This document shows, piece after piece, positions 1 to 64,000 of a stretch of DNA of 64,000 bases. The translations under genes and the position numbers were made by a program. Location of the stretch: assembly GCF_054482525.1 (NCBI RefSeq), contig NZ_CM137006.1. One strand, 5' to 3'. The notes beneath the pieces were generated by a model. The model saw only the letters and a list, made by a program, of their open reading frames with translations. It did not search any database and was not told the origin of the DNA. The first letter of the stretch is position 1. Each line of letters opens with the position of its first letter.

Positions 1-236
1 TAAAATAATTGTAATTATAAAGTTAAATATCGGTAATTTGTATTTAATAAATACGATCGATATTGTTACTTTATTCTCCTGGTGCTCCCTTTTAATTAAC
101 TGTTTTAGCGGAGGATGCGGAAAAAATTCAACTCATTTGTTAATTTTTAAAATTTATTTTTATTTGGATAATCAAATATTTACTCCGTATTTGCATAAAA
201 ACCATGCGAGTTACGGGCCTATAAGCCAGGCGAGAT

Positions 237-250
237 ATGATCTATATCAA
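237..250 (+). promoter_or_regulatory. FNR-like binding site (aTGATctatATCAA) upstream of focA, with a candidate -10 (TAGTAT, 273-278) placing it near -41.5
   Basis: Sequence matches TTGAT-N4-ATCAA in 9 of 10 half-site positions; spacing to a -10-like hexamer fits a class II FNR promoter; the focA-pfl operon is known to be FNR/ArcA controlled. Confidence 0.45.
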
Positions 251-310
251 TTTCTCATCTATAATGCTTTGTTAGTATCTCGTCGCCGACTTAATAAAGA
301 GAGAGTTAGT

Positions 311-1168
311 GTGAAAGCTGACAACCCTTTTGATCTTTTACTTCCTGCAGCAATGGCCAAAGTGGCCGAAGAGGCAGGTGTCTATAAAGCAACGAAACAT
401 CCGCTTAAGACTTTCTATCTGGCGATTACCGCCGGTGTTTTCATCTCAATCGCATTCGTCTTCTATATCACAGCAACCACTGGCACAGGAACAATGCCCT
501 TCGGCATGGCAAAACTGGTTGGCGGCATTTGCTTCTCTCTGGGGCTGATTCTTTGTGTTGTCTGCGGAGCCGATCTCTTTACTTCCACAGTGTTGATTGT
601 TGTTGCTAAGGCGAGTGGGCGCATCACCTGGGGTCAGTTGGCGAAAAACTGGCTAAATGTCTATTTTGGCAACCTGGTCGGCGCACTGCTGTTTGTACTT
701 TTAATGTGGCTTTCCGGCGAGTATATGACCGCGAATGGTCAATGGGGACTAAACGTCCTACAAACCGCCGACCACAAAGTGCACCATACTTTTATTGAGG
801 CCGTCTGTCTTGGTATCCTGGCAAACCTGATGGTATGTCTGGCAGTATGGATGAGTTATTCTGGCCGCAGCCTGATGGATAAAGCGTTCATTATGGTGCT
901 GCCGGTCGCGATGTTTGTTGCCAGCGGTTTTGAGCACAGTATCGCAAACATGTTTATGATCCCGATGGGTATTGTAATCCGCGACTTCGCATCTCCGGAA
1001 TTCTGGACCGCTGTCGGTTCTGCACCGGAAAATTTTTCTCACCTGACCGTGATGAACTTCATCACTGATAACCTGATTCCGGTTACGATCGGTAATATTA
1101 TCGGCGGTGGTTTGTTGGTTGGGTTGACATACTGGGTCATTTATCTGCGTGAAAACGATCACCATTAA
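311..1168 (+). CDS. focA: Formate channel FocA (285 aa, GTG start inside the longer ORF 38-1168)
   Basis: Translation from VKADNPFDLLLPAAMAKVAEEAGVYKATKH... to ...YLRENDHH matches FocA as I remember it; immediately upstream of pflB. Confidence 0.93.
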   Translation: MKADNPFDLLLPAAMAKVAEEAGVYKATKHPLKTFYLAITAGVFISIAFVFYITATTGTGTMPFGMAKLVGGICFSLGLILCVVCGADLFTSTVLIVVAKASGRITWGQLAKNWLNVYFGNLVGALLFVLLMWLSGEYMTANGQWGLNVLQTADHKVHHTFIEAVCLGILANLMVCLAVWMSYSGRSLMDKAFIMVLPVAMFVASGFEHSIANMFMIPMGIVIRDFASPEFWTAVGSAPENFSHLTVMNFITDNLIPVTIGNIIGGGLLVGLTYWVIYLRENDHH

Positions 1169-1222
1169 TGGTTGTCGAAGTACGCAGTAAATAAAAAATC
1201 CACTTAAGAAGGTAGGTGTTAC

Positions 1223-3505
1223 ATGTCCGAGCTTAATGAAAAGTTAGCCACAGCCTGGGAAGGTTTTACCAAAGGTGACTGGCAGAATGAAGTAAACGTC
1301 CGTGACTTCATTCAGAAAAACTACACTCCGTACGAGGGTGACGAGTCCTTCCTGGCTGGCGCTACTGAAGCGACCACCACCCTGTGGGACAAAGTAATGG
1401 AAGGCGTTAAACTGGAAAACCGCACTCACGCGCCAGTTGACTTTGACACCGCTGTTGCTTCCACCATCACCTCTCACGACGCTGGCTACATCAACAAAGC
1501 GTTGGAAAAAGTTGTTGGTCTGCAGACTGAAGCTCCGCTGAAACGTGCTCTTATCCCGTTCGGTGGTATCAAAATGATCGAAGGTTCCTGCAAAGCGTAC
1601 AACCGCGAACTGGACCCGATGATCAAAAAAATCTTCACTGAATACCGTAAAACTCACAACCAGGGCGTGTTCGACGTTTACACTCCGGACATCCTGCGTT
1701 GCCGTAAATCCGGTGTTCTGACCGGTCTGCCAGATGCTTATGGCCGTGGTCGTATCATCGGTGACTACCGTCGCGTTGCGCTGTACGGTATCGACTACCT
1801 GATGAAAGACAAACTTGCACAGTTCACCTCTCTGCAGGCTGATCTGGAAAACGGCGTAAACCTGGAACAGACTATCCGTCTGCGCGAAGAAATCGCTGAA
1901 CAGCACCGCGCTCTGGGTCAGATGAAAGAAATGGCTGCGAAATACGGCTACGACATCTCTGGTCCGGCTACCAACGCTCAGGAAGCTATCCAGTGGACTT
2001 ACTTTGGCTACCTGGCTGCTGTTAAGTCTCAGAACGGTGCTGCAATGTCCTTCGGTCGTACCTCCACCTTCCTGGATGTGTACATCGAACGTGACCTGAA
2101 AGCTGGCAAGATCACCGAACAAGAAGCGCAGGAAATGGTTGACCACCTGGTCATGAAACTGCGTATGGTTCGCTTCCTGCGTACTCCGGAATACGATGAA
2201 CTGTTCTCTGGCGACCCGATCTGGGCAACCGAATCTATCGGTGGTATGGGCCTCGACGGTCGTACCCTGGTTACCAAAAACAGCTTCCGTTTCCTGAACA
2301 CCCTGTACACCATGGGTCCGTCTCCGGAACCGAACATGACCATTCTGTGGTCTGAAAAACTGCCGCTGAACTTCAAGAAATTCGCCGCTAAAGTGTCCAT
2401 CGACACCTCTTCTCTGCAGTATGAGAACGATGACCTGATGCGTCCGGACTTCAACAACGATGACTACGCTATCGCTTGCTGCGTAAGCCCGATGATCGTT
2501 GGTAAACAAATGCAGTTCTTCGGTGCGCGTGCAAACCTGGCGAAAACCATGCTGTACGCAATCAACGGCGGCGTTGACGAAAAACTGAAAATGCAGGTTG
2601 GTCCGAAGTCTGAGCCGATCAAAGGCGATCTCCTGAACTACGATGAAGTGATGGAGCGCATGGATCACTTCATGGACTGGCTGGCTAAACAGTACATCAC
2701 TGCACTGAACATCATCCACTACATGCACGACAAGTACAGCTACGAAGCCTCTCTGATGGCGCTGCACGACCGTGACGTTATCCGCACCATGGCGTGTGGT
2801 ATCGCTGGTCTGTCCGTTGCTGCTGACTCCCTGTCTGCAATCAAATATGCGAAAGTTAAACCGATTCGTGACGAAGACGGTCTGGCTATCGACTTCGAAA
2901 TCGAAGGCGAATACCCGCAGTTTGGTAACAACGATCCGCGTGTAGATGACCTGGCTGTTGACCTGGTAGAACGTTTCATGAAGAAAATTCAGAAACTGCA
3001 CACCTACCGTGACGCTATCCCGACTCAGTCTGTTCTGACCATCACTTCTAACGTTGTGTATGGTAAGAAAACTGGTAACACCCCAGACGGTCGTCGTGCT
3101 GGCGCGCCGTTCGGACCGGGTGCTAACCCGATGCACGGTCGTGACCAGAAAGGTGCAGTAGCCTCTCTGACTTCCGTTGCTAAACTGCCGTTTGCTTACG
3201 CTAAAGATGGTATCTCCTACACCTTCTCTATCGTTCCGAACGCACTGGGTAAAGACGACGAAGTTCGTAAGACCAACCTGGCTGGTCTGATGGATGGTTA
3301 CTTCCACCACGAAGCATCCATCGAAGGTGGTCAGCACCTGAACGTTAACGTGATGAACCGTGAAATGCTGCTCGACGCGATGGAAAACCCAGAAAAATAT
3401 CCGCAGCTGACCATCCGTGTATCTGGCTACGCAGTACGTTTCAACTCGCTGACTAAAGAACAGCAGCAGGACGTTATTACTCGTACCTTCACTCAATCTA
3501 TGTAA
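1223..3505 (+). CDS. pflB: Pyruvate formate-lyase (760 aa)
   Basis: [31 protein letters not shown]... and C-terminal glycyl-radical region [29 protein letters not shown]; SD-like AAGAAGGTAGG upstream. Confidence 0.97.
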
Positions 3506-3547
3506 TTAGATTTGACTGAAATCGTACAGTAAAAAGCGTACAATAAA

Positions 3548-3573
3548 GGCTCCACGAAAGTGGGGCCTTTTTT
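3548..3573 (+). terminator. Rho-independent terminator downstream of pflB (GGCTCCACgaaaGTGGGGCC + T-run)
   Basis: GC-rich hairpin followed by TTTTTT immediately after the pflB stop. Confidence 0.55.
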
Positions 3574-3696
3574 AGCACGAGAGCCTTTTTTGTCAGCTAT
3601 CTATACTTTAAGGTGACTGCCAAAACAGACTCGACGTAGCCTTCGAGCTGCGCACCAACACGGCCTCAGATGGGCCACATCTGGAGAAACACCGCA

Positions 3697-4437
3697 ATGT
3701 CAGTTATTGGTCGCATTCACTCCTTTGAATCCTGTGGAACCGTAGACGGCCCGGGTATTCGCTTTATCACCTTTTTCCAGGGCTGCCTGATGCGCTGCCT
3801 GTATTGTCATAACCGCGACACCTGGGACACGCATGGCGGTAAAGAAGTTACCGTTGAAGATTTGATGAAAGAGGTGGTGACCTATCGCCACTTTATGAAC
3901 GCTTCCGGCGGCGGCGTTACCGCATCCGGCGGTGAAGCAATCCTGCAAGCTGAGTTTGTTCGTGACTGGTTCCGCGCCTGCAAAAAAGAAGGCATTCATA
4001 CCTGTCTGGATACCAACGGTTTTGTTCGTCGTTACGATCCGGTGATTGATGAACTGCTGGAAGTAACCGACCTGGTAATGCTCGATCTCAAACAGATGAA
4101 CGACGAGATCCACCAAAATCTGGTTGGAGTTTCCAACCACCGCACGCTGGAGTTTGCTAAATATCTGGCGAATAAAAATGTGAAGGTGTGGATCCGCTAC
4201 GTTGTTGTCCCAGGCTGGTCTGACGATGACGATTCAGCGCATCGCCTCGGTGAATTTACCCGTGATATGGGCAACGTTGAGAAAATCGAGCTTCTCCCCT
4301 ACCACGAACTGGGCAAACACAAATGGGTGGCGATGGGTGAAGAATACAAACTCGATGGTGTTAAACCACCGAAGAAAGAGACCATGGAACGCGTGAAAGG
4401 CATTCTTGAGCAGTACGGTCATAAGGTAATGTTCTAA
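3697..4437 (+). CDS. pflA: Pyruvate formate-lyase activating enzyme (radical SAM, 246 aa)
   Basis: [44 protein letters not shown] with CxxxCxxC radical-SAM motif; start taken at the internal ATG of ORF 3670-4437. Confidence 0.95.
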
Positions 4438-4449
4438 TTTCCCCGTAAA

Positions 4450-4480
4450 GCGGCAACTTTTTTGAGTTGCCGCCTTTTTA
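4450..4480. terminator. Hairpin terminator between convergent pflA and ycaM (GCGGCAAC...GTTGCCGC with flanking T/A runs)
   Basis: Inverted repeat flanked by T-runs, positioned between two convergent stop codons. Confidence 0.5.
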
Positions 4481-4646
4481 TTCCGCGCTGCATAAATAAT
4501 TCAGAGCTCTATTTCTAACGCCCTTACAGCACAGCTTCCAAATGTATTACCCAAACCGCCAGTATATGTCCTGCGGCTTGCGCGCATTTCTCGATTATGT
4601 AAAAACGGGTCAGATCTGCCAGAGTCAGCGTCACCGACCACAATAA

Positions 4647-6077
4647 TTATTTGCTATTCGCTTTACGCGCCAGCAGCGGGAATATCAGCCCTAATCCTAC
4701 CAGCACAAACGGCGTTGCAACATTCAGCGCCAACTGGAATGTCCACTCTGCGGTGAAGGCTTCCATTTTTGGGAAAATACCAGTCAGGCAGGCAAAAGCG
4801 GTAAAGGCAAAACACCAAATTCCGACGGTCATTGCCAGCGGCTTATTACGAATAAAGACATATTCCGGCTTATATTTCTGCGCCAGGCGAACAACTGCAA
4901 TAAATGCAACAAATACCCATAAATAACGCAGCGGCATCACTACCGAGTTAAGATTCAACAGCCATTTATAGAGATTGTTCATATCACCAATGCCGAGAGT
5001 CGGTAGCATTATCAGGATCGCCACCAGCGCCAGGGTCAGAAAATAGCCATTAACGGGCGTACCAGAAGCGTTGGTACGACATAAACTGGCTGGAATATAT
5101 TTGCTGTCAGCATCGCCTAATAACACTTTAAGCGGCGCATCAATCGAGAATACCAGCGCAGCTACTTGTCCCAGGGTATTCGCAATGGCATAAATCACCA
5201 TTAAAGTATTACCCATGTTGTAATACTCGCCCAGCTTCTGAAAGGCGTAATACTGACCGTTAGTCATTAAGTCATCCGGGATATTACGCGAGTCAAACAT
5301 CATCCCCATCGCCAGTGAGCCCAGAATGGCACAAACCGCAACCATCACCGCCAGGCATAACATCCCTTTTGGAAATTCTTTTCCTGGGTTGCGCGTTTGA
5401 TTAACATAAGGAGAAATCTTCTCTGCTCCGCCAACCGCGAAAACCAGCATTGAAATAGTGGTAATGTAGGTAAAGTCGATATGAGGAATGAACGTTTCCC
5501 AGGTAATGTTTGTGGTCGCAATATGCACTTCAGTAATCGCAGGCGCGGTTACCGCCATCGCCACATACAGGAGCGACATAACAAACATCGCAATCCCTGC
5601 CACAGAACCGACGATTTTCAGCGATTTCATACCGCGTGAAGCAACCCACATAAAGAAGACAAACAGCACCAGCGTTAACCCCTGTAACGCTACGACTGAA
5701 TATTCTTTGATTAGCGAACCGTCGCCTTTCATCGCCCAACCGAGCGCAATCAGTATTGCCTGGGGTTTTTGTGCCAGATAGGGAATATGCACTACCCAGT
5801 AGGTCCACGCGGCGAGGTAAGCCAGTCCGGGTCCCATCGTGTGTTTAATCCAGGTACTGACCCCGCCCTTCCCATCTTTGAAGGTCGAGCCTAACTGACC
5901 AACAATTAGCGCATAAGGTGTGAAATAGAGCGCAAAGATAAACACCCATGAAAAAACAACCACCAGCCCCTGGTTGGCGTAGTTATTAACAACGTTGCCA
6001 AAACCCCAGACAGTGATAAAAGACATCAGCGCAATGTTGTACCATCGCAGCTGTTTTTCCTGAACATTCCCAGCCAT
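4647..6077 (-). CDS. ycaM: APC-superfamily transporter YcaM (476 aa)
   Basis: MAGNVQEKQLRWYNIALMSFITVWGFGNVVNNYANQG..., polytopic membrane protein; start at the internal ATG of ORF 4647-6269. Confidence 0.85.
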   Translation of the reverse strand: MAGNVQEKQLRWYNIALMSFITVWGFGNVVNNYANQGLVVVFSWVFIFALYFTPYALIVGQLGSTFKDGKGGVSTWIKHTMGPGLAYLAAWTYWVVHIPYLAQKPQAILIALGWAMKGDGSLIKEYSVVALQGLTLVLFVFFMWVASRGMKSLKIVGSVAGIAMFVMSLLYVAMAVTAPAITEVHIATTNITWETFIPHIDFTYITTISMLVFAVGGAEKISPYVNQTRNPGKEFPKGMLCLAVMVAVCAILGSLAMGMMFDSRNIPDDLMTNGQYYAFQKLGEYYNMGNTLMVIYAIANTLGQVAALVFSIDAPLKVLLGDADSKYIPASLCRTNASGTPVNGYFLTLALVAILIMLPTLGIGDMNNLYKWLLNLNSVVMPLRYLWVFVAFIAVVRLAQKYKPEYVFIRNKPLAMTVGIWCFAFTAFACLTGIFPKMEAFTAEWTFQLALNVATPFVLVGLGLIFPLLARKANSK

Positions 6078-6286
6078 AGACAAATCCTTCGCCAAAATTA
6101 AAGGGGCATCTGTAAAACGAGGGATTATGCGCGGCAAATAAGAAGTGCGGAAATAGCGAAATGCAAAATTATAACCTGCTGCACATTTTATTTTGAAACG
6201 AATAAAATTTTGAAAAAAGCAAGTCAGATAGAAGAAACAAAAAAGCAGAGTGTGAAACAGTAAGTTCACACTCTGCGTTAATTCAT

Positions 6287-7435
6287 TTACACGTGAGCAA
6301 CGGGTTTCGGCGTATGACCGGCGTTGCGAAGCAGCATCAGCAAATAGATAAACGATACGCTGGCGATCATGATAAACAATAAATTATCGGAGAAATTCTG
6401 CATTAGCATAGCGGTAAATGACGGGCCAAGCAGACTTCCCACGGTATAGCTCAACAGTAAGGCCTGGTTCATCGCCACCAGTTGATGATGTTCAACTTTC
6501 TCACAAGCCCAGGCCATCGCCACCGGATATAGCGTAAAGCCAGCGGCACCGAGGATGAATAACGCAGGGGCCATCGCCGCCTGGCTAAGCATCGCGATAC
6601 TGCCGAGAATGACGACAAAGACCTGAACACGCAACACCAGCAGTCGACCAAACTTATCCGCCAGACGTCCAATCGGCCATTGTCCGAGGATACCCGCACT
6701 GACCAGTACCGCCATCCAGAAACCAATGCTGGCATTGCTCACCCCTTTGTGATTGAGGTACAGCGGCATCAGGCCATATAGAGATCCCAGAACGATTCCT
6801 GAGATAATGCAGCCATTCACGCCAAGCCGCGCCTGACGGAGTTTTAGCATTGCCGTAATTGACGTCGAATCATGATTTTCAGCCTCCTGATTCAGGACAC
6901 GCGTAAACAACAGCGGTAAGATCCCTGCCAATGTCAAACCTGTAACCCACGGCAATACGCTCATCAGCTCGGTTGAAACTTTGCTGACCAGTAACTGGCC
7001 TAAAAACGTTCCCACGTAATAAATCATCATATACGCAGCAAGCAAACGCCCACGGTTACGTGACGTCCCACTGCACATCAGCGCGCTCTCAACAACCACC
7101 CAAATCATGGCACAGCCGACGCCGGCGACAAAACGCCAAGCCAACCAGCTCCAGAATCCAATCATCAGGCCAAGGCCGGCACAGCCAGCGGCAAAAATGA
7201 AGGAGGCCAGATAATAGCTGCGGTTAAAGCCAATGCGCTTAATGACATACCCTGTCAGCAATGTACCGACCAGGTTGCCGGTAAAATAGGATGAGCTGAC
7301 GACGCCTACCTGCCATGTGGACATGTGTTCCTGGGCGAGCCAAAGCGGCACGAGTGTATTTAACACTGCGATCGCCAGAGTCAACAAAAGCAGGCCAGAC
7401 AGCAAAAGCATGACAGGCCGGGTATACGTGGACAT
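6287..7435 (-). CDS. ycaD: MFS transporter YcaD (382 aa)
   Basis: [46 protein letters not shown]...; 12-TM MFS-like hydropathy. Confidence 0.88.
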
Positions 7436-7749
7436 GAATTAAAACCGTGAGGAAGTTCAAATTTCATGCGCATCATGCCACCGCCAAAAACATTGTCAAT
7501 GGGTGAAAATACGCGCATATCGCAGCGGAGGTATTATCGATTTATATTACTCATTCATAACGCTAATGCTGGAGAGACGATTAATCTCATCTGATTGTTT
7601 TTATTGATCTAACACAAATTTCATACGCTTCGTTCAGTCGAAAAATTTCATGGTCAAAGCAAACTCATATTTCCCGTCTATGCTTTCAGAGCAATGCATC
7701 GCGTCTGACCGATTTCAGACGTACCACTGACTCTCGAAAGGAGAAGAGG

Positions 7750-8376
7750 ATGACCAAACCGTATGTTCGTCTTGATAAAAATGATGCTGCCGTTTTGCTT
7801 GTTGATCACCAGGCTGGTTTACTTTCCCTTGTACGGGATATCGAACCCGATAAGTTTAAAAATAACGTGCTGGCGCTGGGCGACCTGGCTAAGTATTTCA
7901 ACTTACCTACTATTCTTACCACCAGTTTTGAAACCGGTCCTAACGGCCCATTAGTTCCAGAACTGAAAGCACAGTTTCCCGATGCACCTTACATTGCTCG
8001 CCCGGGAAATATTAACGCCTGGGATAACGAAGATTTTGTAAAAGCTGTCAAAGCGACAGGTAAAAAACAGTTAATTATTGCCGGTGTGGTAACCGAAGTT
8101 TGCGTGGCATTCCCGGCGCTTTCAGCCATTGAAGAAGGGTTTGACGTCTTTGTCGTGACTGACGCGTCAGGGACCTTTAATGAAATTACCCGGCATTCGG
8201 CATGGGATCGCATGTCGCAAGCTGGTGCGCAATTGATGACATGGTTCGGCGTGGCGTGCGAGCTGCATCGTGACTGGCGTAATGATATTGAAGGACTGGC
8301 GACGTTGTTCTCTAACCATATTCCTGATTATCGTAATTTGATGACCAGTTATGACACGTTAACGAAGCAGAAATAA
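7750..8376 (+). CDS. ycaC: Isochorismatase-family hydrolase YcaC (208 aa)
   Basis: MTKPYVRLDKNDAAVLLVDHQAGLL...; SD GAAAGGAGAAGAGG upstream. Confidence 0.88.
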   Translation: MTKPYVRLDKNDAAVLLVDHQAGLLSLVRDIEPDKFKNNVLALGDLAKYFNLPTILTTSFETGPNGPLVPELKAQFPDAPYIARPGNINAWDNEDFVKAVKATGKKQLIIAGVVTEVCVAFPALSAIEEGFDVFVVTDASGTFNEITRHSAWDRMSQAGAQLMTWFGVACELHRDWRNDIEGLATLFSNHIPDYRNLMTSYDTLTKQK

Positions 8377-8410
8377 AAGAGAACCGGGGCCGAAACCCCG
8401 GTTGTTATGA

Positions 8411-9274
8411 TTAGCTTGCGACGGCCATCCCCACGGTCATATGCAAACCATAGAATACGCCACGACCGATTAATTCCCCTGCCAGAAGCAGAATGAATGA
8501 TACGGAAAGTAGCGGAACCGCAGGCTGATAACCTTTTAGCTGTGGTGCAATCCACAAGCACAGGGCAACAGCCAAAAGCACGATCCGCCAGGACATCAGC
8601 GCACCATAGTCCGGCACCAGCGCTGCGGCCTGCTGCACAGAGCTATGAATAGTTGCCAGCTCTGCGCCCTGCATCACTGACATCACACCACTCACTACCA
8701 GTGCCAGTACAGAAATGGCTGGCAGCAGACGCATCGCCCAGCCATCGACGCCAGCCAGACTCAGCAACAGGTAACCCAGTAACGGGCCGCCCATGAACAT
8801 CGTCAGGAAGAAGCCCATCGGCGTCCAGATGCTGTACCAGGTCGGAACGGTATCAATGCTGTTATAGACACGCACCATCATCCAGACAAAGACTATGCCG
8901 AGAACCATTGTCACCACCAGCCACAGCGTACGCAATGCCGGTGACAGCTTTTTCAGCATTGCCAGTAACCAGCCGATGCCACCAACAGCAAAAAAGATCG
9001 AACCGCTGGCGATTTCGTTACTGAGTGCTGAAGCCCCTACCCGGTTGAGCGAGTTAAAGGCGCGCATCGGTGAACCAAGATGAAGCATAGAGGCGATAAA
9101 GCCAATGCCCATCAGCACCCATAAACCAAACATGCAGGCAATAACACGCTGCTGTGCTTCTGCTCGCAGGTCGCCTTTGAGCAGCGCCAAAGCCAGAACG
9201 ATAAAACCACCTGCTACACATTGCCCGAAGACCGTGAAGATCATCAGCGGCCATTCATGCCATCCACTTCCCAT
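8411..9274 (-). CDS. dmsC: DMSO reductase membrane anchor subunit DmsC (287 aa)
   Basis: MGSGWHEWPLMIFTVFGQCVAGGFIVLALALL...; follows dmsB; start at internal ATG of ORF 8411-9337. Confidence 0.9.
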   Translation of the reverse strand: MGSGWHEWPLMIFTVFGQCVAGGFIVLALALLKGDLRAEAQQRVIACMFGLWVLMGIGFIASMLHLGSPMRAFNSLNRVGASALSNEIASGSIFFAVGGIGWLLAMLKKLSPALRTLWLVVTMVLGIVFVWMMVRVYNSIDTVPTWYSIWTPMGFFLTMFMGGPLLGYLLLSLAGVDGWAMRLLPAISVLALVVSGVMSVMQGAELATIHSSVQQAAALVPDYGALMSWRIVLLAVALCLWIAPQLKGYQPAVPLLSVSFILLLAGELIGRGVFYGLHMTVGMAVAS

Positions 9275-9275
9275 C

Positions 9276-9893
9276 TCACACCTCCTTCGGGTTTGCCAGA
9301 TAGCCAGTGGTATCCCCGGTTGGGCGGCTGTTGGCATTGGGTTTGATCACAATATTCGGTTTGGTAAAGTGAGCTCGCGGCAACGGCGCAACGGCCGCCA
9401 GATCGCCATGTTTTTTACGCAGCTCGTCGATAGGGCCGAAATCCAGCGCCCGCAGCGGGCAAGATTCAACACAGATCGGCTTTTTCCCCTCCGCAATACG
9501 GTCATAACAACCATCGCATTTGGTCATATGGCCTTTCGTTTCGTTATATTGCGGTGCGCCATACGGGCAAGCCATATGGCAGTAGCGGCAGCCAATGCAC
9601 ACATCTTCATCGACCACAACAAAACCATCTTCACGTTTATGCATCGCACCGCTCGGGCAGACTTTAGTACAAGCCGGATCTTCGCAGTGGTTACATGAAA
9701 TCGACAGATAGTAGGCAAACACGTTCTGATGCCAGACACCGTTATCTTCCTGCCAGTCACCACCAGCATATTCATAAATGCGGCGGAAGCTGACTTCCGG
9801 CGTCAGATCTTTATAGTCTTTACAGGCCAGCTCGCAGGTTTTGCAACCGGTGCAACGGCTGGAATCAATAAAAAATCCATACTGGGTTGTCAT
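9276..9893 (-). CDS. dmsB: DMSO reductase iron-sulfur subunit DmsB (205 aa)
   Basis: Four Cys clusters (CTGCKTCELAC, CNHCEDPAC, CIGCRYCHMACP, CDGCYDR...C) typical of 4x[4Fe-4S] ferredoxin subunit. Confidence 0.93.
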   Translation of the reverse strand: MTTQYGFFIDSSRCTGCKTCELACKDYKDLTPEVSFRRIYEYAGGDWQEDNGVWHQNVFAYYLSISCNHCEDPACTKVCPSGAMHKREDGFVVVDEDVCIGCRYCHMACPYGAPQYNETKGHMTKCDGCYDRIAEGKKPICVESCPLRALDFGPIDELRKKHGDLAAVAPLPRAHFTKPNIVIKPNANSRPTGDTTGYLANPKEV

Positions 9894-9903
9894 CGGTTAC
9901 TCC

Positions 9904-12348
9904 TTACACCTTTTCAACCTGAACCAGGTTTGTATGTGACGGATTCCCCTTAGCGAGAGGAGACGGACGTTGAGTGGTCAGTACGTTAATACAACCGCCC
10001 TTATCGACACGTTTTGCATCCGGGTCATACCAGGCACCTTCACCCAGTGCGACCACACCCGGCATCATTCGTGGCGTCACTTTCGCCTCAATATGAACTT
10101 CACCACGGTCGTTAAAGATCCTGACCTTATCGCCGTTGTTGATACCGCGTTTTTGTGCATCAAGCGGGTTGATCCACATTTCCTGACGGCAAGCTGCTTT
10201 CAGCACATCAACGTTGCCGTAAGTTGAGTGAACGCGAGATTTGTAGTGGAAGCCAGTAAGCTGCAGCGGATATTGTTTGTTCAGCGGATCCTGATAACTT
10301 TCAAAGCCCGGCGTATAGATCGGCAGTGGATCGATCACATCGCCTTCTGGCAATTCCCAGGTAGCGGCAATGTCAGCCAGCGCCTGCGAATAAATCTCAA
10401 TTTTACCCGATGGCGTGGTCAGTGGATTTGCCTGCGGATCTTCACGGAAGGCTTTATAAGCAACGTGATGCCCTTGTGGGTCGCGCTTTTTAAAGATCCC
10501 CTGCTTGCGGAACTCTTCAAACGTTGGCAGTTCAGGAATCGCTTCCCGCGACTGGGCATACAGATGCCGCATCCACTCTTCCTGTGTACGGCCTTCAGTG
10601 AACTGTTGCTCAACGCCAAGACGTTTTGCCAGTTCGCTGGTCATCTCATAGATGGTCTTACATTCAAAGCGCGGTTTAATCACCTGATCGTTGAAAATCA
10701 CGTAAGACATATTCCCGCAGGATGCATCCAGTGCAAAGTCCATCTGTTCGGAAGCGGTGCAGTCAGGCAGCAGGATGTCAGCATATTTCGCCGATGAAGT
10801 CATGTGGCAGTCGATAACCACAATCAGCTCGCACTTCTTATCATCCTGAAGGATTTCATGGGTACGGTTGATTTCAGAATGCTGGTTAATCAGGCAGTTA
10901 CCAGCATAGTTCCAGATCATTTTGATCGGCACATCCAGCTTATCTTTCCCGCGCACCCCATCACGCAGCGCCGTCATTTCCGGGCCACGTTCAATGGCAT
11001 CGGTCCACATAAACATAGAAATGCTGGTCTGGATCGGGTTTTCGAGGGTCGGCATACGGACAAACGGTAAGCTGTATGAACCTTCACGCGCGCCGCTGTT
11101 GCCCCCGTTAATACCAACGTTACCGGTCAGAATCGCCAGCATCGAGATAGCACGGGTTGCGATTTCACCGTTAGCGTGACGCTGCGGGCCCCATCCCTGG
11201 CTGATAAACGCCGGTTTGGTACTACCGATTTCACGAGCCAATTTGATGATTTTGTCTGCCGGAACACCGGTGATTTGCGAGGCCCATTCCGGCGTTTTAG
11301 CCACGCCATCTGGCCCTTCACCCAGAATATAAGCTTTATAGTGACCATTTTTCGGCGCACTGGCTGGCAGTGTTTTCTCGTCGTAGCCAACGCAATATTT
11401 ATCGAGGAATGCCTGATCCACCAGGTTTTCGGTGATCATGACATACGCCAGACCGTTAACCAGTGCGGCATCTGTTCCCGGACGAATAGGGATCCACTCA
11501 TCTTCGCGCCCGGCACCGGTGTCGGTATAGCGCGGATCGATGATGATCATGCGAGCATTAGATTTCTGGCGCGCCTGTTCAAGATAGTAAGTCACCCCAC
11601 CGCCACTCATTCGCGTTTCGCCAGGGTTATTACCAAACAGCACTACCAGTTTACTGTTTTCGATATCCGACGGGCTGTTACCATCTGCCCAGCCGCCGTA
11701 GGTATAGTTCAAACCTTCCGCAATTTGCGCGGAAGAGTAGTCACCGTAATGGTTCAGATAACCGCCGCAGCAGTTCATCAGGCGCGCGACCAGGGTATTT
11801 CCCGGCGGCCAGGAGCGGGTCATGGTGCCGCCCAGCGTACCGGTACCATAGTTCAGATAGATAGACTCGTTGCCGTACTCTTTGATCAGGCGCTGCATAT
11901 TGGTCGCGATGATGTCGTAGGCTTCTTCCCAGCTAATGCGCTCGAATTTGCCTTCACCGCGCGCCCCGACTCGTTTCATCGGATATTTCAGGCGGTCCGG
12001 ATTATAGACACGGCGACGCATGGAACGCCCACGCAAACAGGCGCGAACCTGGTGCAGGCCGTCGTAATTGTCATCGCCGGTATTGTCCGTTTCGACATAT
12101 TTGATTTCACCGTCCACGACGTGCATACGTAGCGGGCAGCGACTACCACAGTTAACTGTACAGGCGCTCCAGATAACCTTTTCGTCTGATTTTGTTGGAA
12201 TGGCGCTATCGACAGCGTGCGCAATCCGACTAAAAGGTAATGTTAATGCGCTGCTGGCCATTGCCAGGCCGCCGATCGCTGTCGTTTTTACCAAACCACG
12301 GCGACTCACCTCAGCAGCCAATACCGCATCAGGGATTTTCGTTTTCAT
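9904..12348 (-). CDS. dmsA: DMSO reductase catalytic molybdopterin subunit DmsA (814 aa)
   Basis: Tat-type twin-arginine leader (SRRGLVKTTAIGGLAMASSALTLPF) and molybdopterin oxidoreductase body. Confidence 0.95.
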   Translation of the reverse strand: MKTKIPDAVLAAEVSRRGLVKTTAIGGLAMASSALTLPFSRIAHAVDSAIPTKSDEKVIWSACTVNCGSRCPLRMHVVDGEIKYVETDNTGDDNYDGLHQVRACLRGRSMRRRVYNPDRLKYPMKRVGARGEGKFERISWEEAYDIIATNMQRLIKEYGNESIYLNYGTGTLGGTMTRSWPPGNTLVARLMNCCGGYLNHYGDYSSAQIAEGLNYTYGGWADGNSPSDIENSKLVVLFGNNPGETRMSGGGVTYYLEQARQKSNARMIIIDPRYTDTGAGREDEWIPIRPGTDAALVNGLAYVMITENLVDQAFLDKYCVGYDEKTLPASAPKNGHYKAYILGEGPDGVAKTPEWASQITGVPADKIIKLAREIGSTKPAFISQGWGPQRHANGEIATRAISMLAILTGNVGINGGNSGAREGSYSLPFVRMPTLENPIQTSISMFMWTDAIERGPEMTALRDGVRGKDKLDVPIKMIWNYAGNCLINQHSEINRTHEILQDDKKCELIVVIDCHMTSSAKYADILLPDCTASEQMDFALDASCGNMSYVIFNDQVIKPRFECKTIYEMTSELAKRLGVEQQFTEGRTQEEWMRHLYAQSREAIPELPTFEEFRKQGIFKKRDPQGHHVAYKAFREDPQANPLTTPSGKIEIYSQALADIAATWELPEGDVIDPLPIYTPGFESYQDPLNKQYPLQLTGFHYKSRVHSTYGNVDVLKAACRQEMWINPLDAQKRGINNGDKVRIFNDRGEVHIEAKVTPRMMPGVVALGEGAWYDPDAKRVDKGGCINVLTTQRPSPLAKGNPSHTNLVQVEKV

Positions 12349-12518
12349 AATGGCTCACTCAAGCTTGCTCACGATTGATTCCAGTAACAAACCGTATTGT
12401 GTAATTATTTCTATAGCAGTTCGCTATATAGGCTTGTATACATCGAATAATTTGAAAATCAAAGAGATAGGTAGATTTTCACTCGAAAGTAGTATTACGT
12501 GTAAGTGAGGAGTAATTA

Positions 12519-12532
12519 TTGTTCGGTATCAA
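12519..12532 (-). promoter_or_regulatory. FNR site of the dmsA promoter (TTGATACCGAACAA on the minus strand)
   Basis: The reverse complement reads TTGATACCGAACAA, which I recall as the dmsA FNR site; lies upstream of dmsABC. Confidence 0.45.
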
Positions 12533-12540
12533 AGGGAGAC

Positions 12541-12567
12541 AAAAAAAGCGCCCGCAGGCGCTTTTTA
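12541..12567. terminator. Bidirectional hairpin terminator after serS (AGCGCCCGCAGGCGCT flanked by A-run and T-run)
   Basis: Perfect palindrome flanked by AAAAAAA and TTTTT, 20 bp downstream of the serS stop. Confidence 0.6.
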
Positions 12568-12586
12568 GATTCAGAAAAATTGGGTA

Positions 12587-13900
<1,314 letters not shown>

Positions 13901-13969
13901 TTAAATGGGAGATGTGGCCACAGCCTGCGACCACAGAGATACAGTAACAACATTACCGCAACGATAACA

Positions 13970-15313
13970 TTAACGGTAGCGTTTTATGGGGCTATTTTGA
14001 TCCTGTTCAGCCAGCCAGGCGAGCTTTTCGCCAATCTTGCCTTCAAGGCCCCTGTTTGTCGGGAAATAATAGCGTGTTTGTGCTATTTCCGGCGGGAAAT
14101 AAACCTCACCGGCAGCATAAGCGTTTGCTTCATCATGAGCGTAACGATATTCCTGCCCGTAGCCCATTTCCTTCATTAATTTCGTCGGCGCATTACGCAA
14201 ATGAACCGGCACGTCATAATCCGGACGTTCGCGAGCATCCGCCAGCGCGGCTTTAAACGCAGTGTAGACAGCGTTGCTTTTTGGCGCGCAGGCCAGGTAA
14301 ACAATCGCCTGAGCAATGGCGCGTTCACCTTCCGCCGGGCCAACTCGGGTAAAGCAATCCCAGGCCGCAATTGCCACCTGCATCGCTCGTGGATCAGCAT
14401 TACCCACATCTTCCGACGCTATCGCCAGACAGCGACGCGCGACATATAACGGATCGCCACCGGCAGTAATAATACGCGCATACCAGTACAGCGCCGCATC
14501 GGGTGCGCTACCACGTACCGACTTATGCAGTGCGGAAATGAGATCGTAAAAGCGATCGCCTTTGTTATCAAAGCGGGCGCTACGTTCACCGGCGATTTCG
14601 GTCAGTAATTCAGGCTTCAGGACCCGCTTACCGCTATCATCGACTTCGGCCATATCCGCCATCATTTCCAGCGTATTTAACGCCCGGCGCGCGTCGCCAT
14701 TCACCAGTTCAGCAATGGCACGTCGTGTTTCATCTGGCAGAACAATATCCTGACCACCATAGCCACGGGTTTTGTCTTCCATCGCCTGAGTTAGTACTTG
14801 CTCAATATCCTCTGTACTCAGGGATTTCAACAGATAGACACGGGCACGGGAAAGCAGTGCCGAATTAAGCTCAAACGACGGGTTTTCAGTGGTTGCGCCA
14901 ATAAAAGTGATGGTGCCGTCTTCAATATGCGGCAGAAATGCATCCTGCTGGCTTTTGTTGAAACGGTGAACTTCGTCAACAAACAGAATGGTCCGCCGAC
15001 CAGCATTACGGTTTTGCCGTGCGCGCTCGATCGCCTCGCGAATCTCTTTCACGCCAGAGGTGACGGCAGAAATACGTTCCACATCAGCGTTCGCATAGCG
15101 GGCAATCACTTCAGCGAGGGTTGTTTTGCCGGTACCCGGTGGCCCCCAGAGGATCATAGAATGCAAATGCCCGGCTTCGATAGCGCGCGGCAACGGCTTC
15201 CCCGCAGCCAGCAAATGTTGCTGGCCGATATACTGTGCTAAATTTTCTGGCCGCATACGCGCGGCCAGAGGTTGAAAAGTATTATCCGAAAAATCGAGCG
15301 ACAGATTGCTCAC
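13970..15313 (-). CDS. rarA: Recombination-associated AAA+ ATPase RarA/MgsA (447 aa)
   Basis: Walker [12 protein letters not shown], Walker [11 protein letters not shown]. Confidence 0.95.
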
Positions 15314-15323
15314 TCAGGTGCCT

Positions 15324-15935
15324 CTACTTACGTTGATCATCTACCGTGACGCCTTGCGGCGGGGTGAAGGTAAATTTCGCTGCTTCCACAGCCCCATTTT
15401 GCTGGGATTTCAGTTGATAACTACTGCGCTGATCATCCTGCTCCACCGCGCTAAACTGATGGATTGTGCCATCACGTCCCACGTTAATGGTGAATTGCTT
15501 CAGATTGCCATTGCTGGCTTTCGGCGTCAGGACAAAGTCATCGCCATTCTGTTTGATATTGTACTGCTGCCAGTCGCTGGACTGGTTGCGGGCAATCAGC
15601 ATAAACGGCGTATTACCGGTGGCGTCTTTCAGCCAGGTCGCCGTAGCTTGCTCAACGAACGGATTATAGAACCACAGTGTTTTACCGTCAGAAACCAGAA
15701 TGCTTTCATCAGGTTGAGTCATATGCCAGTTGAATAAGTTTGGACGTTTCACCCACAGATCGCCCTGACCTTCCTGCACCGCCGCGCCGCTACCGTCAGT
15801 CACTTTTTGTGTGAAGCTGGCGTGGAAGCTGCTGACTTTATCCAGGCGGCTTTTCAGATCGCTTGCGGCATCAGCCCAAACGCTGCTTGCTACTAAGCTT
15901 GAGAGTAATGCACAGGTGATGGCAATTTTTTTCAT
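15324..15935 (-). CDS. lolA: Outer-membrane lipoprotein carrier LolA (203 aa)
   Basis: [21 protein letters not shown] signal peptide; start at the second ATG of ORF 15324-15938. Confidence 0.93.
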
Positions 15936-16093
15936 CATTATTCCTCAAATTACGTCACTCCCGACCGGGAGCTCCCTCTACTCTCTATTCCAGGCTAATA
16001 ATCAGCTTGAGGAAAGAAGAAAATACTGAATTTTCAGTTACCAGATTGCCGGATGCGACGCTACCGCGCCTTATCCGGCCTACGATGCATTAA

Positions 16094-19000
16094 TTAGTCA
16101 AACGGCGGTGGGGCCAGCACTTCACGATTACCGTTGTGCCCCTGTTCGCTGACAATCCCCTGCGCTTCCATCTGTTCGATAATACGCGCTGCACGGTTAT
16201 AACCAATGCGGAACTGACGCTGTACGCCAGAAATTGATGCTTTGCGTTTTTCAGTGACAAACTGCACCGCCTGATCGAACAACGGATCCAGCTCTTCAGC
16301 GCCATCGAAACCGCCCGCGCCACCTTCGCTTTCGCTGTCGGAGGTGATGCCATCAACATACTGTGGGCGACCACGCGCTTTCCAGTCCTGCACCACGGCA
16401 TGAACTTCCTGATCGCGAACAAAAGCACCATGAACACGTACCGGCAACGTGGAGTTCGGCCCAGAGTAAAGCATATCCCCCATACCCAGTAGTGATTCCG
16501 CGCCAGCCTGATCAAGAATGGTACGTGAGTCAATCTTACTGGATACGGTAAAGGCGATACGGGTCGGAATATTCGCTTTAATCAGACCAGTAATAACATC
16601 AACCGATGGACGCTGCGTTGCCAGTACGAGGTGGATACCCGCGGCACGGGCTTTTTGCGCCAGACGTGCTATAAGCTCTTCCACTTTTTTACCTACCGTC
16701 ATCATCAGGTCGGCAAATTCATCCACCAGCACCACAATGTATGGTTCTTTTTTCAGCACCGGATGCTGAGCATCCATACTGTCACCCGGCTTCCAGTACG
16801 GGTCTGGAATCGGACGCATCATGCGATCGGCTTCAGCAATTTTTTCGTTATAACCCGCCAGATTACGCACACCCAGCGCAGACATCAGTTTATAACGACG
16901 CTCCATCTCGTTAACACACCAGCGCAGCGCGTTGGCGGCATCTTTCATATCAGTAACGACTTCCGTTAACAGATGCGGAATGCCTTCATAAACCGAAAGC
17001 TCCAGCATTTTCGGGTCGATCATGATGAAACGCACATCTTCTGGCTGCGCTTTATAAAGCATGCTCAGGATCATCGCGTTCACACCGACAGACTTACCGG
17101 AACCGGTAGTCCCCGCAACCAACAAGTGCGGCATTTTCGCCAGATCGGCAACCACCGGCTCACCGGCGATATCTTTACCCAGCACCACGGTTAATGGCGA
17201 CGGATTATCACGGAATTTGGCGTTATCCAATACTTCGCGCAGATAAACGGTTTGTCGTTTTTTATTCGGTAACTCCAGACCTACATAGGGTTTGCCAGGA
17301 ATAACTTCAACGACACGCACCGCAACCGTCGAAAGTGAACGGGCAAGGTCCCGTGACAAGTTAGAAATGCGCGCCGCTTTTACGCCCGGTGCCAGGTTAA
17401 GTTCAAAGCGAGTGATAACCGGCCCCGGAGAGTAATTGACGACATCGGCTTTAATACGGAAATCAGCCAGACGCGCTTCCACCAGACGCGCCATTTGTTC
17501 AAGCGCAAAGGTATCTACCGGCTCCACTTCGCTCGGCGGCGGTGTCAGCAAATCCAGAGAAGGCAGCGGCGTCGTCGGTTTATGCAACGGACGGCTGTCA
17601 CCATTACGCATCAACAGCGGATGAAGCAGGGTATCCTGCGGCTGTGGCGCAACTGGCTGTTGTGGCTGCTGATACTGCGGCTGCGGTGCAACCGGCTGTT
17701 GTGGCTGCTGATATTGCGGCTGTGGTGCAACCGGCTGTTGCGGCTGCTGATATTGTGGCTGCGGCGCAACCTGCTGTTGTGGCTGCTGATACTGCTGCTG
17801 CGGCGCAACCGGCTGTTGCGGCTGCTGATATTGCTGCTGTGGCGCAACCGGCTGTTGTGGCTGCTGATACTGCTGCTGCGGTGCAACCGGTTGTTGCGGC
17901 TGCTGTACAGGTTCAACAATTGGCGTAAACAACGGTTCGTGTGGACCATCATCCAGCAACGCTTTCATTGGCGAAAATTCAAAATCATCCAGCGAGAACG
18001 GATTCGCCCCAGCCGGTTGTTCGCCGGAATAACGTTGTTGTTGAGTTTGCGCAAACTGACGAGCCAGTTCAGCCTCTGCCGCAGCATCTGCATCTTCTGC
18101 GTTTACGGGCACATCATGTTGATACTGTTCGCCATAGCGTTGCTGCTGTGTCTGGGCGAACTGACGTGCCAGTTCATCCTGCTGCATCGCATCGATTTCA
18201 TCATCGTTGTACTGATCGCCGGAATCGTACTGATTGCGCTGGGCTTCACGGGCTTTTTCTTCTGCCGCACGCTGTGAGGGCAGCTTAATACCGTAAGACG
18301 CCAGTTCACGACGAGTTGGCACGCGGATACGTTTCGGTCGTGGCAACTGCGGGCCAATCCCCTCTTTGACCTGCGGACGCGGTCCAGCGCTATTTGCCAG
18401 ACTGAAGACTGGCGCGGCAACGGTTGCGGCAGCCCCCGTCGCCAGTGTCGCTTTTTTCACGCCAGATGCCAGAGGGGAAACAGCGGCAGCGGCTTCTACT
18501 GGAGGTACTGCTGCAACAGAAGGTGCTTTCAGCGAAGATTTGATCGGTTCTGGTTCTTTAACCGGTTCTGGAATCGGTTGATACCAGGCCGCAAGTTGTT
18601 CACGTTCACGGGCTCGCTTCTCTTCCACTTCTTCAAAGTAGTAAAGCGGCGGACGCGCGGGTTTTGTCTCTTCTACAACGGGTTCAGGCTCCACAACAGG
18701 CTGCTGTTCAACAGGTTGCGGCTGTTGGTACAACGGCTCCTGAGCGACTGGCTGCTGATAAGTTTGCTCAGTCTGGTATGTAGACTGTGGAGCAAAAGTG
18801 GATTGCTGCTCTTCGGCTTGCCAGGCGTTACCTGCCACCGATTGTTCTGGCGCAGGGGCGTAATACGGCTGTTGCGCAGACTGTTCCGGCGCAGGGGCGT
18901 AATACGACTGTTGCGCAGACTGTTCCGGCGCAGTTGCGTAATACGGTTGCTGAACAGGTTGTTCCGCCGCAGGCGCATAATACGGCTGCTGTGGCTGTAC

Positions 19001-20200
19001 AGGTTGTTGCAGCGGCTCATTATATTGCACTGCAGGCTGCGCATATTGTGGCTGCTGTGGGTAACCTTCCGGTGCAGGAGCAATCACCGGCTCTCCCGTT
19101 TGTGGCCCCGGTACAGGCTGCCAGGCTACTGTAGGTTGTGCAGGTGGAACATCAACAGAGGCAACAGGTGGCGTCTGAGTCACAGGTTCAACCGGTGCAG
19201 CCCAGCTTTGCGTCGCCGTGGTAGCAGCAGCTGCTACAGCAACAGGTTCGGTAATTGGCGCACCGTTTAATAATGGATCGTACTCGTCATATTCTGGCTG
19301 CGTTGCACGATTGCCCGAAAAGAGGACGTCGTCAGGGTCGGCAGCCACACCGCGTGCAGTGTAGGTAATCTCTTCGTCATCATCCATCCGCTTACCGGAG
19401 AACAACGCAGCGTCTGTTTGCCGCCCCATCGGATTAATGAATTTTTCCGCCAACCGTTTACGACGCGCTAGCGCGCCGCGAAGAATACGAGCACGGCGTG
19501 ATTCATGCTGTTTGCCGTGATTTTCATCTTCATACTCTTCGTCATCTTCATACTCATCTTCATCGACCCAGGTATCATCGCGACGGGTACGATTACTGGC
19601 GAAGGTGAGAATGTTTAAAATCCAGCCGCCGAGTTTTTCAGCAATGGTCACCCATGACCAACCGGTGAACAGCGTCAGACCCGCAGCCCAAACGCAGAGC
19701 AGCGCAATAGTTCCCCCGCTACTGTGTAGCAGTGGTTGTAGCGTAGTGCTTAGTAAGCTGCCAATGACGCCACCGGAGGCAAAATACCAGATATCGTCAG
19801 CGTTGATTGCCGCCAGACCACAGGAGGTAAGGATGAGCGCCAAAACGCCAATGATGCGTAGCGAAACGGCAAAATAATCAATGTATTCGTCGCTGGACTG
19901 ATGACGCCAGGCAAACCAACAACCGCCGACAATAATGACGGGAATGGTGTAAGCCATCACGCCAAAAATAAAGAACAGCGTATCTGCCAGCCATGCACCG
20001 GGCATCCCACCTAAATTATGGATAGGTTCATGCCAGGCCGTTTGCGACCAGCTGGGGTCCGAAGGGTTAAAGCTTAGTAAGGCAGCCATCAACCAGACGG
20101 CAAACAGGACAATAAGGATCAGCAACGCCTCCAGAAGGCGGCGGCCGCTACTTAACTTTGTCAATGTGACTTCTTTGTCTTCAGTGTATTCCTGGCTCAA
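16094..20200 (-). CDS. ftsK: DNA translocase FtsK (1368 aa) with a long proline/glutamine-rich linker
   Basis: [31 protein letters not shown]... N-terminal membrane domain; C-terminal motor with [12 protein letters not shown]; linker repeats [13 protein letters not shown]. Confidence 0.96.
17641..17913. repeat. In-frame tandem repeats (about 39 bp unit, about 7 copies) inside the ftsK linker
   Basis: Repeating ctgttgtggctgctgatactgcggctgcggtgcaaccgg units, encoding [13 protein letters not shown] on the minus strand. Confidence 0.8.
18840..18990. repeat. Second in-frame tandem repeat block in the ftsK linker ([13 protein letters not shown]-type units)
   Basis: Near-identical units ggcgcaggggcgtaatacggctgttgcgcagactgttcc repeated. 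Confidence 0.7.
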
Positions 20201-20334
20201 GAAAGGCTCTCCAGGTTACAGGCTTTTCCTGCCCGATGCTAAAACGGACAACAGTACCAGGTTACCCCAGTACTGTTGCTGTATGGATTAACAGGAGTGT
20301 AATCAAAATACGCCGATTTTGCACCTGTTCCGTG

Positions 20335-20829
20335 TTAGCGCGTCTTAATAACCAGACGATTACTCTGCTTGACTTCTTCCATAACAACGTATGTCCGTGT
20401 GTCATTGACGCCAGGCAGACGCAGCAGGGTTTCCCCCAACAACTTACGGTAAGCTGACATATCCGGCACGCGTGTTTTCAACAGGTAGTCGAAATCACCG
20501 GATACTAAATGACACTCCTGAATTTCTTCAAGTTTTTGTACAGCGGTATTGAATTGTTCAAACACATCCGGTGCGCCACGATTCAGAGTAATCTCAACGA
20601 ATACCAGAAGTGATGCATCCAGATAATGAGGGTTCAGCAGCGCCGTATAGCCCTGAATAAACCCTTGTCTTTCCAGCCGACGCACACGCTCAAGGCACGG
20701 CGTTGGGGAAAGTCCCACACGTTTAGAAAGCTCGACGTTAGAAATACGCCCATCCTTTTGCAACTCATTAAGAATGTTACGATCGATACGGTCGAGATCT
20801 TTGCCAGGGCGCTTCTTGCTATCTACCAT
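20335..20829 (-). CDS. lrp: Leucine-responsive regulatory protein Lrp (164 aa)
   Basis: MVDSKKRPGKDLDRIDRNILNELQKDGRISNVELSKRVGLSPTPCLERVRRLERQGFIQGYTALLNP...; start at the internal ATG of ORF 20335-20883. Confidence 0.96.
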   Translation of the reverse strand: MVDSKKRPGKDLDRIDRNILNELQKDGRISNVELSKRVGLSPTPCLERVRRLERQGFIQGYTALLNPHYLDASLLVFVEITLNRGAPDVFEQFNTAVQKLEEIQECHLVSGDFDYLLKTRVPDMSAYRKLLGETLLRLPGVNDTRTYVVMEEVKQSNRLVIKTR

Positions 20830-21256
20830 TATTATTGTCTCTCTGTATTCCTTCCCTACTCCTGTCTGACCCTGATACATCACTGTTCAGAGTCGCTACC
20901 CGTCACGATAGACCGAAATCATGAAGATTCACGGCGCGCAATGCCTGGGTCTACGGTGAGAAGACCGTTGCCTTGTGGCAGCTATCGACATCACGAATGG
21001 CGTCTGTCCACGCCATACGTAGATTTCACTAGCACGGTAAACATGGTATTTACATGCATGGTTATGCGCATATAAGAATACTGTTTTTTTTCTTCCTCGA
21101 ATGTTTTCGCAAAACACCAGGGGATTGTCAAAGCAAAACATCGATTTTTAGTACAACATGCCAGATATTCATTACCAGGGGCGTTTATTCATCATTTAAT
21201 CGGCTTATAAAGCGGGAAATTTAAGTAGCAGAGGTGATAATGACGGGAGAGTTTGA

Positions 21257-22339
<1,083 letters not shown>

Positions 22340-22461
22340 TTTTACAAATCAGTAACAAAAGTAAAGAAGGCGACACCATGCGACTATGGGTCGCCTTTAT
22401 TTTTTCCTCGTTGTAACATTGCTCTGCAAATAATTCTGATAACTCACCTGCTAAGCGTGCA

Positions 22462-24228
22462 ATGAATAAATCCCGTCAAAAAGAGTTAACCCGCTGGTTA
22501 AAACAGCAAAGCGTCATCTCCCAACGTTGGCTGAATATTTCTCGTCTGCTGGGCTTTGTAAGCGGCATATTGATCATTGCCCAGGCCTGGTTCATGGCGC
22601 GAATTCTGCAACATATGATTATGGAGAATATTCCCCGTGAAGCCCTGCTGCTTCCCTTTACGTTACTGGTTCTGACCTTTGTACTGCGCGCATGGGTGGT
22701 CTGGTTACGCGAACGGGTGGGTTATCACGCCGGGCAGCATATCCGCTTTGCCATCCGCCGTCAGGTTCTCGACCGTCTGCAACAAGCAGGGCCAGCGTGG
22801 ATTCAGGGTAAACCGGCGGGGAGCTGGGCGACGCTGGTACTCGAGCAAATTGACGATATGCATGATTACTATGCACGCTACCTGCCGCAAATGGCGCTGG
22901 CAGTGTCGGTGCCGTTGCTGATTGTGGTGGCTATCTTCCCCTCTAACTGGGCTGCGGCGCTCATTCTGCTGGGCACTGCTCCGTTAATTCCGTTATTTAT
23001 GGCGCTGGTTGGAATGGGGGCTGCCGATGCTAACCGACGCAACTTTCTCGCTCTTGCTCGCTTAAGTGGGCATTTTCTCGATCGCCTGCGCGGCATGGAA
23101 ACATTGCGTATTTTTGGTCGTGGTGAAGCTGAAATTGAAAGTATTCGTTCTGCTTCGGAAGATTTCCGCCAACGGACAATGGAAGTGCTACGGCTGGCGT
23201 TTTTATCCTCCGGCATTCTCGAATTTTTTACCTCGCTGTCAATTGCTCTGGTGGCGGTCTACTTTGGTTTTTCCTATCTCGGCGAGCTGGATTTTGGTCA
23301 CTACGATACTGGCGTGACGCTGGCTGCGGGTTTTCTGGCCCTGATCCTTGCGCCGGAGTTTTTCCAGCCATTACGCGATCTCGGTACGTTTTATCATGCT
23401 AAAGCCCAGGCTGTTGGCGCAGCTGACAGTCTGAAAACGTTTATGGAAACCCCGCTCGCCCATCCGCAACGTGGTGATGCGGAATTAGCATCGACCGATC
23501 CGGTGACCATTGAGGCCGAGGAGCTGTTTATCACGTCGCCGGAAGGTAAAACGCTGGCCGGACCGCTGAACTTTACTTTGCCAGCAGGCCAATGTGCGGT
23601 GTTGGTTGGTCGCAGCGGTTCAGGTAAAAGCTCACTGCTGAACGCGCTTTCTGGTTTTCTCTCATATCAGGGATCGCTACGAATCAACGGGATAGAATTA
23701 CGCGATTTATCACCAGAATCATGGCGTAAACATCTCTCCTGGGTTGGGCAAAACCCACAATTACCGGCAGCAACACTACGGGATAACGTACTACTGGCAC
23801 GACCTGATGCCAGCGAACACGAGTTACAAACAGCGCTGAATAACGCCTGGGTCAGTGAGTTTCTACCGCTCCTGCCACAAGGCGTTGATACGCCTGTTGG
23901 CGACCAGGCTGCCCGCCTTTCCGTGGGGCAGGCACAGCGCGTGGCGGTGGCCCGAGCATTACTAAATCCCTGTTCGCTATTACTGTTGGATGAACCCGCT
24001 GCCAGCCTTGATGCTCACAGTGAACAGCGCGTAATGGAGGCGCTTAATGCCGCCTCTCTGCGCCAGACAACGTTAATGGTCACCCACCAGTTAGAAGATC
24101 TTGCTGACTGGGATGTCATTTGGGTAATGCAGGATGGTCAGATTATTGAGCAAGGACGTTACGCGGAATTAAGCGTGGCTGGTGGTCCTTTCTCCACATT
24201 GCTGGCCCATCGTCAGGAGGAGATTTAA
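22462..24228 (+). CDS. cydD: Cysteine/glutathione ABC exporter, permease-ATPase CydD (588 aa)
   Basis: N-terminal TM domain plus ABC ATPase (GRSGSGKSSLLNAL, LSVGQAQR, LLLLDEPAASLD). Confidence 0.93.
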   Translation: MNKSRQKELTRWLKQQSVISQRWLNISRLLGFVSGILIIAQAWFMARILQHMIMENIPREALLLPFTLLVLTFVLRAWVVWLRERVGYHAGQHIRFAIRRQVLDRLQQAGPAWIQGKPAGSWATLVLEQIDDMHDYYARYLPQMALAVSVPLLIVVAIFPSNWAAALILLGTAPLIPLFMALVGMGAADANRRNFLALARLSGHFLDRLRGMETLRIFGRGEAEIESIRSASEDFRQRTMEVLRLAFLSSGILEFFTSLSIALVAVYFGFSYLGELDFGHYDTGVTLAAGFLALILAPEFFQPLRDLGTFYHAKAQAVGAADSLKTFMETPLAHPQRGDAELASTDPVTIEAEELFITSPEGKTLAGPLNFTLPAGQCAVLVGRSGSGKSSLLNALSGFLSYQGSLRINGIELRDLSPESWRKHLSWVGQNPQLPAATLRDNVLLARPDASEHELQTALNNAWVSEFLPLLPQGVDTPVGDQAARLSVGQAQRVAVARALLNPCSLLLLDEPAASLDAHSEQRVMEALNAASLRQTTLMVTHQLEDLADWDVIWVMQDGQIIEQGRYAELSVAGGPFSTLLAHRQEEI

Positions 24229-33985: not shown

Positions 33986-36508
33986 TTATGCCGGGAGCTC
34001 CGGGGGGAATGCTTCTTCCAGTCGGTTAACCATATTGCCGAGATGGGATGCATCATATTCCATGACGGGGCGTTGCCTGATGATACTGACCACCAGTGGT
34101 TTGATTAACATATTGGTCGCGGCCCGTTGTTGTATACCGGCGGCGAAAATGATCTCCAGAGCATTCTGATCGATAACACGGGCCAGATTCTCGTTCAGAT
34201 TTTCAATCTCATGTCCGGTCAGCAGGAAACTGCCGGCAAGCCATGTCACCTGCTCCTGAATCATTGCCAGAATTTTGACGCGATCTTCTTCAACCAGCGC
34301 TCCGGCAATTTTTCCTGATACAGCGGAGGCAATCATTCCCCCCAGAACACCGCCAACCACACGTCCTGTCAGTGCACCAAATGGTCCCAGTGGACTGAAC
34401 AATATCCCGCCCGCCACTGACCCGACAGCACCACCTGCCACACCGGAAGATGCCACGGCAAGATTCCTGATGAACTGCGCACCGGAGATCCGTCCCCGCA
34501 ACATTTTGATCATGTCAGGGCCGGTTGTGACAGCTACCAGTGCCAGAGATGTTACCAGCGTACCCTTCATTACTTTGTTCAGGGCACTGATATTTCCTGC
34601 ACCGGTCCCCTTCTGAAGAGCCAGTCGGACAGTCGGGCTGGCAGTCGAAAAATCAATGTGCTTCAGCATACCCTGAACAACACTGAGCCGGTGGAGTTGC
34701 TGGGTTGTGACGTAGACAGCCAGTGTGCGGGTGAAGGTTTTTCCTGCCTGGACAGCAGCTGTCTGCAGGGCAGCATCGCGATCGCCGGTGCTGAGCCAGA
34801 AGACCGATGCCGTCAGGGCAAAACTGATCCCTCCGGCCGCCAGACTGACAACCGAACCCTCGGCAATATCATAAGTGACCGATTCGATGGTCCCGAACCG
34901 GGTGATATTACGGGCCTGAGTATAAGTCAGATGTCCCCGACGAATCAGCCGGGACGCTTCTGCGGGATCGGTTACACCGGGTACTTTACCTTCGCGGATC
35001 TTATTCCTCATGGTTTCAACAGCGCCGGCATACTGATCACGGGGGACTTCCAGTTGCATGGGGCCATTATTTCCCATGTAACGATACTGTCCGTTTTGTC
35101 CGTCGAATGCCGCACCGACGCTACGGGCTGCAGTTGAACAATATTTCGTCTGGATTTCTGTTCCGCTGACCAGTCTGTCTGCTCCATTTCTGGCATTATT
35201 ATCACCGAGGATCCGTGCGTTTTTCAGACGGACTCTGTCGACAATATGGTTTCCCCGTTCAGCGGCAAACCCATGTCCCTGCCCTCCGGAAGCAAACATT
35301 TTCTCATTTGTACTCCAGGTTTCCGGCAGTTTCATGAGAATCAGACCATTCGCCGTTGCATCGGAAATAAAGCTGTTGTAAGGGCGTTCATAAATTTCCT
35401 GACACAGTGTTTCTGTTTCGCGACAAAGAGAGGTGCAGTACCATTCCGGATCCAGCTTATGATTTTCCGGGGCATGATGTACTTCTGTCAGCCCGCAGGA
35501 GGCACAGATACGAAGCTCATCCACGTGATGGAATGATACAAAACGGCGACCTTCTGAAAAGGGATACCAGTCACCGCCGTCCAGGCAACGATCGAGAAAA
35601 TCGTCATTCGCTTCCGGTGATAAATTCAGGCGGTTCCGGAAGAGCGTTTTCAGTTCATCAGGTGTGAATGACAGGTTCTCTTTCAACTGTTCGTTAAACC
35701 CTGCCATGTTTCTTTCATACCAGGCATTGTTCAGTAACCAGTTTCCGTCTGCCAGTTCAAATTCCCTCAGCTCTCCCCGGGAAATCCGTTGAGAAATGAG
35801 CGTCAGCCAGATGCGCTCCGTCAGTGAGTCAGGAAGGCTGTAATCGTTTTGCAAACTGGTCAGCCACGATTTACTGTTGAGCACCGGTTGTTCTTCCAGT
35901 GTCTGGCTGATGGCACAGGTCAGTTTTTTCAGCGCCTGGATCTGGCTGGCCGCCCATAGCAGCGTCACTAATGCAGCCAGCCAGTACAACAACCCGCCCC
36001 ACCACATCAGTGACGGTGAAATATCGTACTGTAACGCGATCAATGGTGCGCATGCAGAACACGCCATAAGGAAAAAGGCAGTATAAAAACAGCAGTAATA
36101 CCCGTTAATTTCCTTGCTGATATCTTCTGGTGTGATCCCGTTCTGCTGAATGTTTTTGATCTGCAGGGGAACAGCCAGCAGACCACCGGCGAGAGCGGTG
36201 GTCAGAATAAATTTCACAGAGTCAAAGGTGTGAGCCTCCAGCGCGATATGTTTACCATCAAGTCCCCACATGAAGCTGATGATCATTCCGGCAATCGTCA
36301 GAAATACGCCTGCCAGCCAGCGAATATGGAACAACCGGGTTATGCGTTCGGTGATATAGCCAGCCAGTAAGGCCGGGCCGAACAGACACAGCAATATGAG
36401 CCCTGCCAGCGCAGAAGCCGTGCTGATTAATGCTCTGAACAAAAGGCGAAGAATGGCAAATCCTGCGATCAGCAGGATCAGCGCGCCGACTATCTGTAAC
36501 ATAGTCAC
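33986..36508 (-). CDS. yeeR: YeeR-like inner-membrane protein (840 aa)
   Basis: Multiple TM segments at N- and C-terminal parts; located between the antirestriction/DUF932 genes and flu as yeeR is in CP4-44. Confidence 0.6.
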   Translation of the reverse strand: MTMLQIVGALILLIAGFAILRLLFRALISTASALAGLILLCLFGPALLAGYITERITRLFHIRWLAGVFLTIAGMIISFMWGLDGKHIALEAHTFDSVKFILTTALAGGLLAVPLQIKNIQQNGITPEDISKEINGYYCCFYTAFFLMACSACAPLIALQYDISPSLMWWGGLLYWLAALVTLLWAASQIQALKKLTCAISQTLEEQPVLNSKSWLTSLQNDYSLPDSLTERIWLTLISQRISRGELREFELADGNWLLNNAWYERNMAGFNEQLKENLSFTPDELKTLFRNRLNLSPEANDDFLDRCLDGGDWYPFSEGRRFVSFHHVDELRICASCGLTEVHHAPENHKLDPEWYCTSLCRETETLCQEIYERPYNSFISDATANGLILMKLPETWSTNEKMFASGGQGHGFAAERGNHIVDRVRLKNARILGDNNARNGADRLVSGTEIQTKYCSTAARSVGAAFDGQNGQYRYMGNNGPMQLEVPRDQYAGAVETMRNKIREGKVPGVTDPAEASRLIRRGHLTYTQARNITRFGTIESVTYDIAEGSVVSLAAGGISFALTASVFWLSTGDRDAALQTAAVQAGKTFTRTLAVYVTTQQLHRLSVVQGMLKHIDFSTASPTVRLALQKGTGAGNISALNKVMKGTLVTSLALVAVTTGPDMIKMLRGRISGAQFIRNLAVASSGVAGGAVGSVAGGILFSPLGPFGALTGRVVGGVLGGMIASAVSGKIAGALVEEDRVKILAMIQEQVTWLAGSFLLTGHEIENLNENLARVIDQNALEIIFAAGIQQRAATNMLIKPLVVSIIRQRPVMEYDASHLGNMVNRLEEAFPPELPA

Positions 36509-36622
36509 TCCGTGATGAATATCATGTTATTGTTAATGCCAGCGAATGTGGCGTTGAAGATCCGTTGCGCCGGTCCGGGTCCCGGTCATGATGACCGGGA
36601 CCACAGAGAGGCGATGGTTCTG

Positions 36623-39469
36623 TCAGAAGGTCACATTCAGTGTGGCCTGACCGTTATACCCTTCAGCGCTGCTGCCGCTGACGCTGTGGGCATAACCGGC
36701 CTGAACGCCCAGGGTGATATTTTCCCGGACACGGGCTTCCAGTCCGGCCTGCAGGTCCAGTGACGTGCCATTCCGGGACGGTGAGAACGTCATGTTACTG
36801 CCGGCTGCGGCTGTACCCATGCTCATGTCTCCCCGGGAGCTGAAGGTGCGGATAACAGAAGGCTGTACCCACCAGTTCACAGGCAGTTCACTCACACCGT
36901 GTTTTGTACTGTCGCGCAGGGTGTCACGGGATGAGGTGCCTTCACCAAAGGTCATATCGTTGTGGCTGCCCAGACGGAAACCGGCACGCACATGTTGTGC
37001 ACTGCCATGCCCGAACTTCACATAACCGGCGTTATCCTGGCCGTCATCCAGGGAAAGTCCCTGCCAGGTATAGTGCAGTTGTGGCTCCAGCATCAGGTTG
37101 TCAGTGATACTGAAGGGCAGACCGGTTTCCAGTGAGCCCAGCCAGCCCCAGCCCCGGGCGCGGAAGTCGTTATTGTCCGATGACGCTTTCATGCTGTGGC
37201 GGGTTCCCTGTGCCACAATGTCAGCCCACAGGCCGGAGGACGTGTGTGTCAGATTCAGGTATCCGCCCAGGCTGCCGGCATCATCCCGGACCGTGCCGGC
37301 GCGGGAACCGTCATCATCCTTAACATCAACGGAAGAATGGCCTGCGGCACCATACACCCCTGTCGTCAGAGACATACCGGCAACCTCTGTTCTCAGCAGG
37401 TCACCCTCCAGACGGACGAAGCCATAGCTGCCGCTGCTTTCCGGCGTGGCTCCACGGGCAATACCGCCGTTGTTATCGTGACCGAGATGACCGCCCTGAA
37501 TGCTGAGACGGACGCTGTTATTTTCACCGTTTACACCGGTCTGATGGCTGCGGGAGCCTGCCAGAATCCGATCATGGTCCATTGCCTGTGTCAGCATGGA
37601 TGTATACAGGGGGACTTCAGCACGATAAGCATTTTCACTGCGCAGGTACCAGTCTTCATCGCTGTCACGGTTCAGGGTGTAGTTAAAGGCGCCGGCCTGA
37701 AGCGGGCGACTCAGGGCAAACGCACCTTCTTCTGTGGTGGCGCCATTCTGTGCATCCACAACCCGGATACCCTGTCCGGAGGTTGCCACCCCGAGGTTAC
37801 TGTTTCCGACATTTGTAAACGCAAGCCAGGTTTTGCCGGTTGCCTGACCACCATTAATCACCAGCTGGTCAGAGGTATTGCTGCCATCAAGGCGAACACG
37901 CATATTGATGGTGCCACCCTGACCGGTGAGGTTACTGGTGGTCAGTTTATGGAACGTTACCGGGGAGTCGCCTTTTGCAACAGCACGGCTCAGCGCGGCA
38001 TCCGGTGTCGTCTGATTATCAAAGCGAATCTCCCCTGCGTTAACAATATCGCCGGTACTGACCACATCGCCATTCAGTACCATGCTGGCACCTTTACTGA
38101 GCTGTGTTCTGCCACTCAGACTTCCCCCGGCAGCCAGCGTCAGTGTTCCACGATGTCCGACAGTGGTGTTGCTGGCCAGTCCTCCGGCATTAACCGTAAA
38201 GCTGCCGCCATTTTCCAGCAGCAGTCCGCTGGCCTGACCGGATGTGCCATCAATACTGAACTTACCGCTGGCATTGGTCCCCTCAACAGTGGCACCACTG
38301 TCTGCAATCAGGGCACTACCGGATGTCATGGTGACATCTGTTGCCTTACCACCGGCAGACACTGCCAGGGTTCCGCCGTCATCCACCCGTGTTTTCCAGG
38401 CTGAATGGCCCTCCAGTACATCCAGGCGACCACCGGACTCCAGAACAACACCGTCAGCATTACCGTTTTCCACAGTGAAATTGCCCAGACGGTTGCTGCC
38501 GGTGACGGTTGCCGCCGTACTGGTGACCAGTGCGCCTCCCTGCTTCAGCGTGACATTCGTGGCTGTACCACCGGCGTTCACCTGCAGTTTGCCTTTCTGG
38601 TTAACGGTGGTGAAATCCGCCAGACCACCTTCCTTGACAATCTGCCAGCCGTCACTGTTCACAACAGTGTCAGAGGCTGTACCGCCGTTGTGCACATACT
38701 GGTTACCGCCGTTCAGTGTGGTATCCAGCGCGTAGCCATGTACAGTCTGGTCGCCGCCGGCATAAACCACAGTGGTATTTGCTGTTCCTTCAGCAGCCAC
38801 AATCTGACGACCATTTTCATTGATAGTGGTACGTACGGCATTTCCGCGAACAAACTGCCCGGTATCACCATTTTCTGCATCCGGTCCCCCTTCCGCGCCG
38901 GTATTCACAACCGTGTCGGTTGCCACTGCGCCGGATTTGATGGCCTGCCAGCCCTTCTCATTAATGACGGTACCCGTTGCAATCCCGCCTTCATGTACCC
39001 ACTGCTCACCGCCGTTCAGAGTGGTATTCACTGCCTGCCCCTGAAGGCTCTGTCCGCCTCCGGCACTGATAACCGTGTCTGAAACGCTTCCTCCGGCATT
39101 CACTCTCTGAAGACCACCACCGGTGACAGTAGTGTTGTTGGCGATACCGCCATTTTGTATCCATTGTCCGCCGGTATTGGCCTCGTTATCCGGCCCATAC
39201 TCCAGACCGGTACTGATGGTCATTCCGTTGGCCGTACCGAAGACAATCTGGTTGTCATGATTTGTCAGTGTTCCGCCGCTCACGGTTTCTCCCGCCTGTA
39301 CGACCGTGTCAGCAGCCAGTACCGGGACTGACGTGACAGCAGCAAGAGACAGCGCAACCGCCACACCGGTGCGTTTTCCCCGTGAGCGCGCCAGTTCGGA
39401 AGCCACCACCAGGGTGCCCGTAATGTGATTCCATACCAGCCTGTAGCTGGTGTTCAGATGTCGTTTCAT
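36623..39469 (-). CDS. flu: Antigen 43 self-associating autotransporter adhesin (948 aa from MKRHLNTSYRLVWNH...)
   Basis: Extended signal peptide MKRHLNTSYRLVWNHITGTLVVASELARSR, GG-rich beta-helix passenger repeats, C-terminal beta-barrel ending ...NGQATLNVTF. Confidence 0.9.
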   Translation of the reverse strand: MKRHLNTSYRLVWNHITGTLVVASELARSRGKRTGVAVALSLAAVTSVPVLAADTVVQAGETVSGGTLTNHDNQIVFGTANGMTISTGLEYGPDNEANTGGQWIQNGGIANNTTVTGGGLQRVNAGGSVSDTVISAGGGQSLQGQAVNTTLNGGEQWVHEGGIATGTVINEKGWQAIKSGAVATDTVVNTGAEGGPDAENGDTGQFVRGNAVRTTINENGRQIVAAEGTANTTVVYAGGDQTVHGYALDTTLNGGNQYVHNGGTASDTVVNSDGWQIVKEGGLADFTTVNQKGKLQVNAGGTATNVTLKQGGALVTSTAATVTGSNRLGNFTVENGNADGVVLESGGRLDVLEGHSAWKTRVDDGGTLAVSAGGKATDVTMTSGSALIADSGATVEGTNASGKFSIDGTSGQASGLLLENGGSFTVNAGGLASNTTVGHRGTLTLAAGGSLSGRTQLSKGASMVLNGDVVSTGDIVNAGEIRFDNQTTPDAALSRAVAKGDSPVTFHKLTTSNLTGQGGTINMRVRLDGSNTSDQLVINGGQATGKTWLAFTNVGNSNLGVATSGQGIRVVDAQNGATTEEGAFALSRPLQAGAFNYTLNRDSDEDWYLRSENAYRAEVPLYTSMLTQAMDHDRILAGSRSHQTGVNGENNSVRLSIQGGHLGHDNNGGIARGATPESSGSYGFVRLEGDLLRTEVAGMSLTTGVYGAAGHSSVDVKDDDGSRAGTVRDDAGSLGGYLNLTHTSSGLWADIVAQGTRHSMKASSDNNDFRARGWGWLGSLETGLPFSITDNLMLEPQLHYTWQGLSLDDGQDNAGYVKFGHGSAQHVRAGFRLGSHNDMTFGEGTSSRDTLRDSTKHGVSELPVNWWVQPSVIRTFSSRGDMSMGTAAAGSNMTFSPSRNGTSLDLQAGLEARVRENITLGVQAGYAHSVSGSSAEGYNGQATLNVTF

Positions 39470-39686
39470 CAGCTTTTCCTTACAGAGGGTGAATAAAAAA
39501 GCCGGTACCCACAAATGTGGATACCGGCAGGTACAAAACAGCATGGTCAGATAAAGTGGTTTTTCCCGGACATAAATGCTTCCCCTCTCTCATCCGCCAG
39601 AGAAGTATCAGTCCGTTGTGTGCAATTCCGTTCTGCATGATGAAGAGATTCAGCTGCCTTTTCGCAGACCATTAACCACTATAAAC

Positions 39687-39722
39687 GATCGATAGCAACG
39701 ATCGATACCTGTTTTATCGATC
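39687..39722 (-). promoter_or_regulatory. agn43 phase-variation switch: three GATC Dam sites (39687, 39700, 39719) within the presumptive OxyR operator
   Basis: aaacGATCgatagcaacGATCgatacctgttttatcGATCg located upstream of flu; triple-GATC architecture is the established Dam/OxyR switch of agn43. Confidence 0.7.
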
Positions 39723-39840
39723 GTTTTATTCTATTAACGACAAGGCGGTCACGCAAGAGAAACAGGAGGAGTATGAGGGGTTTGTGTCATGTTTTCAGTT
39801 GGTTAACGTAATGTTATCAGGCATTTCCCTGGCAGACTGT

Positions 39841-40713
39841 TCAGAAGAAAATCCAGTTCCATACAGCGCGGGCAACAGAGACCACCGTGTCACGGACGGC
39901 ACGCAGAACCGTACGGGCAACAGAGGCAACACAGACGCTCTCCGCCGTGTCAAATATCCGGTCCACCGCACCGGTAAACTGTTCACGGGCCTGAGCGCGG
40001 ACAGATTCCGTGCGCAGCTCGTCCTGCAGGCGGGTCATCAGGGGACTGGCGGCATGGTCGGGAAGTGCTGTCATTAGCGCACTGACCAGCGTATCCAGTT
40101 CCCAGCCGGTGCGGGCCGATACGGCAACAACCGGATGTACGGGCCGGAACAGACGGAATACCGCCTCCGTTTTCTCCCGAATGTTCTGTGCCTGTGCGGG
40201 AGAAGGCTGAATGCCGGCCATATCCCATTCATGGCAGGGCTCCGTTTTGTCGGCCTGCGTCACCACAAACAGCACCTGCTGATGTCCCCGGTGCAGGATG
40301 TGTCGCCAGAAATACTCATCCACAGACAGGGCGCGGTCATCGGCTTTAATCAGCCACAGCACCAGGTCCAGTTCGGGCAGAATGTCACGGTACAGGGCTT
40401 CATACTCTGCATCCCTGTCCCGGCTCTCGCCCACCCCGGGCAGGTCAGTGATAACCATGCTGTGACCATGGCCACTCAGACGGAAGCGCCGTACTTCCCG
40501 GGTGCCGGCGTGAACATCACTGACCGGGGTGACCTCCCCCTGAAACAGTGCATTACAGAGTGAGGATTTACCGGCCCCGCTTTTACCCATAATGCCAATC
40601 ACGGGTTCGTGACTGGTGAGTTTGCGCAGATGTTCCAGGATGTGACGGGAAAGCGAGTAAGGCAGGGAGGAGAGCGGTTTTTCAATTGCCTCAATGGCAT
40701 CAGACGGATTCAT
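39841..40713 (-). CDS. yeeP: YeeP/YfjP/YkfA-family GTPase (about 290 aa)
   Basis: P-loop GIMGKSGAGKSSLCNALF, DLPGVGES G3-like motif; start taken at MNPSD within ORF 39841-40752. Confidence 0.75.
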   Translation of the reverse strand: MNPSDAIEAIEKPLSSLPYSLSRHILEHLRKLTSHEPVIGIMGKSGAGKSSLCNALFQGEVTPVSDVHAGTREVRRFRLSGHGHSMVITDLPGVGESRDRDAEYEALYRDILPELDLVLWLIKADDRALSVDEYFWRHILHRGHQQVLFVVTQADKTEPCHEWDMAGIQPSPAQAQNIREKTEAVFRLFRPVHPVVAVSARTGWELDTLVSALMTALPDHAASPLMTRLQDELRTESVRAQAREQFTGAVDRIFDTAESVCVASVARTVLRAVRDTVVSVARAVWNWIFF

Positions 40714-41286
40714 ACATGTATTCCCGGTGAAAAAAGACAAAACCCCGCGCACCGGAAAAGTGGCGGGGGACTCACGGAGATAATATCTGCCTAAAATTAT
40801 TTGGAATGCAGGTATATGCAGCTAATTTGTATCGGCTCATTAGTACAGAACTAAACCTCATCTGACAGTCCGCTCTGTGCCAGGAGCAGACATTGCCAAC
40901 GTTATGACCCTCGATTACATCAAAGAGCCCTATAGCCGAAACCTGCACCATAGCCATCTCTGTAGAATTCGTCCTAGGGGCTTTTAACAGACCTAGTTGT
41001 ATGGAGCGGAAGGAAATATTAAAGCTCAAGGCGTCAGTCCAGTGCTGTCCTGTTTGCTTACCACACGAAAGAGTGCTGCTTGTACCTGCTAACTAATGGT
41101 ATGCGGAGTGAGGGGGGCGGGTAGAACCAAAAGCACTTACTACGTGTGGCGCTCTCCTGGAAGAGGAGACGTCGAAGTGATAACGCTAACAACAGTCTTA
41201 CTGGTGATGCAAATAATGCTAGCTGGTCTGGTTGCCATCAAGCAACTGACTGGACGCCCGTAAGGGATGGAGGAACTTGATTAAAG

Positions 41287-41316
41287 GCAGGGGGGTTACC
41301 TCCCCTGCCTTTTTTC
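41287..41316 (+). terminator. Strong Rho-independent terminator (GGCAGGGG...CCCCTGCC + TTTTTT) ending a plus-strand transcript upstream of gene 41379
   Basis: 8-bp GC-rich stem with short loop followed by a T-run; plus-strand orientation only. Confidence 0.65.
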
Positions 41317-41378
41317 GTTTCTGCGCAAGTTAGCTCTGTTATTATAATCCTTACTCACACTGTAAGGACATAGTTCAA

Positions 41379-42062
41379 ATGACTGAATGGCTTAATGCAC
41401 ATTTTGGTGCAGACGCAGCTACCTATCTTAGCTTATTAGTCGGCGTACTGGCACTGTTTGGTATTGGGGGCGGTGTTACATATAGAATCAGACAGCAAAA
41501 CAACATAAAACAGAAGGCAAAGAAAACCGAGGGTGATGTGAACCAGGCCGGGCGGGATATTAATCAGACCACCAACGTTTACCACACATCCAATGAATCT
41601 ACTGAGGACCCTGTAAAAAAAAAGCAAGATGAACATGATCTGAAGATAATCGACCAGATCCTTGAATTGCTGCCTTATGAGGATACTACTCAATGGGTTG
41701 AGCAGAGCTACCTGAGCGGTATACGGCAAGATGTTTGCTTAAACATTGAAAAAGCTGAAAAATTTAGCGGTGAAAAGTATCGGTTATTCAATACTGAAGT
41801 GAATGGTGCGAAAGACGCTTTTTTGGACGCTATGACCGCATACGTAGATAGTACGCTACCATTTATGAGTGTTGATTACCCGAACAGAAAGCCAGTGATG
41901 CTAAGCCTTCCCCATGACTGGAAGAGTAAGAGTGTTGAATCGGAGGCAAACTTCCGCTTTCATCAGCAAAATGTGCGTGAAACATCGGGGGGGATGATTG
42001 CGCGCTATGAGGATTTTGTCAGGACATTTAAGGCTCATGGATTCATAAGCGATAAACTGTAA
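41379..42062 (+). CDS. Hypothetical N-terminally membrane-anchored protein (227 aa)
   Basis: ATG preceded by AAGGA and a TATAAT -10 box at 41343-41348; one predicted TM helix (YLSLLVGVLALFGIGGGV); own terminator downstream; no recognised domain. Confidence 0.6.
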   Translation: MTEWLNAHFGADAATYLSLLVGVLALFGIGGGVTYRIRQQNNIKQKAKKTEGDVNQAGRDINQTTNVYHTSNESTEDPVKKKQDEHDLKIIDQILELLPYEDTTQWVEQSYLSGIRQDVCLNIEKAEKFSGEKYRLFNTEVNGAKDAFLDAMTAYVDSTLPFMSVDYPNRKPVMLSLPHDWKSKSVESEANFRFHQQNVRETSGGMIARYEDFVRTFKAHGFISDKL

Positions 42063-42141
42063 AGGCGCAGTGGGTCAGCGAACACCGCAACGACAGAACC
42101 GCGTAAGCGGTAAAATCAGCTTGTTAACTGGCGAGTTTATA

Positions 42142-42166
42142 GCCGTCCCTCCGGGGCGGCTTTTTT
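42142..42166 (+). terminator. Rho-independent terminator after gene 41379-42062 (GCCGTCCCtccGGGGCGGC + TTTTTT)
   Basis: Hairpin followed by a T-run 80 bp after the stop codon. Confidence 0.6.
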
Positions 42167-42416
42167 ATGACTATAATCGACAGAATCACCTGAACGTCCA
42201 GGTGGGTTTCCCTGACAGGACGTCAAGGAATGTTCGCTTTGTGCCAGGAGCGGACGTTGCCAGCATTGAGTTTTCAGTTTTCAAAGGTATATCTTTAGAT
42301 TTAGTTCACTTAGAATGAGCGTGTTAAAGTTTTCGGTTATGTGAGTATATTGAACATAACAAATAAACAATAATTTTTGTATTCCATTTAAGATATAAAA
42401 AAGAGGGATTTGAGTT

Positions 42417-43202
42417 ATGTACGATTATAGTTTTTTACTTACTCCATCTACAGGATTTGTTAAAGGATTATGTGGAGTTTGGTCGAATGATTTCTCTATA
42501 AATGATGATTCTGACTCTGATTTAGGGCAAACAGATATTCATTTACTTTCATCTCCTCATTTGAATATCATATCCGACCCAAATGAATTGGCTTCCAAGT
42601 TAAAAGGTTTGTTGATGCTCATGAACGGCGCACTTAGCGTTCTTTATGGTTTTGAAAGATATCAATCTTTTGGTCCTCTTTCTATTTCTGGAAGTGAAGG
42701 CATTAATTACTCGGAAATATGCGGCTTTAAATCAATGGATGTAACTCAGGTAAATCCCTTTAATTTCCATGACATACAGCAACCACACCCTCGCGCTGAT
42801 AATTTTTCACGATTAATTAATTTATCATCTAAACATGAATCCTTACGTGTTGTTTTAGGTATGTGTGCCTTAGGTTATGATTGGGTTAATCTTTATCGTT
42901 TGTGGGAAACAATTAGAGAATATGTATATGATAAATATGTGAAAGGTATACTAAATTTTCCCGACGCTTATAAAGGCAAGAAATATCAGAGAGATAAAGT
43001 AATTAGCATGGCTTTTAATATTGATGAAAAGGAAATCAGCAGATTCACGGGCACTGCTAATAGCTTTGAACTGTTAGGGTATCTTGCGAGACATGGAAAG
43101 GGAAGTTCCGGAGGGATATTAAAAAATCCGATGTCAAGAGTTGACGCAAGCAATTTCGTACACAAAGCAACTTACAAATATTGTAAGTTATTTTTGATGT
43201 AA
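42417..43202 (+). CDS. Hypothetical protein (261 aa), strongly AT-rich gene of likely foreign origin
   Basis: Clean ORF preceded by AAGAGGGA RBS; codon usage and GC content far below the flanking DNA; no recognised domain. Confidence 0.6.
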   Translation: MYDYSFLLTPSTGFVKGLCGVWSNDFSINDDSDSDLGQTDIHLLSSPHLNIISDPNELASKLKGLLMLMNGALSVLYGFERYQSFGPLSISGSEGINYSEICGFKSMDVTQVNPFNFHDIQQPHPRADNFSRLINLSSKHESLRVVLGMCALGYDWVNLYRLWETIREYVYDKYVKGILNFPDAYKGKKYQRDKVISMAFNIDEKEISRFTGTANSFELLGYLARHGKGSSGGILKNPMSRVDASNFVHKATYKYCKLFLM

Positions 43203-43363
43203 GTAAAAAGTTGAAGCTATAATACTCAAAGTATCGAAAACTACGTTCGTCGTGCACTCGAAAACAATATGCTTATTGTGTCTGCACTAATTACTCAAGG
43301 TCCGAGAAAAATGGCGAAGCTCATCTTTTTCAGGCTTCGCCAACTTGAGTTATTGGTTAAAAT

Positions 43364-44116
43364 TCATTTAGGAATAATAGAATGCAATTCGTGACTCACC
43401 TGGATTTCATAGTGTTTCAATAGTTCTCCGATGTTAATTCCTACTACCTTACGAACTGCGCCGAGGGAGAAGTTAAGCTCCTCAATGCCCGGCCGATCTG
43501 GCGTTGAATTCATATAGTGTCGGCACGCACGGACAATTGACTCGACGATCAACGATAGCGGAGACTCAGGTGCAATCTCGGAGCGAATCGCCGTAAGAGA
43601 GAGTCGGAGCTCCTTCAAAGAATCCGAGACTCGTGCTGGATCCTCTTGAGCATATGGCAGATAAAGAGAACTCTTGTCTTCCAATAAATGGATCACCCGC
43701 AGAGCAATTTTCTCGTCTGGGCGATGCGATAGAAATTGAAACATTAGCCTCTTTCCTCCCTCCAAGCACTCCTTCATTAGTGATTCGTGGTCACGTTTCC
43801 ATTTTCGCAAATACTCGGCGGGGTAGCCCATACCGCCATTCTTATCAACTAAATCAGCACAAGCTCCGCACAACCATATAGCATTTTTTATGCTCTTCCG
43901 CTCTGTTTCTGACTGAGACATGTCATAGCGCGGTCCGCCAGGGCTCGCCGCGCAGATATGCGCCGCCTCACCCGTCTTGATAGAAAGATTTTCCGCCAAT
44001 TGATCCGGGCCGATTGTTACCCTATGACAAGAGGGATTGCTACAAATATATGTAGCGCGCTCTGCTACCTTACCTACAACGCTTGGAGGAAAGTTGTGCC
44101 TATTTGTCTTGGTCAT
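43364..44116 (-). CDS. Hypothetical protein with N-terminal HNH-nuclease-like motif (250 aa)
   Basis: CSNPSCH ... EAAHICAASPGGPRY ... NAIWLCGACADLVD resembles the Cys-pair/His/Asn arrangement of HNH endonucleases; C-terminal domain unrecognised. Confidence 0.55.
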   Translation of the reverse strand: MTKTNRHNFPPSVVGKVAERATYICSNPSCHRVTIGPDQLAENLSIKTGEAAHICAASPGGPRYDMSQSETERKSIKNAIWLCGACADLVDKNGGMGYPAEYLRKWKRDHESLMKECLEGGKRLMFQFLSHRPDEKIALRVIHLLEDKSSLYLPYAQEDPARVSDSLKELRLSLTAIRSEIAPESPLSLIVESIVRACRHYMNSTPDRPGIEELNFSLGAVRKVVGINIGELLKHYEIQVSHELHSIIPK

Positions 44117-45089
44117 AAAAGTTATGCTTCTTTGTTTTTTTCATCTATGTGGGGAGAATAAAATCATACTTTTTATATCTGATCCTAGGTCTGACCAGCA
44201 ACCTATTGATCAAAAAACCAAGATATTAGCTAAAAAAAATCAGCATACTTGAGACCAAGCTCAATGTCCGCTCCTCGCTCAAAGCAGACCATTCGCTCAG
44301 TTAACGCATCAGTGTCGTGCTAAAAGTAGACGTGGTTAACAACAATGTGAGTTAATCAACGGAGAGCAGGTCAACTCTAACCTGTATCAAAAAAACAAAT
44401 GTGTCACAAAGATGCCGCATGCCTTAATTTGAGTATAATTGAGACGGAAGTAGACGGTTTATGGCTAAATATTGTTGATATATAGCTATTTGAAGAGTTG
44501 TAGCGCAAGTGTATAGCCCAAACTAATAACGCTACGCCCCTTACCTTTGACGCCTCTTATCAAAGAGCGGCGATGATGCACAGCCCGCACGAGGCAATAT
44601 TCGCACAAGAATCAGGTTCAGAAATAACCTGATCTGGCATGGTGGGGAGAGTATCACTGAGCAGGCTTTCGGTAAAATGCGGCGGGATGAGGTCGGCGTG
44701 GGTTGCAGCAGTACAATGTCGCCCGCAGAGGGTAAGCCACAGCGCGGGATCCTCGGTTTCTATCAGGGATTCGACGAAGTGGGCGCAGTTGTCGACCAAG
44801 GCGGTGAAATCCATAGTGACATTATAAGGAAACGAACAATAGATCGAGTAAATCGCAGTCAGGGACAAGGATTGTAGTCATAGAGAAGTCTCCTGTAACG
44901 GTTTTCAGGAAGCTAATCCCGACGCCTGATTTTGCAGGCGCGGAAGGAGAAGATACTGCGGCCATTAATCCGCCACAAGGCATTTACGTGCATAAATCGC
45001 GCAGTCAAATCCGACTCCCACTGTAGTTCTTGAACCTGATACCACATTTAGCTAATTTAGCTAACTTATCTATTATACCAGTGGTTGCC

Positions 45090-45335
45090 ATGAATATGAA
45101 TGAAGACGAGATTTATCGCCATATCCGGCAGGCACTTTCCAGTGCGCCTCGTAACCAGTACACCGTCGAGCTGCACCTGCAAATGATTAAATATGCCGAC
45201 AAACTGGAACACATTACGGCAAAAGCCTTTTGCGAAGGCACTGGTCTGAACCAGAGCCTCGGTACCGAATTCAGCAAAATGCGTAACTTAACCCATCGGT
45301 TAAAGGCCGCCGGTCTGAATACCGATCTGCTGTAA
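45090..45335 (+). CDS. Small hypothetical protein immediately upstream of hsdM (about 81 aa; start uncertain)
   Basis: ORF 45030-45335 ending 40 bp before hsdM; MNMNEDEIYRHIRQALSSAPRNQYTVELHLQMIKYADKLEHITAKAF... Confidence 0.35.
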   Translation: MNMNEDEIYRHIRQALSSAPRNQYTVELHLQMIKYADKLEHITAKAFCEGTGLNQSLGTEFSKMRNLTHRLKAAGLNTDLL

Positions 45336-45374
45336 CCGACTTACGGCACATTATCGCGCAAAACGAGATATTTA

Positions 45375-47813
45375 ATGGCTATCAAAAAAACCGAACTCTA
45401 TTCTTCCCTGTGGGCAAGCTGCGACGAACTGCGTGGCGGGATGGACGCCAGCCAGTACAAAGACTATGTACTGACCCTGCTGTTTATGAAGTACGTTTCC
45501 GATAAGTATAAAGGCGATCCTTACGGGATGATCGTGATACCCAAAGGAGCCAGCTTTGACGATATGGTTGCGCTGAAAAATGACAAAGAGATCGGCGACA
45601 AAATCAACAAAATCATCCACAAGCTGGCGGAAGAGAACGGCCTGAAGGGCGTCATCGACGAAGCCGACTTTAACGACGAAGATAAGCTCGGCAAAGGCAA
45701 GGAAATGATTGACCGCCTGAGCAAGCTTGTCGGTATCTTTGAAGGGTTAAATCTCTCCAGCAACCGGGCCGAAGGCGACGATCTGCTGGGCGATGCCTAT
45801 GAATATCTGATGCGTCACTTCGCAACCGAATCCGGTAAGAGTAAAGGGCAGTTTTACACTCCAGCGGAGGTGTCACGTATTCTGGCGAAGGTGATTGGTA
45901 TTACTCCCGATACTCCGCAAGATGCAACGGTTTATGACCCAACCTGTGGCTCTGGTTCGCTGCTGTTGAAAGTGAATGATGAAGCCCGGCGCGGACTGTC
46001 GATTTTCGGCCAGGAGATGGATAACGCTACCAGTGCGCTGGCGCGGATGAACATGATTCTGCATAACAATGCCACCGCGAAAATCTGGCAGGGCAATACG
46101 CTGAGCGATCCGCAGTGGAAAGAGGCGAACGGCAAACTGAAAGCCTTCGATTTTGCCGTGGCGAACCCGCCTTTTTCCAATAAAAACTGGACCAACGGGC
46201 TGACGCCGAAAAAAGATCCGTTTGAACGCTTCGGCTGGGGTATTCCGCCGGAAAAAAACGGCGATTATGCTTTTTTGTTGCATATCATTAAAAGCCTGAA
46301 AAGTACCGGCAAAGGCGCGGTGATCCTGCCCCACGGCGTACTGTTTCGCGGTAACGCCGAAGCGAATATCCGTGAAAATCTAATCAAGCAGGGCTATATC
46401 AAAGGCGTTATTGGTTTGCCAGCCAACCTGTTTTACGGCACCGGCATCCCGGCGTGCATCATTGTGATTGATAAAGAGCACGCCCACAGCCGCAAAGGCA
46501 TTTTTATGATCGACGCCAGCCGGGGCTTTATCAAAGATGGCAACAAGAACCGCCTGCGTAGCCGAGATATTCACCGCATTGTGGACGTGTTCAACCATCA
46601 GCGAACGGTACCTGGCTACAGCCGGATGGTGCCCTCCAGCGAGATCGCCGGAAATGATTACAACCTGAATATTCCTCGCTATATCGAGAGCGGCGAGCCG
46701 GAAGATTTACACGATCTGACCGCGCACTTACAGGGCGGTATTCCGGCACGCGATGTGGATGCTTTGCAAGATTACTGGCGGGTATTCCCTGCCCTGCGCA
46801 ACGTGCTGTTTGCTGACGACCGTCCCGGTTACTGTCGGGCGCAGGTGAACGCGCAACAGGTGAAACCGACCATTCTGGCGCATCAGGAGTTTAAGGATTT
46901 TGCCACCCGCAGCCTGCTACCGTTTAAAGCGTGGGTGAAAGAGGCAAGTCTGGAAGAGATTCGCAAAGGTGATAAACCCAAAGCGCTAATCCACGATATC
47001 AGCGAAATGCTATTGGCGCAGTACGCCAACAGTGAGTTGCTGAACAAATACAGCGTGTACCAGATCCTGATGGATTACTGGACTGATGTCATGCAAGACG
47101 ATGTGTATGCGATTATGCAGGATGGCTGGCAAGCCGCCGCGCAAATCCGCGAGCTTCAGCCGGTGAAAGGCAAAGATGGCAAAAACATCTGGAAAGAAAC
47201 GCACGATTTCGAGTTTACCAAACGGCGCTACAAGGCCGATGTGCTGCCCCGTTCGCTGGTGGAAATTCGCTGTTTCCCGGAACTGCTGGATGCGCTGAAC
47301 CGCGCGCAGGAGCGCAGTGAAGAAGCCAGTCGTCAGCTAGTGGAATTCATCGAGGAGCAGGCAGGTGAAGAGGATCTGCTGGCCGAGGCGAAGAACGATA
47401 AAGATAAGGTGACGCAAAAGCTGGTGAATGCCCGTCTAGCACAGTTAAAGAAAACCACTGCCGGCCCAGATGAGCTGGCAGTGCTGAACCGCTGCCTGGC
47501 GCTAATTAAGGCCGAAGCCAGTGCGAAAAAAGCGCTGAAAGCCGCACAAGAAGCGCTGGATCGGGCGGTGTTTAAACATTATCCCACGCTGGATGAAGCA
47601 GCGATTAAAACGCTGGTAGTGCAGGATAAGTGGCTGGCAACGTTGCAGGCAGGGATCAAGGCGGAGATTGAGCGTATTACCCAGCAACTGGCGTCGCGCG
47701 TAAAGGAGCTGGAAGAGCGTTATGCTGAACCGTTGCTAGCGCTTGAAGCCTCCGTTGAGGCGTTGAGCGAGAAAGTGGCCGAGCATTTGCGGGCGATGGG
47801 GCTGGAGTGGTGA
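45375..47813 (+). CDS. hsdM: Type I restriction-modification methyltransferase subunit HsdM, unusually long (812 aa) with a C-terminal coiled-coil-like extension
   Basis: AdoMet motif DPTCGSGSLL and catalytic NPPF (VANPPFSNKNW) in the first ~470 aa; last ~300 aa are Ala/Glu/Lys-rich helical. Confidence 0.88.
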   Translation: MAIKKTELYSSLWASCDELRGGMDASQYKDYVLTLLFMKYVSDKYKGDPYGMIVIPKGASFDDMVALKNDKEIGDKINKIIHKLAEENGLKGVIDEADFNDEDKLGKGKEMIDRLSKLVGIFEGLNLSSNRAEGDDLLGDAYEYLMRHFATESGKSKGQFYTPAEVSRILAKVIGITPDTPQDATVYDPTCGSGSLLLKVNDEARRGLSIFGQEMDNATSALARMNMILHNNATAKIWQGNTLSDPQWKEANGKLKAFDFAVANPPFSNKNWTNGLTPKKDPFERFGWGIPPEKNGDYAFLLHIIKSLKSTGKGAVILPHGVLFRGNAEANIRENLIKQGYIKGVIGLPANLFYGTGIPACIIVIDKEHAHSRKGIFMIDASRGFIKDGNKNRLRSRDIHRIVDVFNHQRTVPGYSRMVPSSEIAGNDYNLNIPRYIESGEPEDLHDLTAHLQGGIPARDVDALQDYWRVFPALRNVLFADDRPGYCRAQVNAQQVKPTILAHQEFKDFATRSLLPFKAWVKEASLEEIRKGDKPKALIHDISEMLLAQYANSELLNKYSVYQILMDYWTDVMQDDVYAIMQDGWQAAAQIRELQPVKGKDGKNIWKETHDFEFTKRRYKADVLPRSLVEIRCFPELLDALNRAQERSEEASRQLVEFIEEQAGEEDLLAEAKNDKDKVTQKLVNARLAQLKKTTAGPDELAVLNRCLALIKAEASAKKALKAAQEALDRAVFKHYPTLDEAAIKTLVVQDKWLATLQAGIKAEIERITQQLASRVKELEERYAEPLLALEASVEALSEKVAEHLRAMGLEW

Positions 47814-49147
47814 TGGTGGATTTAATGGTGAATGAGCAACGGTCGAGTACGGCGGGGAAAGATGTGCCTGCGGGGTATAAACTGACTGAGGTGGGCGTGA
47901 TTCCTGAGGATTGGGATTGCGTACCATTTGGTAATCTGTTTAAAACAAACACAAAGAAAAAAAAAGTCAGCGATTATGAGCTAGTTTCATTTATTGGGAT
48001 GCAAGATGTTAGTGAAGATGCACAATTAAAAAATAATACTCAACTTCCTTTTAAAGAAGTTAAAAGTGGTTTTACTTACTTTGAAAAAGGGGATGTTTTA
48101 TTAGCTAAAATAACCCCTTGTTTTGAAAATGGAAAAGGATGTCATACCGCTGATTTACCTACTAATGTAGGTTTTGGGAGTACGGAATTTCATGTATTAA
48201 GGGAAAATGAAGACTCCGATTCTCGCTTCATCTATTTTTGGACAACTGATAAAAAATTCAGAGCATCACTGGAATCTGAAATGGTGGGAAGTGCGGGACA
48301 CCGTCGTGTGCCGCTAGTTGCTATAGAAAAATATTTGATTCCATGTCCCCCAAATTTGCAAGAGCAAAGTGCTATTGCTGATTCATTATCTGATATTAAT
48401 AATTTTATTCTAGCTCTAGAAAAGCTTATCGTTAAAAAACAAGCCATTAAAACCGCTACTATGCAGCGACTACTGACTGGTAAAACCCGTTTGCCACAGT
48501 TTGCGTTGCGCAAAGATGGCTCTGCTAAGGGATATAAAAAGAGCGAGTTGGGGGAGATTCCTGAAGATTGGAATTGTATTAATCTTGGTGAGCTAGGTAA
48601 TTGCATTATTGGGTTAACTTACAAACCTGAAGATACATCTGATTATGGTACATTGGTATTACGCTCATCCAACATTCAAAATAATCACTTAGCTTATGAT
48701 GATAACGTCTTCGTCAGCATAGAACCACCTGAGCGCACAATTGTGAAAGAAGGTGATATCTTGGTATGTGTAAGAAATGGCAGTCGCCAACTTATTGGCA
48801 AATGCGCATTAATTGACAAAAATGCGCAGGGCTCAGCATTCGGTGCATTTATGTCAGTATTCCGAACTGATATATATGGATTTACATTTCACCAATTCCA
48901 GTCTGATATTATTCAAAAGCAAATCGCTGAAGTTATGGGTGCCACTATCAATCAGATAACTAACAAAGATATGTTGGGCTTTAAAATCCCATTACCTGAA
49001 AATACAGAAGAACAAGCCGCCATCGCCGCCATCCTCTCCGATATGGACAAGGAAATCCAGATCCTGCAACAGCGTCTGGACAAAACCCGCCAGCTTAAGC
49101 AAGGGATGATGCAGGAACTGTTAACCGGGAAAATCCGCTTAATATAG
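47813..49147 (+). CDS. hsdS: Type I restriction-modification specificity subunit HsdS (two AT-rich target-recognition domains)
   Basis: Conserved central and C-terminal repeats (…LLTGKTRLPQF… and …QELLTGKIRLI) flanking two variable AT-rich domains; ATG overlaps the hsdM stop (ATGA). Confidence 0.85.
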   Translation: MVDLMVNEQRSSTAGKDVPAGYKLTEVGVIPEDWDCVPFGNLFKTNTKKKKVSDYELVSFIGMQDVSEDAQLKNNTQLPFKEVKSGFTYFEKGDVLLAKITPCFENGKGCHTADLPTNVGFGSTEFHVLRENEDSDSRFIYFWTTDKKFRASLESEMVGSAGHRRVPLVAIEKYLIPCPPNLQEQSAIADSLSDINNFILALEKLIVKKQAIKTATMQRLLTGKTRLPQFALRKDGSAKGYKKSELGEIPEDWNCINLGELGNCIIGLTYKPEDTSDYGTLVLRSSNIQNNHLAYDDNVFVSIEPPERTIVKEGDILVCVRNGSRQLIGKCALIDKNAQGSAFGAFMSVFRTDIYGFTFHQFQSDIIQKQIAEVMGATINQITNKDMLGFKIPLPENTEEQAAIAAILSDMDKEIQILQQRLDKTRQLKQGMMQELLTGKIRLI

Positions 49148-49159
49148 AAGGGAAAGCAC

Positions 49160-49816
49160 ATGGCTTATGATTACAGCGCCAGCCTCAACCCGCAAAAAGC
49201 TCTGATCTGGCGTATCGTCCATCGGGACAATATCCCGTGGATTCTGGATAACGGGCTGCACTGCGGCAACAGTCTGGTGCAGGCGGAAAACTGGATCAAT
49301 ATCGGCAACCCGGAGCTGATCGGCAAGCGTGCCGGGCATCCGGTACCTGTCGGAACGGGCGGGACACTGCATGACTATGTGCCGTTTTATTTTACCCCCT
49401 TCTCGCCAATGCTGATGAACATCCACAGCGGGCGCGGCGGCATTAAGCAACGCCCCAATGAGGAGATCGTTATTCTGGTCAGCAACTTGCGAAACGTGGC
49501 AGCACACGACGTACCCTTCGTGTTTACCGACAGCCATGCTTACTATAACTGGACCAACTACTACACCAGTCTGGATAGTCTGGACCAGATCGACTGGCCC
49601 ATTTTGCAGGCACGGGACTTTCGCCGCGATCCAGACGATCCGGCTAAATTTGAACGCTATCAGGCAGAGGCGCTAATCTGGCAACACTGCCCGATCTCTC
49701 TGCTGGATGGGATAATTTGTTACAGCGAAGAGGTCAGGTTACAATTAGAACAATGGCTGTTTCAGCGTAATCTAACAATGTCCGTTCACACACGGGCTGG
49801 ATGGTACTTCTCATGA
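49160..49816 (+). CDS. darT: DarT-like DNA ADP-ribosyltransferase toxin (DUF4433, 218 aa)
   Basis: [38 protein letters not shown]... matches E. coli DarT as I recall it; followed by a macrodomain gene with overlapping stop/start. Confidence 0.8.
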
Positions 49817-50880
49817 TCACATATACACAAGGCAATTTACTGGACGCACCGGTGGAAGCTCTGGTGAATACGGTTAATACCGTCGGTGTCATGGGGAAAG
49901 GCATCGCGTTGATGTTTAAAGAGCGCTTCCCCGAAAATATGAAAGTCTATGCCCTCGCCTGCAAACAAAAGCAGGTGATCACCGGCAAAATGTTCATTAC
50001 CGAAACCGGGGAACTGATGGGACCGCGCTGGATTGTTAATTTTCCGACCAAACAGCACTGGCGCGCTGATTCCCGCATGGAGTGGATTGAAGATGGCTTG
50101 CAGGACTTACGCCGCTTTTTGATTGAAGAGAACGTGCAGTCCATCGCCATTCCACCACTGGGCGCAGGCAACGGTGGTTTGAACTGGCCGGACGTTCGGG
50201 CGCAGATTGAATCTGCCCTTGGCGACCTTCAGGACGTTGATATCCTGATTTACCAACCGACTGAAAAATACCAGAACGTTGCCAAAAGCACTGGCGTAAA
50301 AAAGCTCACTCCCGCCAGAGCCGCCATCGCTGAACTGGTGCGTCGCTACTGGGTATTGGGGATGGAGTGCAGCCTACTGGAAATCCAGAAACTGGCCTGG
50401 CTGTTACAACGCGCCATTGAGCAGCATCAACAGGACGATATCCTCAAACTGCGGTTTGAAGCTCACTATTATGGCCCCTATGCGCCCAATCTGAACCATC
50501 TGCTTAATGCGCTGGACGGCACCTATCTTAAAGCCGAGAAACGCATCCCGGACAGCCAACCGCTGGATGTGATCTGGTTTAACGATCAGAAAAAAGAACA
50601 CGTTAATGCGTATCTGAACAACGAAGCCAGAGAGTGGCTACCTGCGCTGGAGCAGGTCAGCCAGTTAATTGACGGCTTTGAATCGCCGTTTGGTCTGGAG
50701 TTGCTGGCAACCGTAGACTGGTTGCTGAGCCGTGGCGAATGTCAACCAACGCTGGATTCCGTTAAGGAAGGGCTGCACCAGTGGCCTGCGGGCGAACGCT
50801 GGGCCAGCCGTAAGTTGAGGCTGTTTGATAATAATAATCTGCAATTTGCCATTAACCGCGTAATGGAGTTCCATTGCTGA
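49813..50880 (+). CDS. darG: DarG-like macrodomain antitoxin (about 355 aa; alternative start at 49801)
   Basis: N-terminal macrodomain [39 protein letters not shown]; ATG overlaps the darT stop (ATGA). Confidence 0.8.
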
Positions 50881-50898
50881 GGGTTTAAGGAGCGCCTT

Positions 50899-53800
50899 TT
50901 GAGTACCGTGGGCCAGCGCGAACGCGCCACACAGCAGCGTCTGATTCAGTTTTTTGTTGAAGATTTAGGTTACCGCCATCTGAGTCACCGCACCGGGTAC
51001 ACCGGGAACAGCAACATCGACACTAATATACTGAGCGCGTGGCTAAAACGGCGCGGCGTTAATGATACGTTGATCACCCGGGCGTTGCGGCAACTGGATT
51101 CCGCCGCCGCTCTGGGCGAAGGCAAAAAACTCTATTACGCCAATAAAGAGGTCTATCGCCTGCTGCGTTACGGCGTGAAAGACAAAGAAGGCGCAGGCGA
51201 GCAGAACCAAACCGTGTGGCTGATTGACTGGGCCAACCCACAAGCCAATGATTTCGCCATCGCCGATGAGGTGACGGTCAAAGGCGAGTACTGCAAGCGC
51301 CCGGATCTGGTGCTGTACGTTAACGGCATTGCGCTGGGCGTGATTGAACTTAAGCGTTCGTCAGTGCACGTCAGCGAAGGCATCCGGCAGAATCTCGATA
51401 ATCAAAAGAAAACCTTTATCCGCGATTTCTTCACCACTATGCAGTTAGTGATGGCGGGCAACGATACGCAGGGCCTGCGCTACGGCACCATCGAAACCCC
51501 GGAAAAATACTATCTGGAGTGGAAAGAAGATAATCCAGGCGACTATACACATAAACTCGACTTTCATTTAAGTCGTCTGTGTAGCAAATCCAGGCTGTTG
51601 GATATCGTCCATAATTACATTGCCTTTGATGTCGGGGTGAAAAAACTCTGCCGCCATAATCAGTTCTTCGGCGTCGAGGCGGCTAAACAACATATTGCCC
51701 GTCGTGAAGGCGGTATTATCTGGCACACACAGGGATCGGGTAAAAGCCTGACGATGGTCTGGCTGGCGAAGTGGATCCGTGAAAATGTGCCAAACTCCCG
51801 CGTGTTGATTGTGACTGACCGCACCGAACTGGATGAACAGATCGAAAGCGTGTTTATGGGCGTGAATGAAGATATTTATCGCACCTCCAGCGGCAACGAT
51901 CTTATCGCAACGCTCAATCATCCTAACCCGTGGCTCATTTGCTCGCTGGTGCATAAATTTGGTCGTCGCAGCGAAGCTGAAGACAATGCGGCTACCGACG
52001 CCTTTATCACCGAATTACAGCAGTCCCTGACGAAAACATTCCGCGCCAAAGGCGATCTGTTTGTTTTTGTGGACGAGTGCCACCGCACACAATCCGGCAA
52101 GCTGCATAACGCCATGACTGCCATTCTGCCGGACGCCCTGTTTATCGGTTTTACCGGCACACCGCTGATGAAGAAAGATAAGAAGAAGTCGGTTGAGGTG
52201 TTCGGCCCTTATATCCATACCTATAAATTTGATGAAGCGGTGGCCGACGGTGTGGTGCTGGATCTGCGCTACGAGGCACGCGATATTGACCAGTATCTGA
52301 CATCAGAGAAAAAGGTCGATGACTGGTTTGAAGCCAAGACTCGCGGTTTGTCGAATTTAGCCAGGACCCAGCTTAAGCAAAAGTGGGGATCAATGCAGAA
52401 GCTGCTCTCCAGCAAGTCGCGGCTGGAGCAGATCGTTAACGACATTTTGCTGGATATGGATACCCGTCCACGCCTGATGGACGGGCGCGGCAACGCCATG
52501 CTGGTATGCAGCAGTATCTATCAAGCCTGCAAGGTTTACGAGATGTTCAGCCAGACCGAGCTGGCAGGAAAAGTAGCGATTGTGACCAGCTATCGCCCCG
52601 ATGCCGCCAGCATCAAAGGCGAAGAAACGGGCGAAGGGTTAACGGAGAAACTCTCTAAACACGCCACCTATCGTAAAATGTTGGCTGACTATTTTGAACA
52701 AAGTGAAGAGAAGGCCGCCGCACGCATTACCGAGTTCGAGCGGGAAATGAAACAGCGTTTTATTGAAGAGCCGGGGCAAATGCGCCTGCTTATCGTGGTG
52801 GATAAGCTGCTGACTGGCTTTGACGCGCCGTCCGCCACCTATCTCTACATTGATAAAACCATGACCGACCATACGCTGTTTCAGGCGATTTGTCGGGTGA
52901 ACCGGCTGGACGGTGAGGATAAAGAGTATGGCTATATTATCGATTATAAAGATCTGTTCCGTTCGCTGGATAAAGCGATTACCGATTACACCACGGGCGC
53001 GTTTGATGATTACGATCGGGACGATGTGGCCGGGTTGCTGAAAGACAGGCTGGAGCAGGCGCAACTGGATCTCGACAGCGCGCTGGAGATGGTTCGCAGC
53101 TTATGTGAACCCGTCAAAACCCCGCGCAGCCTGCTGGACTATCAGCACTATTTTTGCGGTGAATCAGGAGAGAATCAGACTTCGTTAAACGAAAAAGAGG
53201 CGCTGCGCCTGACATTTTACCAGTGCGTCGCCCGTCTGCTACGCGCTTATGCCAGCATCGCCAATGAAATGCCGGAAGCAGGCTACACTGCCGAAGAGGT
53301 AGAGAGCATTCGCGCCGAAGTCGCTGAATTCGAAAAACTGCGCTATGAGATTAAGCTGACCAGCGGCGATCTTCTGGATATGAAGCGCTTTGAACCCGCT
53401 ATGCGTCATTTACTGGATATGTATGTTCGCGCCGATGGTAGCGAAGTGCTGATGGATTTTGAAGAGTTAAGTCTGATTGAACTGATTGTCGAGAAAGGCT
53501 TGGCGGCGACCGTCGCCCTGCCGGATGATATCCGTAATAATCAGGATGCGATGGCGGAAACCATCGAAAACAACGTGCGCAAAACCATCGTGGATGAAAA
53601 CCCGGTTAACCCAAAATACTATGGACGCATGTCGCAGCTGCTGGATGAACTGATTACCCTTCGCCGACAAAATGCGCTCAATTATCAGCAGTATCTGGAA
53701 CGTATCCGCGATTTGTGTAAACAGGTCATCCGCCCGGAGCAAACCGCCGGAGCGTGCTACCCTGCCACCATGGATACACAAGCAAAGCGCGCCTTCTATG

Positions 53801-53994
53801 ATAACTTCGGCCACGACGAGGTACTGGCGACCCGCATAGATACGACGATTCGCTATACCAAAAGGGCAGAGTGGATTGGCGATCGTTTTAAAGAACGGGA
53901 AATTGCCAACGCATTACGTGAAGAGACCGCCAGCTATAATATTGATATTGATGAGGTGATAGCGCTTGCCCGTCAGCAGAAGGAATATCACTGA
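50899..53994 (+). CDS. hsdR: Type I restriction enzyme endonuclease/helicase subunit HsdR (1031 aa, TTG start after AAGGAG)
   Basis: Helicase motif I HTQGSGKSLTMV, motif II LFVFVDECHRTQSG; size typical of HsdR. Confidence 0.88.
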   Translation: MSTVGQRERATQQRLIQFFVEDLGYRHLSHRTGYTGNSNIDTNILSAWLKRRGVNDTLITRALRQLDSAAALGEGKKLYYANKEVYRLLRYGVKDKEGAGEQNQTVWLIDWANPQANDFAIADEVTVKGEYCKRPDLVLYVNGIALGVIELKRSSVHVSEGIRQNLDNQKKTFIRDFFTTMQLVMAGNDTQGLRYGTIETPEKYYLEWKEDNPGDYTHKLDFHLSRLCSKSRLLDIVHNYIAFDVGVKKLCRHNQFFGVEAAKQHIARREGGIIWHTQGSGKSLTMVWLAKWIRENVPNSRVLIVTDRTELDEQIESVFMGVNEDIYRTSSGNDLIATLNHPNPWLICSLVHKFGRRSEAEDNAATDAFITELQQSLTKTFRAKGDLFVFVDECHRTQSGKLHNAMTAILPDALFIGFTGTPLMKKDKKKSVEVFGPYIHTYKFDEAVADGVVLDLRYEARDIDQYLTSEKKVDDWFEAKTRGLSNLARTQLKQKWGSMQKLLSSKSRLEQIVNDILLDMDTRPRLMDGRGNAMLVCSSIYQACKVYEMFSQTELAGKVAIVTSYRPDAASIKGEETGEGLTEKLSKHATYRKMLADYFEQSEEKAAARITEFEREMKQRFIEEPGQMRLLIVVDKLLTGFDAPSATYLYIDKTMTDHTLFQAICRVNRLDGEDKEYGYIIDYKDLFRSLDKAITDYTTGAFDDYDRDDVAGLLKDRLEQAQLDLDSALEMVRSLCEPVKTPRSLLDYQHYFCGESGENQTSLNEKEALRLTFYQCVARLLRAYASIANEMPEAGYTAEEVESIRAEVAEFEKLRYEIKLTSGDLLDMKRFEPAMRHLLDMYVRADGSEVLMDFEELSLIELIVEKGLAATVALPDDIRNNQDAMAETIENNVRKTIVDENPVNPKYYGRMSQLLDELITLRRQNALNYQQYLERIRDLCKQVIRPEQTAGACYPATMDTQAKRAFYDNFGHDEVLATRIDTTIRYTKRAEWIGDRFKEREIANALREETASYNIDIDEVIALARQQKEYH

Positions 53995-54710
53995 TGCCAA
54001 TCATGCAAATAGGCTCGTTACACTTGCTGGTCAACCGTAAGGCGATTAAGAATCTGCATATCAGCGTGCTGCCGCCTGATGGCAAAGTACGCGTTTCAGC
54101 GCCGGAACATATGACGGAGACGGCGATTCGTATGGCGGTTGCTTCACGCTTTCGCTGGATCAGAAAACAGCAGCAGGATTTCGCCAGACAGCCTCGTCAA
54201 TCAGAGAGGGAAATGGTCAGCGGAGAGTGCCACTATCTTTGGGGCCGAAGATATCGCCTACTTGTGATTGAGCGTCACGGGCGTCACGAAGTAAAAGTTG
54301 CAGGAAATAATAAGCTCCAGCTTTATGTTCAACCAGGAACCCGTGATGAAAATAAGGCATTGGCGTTAAGTGAATTTTATCGACATGAACTAAAACAGCA
54401 GGTGGCTAAGCTTCTACCTGAATGGCAGGACCGAATCGGTGTTCCCCTAACATTCTGGGGCATCAAAAAGATGAAAACCTTTTGGGGCACCTGTAACACT
54501 ACAACAAAACGAATCTGGCTCAATCTGGAGCTAATTAAGAAGCCGCCGGAGTGTCTGGAGTATATTCTGGTGCATGAACTGGTTCATCTTCTGGAACGTC
54601 ACCATAATGCTCGCTTCCGGTTGCATATGGATCGGTTTATTCCTGACTGGCGTGAGCGTCGGGATTTGTTAAATAATATGCCGTTAGCGTTTGAGGCATG
54701 GGAGTATTGA
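53994..54710 (+). CDS. Zinc metallopeptidase-like protein (YgjP/DUF45/M48-like, HExxH), start overlapping the hsdR stop
   Basis: HELVHLLERHH motif; ATG at 53994 overlaps the hsdR TGA. Confidence 0.7.
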   Translation: MPIMQIGSLHLLVNRKAIKNLHISVLPPDGKVRVSAPEHMTETAIRMAVASRFRWIRKQQQDFARQPRQSEREMVSGECHYLWGRRYRLLVIERHGRHEVKVAGNNKLQLYVQPGTRDENKALALSEFYRHELKQQVAKLLPEWQDRIGVPLTFWGIKKMKTFWGTCNTTTKRIWLNLELIKKPPECLEYILVHELVHLLERHHNARFRLHMDRFIPDWRERRDLLNNMPLAFEAWEY

Positions 54711-55079
54711 TTGAGCCTGTAACTGTTTTTTGTCCATAAATTAACCTTCATTTGATGCTGGATTGAACATATCAAAATCAGACAATTACACAAATCTATG
54801 TACAGGCTCTTCAATTTGTTTTTGATCGCTGATGTGACTGACAACAAACGCTCACGGAACACTAAATCCCGCTCTTCAGACGTTAACTCGCCTCGCTCAA
54901 TAAGCTCTCTGATAGAATCTCGTGGCGTTGGCGTGACTACTTCAAAACAAAAAGTCTCACCATTTTTCTCGGCGACAAAGTCTGGTCCAGCATCCTTGCT
55001 TTTAATGTCGCTAAAGCCCATCTCCATAAGGTAGCCTGAGTTTAACGGACACTCCTTCGTAAGGACGCTGTAAGCAGAA

Positions 55080-55659
55080 ACGCAAGTTCAGAGCGACTAC
55101 GAACTCGAACCACAATCTGCCAGTTGCGCCAAATCTGCTGAACCAGACGTTCGCTCCTACAGCACCAAATCAGGTCTGGGTGGCGGACCTGACGTATGTT
55201 GCCACACAGGAGGGATGGTTGTACCTCGCTGGCATCAAAGATGTTTATACGTGCGAAATTGTCGGCTACGCCATGGGAGAGCGCATGACAAAAGAGCTGA
55301 CAGGTAAAGCCCTGTTTATGGCGCTCAGGAGCCAGCGCCCACCTGCCGGGCTAATCCATCACTCTGATCGAGGTTCACAGTACTGCGCATACGATTACCG
55401 GATCATACAGGAGCAGTTTGGTCTGAAAACGTCAATGTCGCGTAAAGGTAACTGTTACGACAACGCTCCGATGGAAAGCTTCTGGGGAACGCTGAAAAAT
55501 GAGAGCCTGAGCCACTATCGTTTTAATAACCGGGATGAAGCCATCTCAGTAATACGGGAATACATTGAGATTTTCTACAATCGTCAGCGTCGTCACTCTC
55601 GTCTGGGGAATATCTCCCCGGCAGCCTTCAGGGAAAAATATCATCAGATGACTGCTTAA
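55080..55659 (+). mobile_element. IS3-family transposase fragment (C-terminal DDE/integrase part of orfB only)
   Basis: ...PNQVWVADLTYVATQEGWLYLAGIKDVYTCEIVGYAM...HSDRGSQYCAYDY...NCYDNAPMESFWGTLKNE... is the DDE-domain C-terminal half; no N-terminal half, orfA or inverted repeats seen. Confidence 0.75.
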
Positions 55660-55901
55660 AAAAGAACAAATGGTAGTGTCCGCTATTGCCAGTACACCTC
55701 AGGTATCAAAAAGCGATAGATGCAGCTAATACACGACATAACCAAGAAATAAATCATTAAACGACAACACTTAATACCATATTGTGAAGATGTTCAGACA
55801 TGGCGGAATTCCCCTATTCTTTGTTGGCACTTACAACAGACTATATTCCGCCATATCTGTCTTTATTGTGTATAAACCATCGATACTGATGTTTGATAGT
55901 G

Positions 55902-57200
55902 CTAAATAATCATTGGCGCAATCACAAAGCCTAATGCCACTCCAGCAATAATTCCCCCCAACCCAGGCAGCATAAATGGATGATTCAGCACATATTTGCC
56001 TACACGAGTTGTGCCGGTAGTATCAAATTCCATGGCAGCCAGTGATGTTGGATACGTTGGCAGTACAAATACTCCGGTGACGGCCACATAGGACGCCAGA
56101 ATTGCCCAGGTGGGCACGTCAAGCGCGACGGCAAGCGGGATAATTAACGGCGTGGTCGCACCTTGCGAGTAGAGCAGCGCGCAAGTGCCAAAAAGAACCA
56201 GCGCCAACAACATCGGATACGCCTGCAAAATATCACCAGCAATATCTTTAATCTCAGTTAAATGCGCATCAATAAAAGTGGTGCCTAACGTTACAATGCC
56301 GAGAATTACCGCCAGCGAACTCATCCCCGCACGGAATGTGGAGGTGAGAATAATGGCATCGGTCGCCGTCTTACACAGCACCACCATCAGGCAGGCGGCA
56401 GAGAGCATACAGATAATAATGATATCGCGTGTTTCCATCGGTTTACCGATATCAAAACCCGGACGCAGTTGGGGGAAGGCAGCAAGAATAACAATAGCGA
56501 CCGTCGCCAGCAGGAACAATCCGACGGAGAGCGTCGCACCTGGCTTGATGCTGCTATTATTCTCGTATTTTTGCACCAGTCCTTTTTGCAGGCGCTCAAG
56601 GTAGACCTCGTCATCCTGCAACTCACATCCCTGTCGGGAAGCAATAAAAGCGGCGACCATCGCGGCAGCAAAAGAGGTGGGAAGACATACCGACATCACT
56701 TGAATAAAACTGACACCGTTTACCTCCATAATAGTGAGCATAGCCGCCATTGCGGCGCTGATCGGCGAACCGGAAATCGCAACCTGCGAAGCGACAACCG
56801 AACCGGCAAGCGTGCGGGAAGGACGGATACCGGACTCTTTCGCCACTTCAGCAATCACCGGCAGCGTGGAAAAAACAATAAACCCAGTACCGGCCATAAT
56901 GGTCATAGACCAGGTGATAATCGGCGCGATTATGTTGATATATTTCGGGTTACGCCGCATAAAATTACCAGCGACGCATACCAGATAATCCATTCCGCCT
57001 GCGGCCTGTAAGGCTGAGGCCGCCACAACAACGGTCATAATAATCAGGATCACGTCGACTGGCGGCGACCCCATAGGCAGACCAAATCCCAGAGTCAGAA
57101 TGGCAAGCCCAAGCCCGCCACATAAACCAATACCGATTCCCCCCTGGCGAATACCAAAAAATATTGCACCAAGTACTACGATAATTTCCAGCCAAACCAT
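55902..57200 (-). CDS. DcuA/DcuB-family anaerobic C4-dicarboxylate transporter homologue (432 aa)
   Basis: Strong similarity to DcuA as I recall it (…NPKYINIIAPIITW…LPVIAEVAKE…LPTYPTSLAAMEFDTTGTTRVGKYVLNHPF…). Confidence 0.75.
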   Translation of the reverse strand: MVWLEIIVVLGAIFFGIRQGGIGIGLCGGLGLAILTLGFGLPMGSPPVDVILIIMTVVVAASALQAAGGMDYLVCVAGNFMRRNPKYINIIAPIITWSMTIMAGTGFIVFSTLPVIAEVAKESGIRPSRTLAGSVVASQVAISGSPISAAMAAMLTIMEVNGVSFIQVMSVCLPTSFAAAMVAAFIASRQGCELQDDEVYLERLQKGLVQKYENNSSIKPGATLSVGLFLLATVAIVILAAFPQLRPGFDIGKPMETRDIIIICMLSAACLMVVLCKTATDAIILTSTFRAGMSSLAVILGIVTLGTTFIDAHLTEIKDIAGDILQAYPMLLALVLFGTCALLYSQGATTPLIIPLAVALDVPTWAILASYVAVTGVFVLPTYPTSLAAMEFDTTGTTRVGKYVLNHPFMLPGLGGIIAGVALGFVIAPMII

Positions 57201-57265
57201 AATGTTCTCCGTTATAAATATAATTCAGTTAAAAGCGAATAACTTTCTGGCTGCGATTTAAATGA

Positions 57266-57985
57266 TTATTGGGTTAAAAGATAATGTTTACCGACACGAT
57301 TTTCGTACCATTTTATTCCGGCACGAACGAGTGACGCCGTTGAGTCAATATAGCGGGAAGGCTGCTCTTTAACGGCTTGCGCCAGAATAACCGGAATTTC
57401 TGTACAACCAAGAACAAGGATTTCTGCACCGCGAGAAAATAATATTTCAGCCTGCTCATTCATCAACTTTTGTGCGTGCGCTATATTGCCAGCTTTCAAG
57501 GAATAAATACTTTCCATCACTTTTTTCTGACCGTCGGCATCGGGGCTGACACAGGTAAATCCCAGCGACTCAATTCCTTTTTGGTATAAACCCATATATA
57601 GCGTGGCATTGGTGGCTAACAAGCCAATTCGGGTTTTACCACAGGCGCGAACTTCATTGATCGTAGTTTCTACGATACTTAATATATCAATATGACAAGC
57701 ATCTTTTAATTCTTTGAACCAGTAATGCGCGGTATTACAGGGAATAACAATACATTCTGCCCCGGCATCTTCCAGCTTATGCATATAATCACGCATAACG
57801 GGTAATGGTGAACGCCCATGATGCATTAATGCATCGGTACGGTCAGGAATATCCGGGATCGAAGAAATAATTAAAGGAATATGTTCCTGATCACATTGTG
57901 CAGCGGTAAAAGTTACAAATTTATTAAACAGGTCGACGGTAGCTGCCGGCCCCATTCCACCGAGTACACCAATTAAACCTTTCAC
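57266..57985 (-). CDS. Asp/Glu racemase-family protein (putative aspartate racemase, 239 aa)
   Basis: MKGLIGVLGGMGPAATVDLFNKF... and ...LVLGCTEIP... characteristic of Asp/Glu/hydantoin racemases. Confidence 0.7.
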   Translation of the reverse strand: MKGLIGVLGGMGPAATVDLFNKFVTFTAAQCDQEHIPLIISSIPDIPDRTDALMHHGRSPLPVMRDYMHKLEDAGAECIVIPCNTAHYWFKELKDACHIDILSIVETTINEVRACGKTRIGLLATNATLYMGLYQKGIESLGFTCVSPDADGQKKVMESIYSLKAGNIAHAQKLMNEQAEILFSRGAEILVLGCTEIPVILAQAVKEQPSRYIDSTASLVRAGIKWYENRVGKHYLLTQ

Positions 57986-58329
57986 AATACCTGCCTCTCA
58001 AAACGTTAATGACAATACGCGGTAAATAACTGCTGCTCTCTTTTTTAACAGTCGAAATGGGCGATGAGAAATGCAAGGTTGTACAAGGCGATGCAAGACA
58101 CGCATGATGCAGCTATGGAACATTCCGCTTATTCACCATAGTGATGATGTATTCTGGTTATCTGACGGAAAAATTTCGTTTTTTTGGCGAAATGTGATAT
58201 CAACGTCAATACCGGAAATGAAGGAGTTATGCACAAAACGAATGATAAAGGCCAGGTTGTGCTAATTGAGAACATTATTTTTATTGCCGGGATGTTTTAT
58301 TATGTCTTTGGATTGAAAATACAGGTGCC

Positions 58330-59274
58330 ATGGTAATGAAGAATATCGAGACAAAATGGTTATACGATTTCCTGACACTGGAAGCCTGTCGCCATTTTTC
58401 TCAGGCGGCAAAAGAGCGTAATCTTTCGCAACCCGCATTCAGCCGACGAATTAAGGCGCTGGAGGCAGCGATCGGCGTTGTTTTATTCGATCGCACGACC
58501 ACCCCTTTACAATTAACCGAAGAGGGCAAGCTCTTTCATTCCCAGACTCGCAGCTTATTACAGCAGCTTGAATGCAATTTGGGGGAGTTAAACGGCCAGA
58601 GTTTACTCGGCGTTCCCAACATTAAAATTGCAGCCGCGCACTCACTATCCCTGAGCGTATTACCCAAACTGGTGCATTCACTTACCGCCTATGGCGGAGA
58701 ATTTGTCTATCATGTTGAAGCAATTGATGTTGTCCAGGCCGTAAATACGTTACGCGAAGGCAAGAGTGACTTTATTATTTCGTTTCGCGATGAAGATCTT
58801 ATGCAATCGCCTTTTTGCTGCCTGAAACTGTTTGAATCTGAGTTGTACCCGGTATGTGCCGCCGACGCACAGGGGCACCCTGTATTCGATATCACTCAGC
58901 CCCAGGTTCCTTTGCTCAACTATACCGCCACATCTTATATGGGCAGGTTGGTCAATCGTCATCTGGCAGAGGTTGGAGGTATTACCGGGCGCACGATATT
59001 TATCTCTTCGATGAGCGAGTTATTAAAGAATATGGCGCTCAACGGATACGGCATTGCCTGGTTACCGATCTGGTCGATCGTCGATGAACTACAGACCAAA
59101 CGTCTGATATGCCTTGATGCTGCTAAATTGACAGTCCCCATTCAGGCTTATATTTACCGAATGAACACCCGACTGAATAGAACCGCCGAGAACCTCTGGC
59201 GTATTTTACAGGAACATATGCCAGACGATTTAATCCAGCAGATATCAATGGAAGAGCCAGCACGCCGCAATTGA
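58330..59274 (+). CDS. LysR-family transcriptional regulator (314 aa), divergent from the racemase-transporter pair
   Basis: N-terminal wHTH (…LEACRHFSQAAKERNLSQPAFSRRIKALEAAIGVVLFDR…) and LysR substrate-binding region. Confidence 0.8.
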   Translation: MVMKNIETKWLYDFLTLEACRHFSQAAKERNLSQPAFSRRIKALEAAIGVVLFDRTTTPLQLTEEGKLFHSQTRSLLQQLECNLGELNGQSLLGVPNIKIAAAHSLSLSVLPKLVHSLTAYGGEFVYHVEAIDVVQAVNTLREGKSDFIISFRDEDLMQSPFCCLKLFESELYPVCAADAQGHPVFDITQPQVPLLNYTATSYMGRLVNRHLAEVGGITGRTIFISSMSELLKNMALNGYGIAWLPIWSIVDELQTKRLICLDAAKLTVPIQAYIYRMNTRLNRTAENLWRILQEHMPDDLIQQISMEEPARRN

Positions 59275-59391
59275 CGACGTGCAATAAATATCCTCCGGCA
59301 TAGCCGGAGGTTTTTCAAATGCGCCTATAAGGCTCTCTTACCAGCCGCGCCCTAACAGGCGCACACGATCTGACATTTGCATCCAACTTCG

Positions 59392-59769
59392 TTACTTACG
59401 GTCCGTAAACGGGCTGCCCGGACAGGGAATCGATAACTGCTCTCCCATTTTATCCTCTTCAAGCTGGTGCTTTATGTAATCCTGTATCTTCGCCGTGTTC
59501 TTACCCACTGTATCGACGTAGTCCCCCCTGCACCAGAACTCCCTGTTCCTGTATTTGAATTTCAAATCACCAAACTGCTCGTAAAGCATCAGACTGCTTT
59601 TCCCTTTCAGATATCCCATAAACCCGGATACGCTCATTTTGGGCGGGATCTCCACAAGCATATGGATATGATCTGCACAGCATTCAGCTTCCAGAATCCG
59701 TACGCTTTTCCACTCACACAGCTTTCTCAAAATACTGCCTGTTGCTCTACGCTTCTCTCTGTAGAACAC
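59392..59769 (-). mobile_element. IS200/IS605-family TnpA remnant (N-terminally truncated)
   Basis: ...FYREKRRATGSILRKLCEWKSVRILEAECCADHIHMLVEIPPKMSVSGFMGYLKGKSSLMLYEQFGDLKFKYRNREFWCRGDYVDTVGKN... matches IS200 TnpA but lacks the N-terminal ~27 aa. Confidence 0.75.
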
Positions 59770-60620
59770 CTGTCTTCGGTATTTTGGCGCAAAAAACTAT
59801 GTGATATTTACAGTTCCATCGGGTGTGCGCTAAGCTCTTTTCGTTCCCCATTGGGACCCCCTTTTGATTTCTTGTTTGACACTTGCAGTTGCCAGACCGC
59901 AAGGTGTTTTAACAAATCAAAAGGGGTTTTAATAACTGGCTCAAAGCTGAAAGCTTTCCGGAACCCCCAGCCTAGCTGGGAGTTTTCTGTGCACAAAAAA
60001 ACCCTGTAAAAAACTTACAGGGGTATAAGGCTTAGCCTAACTTGCGTCTGTTGCATGGTGCCGGGTGCCTCCCGGTGAATTCAGTCGGTGTCACTGAACC
60101 CGCGTAGGCTTCGCTCATAACATAATAAATGCTATGTACACCAGTCGCCCCACCGCACAGGGGGATTCACCACACGGCGCACTTTTTAACAAATATCCCT
60201 CCGGCCAGACAATAATAAACATAATGAATTGTGATCTTCTTAACAGTTTTAAAGTGTTACAGATAACATGCCAAGTAATTGCTTGTTTTTTCATCAATAG
60301 GAAGACCACACCAACAACCCCAGCTATCAGCCAGAACCGACATTATCCGGCTGATAAAATCTACCATCACTCCAACACCAATCACCGCCTGTGCCAGATC
60401 GCGTTTCTCAAACTTTTTAATCTCTGTTGCCACTCTGCGGGTTTTCTTTTTGAATTTTGAAAATACCAAATATCGTGACGTTTCTTTGGGGGATGAGCTA
60501 TCAAGCGGGAACGATCTGCCTACAGAGAAAGTCAGCCAGACCACTCTGCAAATTATCCCCGAAAGGCTCTGTGGCTGATATGCGCCGGGCATGGCGCAAT
60601 GGGCCAGTGGCAGTGTGTGA

Positions 60621-60696
60621 TGGTGGCCCTTACTGGATTTGAACCAGCGACCAAGCGATTATGAGTCCTCTTACCACTGAGCTAAAGGGTTGGAGA
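60621..60696 (-). pseudogene. Degenerate tRNA-like sequence (CAU anticodon loop, tRNA-Ile2/Met-like 3' part with intact T-arm and CCA; disrupted acceptor stem)
   Basis: Minus strand reads ...AGCTCAGTGGTAAGAGGACTCATAATCGCTTGGTCGCTGGTTCAAATCCAGTAAGGGCCACCA; first two acceptor-stem pairs are mismatched and the anticodon stem looks shortened. Confidence 0.5.
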
Positions 60697-61462
60697 ACGC
60701 AATATCACCTGTCTTATATGATTACACCCAGAATTTCCCGGACTGTCTTGTCAAAACATTCAGTCTCCAATTCCCACCAATAGCAAGACGGTCACTATGA
60801 CAGCATCTCCGGAATGAGCTCAGGGCACGGGGGTTTACCGAGGTTACTTTTCCAACGAAGTTTCTCAAACGCAGGCGTGATAACATTCAAACTTAGGATC
60901 TCAGTTGCTATCTTTTCCCATGTCTTACGGATTAATGTCATCGGTTGCATACAAATCGCTACAAGCTGCATCAAGGCACATGCTTCATATGTACAGTACA
61001 CCAAGATGGATAGGTGTTTCACCTAATCCTAGCTCATTTCAGGCAGGCTCAACAGGCTGCAGCCCGCATGTTTAAGGGCGCAGGTTATCAGCAGGTTATA
61101 AGCTGACCGGATACATTCCGGCAAAGAAAAACCTTGCAGCGATGAAAGCCGTTTCGGTAATGCAATGACGATAAAGCTGTCCTGTATATATGTGCTTCGC
61201 CTCAAACGCTTGCCGTTTTGGTATTGTGCACATGCCGTCTGAACGATGTGGAGCCAGAAAAATGGATGCGTTATGTCATTGAGCATATCTAGGACTGGCC
61301 GGCAAACCGGGTACACGATCTGTTGCTCTAAATAGTTGAGCTGGCCTCTCAGTAAATATCAATACGGTTTTGGTGAGCCGCTTACCACTGAAGCATCACT
61401 TCGGCAGGTAGATTTCTGCAGGCAGAATGGCGCTTACCTTAGCGATAAGCGCGTAAATGTGG

Positions 61463-62476
61463 TTATTCAATACCTGTGGTGACTGTAAAAGTGCGCGTTT
61501 GCTGCGGTGCAACCTGAATCAGCGTGCCATTACGTTGCGCGGCAAGATACCCCTCAGGTCGACAGGTTGCTGGTAATGCAAAGGCGGCTACCTGTTGCTC
61601 GCCGTTATAAAGGATCCAGCGTGTCACATAATTTAGTTCAGCACTGGAGAAACGAGTAACAAACGTAGTGCCATCGGGAGCGATCATGCGAAACTCTGGC
61701 TGATCTGTGTAAGCGTCCAGTTTGTCTGCAAAGAAGACTATTTCTGGATCATAAAATTCCGGTTGATTCAGCGTCGACAGAGAGGCTTCTCCCTGCATAA
61801 TCCGTTGATTAAACGCCAGCCACTGGGCGGTGGGATTAACATGCGAAGGTACTGATTCACGCAACCTTAATATTTCGTCCGGTATATTCTGGCTGAACGT
61901 AGCATTTGGTATATATGCATAATTCATGTGGCACATATATTGTAGTGGCATATCTACAGAAGCCAGATTGGTTACGGCCATCTTAATATCGAACAATGTA
62001 GAGGATTTGTGAAGGACCACTGTTGGCTGAGCCAGATAATGATGCCCGAACCCCATTACATACTCGTAACGCCCGGTAAGGCGTAACATATCTCCCTCTA
62101 ATTCCATCCATGCTTCATCCATCGCGGCACAGGCCATTTCACCGTGTAGCAGATGAGTATCTTCCGCAGATGGGCAGCCATTAGCCAGCAAACCTGAATG
62201 AAAGGCAAAACAGCCATAGGTCTCTATCACCTCTGTCGCCGGTTTAGGCTGGCGAAACATATTGCACATGGTGAGACTGTGTCCATCAAATTGCGCATCC
62301 CAAATCATCTGCCCCATCCAGGGAAGAATAATTAAATGTCCACGACTGTTTGCAATTTTAAGCCCCTCGACACCACTGTCATAGCGAAAAGACGTGACAG
62401 TAAAATCACTATTTTCCAGCAAGATACGAGGTTTTTCGCCAAAAAGCGCCCGCCACAAATAAATACGCGTACTCAT
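61463..62476 (-). CDS. deoX: DeoX-like protein (337 aa; mutarotase-like protein of deoxyribose operons)
   Basis: Follows a FucP-like permease and a pfkB-type kinase in the order of the deoK-deoP-deoX operon of Salmonella and pathogenic E. coli; assignment from gene order and size. Confidence 0.45.
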   Translation of the reverse strand: MSTRIYLWRALFGEKPRILLENSDFTVTSFRYDSGVEGLKIANSRGHLIILPWMGQMIWDAQFDGHSLTMCNMFRQPKPATEVIETYGCFAFHSGLLANGCPSAEDTHLLHGEMACAAMDEAWMELEGDMLRLTGRYEYVMGFGHHYLAQPTVVLHKSSTLFDIKMAVTNLASVDMPLQYMCHMNYAYIPNATFSQNIPDEILRLRESVPSHVNPTAQWLAFNQRIMQGEASLSTLNQPEFYDPEIVFFADKLDAYTDQPEFRMIAPDGTTFVTRFSSAELNYVTRWILYNGEQQVAAFALPATCRPEGYLAAQRNGTLIQVAPQQTRTFTVTTGIE

Positions 62477-62487
62477 AACGATTCTCC

Positions 62488-63804
62488 TCAGGACTCTGTG
62501 ACTTCAGCCAGTGCATTACGTACTTTGCTTTCACGCCAGAAGTAGACACCGACATAGACAAAACAGAGCATAGAAACCAGGAATGAAAGCTGTAGTGAGT
62601 GGAACATATCTGCAATATACCCCTGAATTGCCGGAACCACCGCTGCGCCAACAATAGCCATAACAATGACTGCTCCTGCCATTTCTGTATGTTGGTTATC
62701 AACTGTATCCAGTGTTCCTGCATAGATCGTCGCCCAGCAAGGGCCAAACAAAACACTTACCAGGACGGCGACATAGACCGCGCTGAAACTTGGAGCCAGT
62801 GCAACATATGCCAGAAACAGCGCCCCTATAACGGAATAGAGAATTAGGACTTTTTCCGGATTAAAACGTGTCATAAGGATGTTGGCTATAAACTTGCCAA
62901 TAAAGAAGCAGGCAAAGCTGTAGACCATGAAGTTTGAAGCATCACGTTCGTTGATATCGCCCAACTCCAGTGCCAGACGGATGGTAAATGACCATACTGC
63001 GACCTGCATACCCACATAAAGGAATTGAGCCACAATACCACGACGAAAGCGCGAATTTTTAGCCAGATAGCGCAGCGTATCCATTGCTGACGGGCGTTTA
63101 TGGTGACTTGTCTGTGCCACTTTACAGGTTGGGAAGCGGGTTAAAAGGAACAACACCATGACCACAACAAGAATCATAATCATATACTTATACGGTTCAA
63201 GGGTGTTCTCTAACATCAGCACCTTAAAGTTGTGAATTTGCTCGGCGTTCATTCCGGACATCTGCTTCTCAAGGCTTTCCCCCTCGGAGAAAACCAGATA
63301 TTTGCCCAATAAAATACCAGACGCAGCACCAATCGGATAAAAGGTCTGGCTGATATTGAGCCGCAATGTGGCATAGGCTTTTGGACCGATCATTGAACTG
63401 TATGTGTTCGCTGCAGTTTCAAGGAAACTCAGGCCAATCGCAATCGCAAAAATAGCTGCAAGGAACATAGTGTAGGTTGCCATATGCGAGGCAGGGAAAA
63501 AAAGTGTACAACCACCAATATACAGCGTCAGGCCAATTAAAATTGCCACCTTATAACTGGTCTTTTTAATCACAAGGGATGCTGGTATTGCAATTAAAAA
63601 ATAACCTCCATAAAATGCGCTCTGCACCAATGCTGAAGCAAAGTTACTTAGCGAAAATACACTTTTGAATTGAGTGATTAATATGTCATTTAATGCAGCT
63701 GCGCATCCCCATAGCGGGAATAAACACGATAACAAAATAAACTGGAACAAGGGAGTCTTATTCAGATACCCATCAGGCATCTGAATGATGTTTTTATCGT
63801 TCAT
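62488..63804 (-). CDS. deoP: FucP-family MFS sugar permease, DeoP-like (438 aa)
   Basis: 12-TM MFS protein with FucP-like N-terminus; between kinase and deoX-like genes. Confidence 0.6.
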   Translation of the reverse strand: MNDKNIIQMPDGYLNKTPLFQFILLSCLFPLWGCAAALNDILITQFKSVFSLSNFASALVQSAFYGGYFLIAIPASLVIKKTSYKVAILIGLTLYIGGCTLFFPASHMATYTMFLAAIFAIAIGLSFLETAANTYSSMIGPKAYATLRLNISQTFYPIGAASGILLGKYLVFSEGESLEKQMSGMNAEQIHNFKVLMLENTLEPYKYMIMILVVVMVLFLLTRFPTCKVAQTSHHKRPSAMDTLRYLAKNSRFRRGIVAQFLYVGMQVAVWSFTIRLALELGDINERDASNFMVYSFACFFIGKFIANILMTRFNPEKVLILYSVIGALFLAYVALAPSFSAVYVAVLVSVLFGPCWATIYAGTLDTVDNQHTEMAGAVIVMAIVGAAVVPAIQGYIADMFHSLQLSFLVSMLCFVYVGVYFWRESKVRNALAEVTES

Positions 63805-63832
63805 AGTGCTACCTTTAACTGTGCAGGATGAT

Positions 63833-64000: not shown

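Follow-up and report, generated by a model that had tools for sequence, protein, structure and literature searches.

The 209 bp that separate the convergent stop codons of pflA and ycaM (positions 4438-4646 of the window, that is, of the whole 64,000-nt stretch of contig NZ_CM137006.1, assembly GCF_054482525.1, analysed here) are very probably the scar of a deletion of about 1,476 bp, which would have arisen within E. coli in an ancestor with the K-12-like order pflA-ycaK-ycaN-ycaM. The window state is an ordinary, already-annotated deletion polymorphism of K-island type.

On the left of the spacer, focA, pflB (1223-3505) and pflA (3697-4437) all lie on the plus strand. The pflA gene, for the pyruvate formate-lyase 1 activating enzyme, is intact (246 aa), and its product carries the RefSeq accession WP_000111043.1 both in K-12 and in E. 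coli SCU-102, the closest complete genome, which is 100% identical over 1,301 nt. SCU-102 belongs to phylogroup D, ST973 (PMC11251922), and its RefSeq annotation gives the order pflA, a 111-nt pseudogene described as 'missing N-terminus', and ycaM, corresponding to window positions 3697-4437, 4536-4646 and 4647-6077. On the right, ycaM (4647-6077, minus strand) encodes an intact APC-family amino-acid permease of 476 aa, as supported by its open reading frame, RefSeq and the Pfam domain AA_permease_2, and is followed by the MFS transporter gene ycaD (6287-7435, minus strand), which anchors the variable interval on this side, by ycaC and then by dmsCBA. Mechanical gene calling extended ycaM to 540 aa from an upstream GTG (4647-6269, minus strand); given the 476-aa annotation with its start at 6077 in both K-12 and SCU-102, this extension was rejected as an ORF-calling artefact. 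The original prediction, made from the window sequence, had described convergent pflA and ycaM ends about 210 bp apart with a terminator hairpin in the gap, and this was borne out. The genes end at 4437 and 4647, and a terminator scan predicted an intrinsic terminator for pflA on the plus strand at 4450-4483, in which a hairpin with a 10-bp stem and a 4-nt loop just 3′ of the gene (4450-4473, GCGGCAACTTTTTTGAGTTGCCGC) is followed by the T-run CTTTTTATTC. A MAFFT alignment showed this hairpin to be kept in K-12 and in all Escherichia outgroups. Elsewhere in the window the sole tRNA gene is a tRNA-Ser(GGA) at 27453-27540, a position that we take to be consistent with that of K-12 serW downstream of the dms-ycaC region. 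Apart from a stretch of 40.7% GC at 42-44 kb, no composition anomaly stood out in the window.

The K-12 gene order given in the original prediction is correct: annotation of K-12 places ycaK (minus strand), encoding an NAD(P)H oxidoreductase with a flavodoxin-like fold, and ycaN (plus strand), encoding a LysR-type regulator, between pflA and ycaM (minus strand), the stop codons of ycaN and ycaM lying side by side. In the pairwise comparison with K-12 that the original prediction had proposed as a check, BLAST homology stopped at window position 4493 and restarted at 4534, an interval occupied by about 1.5 kb in K-12 and by 40 nt in the window, and the flanks (pflB-pflA on one side, ycaM-ycaD-ycaC-dmsC on the other) were collinear. 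The deletion junction falls between 4533 and 4534. Missing at this point are K-12 positions 3525-5000 (locus L001), 1,476 bp to which ycaK contributes 581 of its 591 bp, ycaN 796 of its 909 bp, and the divergent promoter region between them the remaining 99 bp. The predicted absence of ycaK and ycaN was therefore right for nearly all of both genes and needs amending at their 3′ ends, where stubs of 10 nt (ycaK) and 113 nt (ycaN) persist. The first of these (4524-4533, minus strand), identified by MAFFT, consists of the stop codon and about two further codons and reads TTACAGCACA in the window against TTATAGTGCA in K-12, where the ycaK stop lies at 3515-3517 of locus L001. The second (4534-4646, plus strand) is a pseudogene identical to K-12 ycaN at 110 of 113 nt; it retains 36 codons and the stop in the old reading frame, ending in YYPNRQYMSCGLRAFLDYVKTGQICQSQRHRPQ before the stop (translation ending in RAFLDYVKTGQICQSQRHRPQ), and has the expected orientation and position, abutting the ycaM stop at 4646/4647. 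RefSeq annotates it as 'incomplete; missing N-terminus' in SCU-102, O157:H7 and AR_0077. Intact YcaN has a helix-turn-helix (Pfam HTH_1) at residues 7-63 and a LysR substrate-binding domain at residues 91-290; the stub lacks the former and most of the latter, keeping the last 36 codons. No further copy of it occurs in the window or in the compared loci.

Since stubs of both genes remain, the window state is a deletion and not an unoccupied ancestral site. The converse polarity, in which direct adjacency of pflA and ycaM is ancestral and ycaK-ycaN were later acquired by K-12 through insertion or horizontal transfer, was weighed against an outgroup survey in which one genome of each species was scanned with ycaD as the anchor. 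In many genera of Enterobacteriaceae ycaD adjoins pflA, and Salmonella, many Citrobacter, Kluyvera and Yokenella have the order ycaD-ycaM-pflA with a terminator spacer of 50-150 bp and neither ycaK-ycaN nor a stub. The same order without ycaK-ycaN is found in all non-coli Escherichia sampled, namely E. albertii (L007) and three others (L004, L005 and L008), and the K-12 ycaK-ycaN segment is slightly lower in GC than its flanks (44.7% versus 47-52%). These observations would suit a gain in K-12, yet 3′ stubs of both genes in their proper order and orientation are impossible at an empty site, the ycaN stub matches K-12 (97%) just as well as the flanking core genes do, and ycaN 3′ stubs are also present in E. 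albertii and the other three non-coli Escherichia, which dates the pair to before Escherichia diversified. A gain in K-12 is accordingly very unlikely. From the stubs in non-coli Escherichia it follows that ycaK-ycaN was present early in the genus and has repeatedly been lost since; the pair may well have been inserted earlier, in the Escherichia ancestor, with the window state a secondary loss. The K-12 pflA-ycaM interval contains no annotated integrase or tRNA, and the tRNA of the window lies 23 kb away. In a separate observation, the distantly related Enterobacteriaceae bacterium 89 (L058, 10100-11667) carries a divergent pair of ycaN-like (68% aa identity) and ycaK-like (60% aa identity) genes beside pflA in the K-12 orientation, with no ycaM, and the pair may thus be an old resident of the site outside Escherichia.

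Between the BLAST-aligned flanks lies the 40-nt patch at 4494-4533, whose first 30 nt (4494-4523) form a diverged pflA-ycaK spacer and whose match to K-12 was non-significant. The patch aligns to the spacer of E. albertii at 32 of 41 positions, a score reached by none of 2,000 shuffles, and with 29 identities each to those of L004 and L008 (p=0.0005). Since the E. albertii and L004/L008 spacers themselves align clearly to their K-12 counterpart, the patch is native sequence: foreign filler was rejected on the multi-species alignment and the shuffle tests in favour of a diverged native spacer plus the end of ycaK.

The relation of the patch to other species bears on the age of the deletion. At least two different junctions occur among the non-coli Escherichia. 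In the MAFFT alignment the E. albertii junction occupies the same columns as that of the window and the L004/L008 junction lies 5-11 nt away, whereas in L005, the closest outgroup, the ycaN stub is 41 nt longer than that of the window and the ycaK stub 8 nt shorter. The allele could on these grounds be very old, shared with E. albertii and other Escherichia by descent or inter-species recombination, the full-length ycaK-ycaN of phylogroups A/B1 being then a long-lived polymorphism or a re-import. Because the window spacer is closer to E. albertii than to K-12 and the junction columns coincide, a much older shared origin keeps some weight, and it would also accommodate the ycaN stub core described below, which differs from E. 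albertii at only 3 of 62 positions, and the identity of L004 (about 10850-10930) and L008 (about 10845-10925) at 78 of 78 nt over the pflA-side spacer, ycaK stub and junction. Such an origin is nevertheless unlikely. The tail of the ycaN stub differs from K-12 at 0 of 39 positions and from E. albertii at 15 of 37, and the nucleotide identity of ycaM is 97.0% with K-12 against 84.8% with E. albertii; a tandem near-repeat at the K-12 breakpoint (GCGTCCAG followed by GCTTCCAG) makes the position of the E. albertii junction ambiguous; and the clearly different L005 junction implies an independent deletion, so that such events do happen. A deletion inside E. coli is favoured over an allele shared with E. 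albertii because the flanks and stub tail of the window are those of an ordinary E. coli, which also led us to reject introgression from E. albertii for the flanking genes and the stub tail. Against a deletion inside E. coli, the full-length allele was observed in part of that species alone and in none of the sampled non-coli Escherichia, so that several independent losses are required. L004 and L008 are different species, only 84% identical in ycaD and 92% in ycaM and diverged on either side of the 78 nt, and their shared tract points to constraint or to a short recombination tract. A search of the complete E. coli genome collection found no close relatives of locus L004.

The distribution of the deletion within the species was determined in 5,426 complete E. 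coli genomes, with the window allele detected by a 91-nt probe across the junction. Every probe match was full length, and the window-type junction was found in 1,023 genomes (∼19%), whose flanks differ by up to about 2.8%; in no genome of the 5,426 did the window-type spacer occur together with an intact ycaK. Collapse or misjoining of the region during assembly or sequencing, for which no supporting point emerged, is extremely improbable in view of this recurrence in 1,023 independent complete genomes and of the consistent annotation. The junction is base-for-base identical in SCU-102, O157:H7 PV15-279 and AR_0077, and in O145:H28 strains pflA, a truncated ycaN fragment and ycaM fall inside one match of about 400 nt. 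The deletion thus reaches across at least phylogroup D, represented by SCU-102, and the O157:H7/O145:H28 lineage, phylogroups having been assigned for a few named strains only. The full-length allele, pflA-ycaK-ycaN-ycaM-ycaD, is carried by 3,318-3,341 genomes, including K-12, O111:H8 and O121, so that the possibility against which the original prediction had guarded, that K-12 or most E. coli also have pflA directly beside ycaM, does not apply. A larger deletion, in which pflA is joined to ycaD with loss of ycaK, ycaN and ycaM, is found in 1,047 genomes, among them the type strain ATCC 11775. A fourth allele, with an island of about 12.7 kb (bcsC-bcsB-bcsA-GGDEF-EAL) beside a divergent ycaM, was seen in E7-1N7, at most about 15 genomes being left unassigned. 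The expectation of a strain-specific indel in conserved backbone was thus correct as to the indel and the collinear backbone and wrong as to strain specificity: because 1,023 of 5,426 complete genomes share the junction, it is a lineage-level polymorphism at a multi-allelic hotspot.

Several of the other alleles were inspected individually. In the larger deletion of THO-003 (L003, 8539-8634), window position 4479 is joined to about 6243, placing pflA directly against the ycaD terminator, and the junction reads GCCGCTTTTTT, GTGCACAG, AAAAGCAGAGTG, of which 8-12 nt match the start of IS200C. TB06052 (L086, 796-1506) has an otherwise window-type junction with a 711-bp IS200C immediately after the T-run of the pflA terminator; its insertion point, 4479/4480 in window coordinates, is the exact left breakpoint of the larger deletion. 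These coincidences suggest that the larger pflA-ycaD deletion was IS200-associated, with AAAA microhomology. In E7-1N7 (L088, 8770-20230) a second cellulose synthase cluster (bcsC, bcsB, bcsA) together with GGDEF and EAL-CHASE9 genes lies between pflA and a divergent ycaM (92% identity), and there is no ycaN stub. An EAL/GGDEF pair also follows ycaM in 'E. coli' E69 (L006, 9726-13418), a GTDB species representative whose ycaD, ycaM and ycaC show only 88-90% identity to E. coli.

Comparison of the window junction with K-12 revealed no IS remnant and no clear microhomology; all 209 bp of the spacer align to native Escherichia sequence, and the window contains no IS200C end motif, arguing against an IS- or transposon-mediated origin. 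For the deletion within E. coli we therefore favour, as the probable mechanism, simple illegitimate recombination or slippage, although the same lack of microhomology or of a mobile-element trace counts against this account. Starting from a K-12-like pflA-ycaK-ycaN-ycaM ancestor, a single event would have taken out ycaK except for its extreme 3′ end, the promoter region shared by the two divergent genes, and 88% of ycaN from its 5′ end. The deletion would be old within the species, the allele having by now reached fixation in large lineages (strains of phylogroup D, for example SCU-102, and the O157:H7/O145:H28 lineage), and its end-points may have been limited by the pflA terminator on one side and by ycaM 3′-end signals within the ycaN stub on the other.

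The proposal of such signals derives from the conservation of the stub. A core at 4545-4607 is unusually conserved: between the window and E. albertii it is about 95% identical, with differences at 3 of 62 positions, although 53% of ycaM fourfold sites differ, and between the window and other Escherichia 10-12% of positions differ, compared with 15-28% at ycaM fourfold sites. The last 93 nt of the stub do not differ among K-12, O157:H7, AR_0077 and the window. Past coding constraint was rejected as the cause of the core conservation, since both E. albertii substitutions in the alignment alter the second base of a codon and third bases are unchanged. Small open reading frames in the stub were likewise rejected, a plus-strand ATG at 4541 and a 39-codon antisense frame being absent or disrupted in other species, and Rfam covariance models gave no match at E≤1 over window positions 4300-4800.

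On the minus strand the core comprises a U-tract and, in a consensus fold, a 10-bp hairpin at 4552-4580. The same fold predicted a candidate ycaM terminator at 4599-4639 (minus strand), consisting of a hairpin at 4608-4639 (GGUCGG...CUGACC) followed by CGUUUUUAC (U5). In the consensus of six Escherichia sequences this ycaM-stop hairpin is largely kept despite sequence divergence of 30-40%; of its nine pairs, four are disrupted, each in one or two of the sequences. Folded alone it is weak (ΔG -8 to -15 kcal/mol, z -2.3 to +1.0) and for three of the five distinct sequences its stability does not exceed that of shuffles, and it was missed by the simple terminator scan that found the pflA hairpin. 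A σ70-like match, by consensus only, was also noted inside the stub at 4594-4622 on the minus strand (CTGGCA, 17 nt, CATAAT); it points towards pflA, with its -10 hexamer in the conserved core.

Since the ycaM and ycaN stops abut, any ycaM 3′ UTR runs through the ycaN stub. We tentatively propose that the core and the ycaM-stop hairpin form a functional element, under purifying selection at the nucleotide level whether or not ycaN is intact, and that this would most likely be a ycaM 3′ UTR/terminator or, failing that, a small minus-strand transcript. If true, this would account for the fact that ycaK-ycaN deletions with at least two independent origins in Escherichia all spare 95-155 nt next to the ycaM stop. 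On this reasonable but tentative view, 3′-end signals of ycaM would reside in the stub and limit the reach of deletions.

Loss of ycaN may have regulatory consequences. In K-12, a ycaN knockout changed the expression of ycaC, ycaD and focA, and formate utilisation was lost or impaired in a phenotype array (PMC9068703). Carriers of the deletion would be expected to lack YcaN-dependent regulation and YcaK activity. Altogether about 39% of complete E. coli genomes are without ycaN (19% window-type, 19% with the larger deletion), as are all other Escherichia sampled as regards an intact copy, and for this reason regulatory-network models built on K-12 are not applicable to this locus in O157:H7, phylogroup D or ATCC 11775-like strains. 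It offers a clear example of how an interval flanked by two convergent terminators can be eroded repeatedly and come to have several alleles, which will be unsurprising to specialists.

Four known systems offer comparisons. The IS-associated pflA-ycaD deletion affects the same locus and likewise removes ycaK-ycaN, but its junction contains GTGCACAG(AAAA), the first 8-12 nt of the TB06052 IS200C, whereas the window junction is free of IS sequence. Partial-deletion pseudogenes are annotated by PGAP as 'incomplete; partial in the middle of a contig; missing N-terminus', exactly as is the ycaN stub, although the stub, chiefly in its core of about 60 nt, is more conserved than expected of a neutral remnant. 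In K-12, ycaM-ycaN is listed as a convergent excludon in an RNA-seq analysis with ExcludonFinder (PMC12288877). The abutting stops of that pair are preserved in the window, but with the ycaN promoter and 5′ end lost a convergent ycaN transcript is not expected, and the mutual interference of the excludon would be inoperative. A further parallel is with the K-islands, known from the EDL933/MG1655 comparison (summarised in PMC2907692) as K-12 segments missing from O157:H7 in the common backbone. Like these, ycaK-ycaN is K-12 DNA absent, at a collinear position, from both O157:H7 and the window. The difference is that the polarity can be read here, both stubs indicating loss in the non-K-12 lineage rather than gain in K-12.

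What the first reader, a model, noticed from the sequence alone, without database searches (positions are those of the whole stretch)
17600..19000. Expanded in-frame tandem repeats in the FtsK linker (protein 1368 aa)
Two blocks of about 39-bp tandem repeats encode [13 protein letters not shown]-type and [13 protein letters not shown]-type units. The protein is longer than the ~1329 aa I recall for K-12, consistent with repeat-number variation by replication slippage; the locus could serve as a strain-typing marker.
Basis: partly seen in the sequence, partly recalled or inferred. Interest (0 to 1): 0.25.

Follow-up and report, generated by a model that had tools for sequence, protein, structure and literature searches.

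The report
Known variable repeats in ftsK linker
The cell-division gene ftsK of this E. coli strain carries two stretches of 39-base in-frame repeats whose copy number differs between strains; they are real, but they are common and have been used as strain-typing markers since 2007-2008, so the finding is ordinary.

Summary
The window is E. coli PCN033. Its ftsK gene (16094-20200, minus strand, 1368 aa) holds two in-frame 39-bp tandem arrays in the region coding for the disordered Pro/Gln-rich linker. Block A (17636-17905) has 6 full [13 protein letters not shown] units plus a 10-codon partial unit. Block B (18836-18991) has 4 [13 protein letters not shown] units. K-12 FtsK (1329 aa) lacks exactly 1 unit in A and 2 in B.

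The allele is neither unusual nor an artefact. An identical 4107-bp gene occurs in three other complete genomes. In an evenly spaced sample of 60 of 5,426 complete E. coli genomes, 7 copies in A is the commonest state (about half), and 2, 3 and 4 copies in B each make up about a third. K-12 sits at the short end.

Both arrays are established VNTR typing loci. Block A is CVN001 (Lindstedt scheme) and ms07 (Gorgé scheme). Block B is ms06. Published primers hit the window. The Salmonella ortholog of block A is STTR7/SENTR2.

Units differ mostly at synonymous sites (pN/pS about 0.1). Block A units share a Val codon within each species. This points to an old, peptide-constrained array with slow turnover by slippage or unequal exchange. 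Novelty: already known. Interest: low.

The parts
16094..20200 (-). ftsK coding sequence, 1368 aa, TTG start
   Evidence: ORF. It is 100% identical to the annotated ftsK of E. coli PCN033, WP_000077033.1. NCBIfam NF007615 scores 3088 bits against a cutoff of 1566. Pfam finds the 4TM, alpha, FtsK_SpoIIIE and gamma domains.
17567..19627 (-). Region coding for the FtsK linker (aa 192-878). It has no Pfam domain and is 14% Pro, 16% Gln.
   Evidence: Gap between PF13491 (aa 20-191) and PF17854 (aa 879-979). Composition. The literature describes the linker as unstructured and Pro/Gln-rich (PMC5357621, PMC3870252).
17636..17905 (-). Block A: 39-bp x 6.9 tandem array encoding PQQPVAPQ[Q/P]QYQQ (aa 768-855; 6 full units plus a 10-codon partial unit). 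This is VNTR locus CVN001 / ms07.
   Evidence: TRF. Unit decomposition. K-12 has one unit fewer. Sampled genomes carry 2-9 units.
18836..18991 (-). Block B: 39-bp x 4 tandem array encoding [13 protein letters not shown] (aa 404-455). This is VNTR locus ms06.
   Evidence: TRF 18843-18988. Unit decomposition. K-12 has two units fewer. Sampled genomes carry 2, 3 or 4 units.
17535..18018 (-). In-silico CVN001 amplicon, 484 bp, allele 6 by the formula (PS-250)/39. K-12 gives 445 bp, allele 5.
   Evidence: Primers from PMC8143711 Table 1. Both match exactly.
17540..18165 (-). In-silico ms07 amplicon, 626 bp. K-12 gives 587 bp.
   Evidence: Primers from PMC8215070 Table 1. Both match exactly.
18723..19101 (-). 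In-silico ms06 amplicon, 379 bp, the top of the published 301-379 bp range. K-12 gives 301 bp.
   Evidence: The reverse primer matches exactly. The forward primer matches at 19082-19101 with one mismatch. Published size range and alleles 2, 3, 4 are.

Best explanation
These are two in-frame 39-bp minisatellites (VNTRs) within the part of ftsK that codes for the long, disordered Pro/Gln-rich linker. That linker joins the membrane anchor of FtsK to its DNA-pumping motor. Copy number changes by whole 13-codon units, and occasionally by partial in-frame pieces. The likely mechanism is misalignment between neighbouring units, either replication slippage or unequal exchange/gene conversion. Alleles are also moved between lineages by homologous recombination. 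Because the linker is a flexible tether, a range of lengths is tolerated, so many alleles coexist in the species. PCN033 carries a common allele (4 units in block B, 6 full plus 1 partial in block A; 1368 aa). K-12 carries a short one (2 and 5+1; 1329 aa).

Shown here: the arrays, the in-frame whole-unit differences, the population polymorphism, and the identity with published typing loci. Inferred: the misalignment mechanism and the tolerance argument.
For: The arrays are real and far above chance.

The difference from K-12 is exactly 2+1 units.

In 19 alleles, FtsK ranges from 1290 to 1381 aa and every ORF is intact. In 17 of the 19, all length change is confined to the two blocks, and the flanking segments are constant at 1209/936/1542 nt.

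Evenly spaced samples of 60 from 5,426 genomes give the following. Block A: 7 copies in about 31 (three of these carry an extra 24-bp deletion), 6 in 19, 8 in 4, 5 in 2, 4 in 1, 2 in 1. Block B: 4 copies in 20, 3 in 20, 2 in 19.

Copy number is uniform within clones in these samples. K-12 derivatives all have 3990 nt, the ST131 genomes 4107 nt, and the O157:H7 genomes 2+7.

An identical 4107-nt allele occurs in three other complete genomes.

Concerted evolution is visible in block A. All six Salmonella units use GTA for Val. Sixteen of 17 E. coli units use GTT. Units are closer within a species (2.7 and about 4 mismatches) than between species (5.3-6.1).

Published primers for CVN001, ms07 and ms06 flank the arrays.

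The linker is described as unstructured and variable in length between species.
Against: No two units in the window are identical at the DNA level. Full units differ by 2-7 mismatches in block A and 5-9 in block B. So no recent duplication is visible in this strain, and slippage must be infrequent.

Unit orders differ between alleles by more than single steps. Simple one-step slippage therefore does not describe the history on its own.

The sequence data cannot distinguish replication slippage from RecA-dependent unequal exchange.

Strong peptide conservation of the units (pN/pS 0.08-0.17) suggests the sequence is not a free spacer.
Confidence: 0.93

Rival explanations
1. The extra units are an assembly artefact (collapse or expansion of a repeat) in the PCN033 genome.
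For: The arrays do trouble short-read assemblies. Many database FtsK entries are 'partial' proteins that end or start inside the arrays. Examples are P0005 (ends in block A; 2236 member sequences), P0006 (starts in block B) and Salmonella P0109 (ends in block A; 6351 members).
Against: The identical 4107-nt sequence is found at 100% identity in one ungapped piece in three other complete genomes: SCU-102, 19KM1776 and OZ547136. A colinear, single-piece 4107-nt ftsK is also found in many unrelated complete genomes, including the NCTC and ST131 genomes in the sample. Both copy numbers fall within the published allele ranges.
Confidence: 0.02
2. Copy number is functionally tuned. The 13-aa units are sequence-specific modules, for example a polyproline-II spacer or a binding motif for a divisome partner. 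Different unit numbers would then adjust the reach or force transmission of the FtsK motor, so alleles are maintained by selection rather than by neutral drift.
For: Paralogous units show pS 0.38-0.52 but pN 0.03-0.09. The block A unit peptide is identical in E. coli, Salmonella and Citrobacter koseri, while the query region (FtsK aa 380-870) is only about 61% identical to Salmonella. The observed range is bounded at 2-9 units. The linker is reported to be needed for normal FtsK activity and to contact FtsQ, L, I and Z (citing Bigot 2004 and Dubarry 2010). [quoted passage not shown]
Against: Wide polymorphism exists within one species, with no known phenotype. A clinical blood isolate carries only 2 units (L004). 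Block B is absent in Salmonella and is a single unit in E. fergusonii. Constraint could act merely on composition and disorder rather than on a motif.
Confidence: 0.2
3. The allele differences arose mainly by import of whole ftsK segments from other lineages through homologous recombination, not by in-situ gain or loss in the PCN033 lineage.
For: SNP patterns are mosaic. Strain 18KM2445 differs from the window by 1 and 5 SNPs in the 5' and middle segments but by 34 in the 3' segment. VCSW5 differs by 1, 7 and 0.
Against: Recombination only redistributes alleles. It cannot create the 39-bp-step series or the species-specific homogenisation of units. This is a complement to the best explanation rather than an alternative.
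Confidence: 0.3

Closest known systems
CVN001 (generic E. coli MLVA of Lindstedt et al. 2007; GECM-7/GECM-10) and ms07 (Shigella/E. coli MLVA of Gorgé et al. 2008)
   Same: It is the same locus as block A. Published primers match the window exactly and flank the array. The repeat length is 39 bp. The window gives allele 6 in CVN001 numbering (484 bp) and a 626-bp ms07 amplicon. GECM-10 type names begin with the allele number at this locus.
   Different: Nothing structural. The papers read here do not name ftsK as the gene. That link was made here by primer mapping.
ms06 (Gorgé et al. 2008 MLVA panel)
   Same: It is the same locus as block B. The repeat is 39 bp, and the published alleles 2, 3, 4 with amplicons of 301-379 bp match the 2/3/4 series seen in complete genomes. 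The window gives 379 bp.
   Different: PCN033 has one mismatch in the forward primer site.
Salmonella enterica STTR7 / SENTR2 VNTR in ftsK
   Same: It is the orthologous 39-bp PQ array at the same position in the linker. It encodes the same [13 protein letters not shown] unit, is used in MLVA, and shows natural in-frame deletions.
   Different: Salmonella units are more homogeneous (2.7 against about 4 mismatches per unit) and use GTA rather than GTT for Val. Salmonella has no block B array.
Other in-frame VNTRs in disordered parts of envelope or division proteins, e.g. the 45-bp tolA repeat (SENTR1/SE-10)
   Same: It is a coding minisatellite with a unit length divisible by three, and it is used in the same MLVA scheme as the ftsK locus.
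   Different: It is a different gene and a different repeat peptide. It is an analogy only and was not examined here.

Membership tests
DNA translocase FtsK (NCBIfam NF007615 equivalog) | Full-length match above the curated cutoff | tested here: met
   3088 bits against a cutoff of 1566, covering aa 1-1368.
DNA translocase FtsK (NCBIfam NF007615 equivalog) | Domain order: N-terminal 4TM anchor, then linker, then alpha/beta motor with P-loop, then gamma winged helix | tested here: met
   PF13491 at aa 20-191, PF17854 at 879-979, PF01580 at 987-1200, PF09397 at 1303-1363. The GTTGSGKS Walker A motif is visible in the translation.
DNA translocase FtsK (NCBIfam NF007615 equivalog) | Conserved chromosomal context lrp-ftsK-lolA-rarA | tested here: met
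   Annotation of PCN033 and of 18 other genomes.
VNTR / coding minisatellite (CVN001/ms07 and ms06) | Head-to-tail tandem copies of a unit of about 10-100 bp | tested here: met
   39-bp period with 6.9 and 3.7 copies.
VNTR / coding minisatellite (CVN001/ms07 and ms06) | Copy number differs among strains in multiples of the unit | tested here: met
   Spans differ by multiples of 39 bp in samples of 60 genomes. Unit decompositions of 19 alleles are. A minority of alleles carry 24-bp or other in-frame partial deletions.
VNTR / coding minisatellite (CVN001/ms07 and ms06) | Published locus primers flank the array | tested here: met
   CVN001 and ms07 primers match exactly. ms06 matches with one mismatch.
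Phase-variable contingency locus (simple-sequence repeat switching a gene on and off) | Repeat changes shift the reading frame or promoter spacing to switch expression | tested here: not met
   The unit is 39 bp (13 codons). All 19 alleles examined keep one intact ORF.
Replication slippage as the mutational mechanism | RecA-independent gain or loss of units during replication | not testable with these tools
   Only indirect support: whole-unit indels and species-specific homogenisation of units.

The most novel reading that the evidence does not exclude
The 13-residue [13 protein letters not shown] unit is a selected functional module rather than filler. Among the units, synonymous sites differ at about 40% of positions while the peptide is nearly invariant (pN/pS about 0.1). 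The same unit peptide persists at the same linker position in Escherichia, Salmonella and Citrobacter. Natural alleles with 2 to 9 units would then form an allelic series that tunes how far, or how stiffly, the FtsK motor is tethered to the closing septum.
Probability: 0.2. Interest if true: 0.3.

Novelty: already known. Interest (0 to 1): 0.07.

Why it matters
It matters little as a discovery, because the polymorphism and its use in typing are long established.

Three practical points follow from this check. First, K-12's 1329-aa FtsK is a short allele, not the species norm, so residue numbering in the linker does not transfer between strains. Second, copy number is stable within clones and differs between lineages in the samples seen here. 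It therefore behaves as a low-resolution lineage marker, not an outbreak clock. Third, the arrays are frequent contig break points in short-read assemblies, so copy number should be read only from long-read or complete assemblies.

The strong peptide constraint on the units is a modest lead for people who study the FtsK linker.

Tried and rejected
Assembly artefact: rejected, because the identical allele occurs in three other complete genomes.

Phase-variation or contingency locus: rejected, because the unit is 13 codons and all alleles are intact.

Second genomic locus: the 'median 2 places per genome' might suggest one. PCN033 itself has only one place, and the listed best places all lie under ftsK. 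The extra places are most likely off-register alignments within the same arrays, but they were not inspected individually.

Literature dead ends. A combined search for CVN001 plus ftsK found no paper holding both terms. The '39 bp' in PMC4853403 refers to the JUMPstart element, not ftsK. PMC6113214 says nothing about the linker. The original Gorgé 2008 paper (PMC2268344) is not held, so the primers were taken from later papers that cite it.

Tool issues. The repeat finder refuses minus-strand regions. The protein search with the linker listed only fragments among its best 120 hits, so full-length outgroup proteins were not obtained. My regular expression extracted no repeat units from the Citrobacter koseri locus L021, so Citrobacter is compared at the peptide level only.

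I did not run structure prediction, because the region is low-complexity and the literature describes it as unstructured.

Full report
**What is there.** The window matches the chromosome of Escherichia coli PCN033 at 100% identity. A single ORF on the minus strand, 16094-20200 (TTG start, 1368 aa), is annotated there as ftsK. It lies between lrp and lolA-rarA. It matches the NCBIfam FtsK equivalog NF007615 over its whole length, at 3088 bits against a cutoff of 1566. Pfam finds the expected domains: 4TM at aa 20-191, alpha at 879-979, FtsK_SpoIIIE at 987-1200 and gamma at 1303-1363. The 687 residues between the 4TM and alpha domains form the linker. It has no Pfam domain and is 14% Pro and 16% Gln.

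**The observation.** Tandem Repeats Finder reports two 39-bp arrays within the stated range. One is 17636-17905, with 6.9 copies, 89% matches, no indels and score 407. The other is 18843-18988, with 3.7 copies, 85% matches and score 201. Identity at lag 39 is 0.90 and 0.85. Shuffles give 0.29 and 0.26, and no shuffle out of 2000 exceeds 0.41.
- Read in the gene's frame, block A (aa 768-855) is six full PQQPVAPQ[Q/P]QYQQ units plus a final 10-codon unit.
- Block B (aa 404-455) is four [13 protein letters not shown] units.
- K-12 MG1655 ftsK is 3990 nt, or 1329 aa.
- The alignment with K-12 is 99% identical and has only two gaps: 26 aa in block B and 13 aa in block A, which is three whole units.

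**How unusual is it?** Not at all. I took evenly spaced samples of 60 records from the ranking of all 5,426 complete E. coli genomes and read copy number from the span of the match.

| Array | Copy-number counts in the sample |
|---|---|
| Block A | 7 copies about 31 (three with an extra 24-bp deletion); 6 copies 19; 8 copies 4; 5 copies 2; 4 copies 1; 2 copies 1; 2 unresolved |
| Block B | 4 copies 20; 3 copies 20; 2 copies 19; 1 irregular |

At least 17 of 60 sampled genomes have a 4107-nt ftsK like the window, including the ST131 genomes in the sample. The K-12 derivatives in the sample have 3990 nt. I compared nineteen alleles in detail. FtsK ranges from 1290 to 1381 aa, every ORF is intact, and block A has 2-9 units and block B 2-4. 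In 17 of the 19, the segments outside the blocks have constant lengths of 1209, 936 and 1542 nt. K-12 is thus a short allele, and 'expanded' is true only relative to it.

**Is it an artefact?** No. The identical 4107-nt sequence occurs as one ungapped 100% match in three other complete genomes, from a human, a dog and a human. The concern was still reasonable. The protein search returned mostly 'partial' FtsK fragments that end or begin inside the arrays. Examples are P0005 (2236 member sequences), P0006 and Salmonella P0109 (6351 members). The arrays are evidently common contig break points in draft assemblies.

**Already known.** Primers published for three MLVA loci map onto the window.

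| Locus | Primer source | Amplicon in window | Size and allele | K-12 |
|---|---|---|---|---|
| CVN001 (block A) | PMC8143711 Table 1, from Lindstedt 2007 | 17535-18018 | 484 bp, allele 6 by (PS-250)/39 | 445 bp, allele 5 |
| ms07 (block A) | PMC8215070 Table 1, from Gorgé 2008 | 17540-18165 | 626 bp | 587 bp |
| ms06 (block B) | PMC8215070 Table 1, from Gorgé 2008 | 18723-19101 | 379 bp, one primer mismatch | 301 bp |

- The source papers give 39-bp repeats for all three loci.
- They report alleles 2, 3, 4 for ms06 and 1-12 for ms07.
- The same two loci were used on Shigella flexneri as SF33 and SF12.
- GECM-10 type names begin with the CVN001 allele.
- In Salmonella the orthologous array is the VNTR STTR7/SENTR2, '39 bp, ftsK'.

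**Mechanism.** The 39-bp-step series and the in-frame whole-unit differences fit misalignment between units. However, no two units in the window are identical. Full units differ by 2-7 mismatches in block A and 5-9 in block B. Unit orders differ between alleles by more than one step, even against the closest allele, VCSW5, which has 8 SNPs outside the blocks and 8 versus 7 units. Turnover is therefore slow.

Among paralogous units, pS is 0.38 (A) and 0.52 (B), while pN is 0.03 and 0.09. That gives pN/pS of 0.08 and 0.17. The units are old and the peptide is constrained.

Concerted evolution is nevertheless visible. All six Salmonella units use GTA for Val, and 16 of 17 E. coli units use GTT. 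Units are closer within a species than between species. Mosaic SNP patterns show that homologous recombination also moves alleles between lineages. Strain 18KM2445, for example, has 1 and 5 SNPs in the 5' and middle segments but 34 in the 3' segment. The sequence data cannot separate replication slippage from unequal exchange.

**Evolutionary depth.** Block A is present at the same position, between ...HEPLFTP... and D[T/S]L[L/I][12 protein letters not shown], in several other taxa, with essentially the same unit peptide. These are Salmonella, Citrobacter koseri, an unnamed relative (P0084) and Escherichia sp. isolates E2586 and E1S7. Block B is one unit in E. fergusonii, two units in Escherichia sp. 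E2586 and E1S7, and absent as a repeat in Salmonella. Block B therefore arose within Escherichia. Two units is probably the older state in E. coli, and three or four units are later gains.

**Function.** The literature describes the linker as unstructured, Pro/Gln-rich, variable in length between species and required for normal FtsK activity. It also reports contacts with FtsQ, L, I and Z. The simplest reading is that a flexible tether tolerates a range of lengths. The peptide constraint leaves room for a more specific role of the units. I rate that at about 0.2.

**Verdict.** The feature is already known and is ordinary for the species.

Noticed in passing
window 18134-18175 and 18029-18070 (minus strand; FtsK aa 676-689 and 711-724): A two-copy dispersed repeat, [14 protein letters not shown], lies 35 residues apart in the linker between the two arrays. 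Both copies are also present, with small changes, in the Salmonella and Citrobacter fragments.
   Followed up: partly
window 19523-19564 (minus strand; FtsK aa ~213-226): The acidic stretch [14 protein letters not shown] is coded by a short repeat of period 6/9/18 bp. No length variation was seen in this segment among 17 alleles.
   Followed up: partly
window 20198-20200: ftsK starts with TTG in the window and in all 14 other alleles printed.
   Followed up: yes
window 17495-18277 (+), 17542-17928 (+), 17611-17952 (-), 18578-19270 (+), 18673-19083 (-), 18787-19134 (+): Long ORFs appear in other frames and on the opposite strand across both arrays. They are most simply by-products of stop-free repeats rather than genes.
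   Followed up: no
L011 (UTI89), L007 (OkiPb01708), L010 (ZJ3920): block A: Some alleles carry a 24-bp in-frame partial-unit deletion that leaves a 5-residue stump (PQYQQ). ftsK length is therefore not always a multiple of 39 bp away from other alleles. This gives non-integer CVN001 alleles, e.g. 5.38 in UTI89.
   Followed up: partly
L015 (strain Z1323HEC0300) ftsK 905-4885: This human isolate lacks a 42-aa segment just upstream of block A ([42 protein letters not shown]). That segment is otherwise conserved from E. coli to Salmonella and Citrobacter. The gene remains intact at 1326 aa.
   Followed up: partly
L010 (strain ZJ3920) ftsK 1902-5888: An irregular deletion at the start of block B fuses NEPLQQP directly to [10 protein letters not shown], apparently an out-of-register event between QQP motifs. 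The protein is 1328 aa.
   Followed up: partly
P0005, P0006, P0109 and many others: Thousands of database 'partial FtsK' proteins from E. coli and Salmonella end or start inside the arrays. Draft assemblies evidently break there.
   Followed up: partly
L017 (18KM2445) and L016 (VCSW5) versus window ftsK: SNP density is mosaic along ftsK: 1 and 5 SNPs in the 5' and middle segments against 34 in the 3' segment. This suggests recombination breakpoints near block A.
   Followed up: partly
NZ_CP148399.1 (hit H177, 73,668-bp record): ftsK is found on a 73.7-kb record, and 13-17 matching places are counted as 'on plasmids'. These may be chromosome fragments labelled as plasmids. They were not examined.
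   Followed up: no
window 19082-19101: The ms06 forward primer site has one synonymous mismatch in PCN033 (GTT to GTG), four bases from the primer's 3' end.
   Followed up: yes

Follow-up and report, generated by a model that had tools for sequence, protein, structure and literature searches.

A predicted agn43-type Dam/OxyR phase-variation switch upstream of an island-borne Ag43/Cah gene of Escherichia coli

The intergenic region upstream of an Ag43/Cah-family autotransporter gene was analyzed within a 64-kb stretch of E. coli DNA (the window, meaning the whole of that stretch). Judged from its sequence, the region carries an epigenetic ON/OFF switch of the agn43 type with a probability of roughly 0.85, and the copy in the window is probably phase-variable. 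An earlier note on this DNA had proposed that the agn43 switch architecture is reproduced here, and the proposal was supported: the −10 hexamer, the GATC spacing, the two predicted OxyR half-sites with their register (16/20), the start position placed by homology and the terminator hairpin of the leader all match K-12. The recognition is correct but ordinary, because the copy has all the sequence features that are known to be important in the agn43 switch; the switch is an already known element and no new mechanism is involved.

Genomic context

The tRNA and protein-coding genes around the switch were as follows.

27453..27540, plus strand: tRNA-Ser(GGA), serW, island boundary, adjoining infA-aat-cydCD
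33456..33910, minus strand: irmA, frameshifted (pseudogene), split into ORFs 33674-33910 and 33456-33677
33986..36502, minus strand: yeeR-like gene, in the place it holds between agn43 and irmA in AH65, CFT073 and EC958
36623..39469, minus strand: Ag43/Cah-family autotransporter gene, full-length, 948 aa (NCBIfam NF033177)
39470-39840: intergenic region with the switch, 371 nt
39841..40713, minus strand: yeeP-like GTPase gene, the last of the upstream transcription unit

The Ag43/Cah gene lies within an enclosing ORF of 36623..39544, with the conserved start at ATG 39469 (MKRHLNTSYR...). Its product matched the NCBIfam model NF033177 ('Ag43/Cah family autotransporter adhesin') with 1986 bits against a cut-off of 1200, over profile positions 1-948 of 948. 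The GATC sites had been described as lying upstream of flu, which is right when the region is read on the minus strand, and the gene that follows them is a full-length Ag43/Cah gene. Co-transcription of an agn43-yeeR-irmA operon and its repression by OxyR were demonstrated in EC958 (PMC4807369). In the window the switch probably drives the same three genes, with irmA frameshifted.

The Ag43 gene was found within a CP4-44-type island attached to the tRNA-Ser gene serW, so its description in the earlier note as island-borne holds. The island (27446-59840) is 99.9% identical to an island at serX in strain AH65, where the IrmA-family gene is also annotated as frameshifted. serX was considered as the site of the present island and rejected: by BLAST the match to AH65 stops 7 nt past the tRNA, and the tRNA was assigned to serW because it is flanked by infA-aat-cydCD. 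The Ag43 module is common to this island and to PAI-CFT073-serX. The dam and oxyR genes lie outside the window. Both proteins are very likely encoded by the host, since the DNA of the window is that of E. coli and each gene is present in 5425 of 5426 complete E. coli genomes.

Promoter, start site and predicted OxyR operator

The elements of the switch and leader are listed in the direction of transcription, all on the minus strand.

39751..39756: putative −35 hexamer TTGCGT (3/6), read from the sequence, 17 nt upstream of the −10 hexamer
39750-39734: promoter spacer, 17 nt
39728..39733: −10 hexamer TAGAAT, read from the sequence, identical in K-12, CFT073 and EC958
39720..39734: predicted OxyR half-site A, ATAGAATAAAACGAT, 8/10 of the consensus, overlapping the −10 hexamer and GATC-I, identical in K-12
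39719..39722: Dam site GATC-I, with transcription predicted to start (+1) at its G (39722)
39703..39719: spacer of 17 nt separating the two half-sites, CGATAAAACAGGTATCG; this stretch of the switch is divergent and defines the Cah-type subtype
39700..39703: GATC-II (Dam site), +20 to +23, invariant in 14 alleles
39688..39702: predicted OxyR half-site B, ATCGTTGCTATCGAT, 8/10 of the consensus, spanning GATC-II and GATC-III
39687..39690: GATC-III (Dam site), +33 to +36, invariant in 14 alleles
39470..39722: untranslated leader, IsrC-like, 253 nt (Rfam RF00124)
39491..39528: terminator-like hairpin, GCCGGTATCCAC-ATTT-GTGGGTACCGGC, then the T-run TTTTTTATTC, just before the ribosome-binding site
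39477-39481: ribosome-binding site AAGGA

The promoter was placed by homology and from the start sites known for related copies; a consensus promoter scan of 39400-39900 called no promoter. The position of the −35 hexamer reads TTGTCC in K-12. In the window this hexamer lies just beyond 39740, the end coordinate given in the earlier note.

The isrC annotation of K-12 begins at the G of GATC-I. In EC958, 5' RACE placed the start of the agn43-yeeR-irmA mRNA 228 bp ahead of the ATG of agn43 (PMC4807369). The GI-pheV copy of that strain has the G of its GATC-I at exactly this distance from the ATG, 228 nt upstream, which makes this G the 5' RACE site. By homology, transcription in the window is predicted to start at 39722, the G of GATC-I. 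Numbered from that start, the GATCs would be at +1, +20 and +33, with the predicted operator extending from −12 to +35 (39734-39688). Bound OxyR would be expected to repress, because the operator overlaps the −10 hexamer and the start site.

Candidate OxyR sites were scored against the consensus half-site ATAGnTnnnAnCTAT, taken from PMC2909390. As a control, the canonical oxyR/oxyS site was recovered with 16/20 at a spacing of 7 nt. In the window and K-12 alike, ATAGnTnnnAnCTAT was best arranged as a pair of half-sites separated by 17 nt, with one shared register and a score of 16/20. This was the top site of that arrangement on both strands of the 64-kb window, the runner-up scoring 14. A canonical site with the 7-nt spacing of oxidised OxyR (ATAGnTnnnAnCTAT-N7-ATAGnTnnnAnCTAT) was rejected for the switch, its score of 13/20 being at background with 34 such sites in the window; the corresponding score in K-12 agn43 was 14/20. 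The spacer of the window also lacks the central half-site-like element of K-12, ATCTATTTTATCGAT (7/10). A spacing of 17 nt equals 7 nt plus one helical turn, and such spacing was assigned to reduced OxyR in gtr (PMC2909390).

K-12-type and Cah-type regulatory subtypes

The copies compared fell into two regulatory subtypes. The K-12-type was found in K-12, at serX of CFT073 (agn43b) and in EC958 GI-pheV, with a −35 hexamer TTGTCC, a leader of 222-228 nt and an AT-rich spacer, for example ATCTATTTTATC. The Cah-type was found in the window, O157 cah, Nissle 1917, EC958 GI-selC and EC958 GI-leuX, with a −35 hexamer TTGCGT, the spacer GATAAAACAGGTATC and a leader of 253 nt. The literature has already noted three similarly spaced GATCs for both agn43 allele groups. 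Among 5,426 complete E. coli genomes, 3,460 contained a 111-nt Cah-type core, at 5,103 places in all, and the subtype was estimated to occur in about 3,300-3,500 of the 5,426. The 55-nt switch was identical in 939 genome records, with 2,248 more at 95-99% identity.

Published experiments on OxyR bear on these subtypes unevenly. Deletion of oxyR in CFT073, EC958 and 83972 derepressed IrmA, and in EC958 it raised agn43 mRNA, as detected by qPCR for one or more of the three copies, 121-fold (PMC4807369). EC958 carries three Ag43-family copies (in GI-pheV, in GI-selC and in GI-leuX), two of them Cah-type, and the irmA-linked copies tested for OxyR in EC958 (GI-pheV) and CFT073 (serX) are K-12-type. 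For Cah-type copies, including cah, the accessible literature yielded general statements only; neither a direct Dam/OxyR test nor methylome data were found in it. The accessible OxyR experiments concern K-12-type copies only, and testing the widespread Cah-type directly would fill a gap that is minor but genuine.

A switch that is present but unlike the K-12 model was weighed as the first alternative. The Cah-type spacer, −35 hexamer and longer leader would then alter the affinity or binding mode of OxyR, and the copy could be strongly biased, effectively locked, or bound by reduced OxyR only and sensitive to oxidative stress. The window does differ from the tested K-12-type copies in all three respects (spacer; TTGCGT vs TTGTCC; 253 vs 222-228 nt), it lacks the central half-site-like element, its 7-nt-spaced score is at background, and the consensus scan gave no promoter call. 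However, all consensus-specified OxyR positions and the three GATCs are identical to K-12, and the differences in the spacer fall at positions that are not specified by the consensus. The subtype is also near-unchanged at thousands of places, in ∼3,300-3,500 of the 5,426 genomes, which fits a working element. An altered switch was judged improbable on this balance. A related suggestion, held less firmly than the portable cassette described at the end of this paper, is that the Cah-type, lacking the central half-site-like element, might bind reduced OxyR only; if so, the switch would be sensitive to oxidative stress.

Leader

In the leader region, Rfam RF00124 (IS102/IsrC) matched 39488-39724 on the minus strand and scored 73.4 bits, the gathering score being 46. 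Identity to K-12 was unevenly distributed, with 79% in the operator (−12 to +35), 94% from the hairpin to the ATG and 48-57% in the segments between and upstream; the middle part of the leader was 48% identical. Control of flu through antitermination of IsrC is described in a passage of PMC5389530 that cites Wallecha 2014.

The GATC cluster might on these grounds be taken mainly to serve an independent IsrC-like small-RNA gene and not the control of flu. The RF00124 match on the minus strand is above the gathering score, the terminator-like hairpin would end the RNA 22 nt before the ATG, and isrC is annotated as an ncRNA in K-12. Such an RNA would nevertheless complement the switch and not substitute for it, as the small RNA and the flu mRNA share promoter and start site; and between the subtypes it is the operator and the hairpin that are conserved, with identity falling to 48% in mid-leader. 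An independent small-RNA function of the cluster was therefore considered very unlikely.

GATC cluster and conservation across alleles

The three GATCs reported by the earlier note within 36 bp inside 39640-39740 were found there, at 39687, 39700 and 39719. The cluster measures exactly 36 bp and lies 218-253 nt upstream of the Ag43/Cah ATG at 39469. Between 37570 and 41637 no GATC occurs other than these three. Over the whole 64-kb window 237 GATCs were observed against 236 expected from shuffles, so GATC is not enriched. Clustering alone is not significant, because uniform placement would give ∼1.55 clusters of three GATCs in 36 bp per 64 kb, and another cluster of this kind was found at 10318-10333. 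The exact geometry GATC-N15-GATC-N9-GATC occurred once in the window against 0.01 expected (100 shuffles).

The spacing of the window GATCs (19/13 nt, start to start) is identical to that of K-12 flu. A MAFFT register against the K-12 upstream region was rejected; it placed a 13-nt gap within the switch and made the GATC spacing seem different. In an ungapped alignment anchored on TAGAAT the spacing is identical, and the window and K-12 have in common TAATAGAATAAAACGATC, 15 nt, GATCGTT, 3 nt and ATCGATCG. Other Dam-dependent layouts were looked for. The pap-type Lrp/Dam layout has two GATCs ∼102 bp apart in two sets of Lrp sites (as cited in PMC2909390); from 37570 to 41637 just the three GATCs within 36 bp were present. 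The gtr/opvAB-type layout has four paired GATCs and alternative OxyR positions upstream of the promoter, and here three GATCs and one site were found.

Ten alleles of E. coli were collected by BLAST or direct look-up (including K-12, CFT073 agn43b, O157:H7 cah, Nissle 1917 and SMS-3-5). A frameshifted copy in GIMC1409 was added, together with four loci obtained by a pattern scan of one genome per species. All collected alleles except GIMC1409 had GATCs at the same three positions; in GIMC1409 the spacer has an insertion of 1 nt, a T of half-site A is replaced by A, and the Ag43 gene is frameshifted. In the 14 alleles without GIMC1409, variation was seen at 0/20 consensus-specified against 16/27 unspecified positions (Fisher p = 9e-6), a test that is partly confounded, the register having been picked after scoring and many specified positions coinciding with GATCs or the −10 hexamer, and that is partly circular for the three non-E. 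coli loci and a MAG contig, where the retrieval pattern fixed some specified positions. The ten E. coli alleles alone gave 0/20 specified against 15/27 unspecified positions (p = 2e-5). Their flanks were variable at 30/40 columns upstream and 32/40 downstream. Inside the half-sites variation was confined to the 'n' positions of the consensus, where the central 'nnn' of half-site B read GCT, TAT, ATC, GTC, ACT, ACC, TCT or ATT among the alleles; most of the site's variable columns were in the 17-nt spacer.

A chance group of GATCs, or AT-rich palindromes acting solely as the terminator of the yeeP-like GTPase gene, would agree with the ∼1.5 such clusters expected per window and with the palindromes flagged by a terminator scan (39686-39704, minus; 39697-39725, plus), but it is effectively refuted and least likely of all the readings, given the position-for-position homology to the characterized K-12 switch, an exact geometry expected 0.01 times, conservation that tracks the OxyR consensus and not stem pairing, and stems that are AT-rich with no good T-run after them.

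Proposed mechanism

The preferred reading, an agn43-type switch, follows the published ON/OFF mechanism of agn43 (PMC3764049, PMC13337833, PMC4872104, PMC2909390). In K-12, agn43 expression is heritably and reversibly ON or OFF, with dam mutants fixed in the OFF state and oxyR mutants in the ON state. For the copy in the window we infer OxyR binding, its block by methylation, the start site and switching from the resemblance to these characterized copies.

A sigma-70 promoter (−35 TTGCGT at 39756-39751, −10 TAGAAT at 39733-39728) would start transcription at 39722 on the minus strand. A single OxyR operator from −12 to +35 would place half-site A over the −10 hexamer and GATC-I, and half-site B over GATC-II and GATC-III. 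In the OFF state OxyR would occupy unmethylated DNA, blocking transcription and shielding all three GATCs from Dam. In the ON state methylation of the three GATCs would exclude OxyR and leave the promoter active. Replication would yield hemimethylated DNA, on which Dam and OxyR would compete; with this competition recurring at each replication, either state would usually be inherited and now and then flipped. The transcript would begin with the 253-nt IsrC-like leader, whose terminator hairpin may act as a second control point, and would read on through agn43 and, probably, through yeeR and the frameshifted irmA as well.

For annotation, the Ag43/Cah gene of the window, and probably yeeR too, is best treated as phase-variable. 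Data on expression, aggregation, biofilm formation or vaccine antigens obtained from single colonies of strains with this island can therefore mislead, a pitfall described in PMC3764049.

Comparison with known switches

The K-12 agn43 (flu) switch was described by Henderson & Owen 1999, Haagmans & van der Woude 2000, Waldron 2002 and Wallecha 2002 (as cited in PMC3764049 and PMC13337833). The window resembles it in the −10 hexamer, the 19/13 GATC spacing, both half-sites with their register and the start position, and likewise in the leader terminator hairpin, the ribosome-binding site, the place immediately behind a yeeP-like GTPase gene and the location in a CP4-44-type element. It differs in the −35 hexamer (TTGTCC in K-12, TTGCGT in the window), at several of the 17 spacer positions, and in the length of the leader (222 nt in K-12, 253 nt in the window, with the middle ∼48% identical). 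The K-12 Ag43 protein has 1039 aa, whereas that of the window is a 948-aa Cah-class variant, and the K-12 element is CP4-44 itself, whereas that of the window lies at tRNA-Ser serW.

EC958 GI-pheV and CFT073 PAI-serX share with the window an order of genes comprising the GTPase, the switch, Ag43, yeeR, irmA, DUF905, DUF932, antirestriction, RadC and YeeU/CbtA, and their operators have the same half-sites. They differ in a K-12-type spacer and a leader of 224-228 nt, and it is the irmA of the window that is frameshifted. The closest regulatory matches were EC958 GI-selC and GI-leuX, which differ only in the 'nnn' of half-site B; unlike the window, these two copies are not accompanied by yeeR-irmA. 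The cah gene of O157:H7 has the Cah-type −35 hexamer, spacer and 253-nt leader, but the 'nnn' of its half-site B is TAT and not GCT, and its island and strain background are different.

Competition of Dam with OxyR at OxyR half-sites that contain GATC is also known from Salmonella gtr (P22) and opvAB (PMC2909390, PMC4856963). In gtr the GATCs form pairs 13 nt apart in one half-site, at −110 (GATC1) and −97 (GATC2) and at −46 (GATC3) and −33 (GATC4), which is the design of GATC-II and GATC-III in the window (PMC2909390). In the gtr system there are four GATCs and three half-sites, and OxyR, with two alternative positions, is both activator and repressor, whereas the window has three GATCs and one predicted, repress-only site over −10 and +1. 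The phage Mu gene mom, compared by description only, is also under OxyR and Dam control; it differs in gene and context, and phase variation was not established for it (both points from PMC2909390).

Related cassette in Citrobacter and Enterobacter

Tentatively, and with the odds judged to be somewhat against it, the block that runs from −35 to about +36 could be viewed as a portable cassette for phase variation, belonging to a cargo slot behind the yeeP-like GTPase gene of CP4-44-type islands and not to agn43 as such. In E. coli two leaders follow this block, the K-12-type of 222-228 nt and the Cah-type of 253 nt, and their middle parts are little alike. The cassette stands before different cargo, and homologues of one cargo protein (154 aa) occur elsewhere without it; it thus appears mobile between cargo genes. 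If the suggestion is true, the Citrobacter and Enterobacter genes described here would be new Dam/OxyR phase-variable loci outside E. coli.

In the pattern scan Citrobacter braakii, C. amalonaticus and Enterobacter wuhouensis were found to carry the cassette, with the same −10 hexamer, the same three GATCs and the same predicted OxyR site (16/20). There too it lies behind a yeeP-like GTPase gene. The Ag43 gene is absent, and the cassette is ∼95 nt upstream of genes for signal-peptide proteins of 154 aa and 157 aa, which matched no Pfam or NCBIfam family and were not IrmA-like by BLASTP. Homologues of the 154-aa protein at other loci (E. coli TC24, a metagenome contig and an Enterobacter hormaechei-type locus) are encoded behind a YafY/DeoR-like regulator, with no GATC upstream. 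In Citrobacter and Enterobacter the genes for the 154-aa and 157-aa proteins are followed by DUF932, antirestriction, RadC and CbtA genes.

Switch cassette without Ag43 outside E. coli

An agn43-type promoter/operator cassette was located in Citrobacter braakii ATCC 51113, and also in Enterobacter wuhouensis (locus L012) and C. amalonaticus (locus L014). The C. braakii locus was placed as follows.

L011 3977-5147, minus strand: agn43-type promoter/operator cassette locus

At all three loci the cassette carries three GATCs at 19/13 spacing with an OxyR site of 16/20, is preceded by a yeeP-like GTPase gene and is followed, ∼95 nt downstream, by a pair of small proteins with signal peptides, of 154 and 157 aa, neither of which was assigned a Pfam/NCBIfam family. 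The Ag43 gene is absent from L011, L012 and L014. Homologues of the 154-aa protein at L019 (E. coli TC24), L026 and L027 have no GATC upstream. The three Citrobacter and Enterobacter loci may thus be new non-E. coli cases of Dam/OxyR phase variation, and are listed here as candidates.

Island and attachment site

The island at window 27446-59840 was 99.9% identical to an island of strain AH65, which is attached at serX, beside ghrA and csg. Genes along the window copy were as follows.

27453-27540: tRNA-Ser gene, here serW, beside infA-aat-cydCD
∼45375-53994: type I restriction-modification operon (hsdM-hsdS-hsdR)
within ∼45375-53994, between hsdS and hsdR: darT-darG toxin-antitoxin pair
within ∼45375-53994, after these genes: M48 peptidase gene

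The serW and serX genes are identical, and the same island stands at serX in AH65 and at serW in the window; thus either of two identical tRNA-Ser(GGA) genes is occupied by it. The region at ∼45375-53994, with gene identities (hsd, darT-darG, M48) transferred from the AH65 annotation, is a composite defence locus on the same island as the Ag43 switch.

GATC distribution

Within the island, GATC is absent from a 5.3-kb stretch after the tRNA gene (28078-33339) and from a 2.1-kb stretch (37574-39686) that takes in two-thirds of the Ag43 gene, counted from its 5′ end. These long stretches fit the report that GATC is under-represented in mobile elements (PMC4659465) and, given the flanking GATC-free stretch, the switch stands as an isolated GATC cluster. 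Elsewhere in the window, three GATCs fall inside 36 bp only once, at 10318-10336 (GATC at 10318, 10329 and 10333), where the 19/13 geometry is not present.

Rfam matches at window 12439-12573 and 59861-60205 were to STnc130 on the plus strand, and to STnc490 and STnc100 on the minus strand adjoining a frameshifted IS200 transposase gene. A further match, at 60624-60691, was tRNA-like and weak (30.7 bits), with no ARAGORN call there.

Ag43 copies of EC958, and a decayed copy in GIMC1409

E. coli EC958 has three Ag43-family genes (L020 36210, L022 38934 and L025 2269) of two regulatory subtypes.

GI-pheV copy: K-12-type, with yeeR-irmA
GI-selC copy: Cah-type, without yeeR-irmA
GI-leuX copy: Cah-type, without yeeR-irmA

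Expression values published for 'agn43' in EC958 may therefore combine more than one copy.

In the window, irmA (33456-33910, minus strand) is frameshifted, and is annotated likewise in the near-identical AH65 island. The switch and Ag43 gene of E. coli GIMC1409 (L003) appear to have decayed jointly: a 1-nt insertion in the spacer gives a GATC spacing of 20/13, half-site A has a T-to-A change (AAAGAAT) and the Ag43 gene is frameshifted.

What the first reader, a model, noticed from the sequence alone, without database searches (positions are those of the whole stretch)
41093..41316. Orphan transcript end upstream of gene 41379: small hydrophobic ORF plus strong terminator (type I toxin or sRNA candidate)
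The ~600-bp gap between yeeP and the next gene has no ORF of 60 aa or more on the plus strand, yet ends in a strong plus-strand intrinsic terminator (41287-41316). Just before it, a GTG at 41177 preceded by GAGGAG encodes a 28-aa peptide (V/MITLTTVLLVMQIMLAGLVAIKQLTGRP) that is essentially a single TM helix; an in-frame longer version (51 aa from GTG 41108) has a basic N-terminus. This looks like a small membrane peptide of the type I toxin kind, or a leader/sRNA.
Basis: seen in the sequence. Interest (0 to 1): 0.5.

Follow-up and report, generated by a model that had tools for sequence, protein, structure and literature searches.

The report
Truncated dinQ-like toxin gene remnant
The small hydrophobic ORF and strong terminator are the 3' three-quarters of a dinQ-like (dql-type) type I toxin gene that has lost its promoter, the start of its leader and its antitoxin small RNA, and now rides at the front of a mobile prophage cargo cassette; it is probably a fossil.

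Summary
SD GAGGAG, the GTG ORF at 41177-41263 and a -26.8 kcal/mol terminator at 41283-41316 are all there.

Window 41042-41314 matches positions 82-352 of 353 of a profile built from 10 intact loci on Pantoea, Erwinia, Serratia, Mixta, Klebsiella and IncT plasmids (E 2e-61). All 18 intact loci carry a 31-codon hydrophobic ORF, a structured leader of about 200 nt with a sequestered SD, and a divergent sRNA of about 96 nt. The 5' end of that sRNA is complementary to the leader 72-79 nt upstream of the GTG, and the two co-vary in at least five specificity variants.

A covariance model of the leader finds the validated dqlB leader of pOXA-48 (E about 5e-7), and Rfam AgrB nearly reaches two of the sRNAs. 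The family is therefore a divergent branch of the known dinQ/dql-agrB type I toxin-antitoxin superfamily.

The window copy lacks the promoter, the first ~80 leader positions and the sRNA gene. It also has an in-frame 9-nt deletion, giving 28 aa. The same truncated copy travels with a 227-aa gene in P2-like and other prophages and CP4-like islands.

Most likely it is an inactive remnant whose terminator now precedes the cargo gene's promoter. A co-opted orphan peptide is not excluded.

The parts
40858..40890 (+). Repeat core (CTGACAGTCCGCTCTGTGCCAGGAGCAGACATT) marking the left end of the mobile cassette. It is homologous to the 'left inverted repeat' of the P2 Z-region.
   Evidence: window 40841-40906 matches P2-like phages and the annotated left inverted repeat of AJ512680.1; a direct copy lies near 42230-42262 and an inverted copy near 44262-44290.
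40891..41041 (+). Cassette-specific spacer with no homologue outside the cassette. It holds the best -10-like hexamer (TAGAAT 40963-40968, no -35), which would give a 5' UTR of about 202 nt if it were used.
   Evidence: no similarity to any family locus; no other E. coli or plasmid matches; no plus-strand promoter passes the scan; conserved in all cassette copies.
41042..41176 (+). Truncated 5' UTR of the dql-type toxin mRNA. Only the 3' arm of the conserved 5' hairpin remains.
   Evidence: nhmmer places 41042-41314 at profile positions 82-352 of 353, E 2e-61; the leader covariance model scores 77.5 bits, with mismatched pairs flagged in the first hairpin..
41073..41094 (+). Antitoxin-target box GTGCTGCTTGTACCTGCTAACT, identical to the 'group B' box that pairs with the 5' end of the divergent sRNA in intact loci.
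   Evidence: 10-25 nt of repeat/complementarity in 18 of 18 intact loci, co-varying between groups; single copy in the window; group-B sRNA duplex of -49.7 kcal/mol against -27.3 +/- 3.6 for shuffled sequences.
41152..41168 (+). SD-sequestering hairpin: anti-SD CTCTCC (41152-41157), loop TGGAA, SD GAGGAG (41163-41168).
   Evidence: fold; the hairpin is conserved in the family consensus structure. In the IncT copy the arms are CTCTCC/GGAGAG.
41177..41263 (+). GTG-start ORF of 28 aa, a single hydrophobic helix with a basic C-terminal KQLTGRP. It is 31 aa in every intact relative. The 9-nt in-frame deletion junction lies between 41230 and 41231.
   Evidence: 31 aa in 13 of 13 intact loci; variable sites by codon position 22/9/21, pN/pS 0.56; cassette copies L041 and L042 have the undeleted 31-codon form; profile search finds 11 related peptides.
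41272..41280 (+). Invariant 3' UTR block GGAACTTGA, homologous to GGAAACGTAA in dinQ and dqlB.
   Evidence: invariant in the family; aligned with dinQ and dqlB.
41283..41318 (+). Intrinsic terminator of the toxin mRNA: 13-bp stem, loop TTAC, T-run. Family homology ends near 41327.
   Evidence: conserved terminator hairpin in the family consensus structure. IS insertions inside it in RS571 and L037.
41337..41348 (+). Promoter-like -10 region (TGtTATTAT / TATAAT) of the downstream 227-aa gene, immediately after the terminator. Context, not part of the toxin gene.
   Evidence: Read from the sequence. It did not pass the two-hexamer scan. Conserved in cassette copies.
41379..42062 (+). 227-aa hypothetical protein with an N-terminal hydrophobic segment. 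It is the cargo gene that always accompanies the remnant.
   Evidence: present in every cassette copy; no PADLOC or Pfam match.

Best explanation
Window 41042-41327 is the 3' portion of a type I toxin gene from a divergent branch of the dinQ/dql-agrB superfamily.

Intact relatives have two divergent transcription units:
- A toxin mRNA of about 330-360 nt. It has a -10 (TATACT or TATAAT) and a 185-214 nt structured leader. The leader begins with a hairpin whose loop is GGTGGTGC. This is followed by an antitoxin-target box, an SD-sequestering hairpin, a GTG-start 31-aa hydrophobic peptide and an intrinsic terminator.
- An upstream sRNA of about 96 nt, transcribed the other way, whose first ~20 nt are complementary to the target box.

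The mechanism is inferred by analogy with dinQ/agrB and dqlB/agrB. The primary transcript is translationally closed. 5' processing opens it. The sRNA pairs with the leader, re-closes the SD and triggers RNase III cleavage. When the plasmid is lost, the unstable sRNA decays and the membrane peptide kills or arrests the cell.

The window copy keeps the target box, the SD hairpin, the ORF and the terminator. It has lost the promoter, the first ~80 leader positions including the 5' arm of the hairpin, and the whole sRNA gene. The ORF also has an in-frame 9-nt deletion.

The copy sits at the 5' end of a mobile cassette: repeat core, 150-nt spacer, remnant, then the 227-aa gene. That cassette is found in the P2 Z-region hotspot, at the ends of other prophages and in CP4-like islands.

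The 'orphan' terminator is therefore simply the toxin gene's own terminator. Today it most likely does nothing, or only shields the cargo gene's promoter from upstream read-through.

Shown: homology, truncation point, absence of the sRNA, family architecture and co-variation. Inferred: toxicity, the regulatory mechanism and present inactivity.
For: Identity of the window element:
- nhmmer places window 41042-41314 at toxin-mRNA profile positions 82-352 of 353, E 2e-61. All 12 cassette copies start at position 82 or 83.
- The 150 nt upstream have no similarity to any family locus.

Family architecture:
- The 31-aa ORF is present in 13 of 13 intact loci. Codon position 2 is the least variable and pN/pS is 0.56.
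- RNAalifold predicts 78 pairs, 18 of them with compensatory changes. These include the 5' hairpin, the SD hairpin and the terminator.
- The divergent sRNA has a sigma-70-like promoter (TTGACN, 16-18 nt, TAnnnT) that places its start at the complementarity, and it has its own terminator.
- A repeat giving 10-25 nt of complementarity ends 72-79 nt upstream of the GTG in 18 of 18 loci. Cognate identity is 21.8 of 24 against 14.9 of 24 for non-cognate pairs, and 0 of 10,000 permutations reach the cognate mean. Cross-group duplexes are 15-30 kcal/mol weaker.

Link to the known superfamily:
- The leader covariance model R1, built only from this family, hits the pOXA-48 dqlB leader end to end. The match stops exactly at the dqlB ATG (26.7 bits, E about 5e-7).
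- Rfam AgrB matches the predicted sRNAs of L046 and L044 over the full model at 36.2 and 35.4 bits; the gathering score is 40.
- dinQ, dqlB and this family share landmarks along the whole mRNA.
- dqlB-agrB is an experimentally validated addiction module (PMC12365149, PMC12317039). The dql family was defined in PMC5066626.

Missing parts in E. coli:
- No sRNA gene in the window or in any cassette locus.
- No homologue of the sRNA/promoter region in 5,426 E. coli genomes.
- Chromosomal AgrA and AgrB do not pair with the window leader above background.
- No plus-strand promoter passes the scan.
- The 9-nt deletion is later than the truncation.
Against: - No expression data exist, so 'inactive' is an inference. 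A reasonable -10 (TAGAAT 40963-40968) lies at the right distance, although it has no -35.
- The ORF is open in all 12 cassette copies, and its substitutions are 4 synonymous to 1 conservative (A to V). This hints at purifying selection, roughly P = 0.02 by a rough binomial estimate that assumes about 28% synonymous sites. The copies differ by only 4-7% everywhere, so the power is low.
- The deletion is in frame.
- The peptides do not match the NCBIfam DinQ or DqlB models, and nhmmer finds nothing in the K-12 dinQ locus. The superfamily link therefore rests on the covariance-model hit, a sub-threshold Rfam hit and shared landmarks.
- Toxicity of this branch has never been tested.
Confidence: 0.78

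Rival explanations
1. Co-opted orphan peptide. The truncated gene is still expressed, either from a weak cassette promoter (for example the TAGAAT at 40963-40968) or by read-through from prophage late genes. The 28/31-aa membrane peptide then works as part of the cassette, for instance as a membrane-damaging effector acting with the 227-aa membrane protein in lysogenic conversion or abortive infection.
For: - The remnant is retained, with an open ORF and an intact SD, in all 12 cassette copies. These come from E. coli, Proteus vulgaris and an unidentified host, in at least four insertion contexts.
- ORF substitutions are 4 synonymous to 1 conservative.
- The deletion is in frame, and undeleted 31-codon copies exist in the same cassette.
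- The cassette sits in a known cargo and defence hotspot, the P2 Z-region, next to an HNH-type defence candidate.
- For dinQ, removal of the 5' end activates translation (PMC5066626).
Against: - No promoter passes the scan.
- No antitoxin is present to keep a toxin in check.
- Overall divergence among the copies is only 4-7%, in coding and non-coding parts alike. Survival of an 87-nt ORF is therefore expected by chance.
- IS elements have inserted into the terminator in two copies, apparently without loss of the cassette.
Confidence: 0.17
2. RNA decoy. The remnant is transcribed as a non-coding RNA whose intact target box (41073-41094) titrates the AgrB-like antitoxin of incoming plasmids that carry a group-B locus. 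This unleashes their toxin and so excludes those plasmids.
For: - The target box is identical to the group-B box and is predicted to bind group-B sRNAs at -47 to -56 kcal/mol.
- The cassette lies in a defence hotspot.
Against: - No promoter.
- Two cassette lineages (RS571/strain 144/L034 and L042) carry substitutions inside the box, so the box is not under visible constraint.
- Group-B plasmids are rare (31 of 72,556 plasmid records), and only one of those records is from the genus Escherichia.
Confidence: 0.03
3. Leader peptide plus attenuator. The small ORF and terminator form a cis-regulatory leader that controls transcription into the 227-aa gene at 41379.
For: - The terminator ends 63 nt upstream of the gene's ATG, on the same strand.
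- The two always occur together in E. coli.
Against: - The same element, with its terminator, occurs on plasmids and chromosomes followed by unrelated genes. These are often convergent or on the other strand.
- Family homology ends about 10 nt after the T-run.
- A separate -10-like sequence follows the terminator.
- No alternative anti-terminator pairing appears in the family consensus structure.
Confidence: 0.02
4. Single-stranded-DNA promoter or initiation signal (Frpo/ssi type) from a conjugative-plasmid leading region, captured by the island.
For: - Plasmid homologues lie near psiA, anti-restriction and methylase genes.
- The region folds as ssDNA better than shuffled sequences on both strands (z = -4.7 and -5.0).
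Against: [quoted passage not shown]
- The fold is explained by the mRNA structure.
- The element holds a conserved ORF under codon-level constraint and comes with a co-varying partner sRNA.
- It also occurs in core chromosomal intergenic regions.
Confidence: 0.01

Closest known systems
DqlB-AgrB (dinQ-like B) type I toxin-antitoxin of plasmids such as pOXA-48 (IncL) and pOXA-484 (IncX3). The dql family was defined by Kristiansen et al. 2016 (PMC5066626) and validated as an addiction module in PMC12365149 and PMC12317039.
   Same: - Divergent, non-overlapping sRNA whose 5' end pairs with the toxin leader.
- Leader hairpin with loop (A)CAGGTGGTGCTGT.
- SD-sequestering hairpin.
- 31-codon hydrophobic ORF beginning MI/VI.
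- GGAAC-type 3' UTR block followed by a G-rich terminator.
- TATACT -10.
- Plasmid location.
- A covariance model built only from this family aligns to the whole dqlB leader, up to its ATG. See also the alignment.
   Different: - The peptides differ: MITLGTILLVLQILLTGVELIVAIKQLTGRP against MINLLIVVLRAVVAVSNAVIAVLELIRQYFD. The NCBIfam DqlB model gives no hit.
- The target boxes differ.
- nhmmer similarity is limited to the 3' end and the sRNA terminator region.
- This branch is rare (31 of 72,556 plasmid records). It is centred on Erwiniaceae, Serratia, Klebsiella and IncT plasmids rather than IncL/M, IncI1 or IncX.
- I could not check whether it equals the published 'dqlA' group; that figure and supplement are not held.
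dinQ-agrA/agrB of E. coli K-12 (arsR-gor intergenic region)
   Same: - Same locus plan and the same landmarks along the mRNA.
- Peptide starts VI.
- The sRNA architecture (5' pairing region, internal hairpin with an ACCAAC-type loop, terminator) is close enough that Rfam AgrB scores two family sRNAs at 35-36 bits.
- The mechanistic model is taken from this system: closed +1 mRNA, open +44 mRNA, AgrB re-closing and RNase III cleavage.
   Different: - No nhmmer hit to the K-12 locus.
- The covariance model finds only the hairpin loop, at 8.9 bits.
- DinQ is 27 aa with an ELIRFLLQLLN tail.
- dinQ is preceded by a LexA-box-like sequence (TACTGTATGATTATCCAGTTA, read in the output; its LexA regulation is from memory), and none was seen in the family promoters.
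- AgrA and AgrB do not pair with the window leader.
tisB/istR-1, zorO/orzO and shoB/ohsC (other Gram-negative type I systems with an upstream, non-overlapping antitoxin sRNA)
   Same: They belong to the same organisational class as listed in T1TAdb (PMC8594479). That class has the asRNA 5' of the mRNA without overlap, an interaction of at least 15 nt in the 5' UTR, a small hydrophobic toxin of 26-31 aa and a sequestered ribosome-binding site.
   Different: - No sequence or profile relationship.
- No Rfam istR, OrzO-P or OhsC match above noise.
- No Pfam or NCBIfam hit.
- blastn of the window element against 5,426 E. coli genomes finds only the 31 cassette copies.
Remnant ('half') type I loci, such as the antitoxin-only orz loci of E. 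coli MG1655 (PMC11264685)
   Same: A type I locus reduced to one partner and left in the chromosome.
   Different: Here the toxin half survives, 5'-truncated and without an antitoxin. It is carried on a mobile cassette rather than at a fixed chromosomal site.

Membership tests
Type I toxin-antitoxin with a divergent trans-acting sRNA (generic class) | Small (20-60 aa) hydrophobic single-helix ORF with its own SD | tested here: met
   The window ORF is 28 aa. It is 31 aa in 13 of 13 intact relatives, with codon-level constraint. The SD is GAGGAG, 8 nt before the GTG.
Type I toxin-antitoxin with a divergent trans-acting sRNA (generic class) | Cognate antisense sRNA gene with at least 15 nt of complementarity to the toxin mRNA | tested here: not met
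   For the window, no sRNA gene was found in the 64 kb, in any cassette locus or in E. coli genomes. For the family, the feature is met in 18 of 18 intact loci, with co-variation.
Type I toxin-antitoxin with a divergent trans-acting sRNA (generic class) | Own promoter and intrinsic terminator delimiting an mRNA of 150-400 nt | tested here: inconclusive
   The terminator is present and strong. The family promoter region is absent and no consensus promoter is found upstream. Only a lone TAGAAT remains.
Type I toxin-antitoxin with a divergent trans-acting sRNA (generic class) | Toxicity of the peptide on over-expression and rescue by the sRNA | not testable with these tools
   This needs an induction experiment. 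It has been done only for the related DqlB (PMC12365149, PMC12317039).
dinQ/dql-agrB superfamily | Conserved 5' UTR scaffold: hairpin with GGTGGTGC loop, target box just downstream, SD stem-loop | tested here: met
   For the family, covariance model R1 hits the pOXA-48 dqlB leader over positions 1-156 of 156, ending at the ATG (26.7 bits, E about 5e-7). The window keeps only the loop and 3' arm of the hairpin; the rest of the scaffold is intact (77.5 bits).
dinQ/dql-agrB superfamily | AgrB-type antitoxin RNA (Rfam RF02891) | tested here: inconclusive
   L046 scores 36.2 bits and L044 35.4 bits over the full model; the gathering score is 40. Other family sRNAs are not detected. The validated pOXA-48 agrB is not detected either, so the model is narrow. 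There is nothing to test in the window.
dinQ/dql-agrB superfamily | Peptide matches the curated DinQ (NF041472) or DqlB (NF041473) models | tested here: not met
   No hit, even at E up to 10, for six family peptides, while DinQ itself scores 54 bits. This makes it a separate peptide subgroup.
dinQ/dql-agrB superfamily | Identity with the published dqlA subgroup | not testable with these tools
   Fig. 3B and the supplement of PMC5066626 are not held.
Hok/Sok, Ldr, Ibs, TisB, ShoB, Zor families | Profile match of the peptide (Pfam/NCBIfam) or of the RNA (Rfam) | tested here: not met
   Searches gave nothing beyond noise.
Frpo/ssi single-stranded DNA promoters of plasmid leading regions | Sequence similarity to known Frpo/ssi elements; a hairpin carrying -35/-10 mimics | tested here: not met
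   blastn (word size 7) and nhmmer against 11 of the published sequences gave only chance matches.
Leader-peptide transcription attenuator | Fixed linkage to the regulated downstream gene, with alternative terminator/anti-terminator pairing | tested here: not met
   The element occurs with unrelated or convergent neighbours. No alternative pairing appears in the consensus structure.

The most novel reading that the evidence does not exclude
The promoter-less, antitoxin-less toxin fragment is kept because its RNA still carries an intact antitoxin-target box. Transcribed by read-through in a prophage or island defence hotspot, it would act as a decoy. The decoy would soak up the AgrB-like antitoxin of an incoming plasmid of the same specificity group and so trigger that plasmid's own toxin. 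This would be an anti-plasmid exclusion device built from half of a type I toxin-antitoxin locus. A milder variant is that the orphan 28/31-aa peptide itself is the effector of the two-gene cassette.
Probability: 0.04. Interest if true: 0.8.

Novelty: new member of a known kind. Interest (0 to 1): 0.32.

Why it matters
For this window it matters little. An unexplained 'orphan' terminator and mini-ORF turn out to be a gene fragment, and the region can be annotated as such.

The by-product is more useful. It is an unannotated, divergent branch of the dinQ/dql-agrB type I toxin-antitoxin superfamily.
- It has a distinct 31-aa peptide ending in KQLTGRP.
- It has at least five co-varying sRNA/target specificity variants.
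- It is present on IncT (Rts1-type), Pantoea, Erwinia, Serratia and Klebsiella plasmids, and in some chromosomal intergenic regions.

Plasmid dql systems were only validated as addiction modules in 2025, and the same studies note that they are often missed by annotation. This branch extends that blind spot.

The natural set of matched and mismatched sRNA/target pairs is ready-made material for studying antitoxin specificity.

The remnant also shows that type I toxin halves can hitch-hike on cargo cassettes that move between P2-like prophages, other prophages and CP4-type islands.

Tried and rejected
1. Frpo/ssi ssDNA promoter. This was my first idea after plasmid hits near psiA and strong ssDNA folds. 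I rejected it because there is no similarity to the published Frpo/ssi set, and a conserved ORF and partner sRNA were found instead.

2. Known RNA families. Rfam at permissive thresholds finds nothing at the window element or in the Serratia locus. The only near-hit is the sub-threshold AgrB match in two loci.

3. Known peptide families.

4. A 'wholly new type I family'. I held this view until and then revised it to a divergent dinQ/dql branch.

5. The longer 51/55-aa ORF. It is not conserved. Database entries with long N-termini are mis-started gene calls, all named 'hypothetical protein'.

6. An overlapping antisense promoter on the minus strand. None was found, and the family's antitoxin is divergent rather than overlapping.

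7. An antitoxin elsewhere.
   - There is no second copy of the box in the window.
   - There is no sRNA homologue in 5,426 E. coli genomes, although a bare 22-nt match would be below blastn sensitivity.
   - Chromosomal AgrA and AgrB do not pair with the window leader.

8. Selection tests on the cassette copies. There is too little divergence to decide.

9. Literature.
   - A search for the peptide motif found nothing.
   - The supplements of Fozo 2010 and Kristiansen 2016 are not held.
   - A search for 'DqlA' returned only unrelated papers in the 10 of 20 listed.
Full report
**Setting.** The window is an E. coli CP4-44-type island. It carries Ag43 (36623-39544, minus strand), an IS102/isrC sRNA (Rfam, 73 bits) and a yeeP-like GTPase gene (39841-40752, minus strand). 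The finding lies in the 626-bp gap between yeeP and a 227-aa hypothetical gene at 41379.

**Observation.** All stated features are present.
- No plus-strand ORF in the gap reaches 60 aa.
- GAGGAG (41163-41168) precedes GTG 41177, which opens a 28-codon hydrophobic ORF ending at TAA 41261-41263.
- The best terminator-like site of the region is at 41283-41312: 13 bp, 8 G-C pairs and a T6 tail. Its RNA fold is -26.8 kcal/mol with z = -6.3.
- Rfam has nothing for it.

**Distribution in E. coli.**
- The yeeP-proximal 130-150 bp occur in 4,239 of 5,426 complete genomes.
- The segment 41060-41378 occurs in only 31 genomes. In every copy inspected it is followed by the 227-aa gene. One of these, RS571, is interrupted by IS421.
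- The unit is mobile. It sits next to different yeeP-like genes in CP4-type islands (AH62, SE11, RS571, strain 144).
- It also lies between tail-fibre-assembly gene G and sheath gene FI of a P2-like prophage (cM2a; four IMG/VR P2-like contigs).
- It is found at a prophage end next to the icd fragment.
- It is found in a Proteus vulgaris prophage, and beside nrdDG in an unidentified host.
- Its left edge is a repeat core homologous to the annotated 'left inverted repeat' of the P2 Z-region.

**Relatives elsewhere.** blastn against plasmids matched window 41042-41326 at 67-78% identity. The hosts were conjugative or mobilisable plasmids of Erwinia, Pantoea, Serratia, Mixta, Klebsiella and IncT Providencia/Proteus. 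Some matches lie near psiA and anti-restriction genes, so I first tested a single-stranded DNA promoter (Frpo/ssi). The region folds well as ssDNA. However, it has no similarity to the published Frpo/ssi sequences.

**What the alignments showed instead**.
- The GTG ORF is conserved as exactly 31 codons in every intact locus.
- Codon position 2 varies least (22/9/21 variable sites) and pN/pS is 0.56.
- The SD and terminator are conserved.
- About 140 nt of leader are conserved.
- The longer in-frame extensions are not conserved.

**The partner sRNA.**
- Extending the alignments upstream revealed a conserved, divergently oriented unit. It has a sigma-70-like promoter (TTGACN, 16-18 nt, TAnnnT), about 96 nt of RNA and its own terminator.
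- Its first ~20 nt are the reverse complement of a leader box 72-79 nt upstream of the GTG.
- The box and the sRNA 5' end differ between lineages but match within each locus. There are at least five variants among 18 loci.
- Cognate identity is 21.8 of 24 against 14.9 of 24 for non-cognate pairs, and 0 of 10,000 permutations reach the cognate mean.
- Cross-group duplexes are much weaker.
- RNAalifold on the mRNAs gives 78 pairs, 18 with compensatory changes. These include a 5' hairpin, a hairpin that sequesters the SD, and the terminator.
- Chromosomal copies exist as well: Sodalis ligni feoA-tex, and malQ-nfuA in metagenomic Enterobacterales.
- This is the architecture of a type I toxin-antitoxin locus with a non-overlapping upstream antitoxin (class definition in PMC8594479).

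**Which family.**
- Pfam, NCBIfam and PHROGs do not recognise the peptide.
- All database entries for it are mis-started 'hypothetical proteins'.
- Rfam AgrB, the antitoxin of DinQ, matches the predicted sRNAs of two chromosomal loci over the full model, on the right strand and at the right coordinates. The scores are 36.2 and 35.4 bits, just below the gathering score of 40.
- That model also misses the experimentally validated agrB of pOXA-48.
- Aligning K-12 dinQ, pOXA-48 dqlB and this family shows common landmarks from the leader hairpin (loop CAGGTGGTGCTGT) to the 3' UTR block and terminator.
- A covariance model built only from this family's leader finds the dqlB leader end to end, stopping at its ATG (26.7 bits, E about 5e-7).
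- The peptides differ from DinQ and DqlB, and the curated models do not hit them.
- I therefore place the family as a divergent branch of the dinQ/dql-agrB superfamily (defined in PMC5066626; DqlB-agrB validated as a plasmid addiction module in PMC12365149 and PMC12317039).
- I could not check whether it is the published 'dqlA' group.

**The window copy.**
- nhmmer aligns 41042-41314 to profile positions 82-352 of 353 (E 2e-61). All twelve cassette copies start at position 82 or 83.
- The breakpoint falls in the loop of the 5' hairpin.
- The 150 bp upstream are unrelated to any family locus.
- No plus-strand promoter passes the scan. The best lone -10-like hexamer is TAGAAT at 40963-40968.
- No sRNA gene is present in the window, in the cassette loci or in E. 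coli genomes. E. coli's own AgrA and AgrB do not pair with this leader.
- The E. coli copies share a 9-nt in-frame deletion, giving 28 aa. Proteus and one other host carry the same truncated cassette with the full 31 codons, so truncation came first.
- Among cassette copies the ORF has 4 synonymous changes and 1 conservative change. All parts of the cassette differ by only 4-7%, so this is weak evidence.

**Conclusion.** The element is the 3' three-quarters of a dql-type toxin gene, carried as a passenger at the head of a mobile cargo cassette. Its terminator is 'orphan' because the promoter end of the gene is gone. It is most likely inactive. At most, the terminator insulates the promoter-like -10 region (41337-41348) of the 227-aa gene. 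A still-expressed orphan peptide, or an RNA decoy for plasmid antitoxins, cannot be excluded without transcript mapping.

Noticed in passing
window 40858-40890, 42230-42262 (direct copy), about 44262-44290 (inverted copy): Three copies of a ~33-nt repeat core related to the left and right inverted repeats of the P2 Z-region. They delimit two adjacent cargo cassettes inside the CP4-44-like island. Cassette 1 holds the toxin remnant and the 227-aa gene. Cassette 2 holds a 261-aa gene and a 250-aa gene. The same core lies within the stretch upstream of yeeP-like genes that matches in about 4,200 E. coli genomes, which suggests a shared recombination site between P2-like phages and these islands.
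   Followed up: partly
window 43364-44116 (-): The 250-aa protein of cassette 2 matches HNH-endonuclease defence candidates in PADLOC (PDC-M68A, E 6.6e-24; also SAVED-HNH effectors). The 261-aa protein (42417-43202) and the 227-aa protein (41379-42062) match nothing in PADLOC, and the 227-aa protein matches nothing in Pfam. They may be uncharacterised lysogenic-conversion or defence genes.
   Followed up: partly
window 39488-39724 (-): IS102/isrC sRNA (Rfam RF00124, 73.4 bits) lies between yeeP and the Ag43 gene, as in K-12 CP4-44. This is a known feature.
   Followed up: no
L002 (RS571) about 5244; L037 (IMG/VR P2-like contig) about 8194: In two independent cassette copies an IS has inserted inside the G-rich terminator hairpin (GGGGGGTTACCTCCCC). 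It is annotated as IS421 in RS571. In L037 the inserted sequence is unidentified and the IS is only inferred. The hairpin looks like an insertion hotspot for this IS4-family element.
   Followed up: no
L041 3893-3940: One cassette copy carries an extra 40 nt just upstream of the remnant, flanked by the 9-nt direct repeat GTCAGTCCA. Either the other copies lost it by repeat-mediated deletion, or this copy gained a duplication. With it, the covariance model pairs the first hairpin without flagged mismatches.
   Followed up: partly
L014 (Pantoea formicae) compared with L006 (Erwinia billingiae) and L008/L013: The family is mosaic. P. formicae combines a group-A leader and sRNA with an ORF of the Erwinia billingiae (group-B) type. 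This implies recombination between the regulatory and coding halves of the locus.
   Followed up: no
Intact family loci, between the divergent promoters (for example L019, L006, L008): A conserved palindrome TTGAC-N6-GTCAA overlaps the -35 of the sRNA promoter. It could be an operator for an unknown regulator. No LexA box like that of dinQ was seen.
   Followed up: no
L052 (pOXA-48) 8330-8400; L050 (K-12) 1564-1878: The Rfam AgrB model (RF02891) scores K-12 agrA and agrB at 106-108 bits. It does not detect the experimentally validated agrB of pOXA-48 at all, so the model is too narrow to annotate plasmid dql antitoxins.
   Followed up: partly
L043 (Sodalis ligni, feoA-tex intergenic); L044-L047 (malQ-nfuA intergenic): Intact copies of the toxin/sRNA pair sit in core-genome intergenic regions of some Enterobacterales, so the family is not plasmid-only. 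L046 also has a second partial sRNA-like match just downstream of the toxin terminator (1761-1817).
   Followed up: partly
window 42141-42161 (+): A second strong plus-strand terminator (9 bp, 7 G-C pairs) closes the 227-aa gene, just before the internal repeat core.
   Followed up: no

What the first reader, a model, noticed from the sequence alone, without database searches (positions are those of the whole stretch)
40862..42267. Imperfect direct repeats (about 30 bp) flanking the 41379-42062 gene
The core ctGTGCCAGGAGCaGACaTTGCCAaCgTT (40876-40903) recurs as ttGTGCCAGGAGCgGACgTTGCCAgCaTT (42239-42267), 24 of 29 identical with all internal mismatches being A/G transitions. Both copies are preceded by CTGACAG (40862 and 42212). 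They bracket about 1.35 kb containing the orphan terminator and the membrane-anchored gene, and could be attachment-site remnants of a small inserted cassette, protein-binding sites, or parts of a structured RNA.
Basis: seen in the sequence. Interest (0 to 1): 0.45.

Follow-up and report, generated by a model that had tools for sequence, protein, structure and literature searches.

The report
Recombination sites bounding swappable gene cassettes
The two repeats are copies of a conserved 24-36 bp recombination site that marks the edges of swappable gene cassettes in phage P2 relatives and E. coli islands, and the 1.36 kb between them is a cassette inserted at such a site.

Summary
The repeat is real: 36 nt at 40868-40903 and 42232-42267, 83% identical, with no comparable match in 100 shuffles. 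Each copy is a 24-bp dyad, GTCCGCT-nTGTGCCAnn-AGCGGAC, plus an inner extension RTTGCYAACRTT. I call this an "L" site. A third, inverted "R" site (centre TGAGCGA) lies at 44266-44289.

Copy 1 is the inner end of the "left inverted repeat" annotated in phage P2 Z-region GenBank records (Nilsson et al. 2004). The same three-gene cargo sits between the tail genes G and FI of a P2-like prophage.

E. coli Nissle 1917 has one L site between the flanks where strain 144 has copy 1, the 227-aa gene segment and copy 2. The bracketed segment is therefore a discrete insertion. It is joined through copy 2 to three different downstream cargos.

Across 393 distinct sites, the outer arm travels with the flank and the inner arm with the cargo. 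This places exchange in the invariant centre.

A 200-aa tyrosine recombinase, 76-96% identical across Gammaproteobacteria, is followed directly by an L-like site in nearly all contexts examined. It is absent from this window. The site family is known in outline. The L/R site logic and the recombinase link were not found in the literature I could search.

The parts
40810..40867 (+). Outer flank of the left boundary element. It is homologous to the outer part of the P2 Z-region 'left inverted repeat' and ends in TCTGACA.
   Evidence: Alignments A1 and A2. blastn matches to P2-like phages and to GenBank AJ512676-83, where the region is annotated 'left inverted repeat'.
40868..40903 (+). L site, copy 1: 24-bp dyad GTCCGCTC-TGTGCCAG-GAGCAGAC (40868-40891) plus inner extension ATTGCCAACGTT.
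   Evidence: The left arm is identical to the resident site of the empty locus. The right arm (A at position 21) and the extension belong to cassette A.
40904..42231 (+). Cassette A body. It holds a 28-codon hydrophobic ORF (41177-41263), an intrinsic terminator (41283-41312), a 227-aa N-terminally anchored protein gene (41379-42062) and a second terminator (42141-42161).
   Evidence: ORFs, terminators. No Pfam, PADLOC, PHROG or NCBIfam match for the 227-aa protein. Absent as a unit from Nissle 1917. Joined to three different downstream cargos.
42232..42267 (+). L site, copy 2: GTTCGCTT-TGTGCCAG-GAGCGGAC (42232-42255) plus inner extension GTTGCCAGCATT.
   Evidence: Homology with strain 144 and 20 similar genomes stops at 42255, the last base of the dyad.
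42268..44265 (.). Cassette B: a 261-aa gene (42417-43202, +) and a 250-aa HNH-type nuclease gene (43364-44116, -), convergent.
   Evidence: The 250-aa protein matches PADLOC PDC-M68A at 6.6e-24 and other HNH effector models, and PHROG families of unknown function. In E. coli complete genomes it is found only together with cassette A (14 genomes).
44266..44289 (-). R site. Read on the minus strand it is GTCTGCTT-TGAGCGAG-GAGCGGAC, followed by ATTGAGC pointing into the cargo. It is the counterpart of the P2 'right inverted repeat'.
   Evidence: Homology with the P2-like prophage of strain cM2a ends at 44289. Homology with the same island carrying other cargo (L005) resumes at 44263.
44290..44307 (+). 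Linker-like outer flank CATTCGCTCAGTTAACGC. It resembles the 16-18-nt linker (CTTyAGCTCAGT...) found between back-to-back R and L sites in cassette arrays.
   Evidence: Comparison with composite junctions in L055, L014 and L068 and the flank lists. This is an inference from sequence similarity only.
39841..40752 (-). YfjP/YeeP-family GTPase gene: the conserved island backbone gene next to the hotspot (context, not part of the element).
   Evidence: More than 4100 E. coli genomes match this end of the query, and homology stops 108-197 nt into the query, at or before copy 1.

Best explanation
The two repeats are two direct copies of an 'L' recombination site. The site is a 24-bp core with two inverted arms (GTCYGCTn / nAGCRGAC) around an invariant asymmetric centre (TGTGCCA), plus about 12 bp on the cargo side. 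Together with an inverted 'R' site (same arms, centre TGAGCGA) at 44266-44289, they delimit a cargo hotspot next to the GTPase gene of a CP4-type island. This is the same kind of hotspot as the Z/fun region between genes G and FI of P2-like phages.

Shown: the 1,364-bp unit (cassette A plus one site) is a discrete insertion at an L site. Its left copy is resident-arm/cassette-arm and its right copy is cassette-arm/resident-arm.

Inferred: the insertion arose by conservative site-specific recombination between a circular single-site cassette and the resident L site, with strand exchange in the central region. L...R-flanked cargo is swapped by paired LxL and RxR events, because the two centres differ and should not cross-react.

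Inferred from association only: the enzyme is a small (200 aa) tyrosine recombinase with no separate N-terminal domain. It is encoded in the 'linker' position of an R-int-L junction and acts in trans. It is not in this window.
For: 1. Empty versus filled site. Nissle 1917 (L250) has one L site between flanks that in strain 144 (L002) hold copy 1 + cassette A + copy 2. Both L002 copies align to the single L250 site.
2. Cassette A is joined at copy 2 to three different cargos: B (window), X (L002) and a GNAT cassette (plasmid pSCU-111-1). Cargo X occurs without A in more than 330 genomes, starting exactly at the site.
3. The block 40845-44289 is 99.4% identical to the G-FI hotspot of a P2-like prophage. 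The same island with other cargo is homologous only up to 40899 and from 44263.
4. Over 393 distinct sites, pairs with the same outer flank but different cargo differ at positions 16, 17 and 21. Pairs with the same cargo but different outer flank differ at positions 4 and 8. The centre (positions 9-15) is TGTGCCA in 182 of 214 L sites and TGAGCGA in 158 of 179 R sites.
5. Arrangement rules over 125 loci: L+..R- 92 times; back-to-back R/L 38 times, 28 of them with a gap under 60 nt (median 18); L+L+ 29 times; R+R+ 22 times.
6. The 200-aa PF00589 protein is 76-96% identical from Escherichia to Idiomarina, Cycloclasticus and Pseudoalteromonas. Its stop codon is followed within about 20 nt by CAGGGCTGC-aaca-GCAGCCCTGTGCCAnnAGCGGAC in E. 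coli islands, viral contigs and marine ICEs, and different cargo begins right after the inner arm. Homology of this module across more than 700 E. coli genomes starts at an R-like site and ends at the L-like site.
7. A 56-65% identical recombinase clade has int-adjacent and nearby sites with related arms but centre CGGCCA.
8. In the strain-144 type genomes the recombinase gene lies about 1.5 kb from copy 2.
Against: No recombinase of this family is present in the 64-kb window. About 13-17% of E. coli complete genomes carry it, whereas at least 37% carry the left boundary element, so most sites have no recombinase nearby. The enzyme-site link rests on adjacency and co-variation, not on any assay. 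Mapping exchange to the centre cannot by itself exclude homology-driven crossover, because the centre is also the longest invariant stretch. Arm segregation is strong but not absolute. Cassette B was never seen without A, so only A is shown to move alone. I could not read Nilsson et al. 2004, so I cannot say how much of this they already proposed.
Confidence: 0.6

Rival explanations
1. The sites are conserved intergenic 'linker' hairpins whose primary role is something else, such as insulation, RNA-end protection or binding of a host protein. Cargo exchange would then happen by general or phage-encoded short-homology recombination (RecA, Red/RecET) within the 24-36 bp of shared sequence, with no dedicated recombinase.
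For: Most site-bearing genomes lack the candidate recombinase. Exchange maps to the longest invariant stretch, as homology-driven crossover also would. P2 hotspots are additionally flanked by conserved genes G and FI, which allow ordinary homologous exchange among phages.
Against: The phage hotspot and the CP4-type island share only the sites themselves, which is little homology for general recombination, by my general knowledge. A single-crossover insertion of a 1.36-kb circle through 24 bp is an unlikely RecA event. Two site types with fixed, different centres and strict relative orientation have no rationale under this model. The core is conserved across Alpha-, Beta- and Gammaproteobacteria and is physically coupled to a tyrosine recombinase gene. 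The sites are not followed by T-runs, and the real terminators lie elsewhere.
Confidence: 0.22
2. The dyads act as folded single-stranded hairpins recognised by an integron-type integrase or an HUH (RAYT / IS200-IS605-type) enzyme. On this reading the system is an attC-like or REP/REPIN-like element.
For: Each site can fold as an 8-bp stem with an 8-nt loop. Back-to-back R-linker-L pairs resemble REP doublets. Some genomes hold many copies, with 18 or more loci in one Hyphomicrobiales MAG. An IS110-family element sits inside one site, and some members of that IS family are known to target REP and attC hairpins (my knowledge).
Against: The stem shows no covariation: at positions 4/21 the counts are C-G 57, C.A 14, T.G 10, T-A 3. 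Exchange maps to what would be the loop, not to a stem-end box. There is no GTTRRRY core and no intI gene. I saw no conserved GTAG-type tetranucleotide 5' of the sites in the flank lists. Copy number in E. coli is 1-4 per genome for the left element. The associated enzyme is a tyrosine recombinase, not HUH.
Confidence: 0.08
3. The L and R elements are terminal inverted repeats of a transposon or MITE-like element, and the direct repeat in the window is a nested or tandem copy of one end.
For: GenBank annotates about 100-nt 'left' and 'right inverted repeats' around P2 cargo. The whole L...R block is shared between phage and island.
Against: The two arms of a site segregate with different neighbours. 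No target-site duplication is visible at the junctions. No transposase is associated. Cargo changes while both outer flanks stay fixed (L005 versus window). Insertion of cassette A duplicates a whole site, which is the signature of site x site recombination.
Confidence: 0.04
4. The repeats are operator or regulatory sites, or parts of a structured RNA belonging to the flanked gene, with no role in mobility.
For: They have dyad symmetry and lie in intergenic DNA upstream of genes.
Against: The same site bounds hundreds of unrelated cargos, including LysR/SDR pairs, NUDIX, DinB and defence genes. There is no Rfam match and no covariation. Homology breakpoints coincide with the sites.
Confidence: 0.03

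Closest known systems
Inverted repeats flanking the Z/fun variable region of P2-like coliphages (Nilsson, Karlsson & Haggard-Ljungquist 2004, Mol Biol Evol 21:1, doi 10.1093/molbev/msg223; GenBank AJ512676-AJ512683)
   Same: Copy 1 with its outer flank aligns to the annotated 'left inverted repeat', and the 44266-44289 site aligns to the 'right inverted repeat'. The window's cargo also occurs in the G-FI hotspot of a P2-like prophage. The paper's title already invokes site-specific recombination linking P2-like phages and pathogenic enterobacteria.
   Different: Here the sites lie in a CP4-type island next to a YfjP/YeeP GTPase gene. There is an extra internal L copy, and only the 24-bp core of the right repeat is present. 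I could not read the paper. Whether it defines the 24-bp core, the L/R centres or a recombinase is unknown to me.
Acinetobacter dif modules (pdif / XerC-XerD sites), e.g. PMC6449649, PMC13141974
   Same: Discrete accessory-gene modules are bounded by inversely oriented short recombination sites, arranged in arrays, shuffled between replicons, and have no recombinase inside each module. IS elements that target the sites exist there (PMC10132070), and an IS110-family insertion sits inside an L site here.
   Different: The site sequence is unrelated to the dif consensus as I recall it. Junctions here are double (R-linker-L) rather than a single shared site. Two centre types exist. The candidate enzyme is a 200-aa MGE-borne recombinase, not host XerC/XerD.
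Integrons (IntI, attI, attC gene cassettes)
   Same: Small, mostly one- or two-gene cassettes are inserted at a specific site and form arrays. A recombinase gene sits directly adjacent to a specialised hybrid site, which is attI-like. Direct-repeat cassettes such as A could excise as circles. Cargo includes defence genes.
   Different: There is no IntI and no attC architecture or GTTRRRY core. The site sequence itself is conserved. Exchange is central rather than at a box edge. Most cassettes are flanked by inverted heterotypic sites and carry their own terminators.
Simple tyrosine-recombinase core sites with heterospecific spacers (loxP/lox variants, FRT variants; FimB/FimE-type ~200-aa invertases)
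   Same: Geometry is two inverted arms around a 6-8-bp asymmetric centre. Two site classes differ only in the centre, the arrangement used artificially for recombinase-mediated cassette exchange. The candidate enzyme is about the size of FimB/FimE and matches only the catalytic domain of Xer-type models.
   Different: No biochemical data exist. Sequence identity to FimB is too low for a BLAST hit at E<=0.01 against the loci ORFs. All NCBIfam matches are far below their cut-offs, and no solved structure matches by sequence.

Membership tests
P2 Z/fun-region boundary repeats (Nilsson et al. 2004) | Sequence homology to the annotated left and right inverted repeats of P2-EC30/31/46/48/53/58 | tested here: met
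   blastn of 40800-40910 hits AJ512676-83 under the feature 'left inverted repeat'. Alignment A2 aligns copy 1, copy 2 and the reverse complement of 44255-44380 with both repeats.
P2 Z/fun-region boundary repeats (Nilsson et al. 2004) | [quoted passage not shown] | tested here: not met
   In the window the sites lie beside a GTPase gene of a CP4-type island. The identical cargo with its sites is in the G-FI position in strain cM2a and in viral contigs L062/L063 and L089.
Tyrosine-recombinase core recombination site | Two inverted binding arms around a short asymmetric central region | tested here: met
   GTCYGCTn / nAGCRGAC arms. The centre is TGTGCCA in 85% of L sites and TGAGCGA in 88% of R sites.
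Tyrosine-recombinase core recombination site | Exchange point inside the central region | tested here: met
   The outer arm segregates with the flank and the inner arm with the cargo. In the strain 144 versus Nissle comparison the crossover lies between positions 3 and 21. This is comparative inference, not cleavage mapping.
Tyrosine-recombinase core recombination site | A cognate recombinase that binds and recombines the site | tested here: inconclusive
   A 200-aa PF00589 protein is followed by an L-like site in nearly all contexts examined, and a distant clade has a different centre. It is absent from the window. No activity data exist.
Integron attC / gene cassette | IntI integrase gene with adjacent attI; attC with R''-L''/L'-R' boxes and GTTRRRY core | tested here: not met
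   No tyrosine recombinase hit in the window. The sites lack GTTRRRY. The integron-integrase model scores 19-24 bits against a cut-off of 265 on the candidate enzyme's relatives.
Xer/dif (pdif) modules | 28-bp XerC-arm / 6-bp / XerD-arm site resembling dif | not tested
   By eye, the L and R sequences share no arm with the dif, cer or pdif consensus as I recall it. No alignment tool was run on this comparison. Only the module architecture is similar.
REP / BIME / REPIN | High-copy intergenic palindromes with a conserved 5' tetranucleotide, associated with a RAYT gene | tested here: not met
   There are three copies in 64 kb, all at cargo boundaries. The left element occurs 1-4 times per E. coli genome. 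I saw no GTAG-type tetranucleotide in the flank lists. Multi-copy dispersal is seen in a few non-enterobacterial genomes.
Structured RNA | Compensatory changes that preserve pairing; match to a curated family | tested here: not met
   No excess of compensated pairs at the variable stem positions. No Rfam match at E<=1 over 39000-44000.
Transposon / MITE terminal inverted repeats | Both ends move with the cargo; target-site duplication; transposase | tested here: not met
   Site halves segregate separately. No duplication is visible at the junctions. No transposase is linked.

The most novel reading that the evidence does not exclude
The repeats are one visible instance of a widespread gene-cassette system in Proteobacteria that does not depend on integrons. 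Cassettes would be bounded by two heterospecific 24-bp sites (L and R: same arms, different centres). They would be inserted as circles (LxL or RxR) or swapped as blocks (LxL plus RxR, a natural form of recombinase-mediated cassette exchange). The enzyme would be a highly conserved 200-aa tyrosine recombinase that sits at an R-int-L junction and acts in trans. This would be the mechanism that turns over cargo, including anti-phage genes, at the P2 G-FI hotspot, at CP4-type islands, at ICE cargo regions and in chromosomal arrays.
Probability: 0.35. Interest if true: 0.8.

Novelty: new variant of a known kind. Interest (0 to 1): 0.6.

Why it matters
Phage and island hotspots hold much of the anti-phage and accessory gene diversity of E. 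coli. The mechanism that exchanges their contents is stated to be unknown (Rousset et al. 2022, PMC9122126, discussion). This locus gives a defined core site, a clean filled-versus-empty natural experiment and a candidate enzyme. The question becomes testable with a simple two-plasmid recombination assay. If confirmed, it would add a third cassette system beside integrons and Acinetobacter dif modules. It would link phage, island, ICE and plasmid cargo pools, and might supply a compact natural recombinase with heterospecific sites.

Tried and rejected
- Rfam scan of 39000-44000 at E<=1 found only the IS102/IsrC sRNA and a weak CsrC-like terminator. Nothing matched at the repeats.
- Sigma-54 and P2 late-promoter (TGT-N12-ACA) readings of the repeat were rejected by eye because the spacings do not fit.
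- Stem covariation was tested and is absent.
- Pfam, PADLOC, PHROG and NCBIfam gave nothing for the 227-aa and 261-aa proteins.
- Clustering ORFs around 240 site-centred loci produced no universal neighbour. The top families were P2 tail genes, LysR regulators and SDR enzymes, that is, context or cargo. The recombinase emerged only from a small cluster.
- The marine ICE loci carrying the recombinase have no canonical L or R site at <=6 mismatches. The hybrid int-adjacent site was found only by reading the flanks.
- Full-text searches for the site sequences, for the protein accessions and for descriptions of such a system found nothing relevant.
- Nilsson et al. 2004, Odegrip et al. 2006 and Svab et al. 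2013 are not held.
- I did not check whether the genome that matches the window (AH65) carries the recombinase elsewhere.
Full report
**Observation**

The repeat exists and is longer than reported. The repeat finder gives 40868-40903 and 42232-42267: 36 nt, 83% identical, 1364 nt apart. A degenerate 27-mer of the core occurs only at these two places in the window and never in 100 shuffles. Read directly, each copy is a dyad: GTCCGCTC-TGTGCCAG-GAGCAGAC in copy 1 and GTTCGCTT-TGTGCCAG-GAGCGGAC in copy 2. Each is followed by RTTGCCARCRTT. The 29-mer of copy 1 starts at 40875 rather than 40876.

**Setting**

The minus strand carries an Ag43 autotransporter gene (36623-39544) and a YfjP/YeeP-type GTPase gene (39841-40752). 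The IsrC/IS102 sRNA lies between them. The window is identical over the queried 40700-42450 to E. coli AH65 and five other genomes. There this is the backbone of a CP4-type island (antirestriction, RadC/JAB and CbtA/YeeU genes), followed by variable cargo that includes a type I R-M system with DarTG. More than 4100 E. coli genomes match the GTPase end of the query, and homology stops 108-197 nt in, at or before copy 1. Twenty-one genomes match up to 42255, the last base of the copy-2 dyad, and then diverge.

**Identity of the repeat**

A blastn of 40800-40910 against phage records hits P2-like phages downstream of tail fibre assembly gene G. It also hits GenBank AJ512676-AJ512683 (P2-EC30 to P2-EC58 "proviral Z-region"), where the matched stretch is annotated "left inverted repeat" and a "right inverted repeat" closes the variable segment. 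These records belong to Nilsson, Karlsson & Haggard-Ljungquist 2004. I could not read that paper.

Aligning both annotated repeats with the window shows a third site at 44266-44289. Read on the minus strand it is GTCTGCTT-TGAGCGAG-GAGCGGAC-ATTG. I call TGTGCCA-centred sites L and TGAGCGA-centred sites R.

**The unit that moves**

Pairwise blastn gives three results.
- The P2-like prophage of strain cM2a carries window 40845-44289 at 99.4% identity between genes G and FI.
- The same island in strain PapRG-04-4 is homologous up to 40899 and from 44263, with a different gene in between.
- Strain 144 is homologous up to 42255 and then carries other cargo.

Every breakpoint falls at a site edge.

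**Filled versus empty site**

The cargo downstream of copy 2 in strain 144 ("X") occurs in more than 330 genomes, starting exactly at an L site, without cassette A. In Nissle 1917 the left flank is the same as in strain 144, and there is one L site. Both L002 copies align to it. Reading the variable positions:
- copy 1 = resident left arm + cassette right arm (A at position 21, then ATTGCC);
- copy 2 = cassette left arm (T at position 3) + resident right arm (then TGTCC).

This is the product expected when a 1,364-bp circle carrying one site recombines with the resident site. Cassette A is also joined through copy 2 to a GNAT cassette on plasmid pSCU-111-1. Cassette B was found in only 14 complete genomes, always with A.

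**The site family**

The genomes include many Enterobacterales, Idiomarina, Pseudidiomarina, Rheinheimera and Amphritea, and also Hyphomicrobiales, Nitrosomonadales and other MAGs. About 35 viral loci are P2 G-FI hotspots.

Over 125 loci with two or more sites, consecutive sites are arranged as follows:
- L+..R- 92 times, median 1.45 kb apart;
- back-to-back R/L 38 times, 28 of them with a gap under 60 nt (median 18), forming composite junctions between successive cassettes;
- L+L+ 29 times and R+R+ 22 times.

An E. coli island next to a three-gene tyrosine-recombinase module holds an array of single-gene cassettes (NUDIX, DinB, DJ-1/PfpI, TauE+AraC), each bounded this way. The most frequent recurring cargo families in the bacterial-genome loci are LysR regulators and SDR enzymes.

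**Where exchange occurs**

Among 393 distinct sites, pairs sharing the outer flank but not the cargo differ mostly at positions 16, 17 and 21, and hardly at positions 1-8. Pairs sharing the cargo but not the outer flank differ mostly at positions 8 and 4. The centre is nearly invariant within each type. The two arms therefore have different histories, and the join lies in the centre. Stem positions show no compensatory pattern, which argues against selection for a folded RNA or ssDNA hairpin.

**A candidate enzyme**

A small ORF cluster in the site-centred loci is a 200-aa PF00589 protein annotated "site-specific integrase" (WP_001305361.1). It lies inside cargo X, about 1.5 kb from copy 2 in strain 144. 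Homologues at 76-96% identity occur across Gammaproteobacteria.

In E. coli islands, in viral contigs and in marine ICEs that otherwise lack canonical sites, the stop codon is followed within about 20 nt by CAGGGCTGC-aaca-GCAGCCCTGTGCCAnnAGCGGAC. This is an L centre and inner arm fused to a gene-specific outer arm, and unrelated cargo starts right after it. In enterobacterial contexts an R-like site precedes the gene. Homology of this roughly 710-bp module among 718-928 E. coli genomes begins and ends at those sites.

A clade 56-65% identical has int-adjacent and nearby sites with related arms but centre CGGCCA. The protein matches only the catalytic domain of Xer-type models, far below every NCBIfam cut-off, and has no solved relative by sequence. 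It is not encoded in the window.

**Interpretation**

Shown:
- the repeats are copies of a conserved boundary site;
- the segment between them is a discrete insertion;
- the site family bounds cargo in several kinds of mobile element.

Inferred:
- conservative site-specific recombination with central strand exchange;
- L and R acting as non-cross-reacting partners, so that L...R cargo is swapped by two events and single-type cassettes insert or excise as circles.

Inferred from association only: the 200-aa recombinase is the enzyme and acts in trans.

The main rival is short-homology recombination at conserved linker sequences. I give it about 0.2.

**Comparison with known systems**

The locus is a member, by sequence, of the P2 Z-region repeat family. 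It works like Acinetobacter dif modules (PMC6449649, PMC13141974) and partly like integrons, but it fails the defining tests of both. I found no description of the L/R core, the composite junctions or the recombinase link in the searchable literature. Rousset et al. 2022 state that the mechanism of exchange at P2/P4 hotspots is unknown. The key 2004 paper was unavailable, so novelty is rated cautiously.

Noticed in passing
window 41177-41312 (+): A GTG-start 28-codon hydrophobic ORF (VITLTTVLLVMQIMLAGLVAIKQLTGRP) has GGAGA 7 nt upstream and is followed by a 13-bp-stem intrinsic terminator (41283-41312). It looks like a type I toxin-like small gene or the 3' end of an sRNA inside cassette A.
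   Followed up: partly
window 39488-39724 (-): Rfam IS102 (IsrC) sRNA match, 73.4 bits (gathering score 46), between the GTPase and Ag43 genes, as in the K-12 CP4-44 region.
   Followed up: no
L004 about 3520-5000 (E. coli Z1323PEC0014): An IS110-family element is inserted inside the L site (...TTGTGCCAGG | IS | AGCAGACATTGCC). Plasmid pSCU-111-1 (L253 5113-6134) has a different IS110-family gene next to an R-like site. This may be a site-targeting IS, analogous to IS1202-family elements that target pdif sites (PMC10132070).
   Followed up: partly
L129 9000-14200 (E. coli AR_0128): An array of single-gene cassettes (TauE+AraC, NUDIX, DinB, DJ-1/PfpI), each bounded by L...R with R-linker-L junctions. 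It lies downstream of an HNH endonuclease gene and a three-gene module with two tyrosine recombinases.
   Followed up: partly
L095 5896, L132 8027, L219 2970 and others: Rare sites have hybrid centres (TGAGCCA, TGTGCGA). This is what a crossover between an L and an R site inside the central region would produce.
   Followed up: no
L139-L156 (Hyphomicrobiales MAG OFTM377), e.g. L148 3125-3205: One alphaproteobacterial MAG holds 18 or more dispersed copies. Each is paired with an upstream perfect hairpin (ATGTCCGCTTT-loop-AAAGCGGACAT) about 17 nt away. This REP-like multi-copy spread is unlike the low copy number in E. coli.
   Followed up: partly
L250 4503-5210 (Nissle 1917) and homologues: Between the R-like site and the recombinase start codon lies a 13-bp perfect palindrome (ACTCAAATCTCC-N8-GGAGATTTGAGT), conserved in the enterobacterial copies. 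It may be an operator for the recombinase gene.
   Followed up: no
window 43364-44116 (-): The 250-aa protein of cassette B has an N-terminal HNH-type nuclease region matching PADLOC candidate system PDC-M68A (6.6e-24) and CBASS/SAVED-HNH effector models. Together with the convergent 261-aa gene it may be an uncharacterised two-gene defence system.
   Followed up: partly

Follow-up and report, generated by a model that had tools for sequence, protein, structure and literature searches.

Three candidate single-gene cargo modules in an Escherichia coli genomic island: the anti-phage gene DS-29, an HNH–DUF6650 fusion and a membrane-anchored protein

Results

Gene content of the interval

Three open reading frames, ORF1, ORF2 and ORF3, lie between a YeeP-type GTPase gene and a type I RM/DarTG operon in the window, i.e., the whole 64,000-nucleotide stretch of contig NZ_CM137006.1 (RefSeq assembly GCF_054482525.1) that was analysed, and their coordinates, lengths and flanks agree with those given in an earlier note on this DNA (Table 1). 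The GC content is 0.434 in ORF1, 0.346 in ORF2 and 0.481 in ORF3 against 0.501 for the window, which bears out the AT-richness described for ORF2. A ribosome binding site (RBS) and a terminator had been ascribed to each gene separately. This applies fully to ORF1, with its AAGGA box and a clear intrinsic-terminator-like hairpin (9-bp stem with 7 GC pairs, tail TTTTTATGAC), and in part to the other two, as ORF2 has a GAGGG box and ORF3 a weak, purine-rich RBS, and one hairpin is common to both. The T-run of this second hairpin lies on the minus strand only, so that it is likely the terminator of ORF3. ORF2 and ORF3 are convergent and thus belong to separate transcription units.

Table 1. Features of the interval and its flanks, with positions counted in the window
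Feature	Position	Strand	Remarks
YeeP-type GTPase	39841-40752	-	Flank
Palindrome R1	40868-40891	.	24-bp imperfect palindrome GTCCGCTCTGTGCCAGGAGCAGAC; border between YeeP-GTPase backbone and ORF1 module
ORF1	41379-42062	+	227 aa; ATG start; WP_000141343.1
Hairpin with T-run	42141-42161	+	Intrinsic-terminator-like; 79 nt past the ORF1 stop codon
Palindrome R2	42232-42255	.	Second copy; left border of ORF2+ORF3 cassette
ORF2	42417-43202	+	261 aa; ATG start; WP_061089765.1; DS-29 ('HEP3')
Hairpin between convergent ORF2/ORF3	43313-43341	.	8-bp stem GGCGAAGC/GCTTCGCC; read directly from the sequence
ORF3	43364-44116	-	250 aa; ATG start
ORF3 aa 121-250, DUF6650 (PF20355)	43364-43756	-	
ORF3 aa 1-120, HNH (His-Me finger), Cap5/SPARHA type	43757-44116	-	PADLOC, PDB profile search, family alignment
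Palindrome R3	44266-44289	.	Degenerate third copy, 3 mismatches; right border of ORF2+ORF3 cassette
Type I RM/DarTG operon	from 45375		Other flank

All three genes exceed the strict log-odds cutoff of DefensePredictor, which is 4 (ORF1, 5.34; ORF2, 9.79; ORF3, 5.48). The DefensePredictor study had already flagged all three genome-wide, and an ECOR contig in that work carries ORF1, ORF2 and ORF3 in the same order (Science 2026, PMC13092281).

Palindrome-bounded modules

Among 5426 complete E. coli genomes, ORF1 was present in 274 and the ORF2+ORF3 cassette in 14, with ORF1 occurring without the other two in about 260. These counts (274 versus 14) speak against an operon of the three genes, as do the terminator downstream of ORF1 and the convergence of ORF2 and ORF3, and the idea was rejected. 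A pattern search for the 24-bp palindrome recovered 3 copies across the window, whereas 100 shuffles gave an expectation of 0. The R1 copy is also found in strains F41 and 144; strain 144 does not have the ORF2+ORF3 cassette, its homology stops at 42255, and the indel between the two strains is bounded by the palindromic repeat. The cassette recurs in three other contexts in Klebsiella (2.05 kb, 94% identity), where homology begins at 42236-42240, inside the loop of R2, and ends at 44289-44290. Integron attC sites were considered for the palindromes and rejected, the GTTRRRY core being absent.

The joint mobility of ORF2 and ORF3 might suggest one two-gene system, in which a HEPN-like RNase and an HNH DNase cooperate or regulate each other. 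Wherever either gene occurs in E. coli (14 genomes), so does the other; in Klebsiella, the two genes converge at a constant distance of 160 bp in each of three unrelated contexts, and the DNA common to those contexts is exactly the cassette. However, ORF2 alone confers 5–6 logs of protection when cloned (see below) and also occurs without ORF3 on a Pantoea plasmid, at 92.5% nucleotide identity. Furthermore, ORF2 homologues at 45–66% identity have no DUF6650 neighbour, ORF3 homologues at 47–77% identity have no ORF2-like neighbour, and no protein family adjoins ORF3 homologues in more than 2 of 20 loci, so that we regard the two-gene system as quite unlikely.

A functional trio of all three genes is likewise not supported, given the roughly 260 E. 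coli genomes with ORF1 alone, the diverged homologues of ORF2 and ORF3 that occur apart from each other, and the palindromes between the modules. Taken as a whole, the explanation that we consider probable is that the interval belongs to the variable part of a CP4-44-like E. coli island integrated at the serX tRNA and holds three independent single-gene cargo modules, namely DS-29, an HNH–DUF6650 sensor-effector and the membrane-tethered ORF1, with palindromes between them.

ORF1, a membrane-anchored helical bundle

ORF1 contains one hydrophobic 19-mer only (aa 15-33, mean Kyte-Doolittle 1.89), in agreement with the single N-terminal transmembrane (TM) helix noted before, and the charges on its two sides (net −2 on the N-side, +4 on the C-side) predict an N-out/C-in topology. 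A Q/N/K-rich linker (aa ~35-77), which is disordered, connects the helix to a helical bundle in the cytoplasm (aa 78-222). The family is tiny, and scans with PADLOC, PHROG, NCBIfam and Pfam returned no significant match.

The bundle has a generic 4-helix fold, and among the solved structures that match it best are chemoreceptor and histidine-kinase sensor domains. Together with the tiny family and the empty scans, this would suit a membrane-anchored accessory of the island that is unrelated to phage defence, e.g., an envelope-stress or signalling adaptor, and we give this reading an even chance. Against it stand the DefensePredictor score above the strict cutoff, the mobility of ORF1 as a single-gene cassette between R1 and R2, the integron-like array, rich in toxin–antitoxin genes and DUF2971, that houses a Vibrio homologue, and weak Foldseek similarity of the bundle (E 0.005-0.2) to modules of Cap12-TIR, Mrr, HNH, Schlafen and 2TM-SLOG proteins. 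We take ORF1 to be a membrane-tethered cytoplasmic helical bundle on a mobile single-gene cassette, with a defence role that is predicted from a machine-learning score and from mobile, defence-rich contexts; the fold yields no mechanism.

ORF2 is identical to DS-29

ORF2 matches WP_061089765.1 in 261 of 261 residues by string comparison, and the RefSeq annotation of a 100%-identical locus bears the same accession, which is that of DS-29. In the DefensePredictor study, DS-29 was cloned alone and validated as anti-phage, blocking T-even-like phages, with −log(EOP) values of 5.0 for T4, 6.3 for Bas60, 3.7 for Candy and 1.26 for RB69 (Table S7, PMC13092281). Its entry there reads 'defensive TRUE' and covers a single CDS, 2077-2862 (Table S6), and it is marked as replicated TRUE (Table S8, system_display_names sheet). 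Between DS-29 and ORF2 there is no difference at the protein level, and the published work on DS-29 concerns the phenotype only.

Pfam, NCBIfam, PADLOC and PHROG scans of ORF2 gave no significant match. In the AF2 model, an N-terminal alpha/beta domain precedes a C-terminal helical domain whose matches are HEPN-like. Assignment to HEPN is weak, at an HHpred probability of 0.59, and the canonical HEPN Rx4-6H motif is absent across all of ORF2. The invariant residues are the adjacent R225-H226-G227, within an FTGTxN...RHG patch, and R225-H226 fall in a loop modelled with low confidence (pLDDT <50, aa 221-232). DS-29 would most likely act via a non-canonical HEPN-like helical domain around the invariant patch. 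The possibility that ORF2 is a TIR protein, which would turn ORF2 and ORF3 into a type VI Thoeris pair, was considered and rejected: PADLOC and Pfam reported no TIR/ThsB match, the AF2 fold is alpha/beta plus HEPN-like helical, and DS-29 defends unaided.

The N-terminal HNH domain of ORF3

The Cys/His/Asn pattern recognised earlier at the N-terminus of ORF3 proved to be a true HNH domain according to both PADLOC and PDB profile matches. PADLOC HNH effector models matched with E-values of 6.6e-24 to 2e-19, and the PDB profile search returned SPARHA and Cap5 HNH domains at 4.8e-14 to 3.6e-09, with residue-level alignment to 9om4 and 8ysq. In a family alignment of 29 sequences, the Zn ligands C25, C30, C83 and C86, the general base H53 and N78 are invariant, and so are D91 and N93. 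H53 and N78 align with H53 of MllaSPARHA and N71 of AcaSPARHA, which mutagenesis has validated as catalytic (PMC12738770). The second catalytic, metal-binding His of AcaSPARHA (H80, on an alpha-helix) is lacking in ORF3 and aligns with Ala87, in a column that is Gly in the Cap5-like chain 8ysq. Judging from the alignment, this replacement may be tolerated, with D91/N93 as possible substitutes.

ORF3 shares with Cap5 and SPARHA HNH-APAZ (9om4; PMC12738770) the HNH subfamily, the zinc site, the general-base His and the Asn, as well as the domain order, with the HNH at the N-terminus and a regulatory domain at the C-terminus. In both of these systems, the HNH domains are activated by tetramerisation (PMC12738770), and by analogy ORF3 would likely follow a common oligomerisation-activation logic. 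In contrast, its regulatory domain is DUF6650 instead of SAVED or APAZ, and it has neither a CD-NTase nor an Argonaute partner. As for CBASS, the PADLOC and PDB matches of ORF3 are confined to aa 5-120, SAVED is absent, and no nucleotidyltransferase is found in the annotated island. The top PADLOC match (6.6e-24) is PDC-M68A, from a candidate multi-gene system, whose profile is of similar length (253); nevertheless, only its HNH part aligns (positions 5-113 of 253), leaving the C-terminal half of ORF3 unmatched. No PDC-M68 partner gene was detected next to ORF3, and ORF1 and ORF2 match no PADLOC model.

HNH nucleases are common as homing enzymes, and some ORF3 homologues are located between the Q and holin genes of prophages, so that a moron of mobile elements with no immune role, coding for a selfish or homing endonuclease or for a solitary nuclease of restriction-like type, also has to be weighed. 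We hold this to be highly improbable, since the subtype of the HNH agrees with that of immune effectors (Cap5, SPARHA, Shedu N-terminal domains and PDC-M68A), while the generic phage HNH reaches only E 0.0088. Moreover, the C-terminal domain is implicated in defence and is no DNA-recognition module, ORF3 interrupts no other gene and has no partner methyltransferase, and Abi/HEPN-type genes are frequent around its homologues.

The C-terminal DUF6650 domain of ORF3

The C-terminal 130 aa of ORF3 belong to DUF6650 (PF20355), a Pfam family of 150 positions. A precomputed PF20355 match is present in 120 of the 120 ORF3 homologues listed, and PGAP names the orthologue in strain F41 a DUF6650 family protein. 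A profile of the C-terminal domain alone retrieved 989 representatives, mostly of 150-180 aa, and the 2 that were checked both carry PF20355. An on-demand Pfam scan of ORF3 itself did not report PF20355, in conflict with the precomputed matches of its homologues; we ascribe this to a limit of the library copy used, and the assignment is accordingly drawn from the homologues' precomputed matches, the PGAP naming and our own profile search.

A joint alignment of fused and stand-alone DUF6650 sequences indicates that the putative pocket residues are conserved, with E146, E158, S166, R171, R222 and G226 of ORF3 invariant and C198 and R199 nearly so. Among the best 150 DUF6650 representatives, 110 consist of the domain alone, 26 carry an HNH, 2 carry TM helices and 1 carries a bSEFIR. 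Such varied N-terminal modules fit a regulatory or oligomerising role of DUF6650. The HNH–DUF6650 architecture itself is abundant and widespread, spanning several phyla and also occupying prophage moron slots.

Two described defence proteins with DUF6650 bear comparison with ORF3. The first, ThsG, is the effector of type VI Thoeris; its response is specific to 2'cADPR, and its model is a hexamer in which basic pockets lie between the protomers (bioRxiv 10.64898/2025.12.03.692087). ThsG belongs to the same Pfam family as the C-terminal part of ORF3, which keeps the residues invariant in stand-alone members. In contrast to ORF3, ThsG consists of DUF6650 alone or with TM helices and adjoins a TIR gene (ThsB), whereas ORF3 bears an N-terminal HNH, has no adjacent TIR and does not have the variable insert between the ACR and LGxxR motifs. 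The type VI Thoeris preprint makes no mention of HNH fusions (bioRxiv 10.64898/2025.12.03.692087). The second is DS-27 ('SMEK', WP_087896215.1), like ORF3 a single E. coli gene in which DUF6650 follows an N-terminal module, and which was validated as a single gene without a TIR partner (PMC13092281). Its N-terminal module is SMEK, unlike the HNH of ORF3, and hhalign gave no significant match to the single DS-27 sequence with either the ORF3 family or its C-terminal domain, so that the link between the two proteins consists in their common PF20355 assignment.

Genomic context of ORF3

ORF3 has no conserved partner gene, as no neighbouring family recurs more than twice in 20 diverse loci. Homologues are found in contexts of defence type, beside HEPN_AbiV/DUF4062, near AAA_21/RloB, or in the Q-holin moron slot of lambdoid prophages. 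No TIR gene (ThsB) is annotated in the island or in window positions 1-58600, and ORF1 and ORF2 gave no ThsB/TIR match in PADLOC. Pfam and PADLOC also found no TIR upstream of two stand-alone DUF6650 genes, two cases on short contigs that are uninformative.

These contexts bear on whether ORF3 could be an orphan type VI Thoeris effector, gated specifically by the 2'cADPR of a TIR protein whose gene lies at a different place in the genome or on a separate element. DUF6650 defines the specifically 2'cADPR-responsive ThsG, and the invariant residues of stand-alone members are kept in ORF3; type VI Thoeris is present in E. coli strains S1 and ACN001; a fusion of DUF6650 to SEFIR, which is TIR-like, exists; and in one Klebsiella context a TIR_2 gene lies 1.1 kb upstream of the cassette. 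Nevertheless, this TIR is missing from the otherwise identical neighbouring context L105, neither the island and window 1-58600 nor the 20 loci offer an annotated TIR or a conserved neighbour, respectively, and DS-27 works as a single gene. We therefore consider an orphan Thoeris effector rather unlikely.

Discussion

An anti-phage function of at least one of the three genes, as proposed from the sequence, is confirmed by the identity of ORF2 with the validated DS-29, and all three genes lie above the DefensePredictor cutoff. The same identity means that 'undescribed' does not hold for ORF2, which is published, and the statement that none of the genes could be assigned to a family no longer stands, with ORF2 being DS-29 and ORF3 a Cap5-type HNH fused to PF20355/DUF6650. 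The region itself is thus no fresh discovery, as its strongest candidate had already been validated; what is still new here is the HNH–DUF6650 fusion of ORF3.

Combining a DUF6650 domain with a Cap5/SPARHA-type HNH, ORF3 is probably a self-contained sensor-effector. A ligand or trigger that depends on infection would act on a ring formed by DUF6650, and the triggered ring would gather the HNH domains into a composite active site, as Cap5 and SPARHA require. The assembled HNH would then cut DNA indiscriminately and lead to abortive infection.

A broader reading, to which we assign a rather low probability, would place ORF3 in a widespread class of 'orphan' DUF6650-gated HNH proteins without a TIR of their own. 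Their ring would detect 2'cADPR or a similar signal derived from ADP-ribose, supplied by unlinked TIR systems or by infection itself, and would assemble Cap5-like HNH tetramers or hexamers, while the 24-bp palindromes would be sites of an undescribed exchange of defence cassettes in CP4-type islands. If this were true, the part played by DUF6650 in ThsG would be sensing and not toxicity.

The 2-kb ORF2+ORF3 unit, found in four contexts across E. coli and Klebsiella, offers material for studying how defence cargo is swapped in islands. The HNH–DUF6650 architecture joins a well-understood nuclease activated by oligomerisation to a domain whose action was left open by the type VI Thoeris study, and a nuclease read-out would ease the assay of ligand sensing by DUF6650.

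Genomic setting of the three genes

The window is from E. coli, and a 3.6-kb query matched strain EC_J_9 and others with 100% identity. Its core-genome part (1-27000) extends from mdtH, via the csg operon, as far as ghrA, beside which RefSeq annotates a CP4-44-like island at a tRNA-Ser. In the same annotation, CbtA/CbeA, YeeS, an antirestriction gene, Ag43 and a YeeP-type GTPase precede ORF1, and a type I RM operon, an M48 peptidase gene and an IS600 remnant follow the three ORFs. In the RefSeq annotation of an identical strain, darT and darG (49160-50880) lie within the type I RM operon, flanked by hsdS and hsdR, with the M48 metallopeptidase gene 3′ of hsdR and a small HTH-like gene (45096-45335) ahead of hsdM. 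On the minus strand, an 838-aa "hypothetical protein" (33986-36502; WP_063108327.1), whose RefSeq entry carries no functional annotation, is flanked by a frameshifted IrmA-family gene and an Ag43 autotransporter gene.

The three ORFs described in the earlier note were recovered by ORF listing with the same coordinates and lengths, and their GC contents are 0.434 (ORF1), 0.346 (ORF2) and 0.481 (ORF3) versus 0.501 for the window. The attribution of an own terminator to each gene holds for ORF1 and was slightly overstated for ORF2 and ORF3, which have one hairpin between them. An 82-aa GTG-start ORF at 42070-42318 (+), absent from the RefSeq annotation, extends across palindrome R2 and the terminator of ORF1; it is most unlikely to be a real gene.

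Coordinates of the genes, hairpins and palindrome copies
Feature	Position	Strand	Remarks
ORF1	41379-42062	+	227 aa, ATG start
ORF2	42417-43202	+	261 aa, ATG start
ORF3	43364-44116	-	250 aa, ATG start
Terminator-like hairpin	42141-42161		ORF1's own
Hairpin common to convergent ORF2/ORF3	43313-43341		T-run on ORF3 strand
Palindrome R1	40868-40891
Palindrome R2	42232-42255
Palindrome R3	44266-44289
Palindrome copies, comparison locus L002	9869, 11232, 13308
Palindrome copies, comparison locus L003	9869, 11232
Type I RM/DarTG region	45375-54710		RefSeq annotation of identical strain

Independent modules bounded by a palindrome

The region was matched in 274 of 5426 complete E. coli genomes, only 14 of which contained all three genes, while ORF1 occurred without the other two in about 260. 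In strain 144 ORF1 is directly followed by a different gene, and in strain F41 ORF2 and ORF3 are inserted at the same point. This indel is edged by a 24-bp imperfect palindrome, GTYCGCTYTGTGCCAGGAGCRGAC, with an 8-bp stem and an 8-nt loop, present in three copies in the window versus 0 expected by chance. These copies mark each module boundary: R1 separates the GTPase from ORF1, R2 separates ORF1 from the ORF2+ORF3 pair, and R3 separates that pair from the RM module. The palindrome does not resemble an integron attC site.

Three unrelated Klebsiella contexts pair a gene for a protein with 90% identity to ORF2 with a downstream 250-aa DUF6650 gene, convergent as in the window. One is a plasmid/ICE leading region (SSB, ArdA, IS110) and another a smpB-adjacent island (TIR_2, SRAP, UmuDC); the third, again with SRAP and UmuDC, is located downstream of a sulfatase gene. 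The DNA common to Klebsiella and the window extends from 42236/42240 to 44289/44290 at 94% identity, that is, from inside the R2 loop to the end of R3. Since the Klebsiella contexts hold precisely this cassette, ORF2 and ORF3 travel together as a recent 2.05-kb unit. The presence of the palindrome at every cargo boundary, with the Klebsiella cassette edges falling in its left and right copies, suggests that it is a recombination or cassette-exchange site.

Despite this joint transfer, ORF2 and ORF3 are separable. A Pantoea plasmid carries ORF2 alone (92.5% identity), and in the loci examined no DUF6650 gene was found beside ORF2 homologues of 45-66% identity and no ORF2-like gene adjoined ORF3 homologues. 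Diverged ORF2 homologues were located in a Pantoea ICE, in a prophage and in K. aerogenes, where (L004-L006) a DUF2971 gene is directly upstream and SIR2_2 is near. The three genes are thus independent cargo modules, and the idea that they form a set was not borne out, given the 274 genomes with the region versus 14 with all three, and homologues of ORF2 and ORF3 occurring apart.

ORF2 is the defence system DS-29

The ORF2 protein, WP_061089765.1, is listed in the DefensePredictor supplement under the working id HEP3 as system DS-29 (PMC13092281, Science 2026; bioRxiv January 2025), and the window translation equals the DS-29 sequence of Table S8 in 261/261 residues. The DS-29 clone was a single CDS (2077-2862 of ECOR contig NZ_RRWI01000012.1), flagged defensive TRUE and replicated TRUE, with -log(EOP) values in Table S7 of 5.0 for T4, 6.3 for Bas60, 3.7 for Candy and 1.26 for RB69 (PMC13092281). 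ORF2 is therefore a published, validated defence system and already known, so that the general inference of defence drawn from the sequence was correct for the middle gene. Its authors labelled it HEPN on the strength of an HHpred match to PF18867 with probability 0.59 (PMC13092281). Since, in addition, the Rx4-6H motif is absent from the entire protein and the invariant patch is a different one (F210-T211-x-T213-x-N215 ... R225-H226-G227), a HEPN fold is plausible, with its catalytic mechanism unproven.

ORF1, a membrane-anchored protein

ORF1 (WP_000141343.1) contains a single strongly hydrophobic segment (aa 15-33) with a positive-inside C-flank, confirming the single N-terminal TM helix proposed earlier for this 227-aa protein. 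Only 16 homologues were found, in E. coli/Shigella, Salmonella, Vibrio and Pseudoalteromonas, none with a Pfam family. In the AF2 model, a disordered linker (aa 27-77) joins an N-terminal helix to a helical bundle modelled with confidence (aa 78-222). Because a GDVNQAGRDINQ-like unit in the linker (aa ~50-65) forms an expanded tandem array in one metagenomic homologue (P0160), the tether between TM helix and bundle appears to be variable in length. Foldseek against AFDB50 found the protein's own family, and weaker matches (E 0.005-0.2) to helical modules of Cap12-TIR, Mrr, HNH, Schlafen and 2TM-SLOG and to DUF4760-named proteins may serve as a lead rather than a finding.

The Vibrio alginolyticus homologue (L016) resides in an integron-like cassette array that also holds a DUF2971 gene and toxin-antitoxin genes (CcdAB, HigB, YoeB and ParE). 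The DefensePredictor tables give ORF1 a score of 5.34 and include, as DS-45, a validated structural homologue related to DUF2971 (PMC13092281). A putative defence role for ORF1 is possible, if on balance somewhat doubtful, and its sequence gives no readable mechanism.

ORF3 is an HNH-DUF6650 fusion

Residues 5-120 of ORF3 matched the PADLOC HNH effector models PDC-M68A (E 6.6e-24), the CBASS "Endonuclease" effector (2e-19), SAVED_HNH (2.3e-18) and also the SduA N-terminus. Against solved structures, the family profile of this domain matched the SPARHA HNH-APAZ effector 9om4 (4.8e-14) and the Cap5-type chains 8ysq, 7rwk, 7rwm and 8fm1. The HNH-like N-terminus noticed earlier in this 250-aa protein is thus borne out by PADLOC and 9om4. 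C25, C30, C83, C86, H53, N78, D91 and N93 are invariant in a 29-sequence alignment from Proteobacteria, Bacteroidota and Verrucomicrobiota. SPARHA residues essential by mutagenesis (PMC12738770) align with H53 and N78; the column of AcaSPARHA H80 holds Ala87 in ORF3 and Gly in the Cap5-like chain 8ysq.

For the C-terminal domain, a precomputed PF20355 match is present in all 120 ORF3 homologues listed, and PGAP names the F41 orthologue "DUF6650 family protein". An on-demand Pfam scan of ORF3 returned no family even at E<=10; the discrepancy lies between Pfam library copies and calls for caution where "no Pfam hit" serves as evidence. A profile of aa 121-250 alone retrieved 989 proteins from 1.84 billion representatives, most of them single-domain proteins of 150-180 aa, and two looked-up members were both annotated PF20355. 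Among the best 150, DUF6650 stood alone in 110, followed HNH in 26, was combined with TM helices in 2 and had other extensions in 12, including P0311 (312 aa), in which an N-terminal bSEFIR (TIR-like) domain is fused to DUF6650 (PADLOC E 1.2e-50). Given that this architecture differs from those of P0196, with an additional 100-aa N-terminal domain before HNH-DUF6650, and P0212, with TM helices at both sides of DUF6650, the domain is a promiscuous module. In a joint alignment of fused and stand-alone forms, E146, E158, S166, R171, R222 and G226 are invariant, and C198 and R199 nearly so.

DUF6650 was newly tied to defence by the single-gene system DS-27 (SMEK+DUF6650; PMC13092281), and type VI Thoeris has been defined as the combination of a TIR protein with the DUF6650 effector ThsG (bioRxiv 10.64898/2025.12.03.692087, December 2025). 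That preprint showed 2′cADPR as the signal, modelled a ThsG hexamer that forms a tube, with basic pockets where protomers meet, called unclear the way in which ThsG proteins lacking TM helices exert their toxicity, and makes no mention of HNH fusions.

Genomic contexts and possible mechanism of ORF3

No TIR gene was found in the annotated island or in window 1-58600. For 20 full-length HNH-DUF6650 genes of different genera, clustering of every ORF up to 3.5 kb away gave no neighbour family present in more than 2 of the 20 loci. The contexts, beside HEPN_AbiV and DUF4062, beside a HEPN gene, or near AAA_21/RloB, are those usual for stand-alone defence genes or morons. In E. coli prophages (L010-L012) and Buttiauxella (L025), homologues with 53-60% identity to ORF3 occupy, on the opposite strand, the slot of lambdoid prophages that separates the antiterminator Q gene from the holin genes, a site of stx and other morons. 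In one Klebsiella locus (L103; GCA_054849875.1), a 260-aa TIR_2/ThsB_TIR-like gene (3117-3899) precedes the ORF2+ORF3 cassette by 1.1 kb, with a SRAP gene in between; the otherwise identical context L105 is without it. This TIR gene could be a defence-island coincidence or a hint of TIR-DUF6650 cross-talk.

The DefensePredictor score of ORF3 is 5.48 (strict cutoff 4), and the protein is in Table S5 and absent from Table S6 (PMC13092281). The HNH domains of Cap5 and SPARHA are inactive until tetramerisation driven by a regulatory domain builds a composite active site (PMC12738770); ORF3 shares their HNH subtype and its N-terminal position, and its C-terminal domain is one that in ThsG serves as an oligomerising, ligand-responsive module. 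The most economical model is that ORF3 would be a self-contained DNase gated by oligomerisation and working through abortive infection. Its gate might be 2′cADPR made by an unlinked TIR protein, a different nucleotide arising from infection, or a protein that acts as trigger. With DS-29 already known, what remains new is the predicted HNH-DUF6650 architecture, in which two known immune modules are united, and the organisation of the hotspot as cassettes bounded by palindromes.
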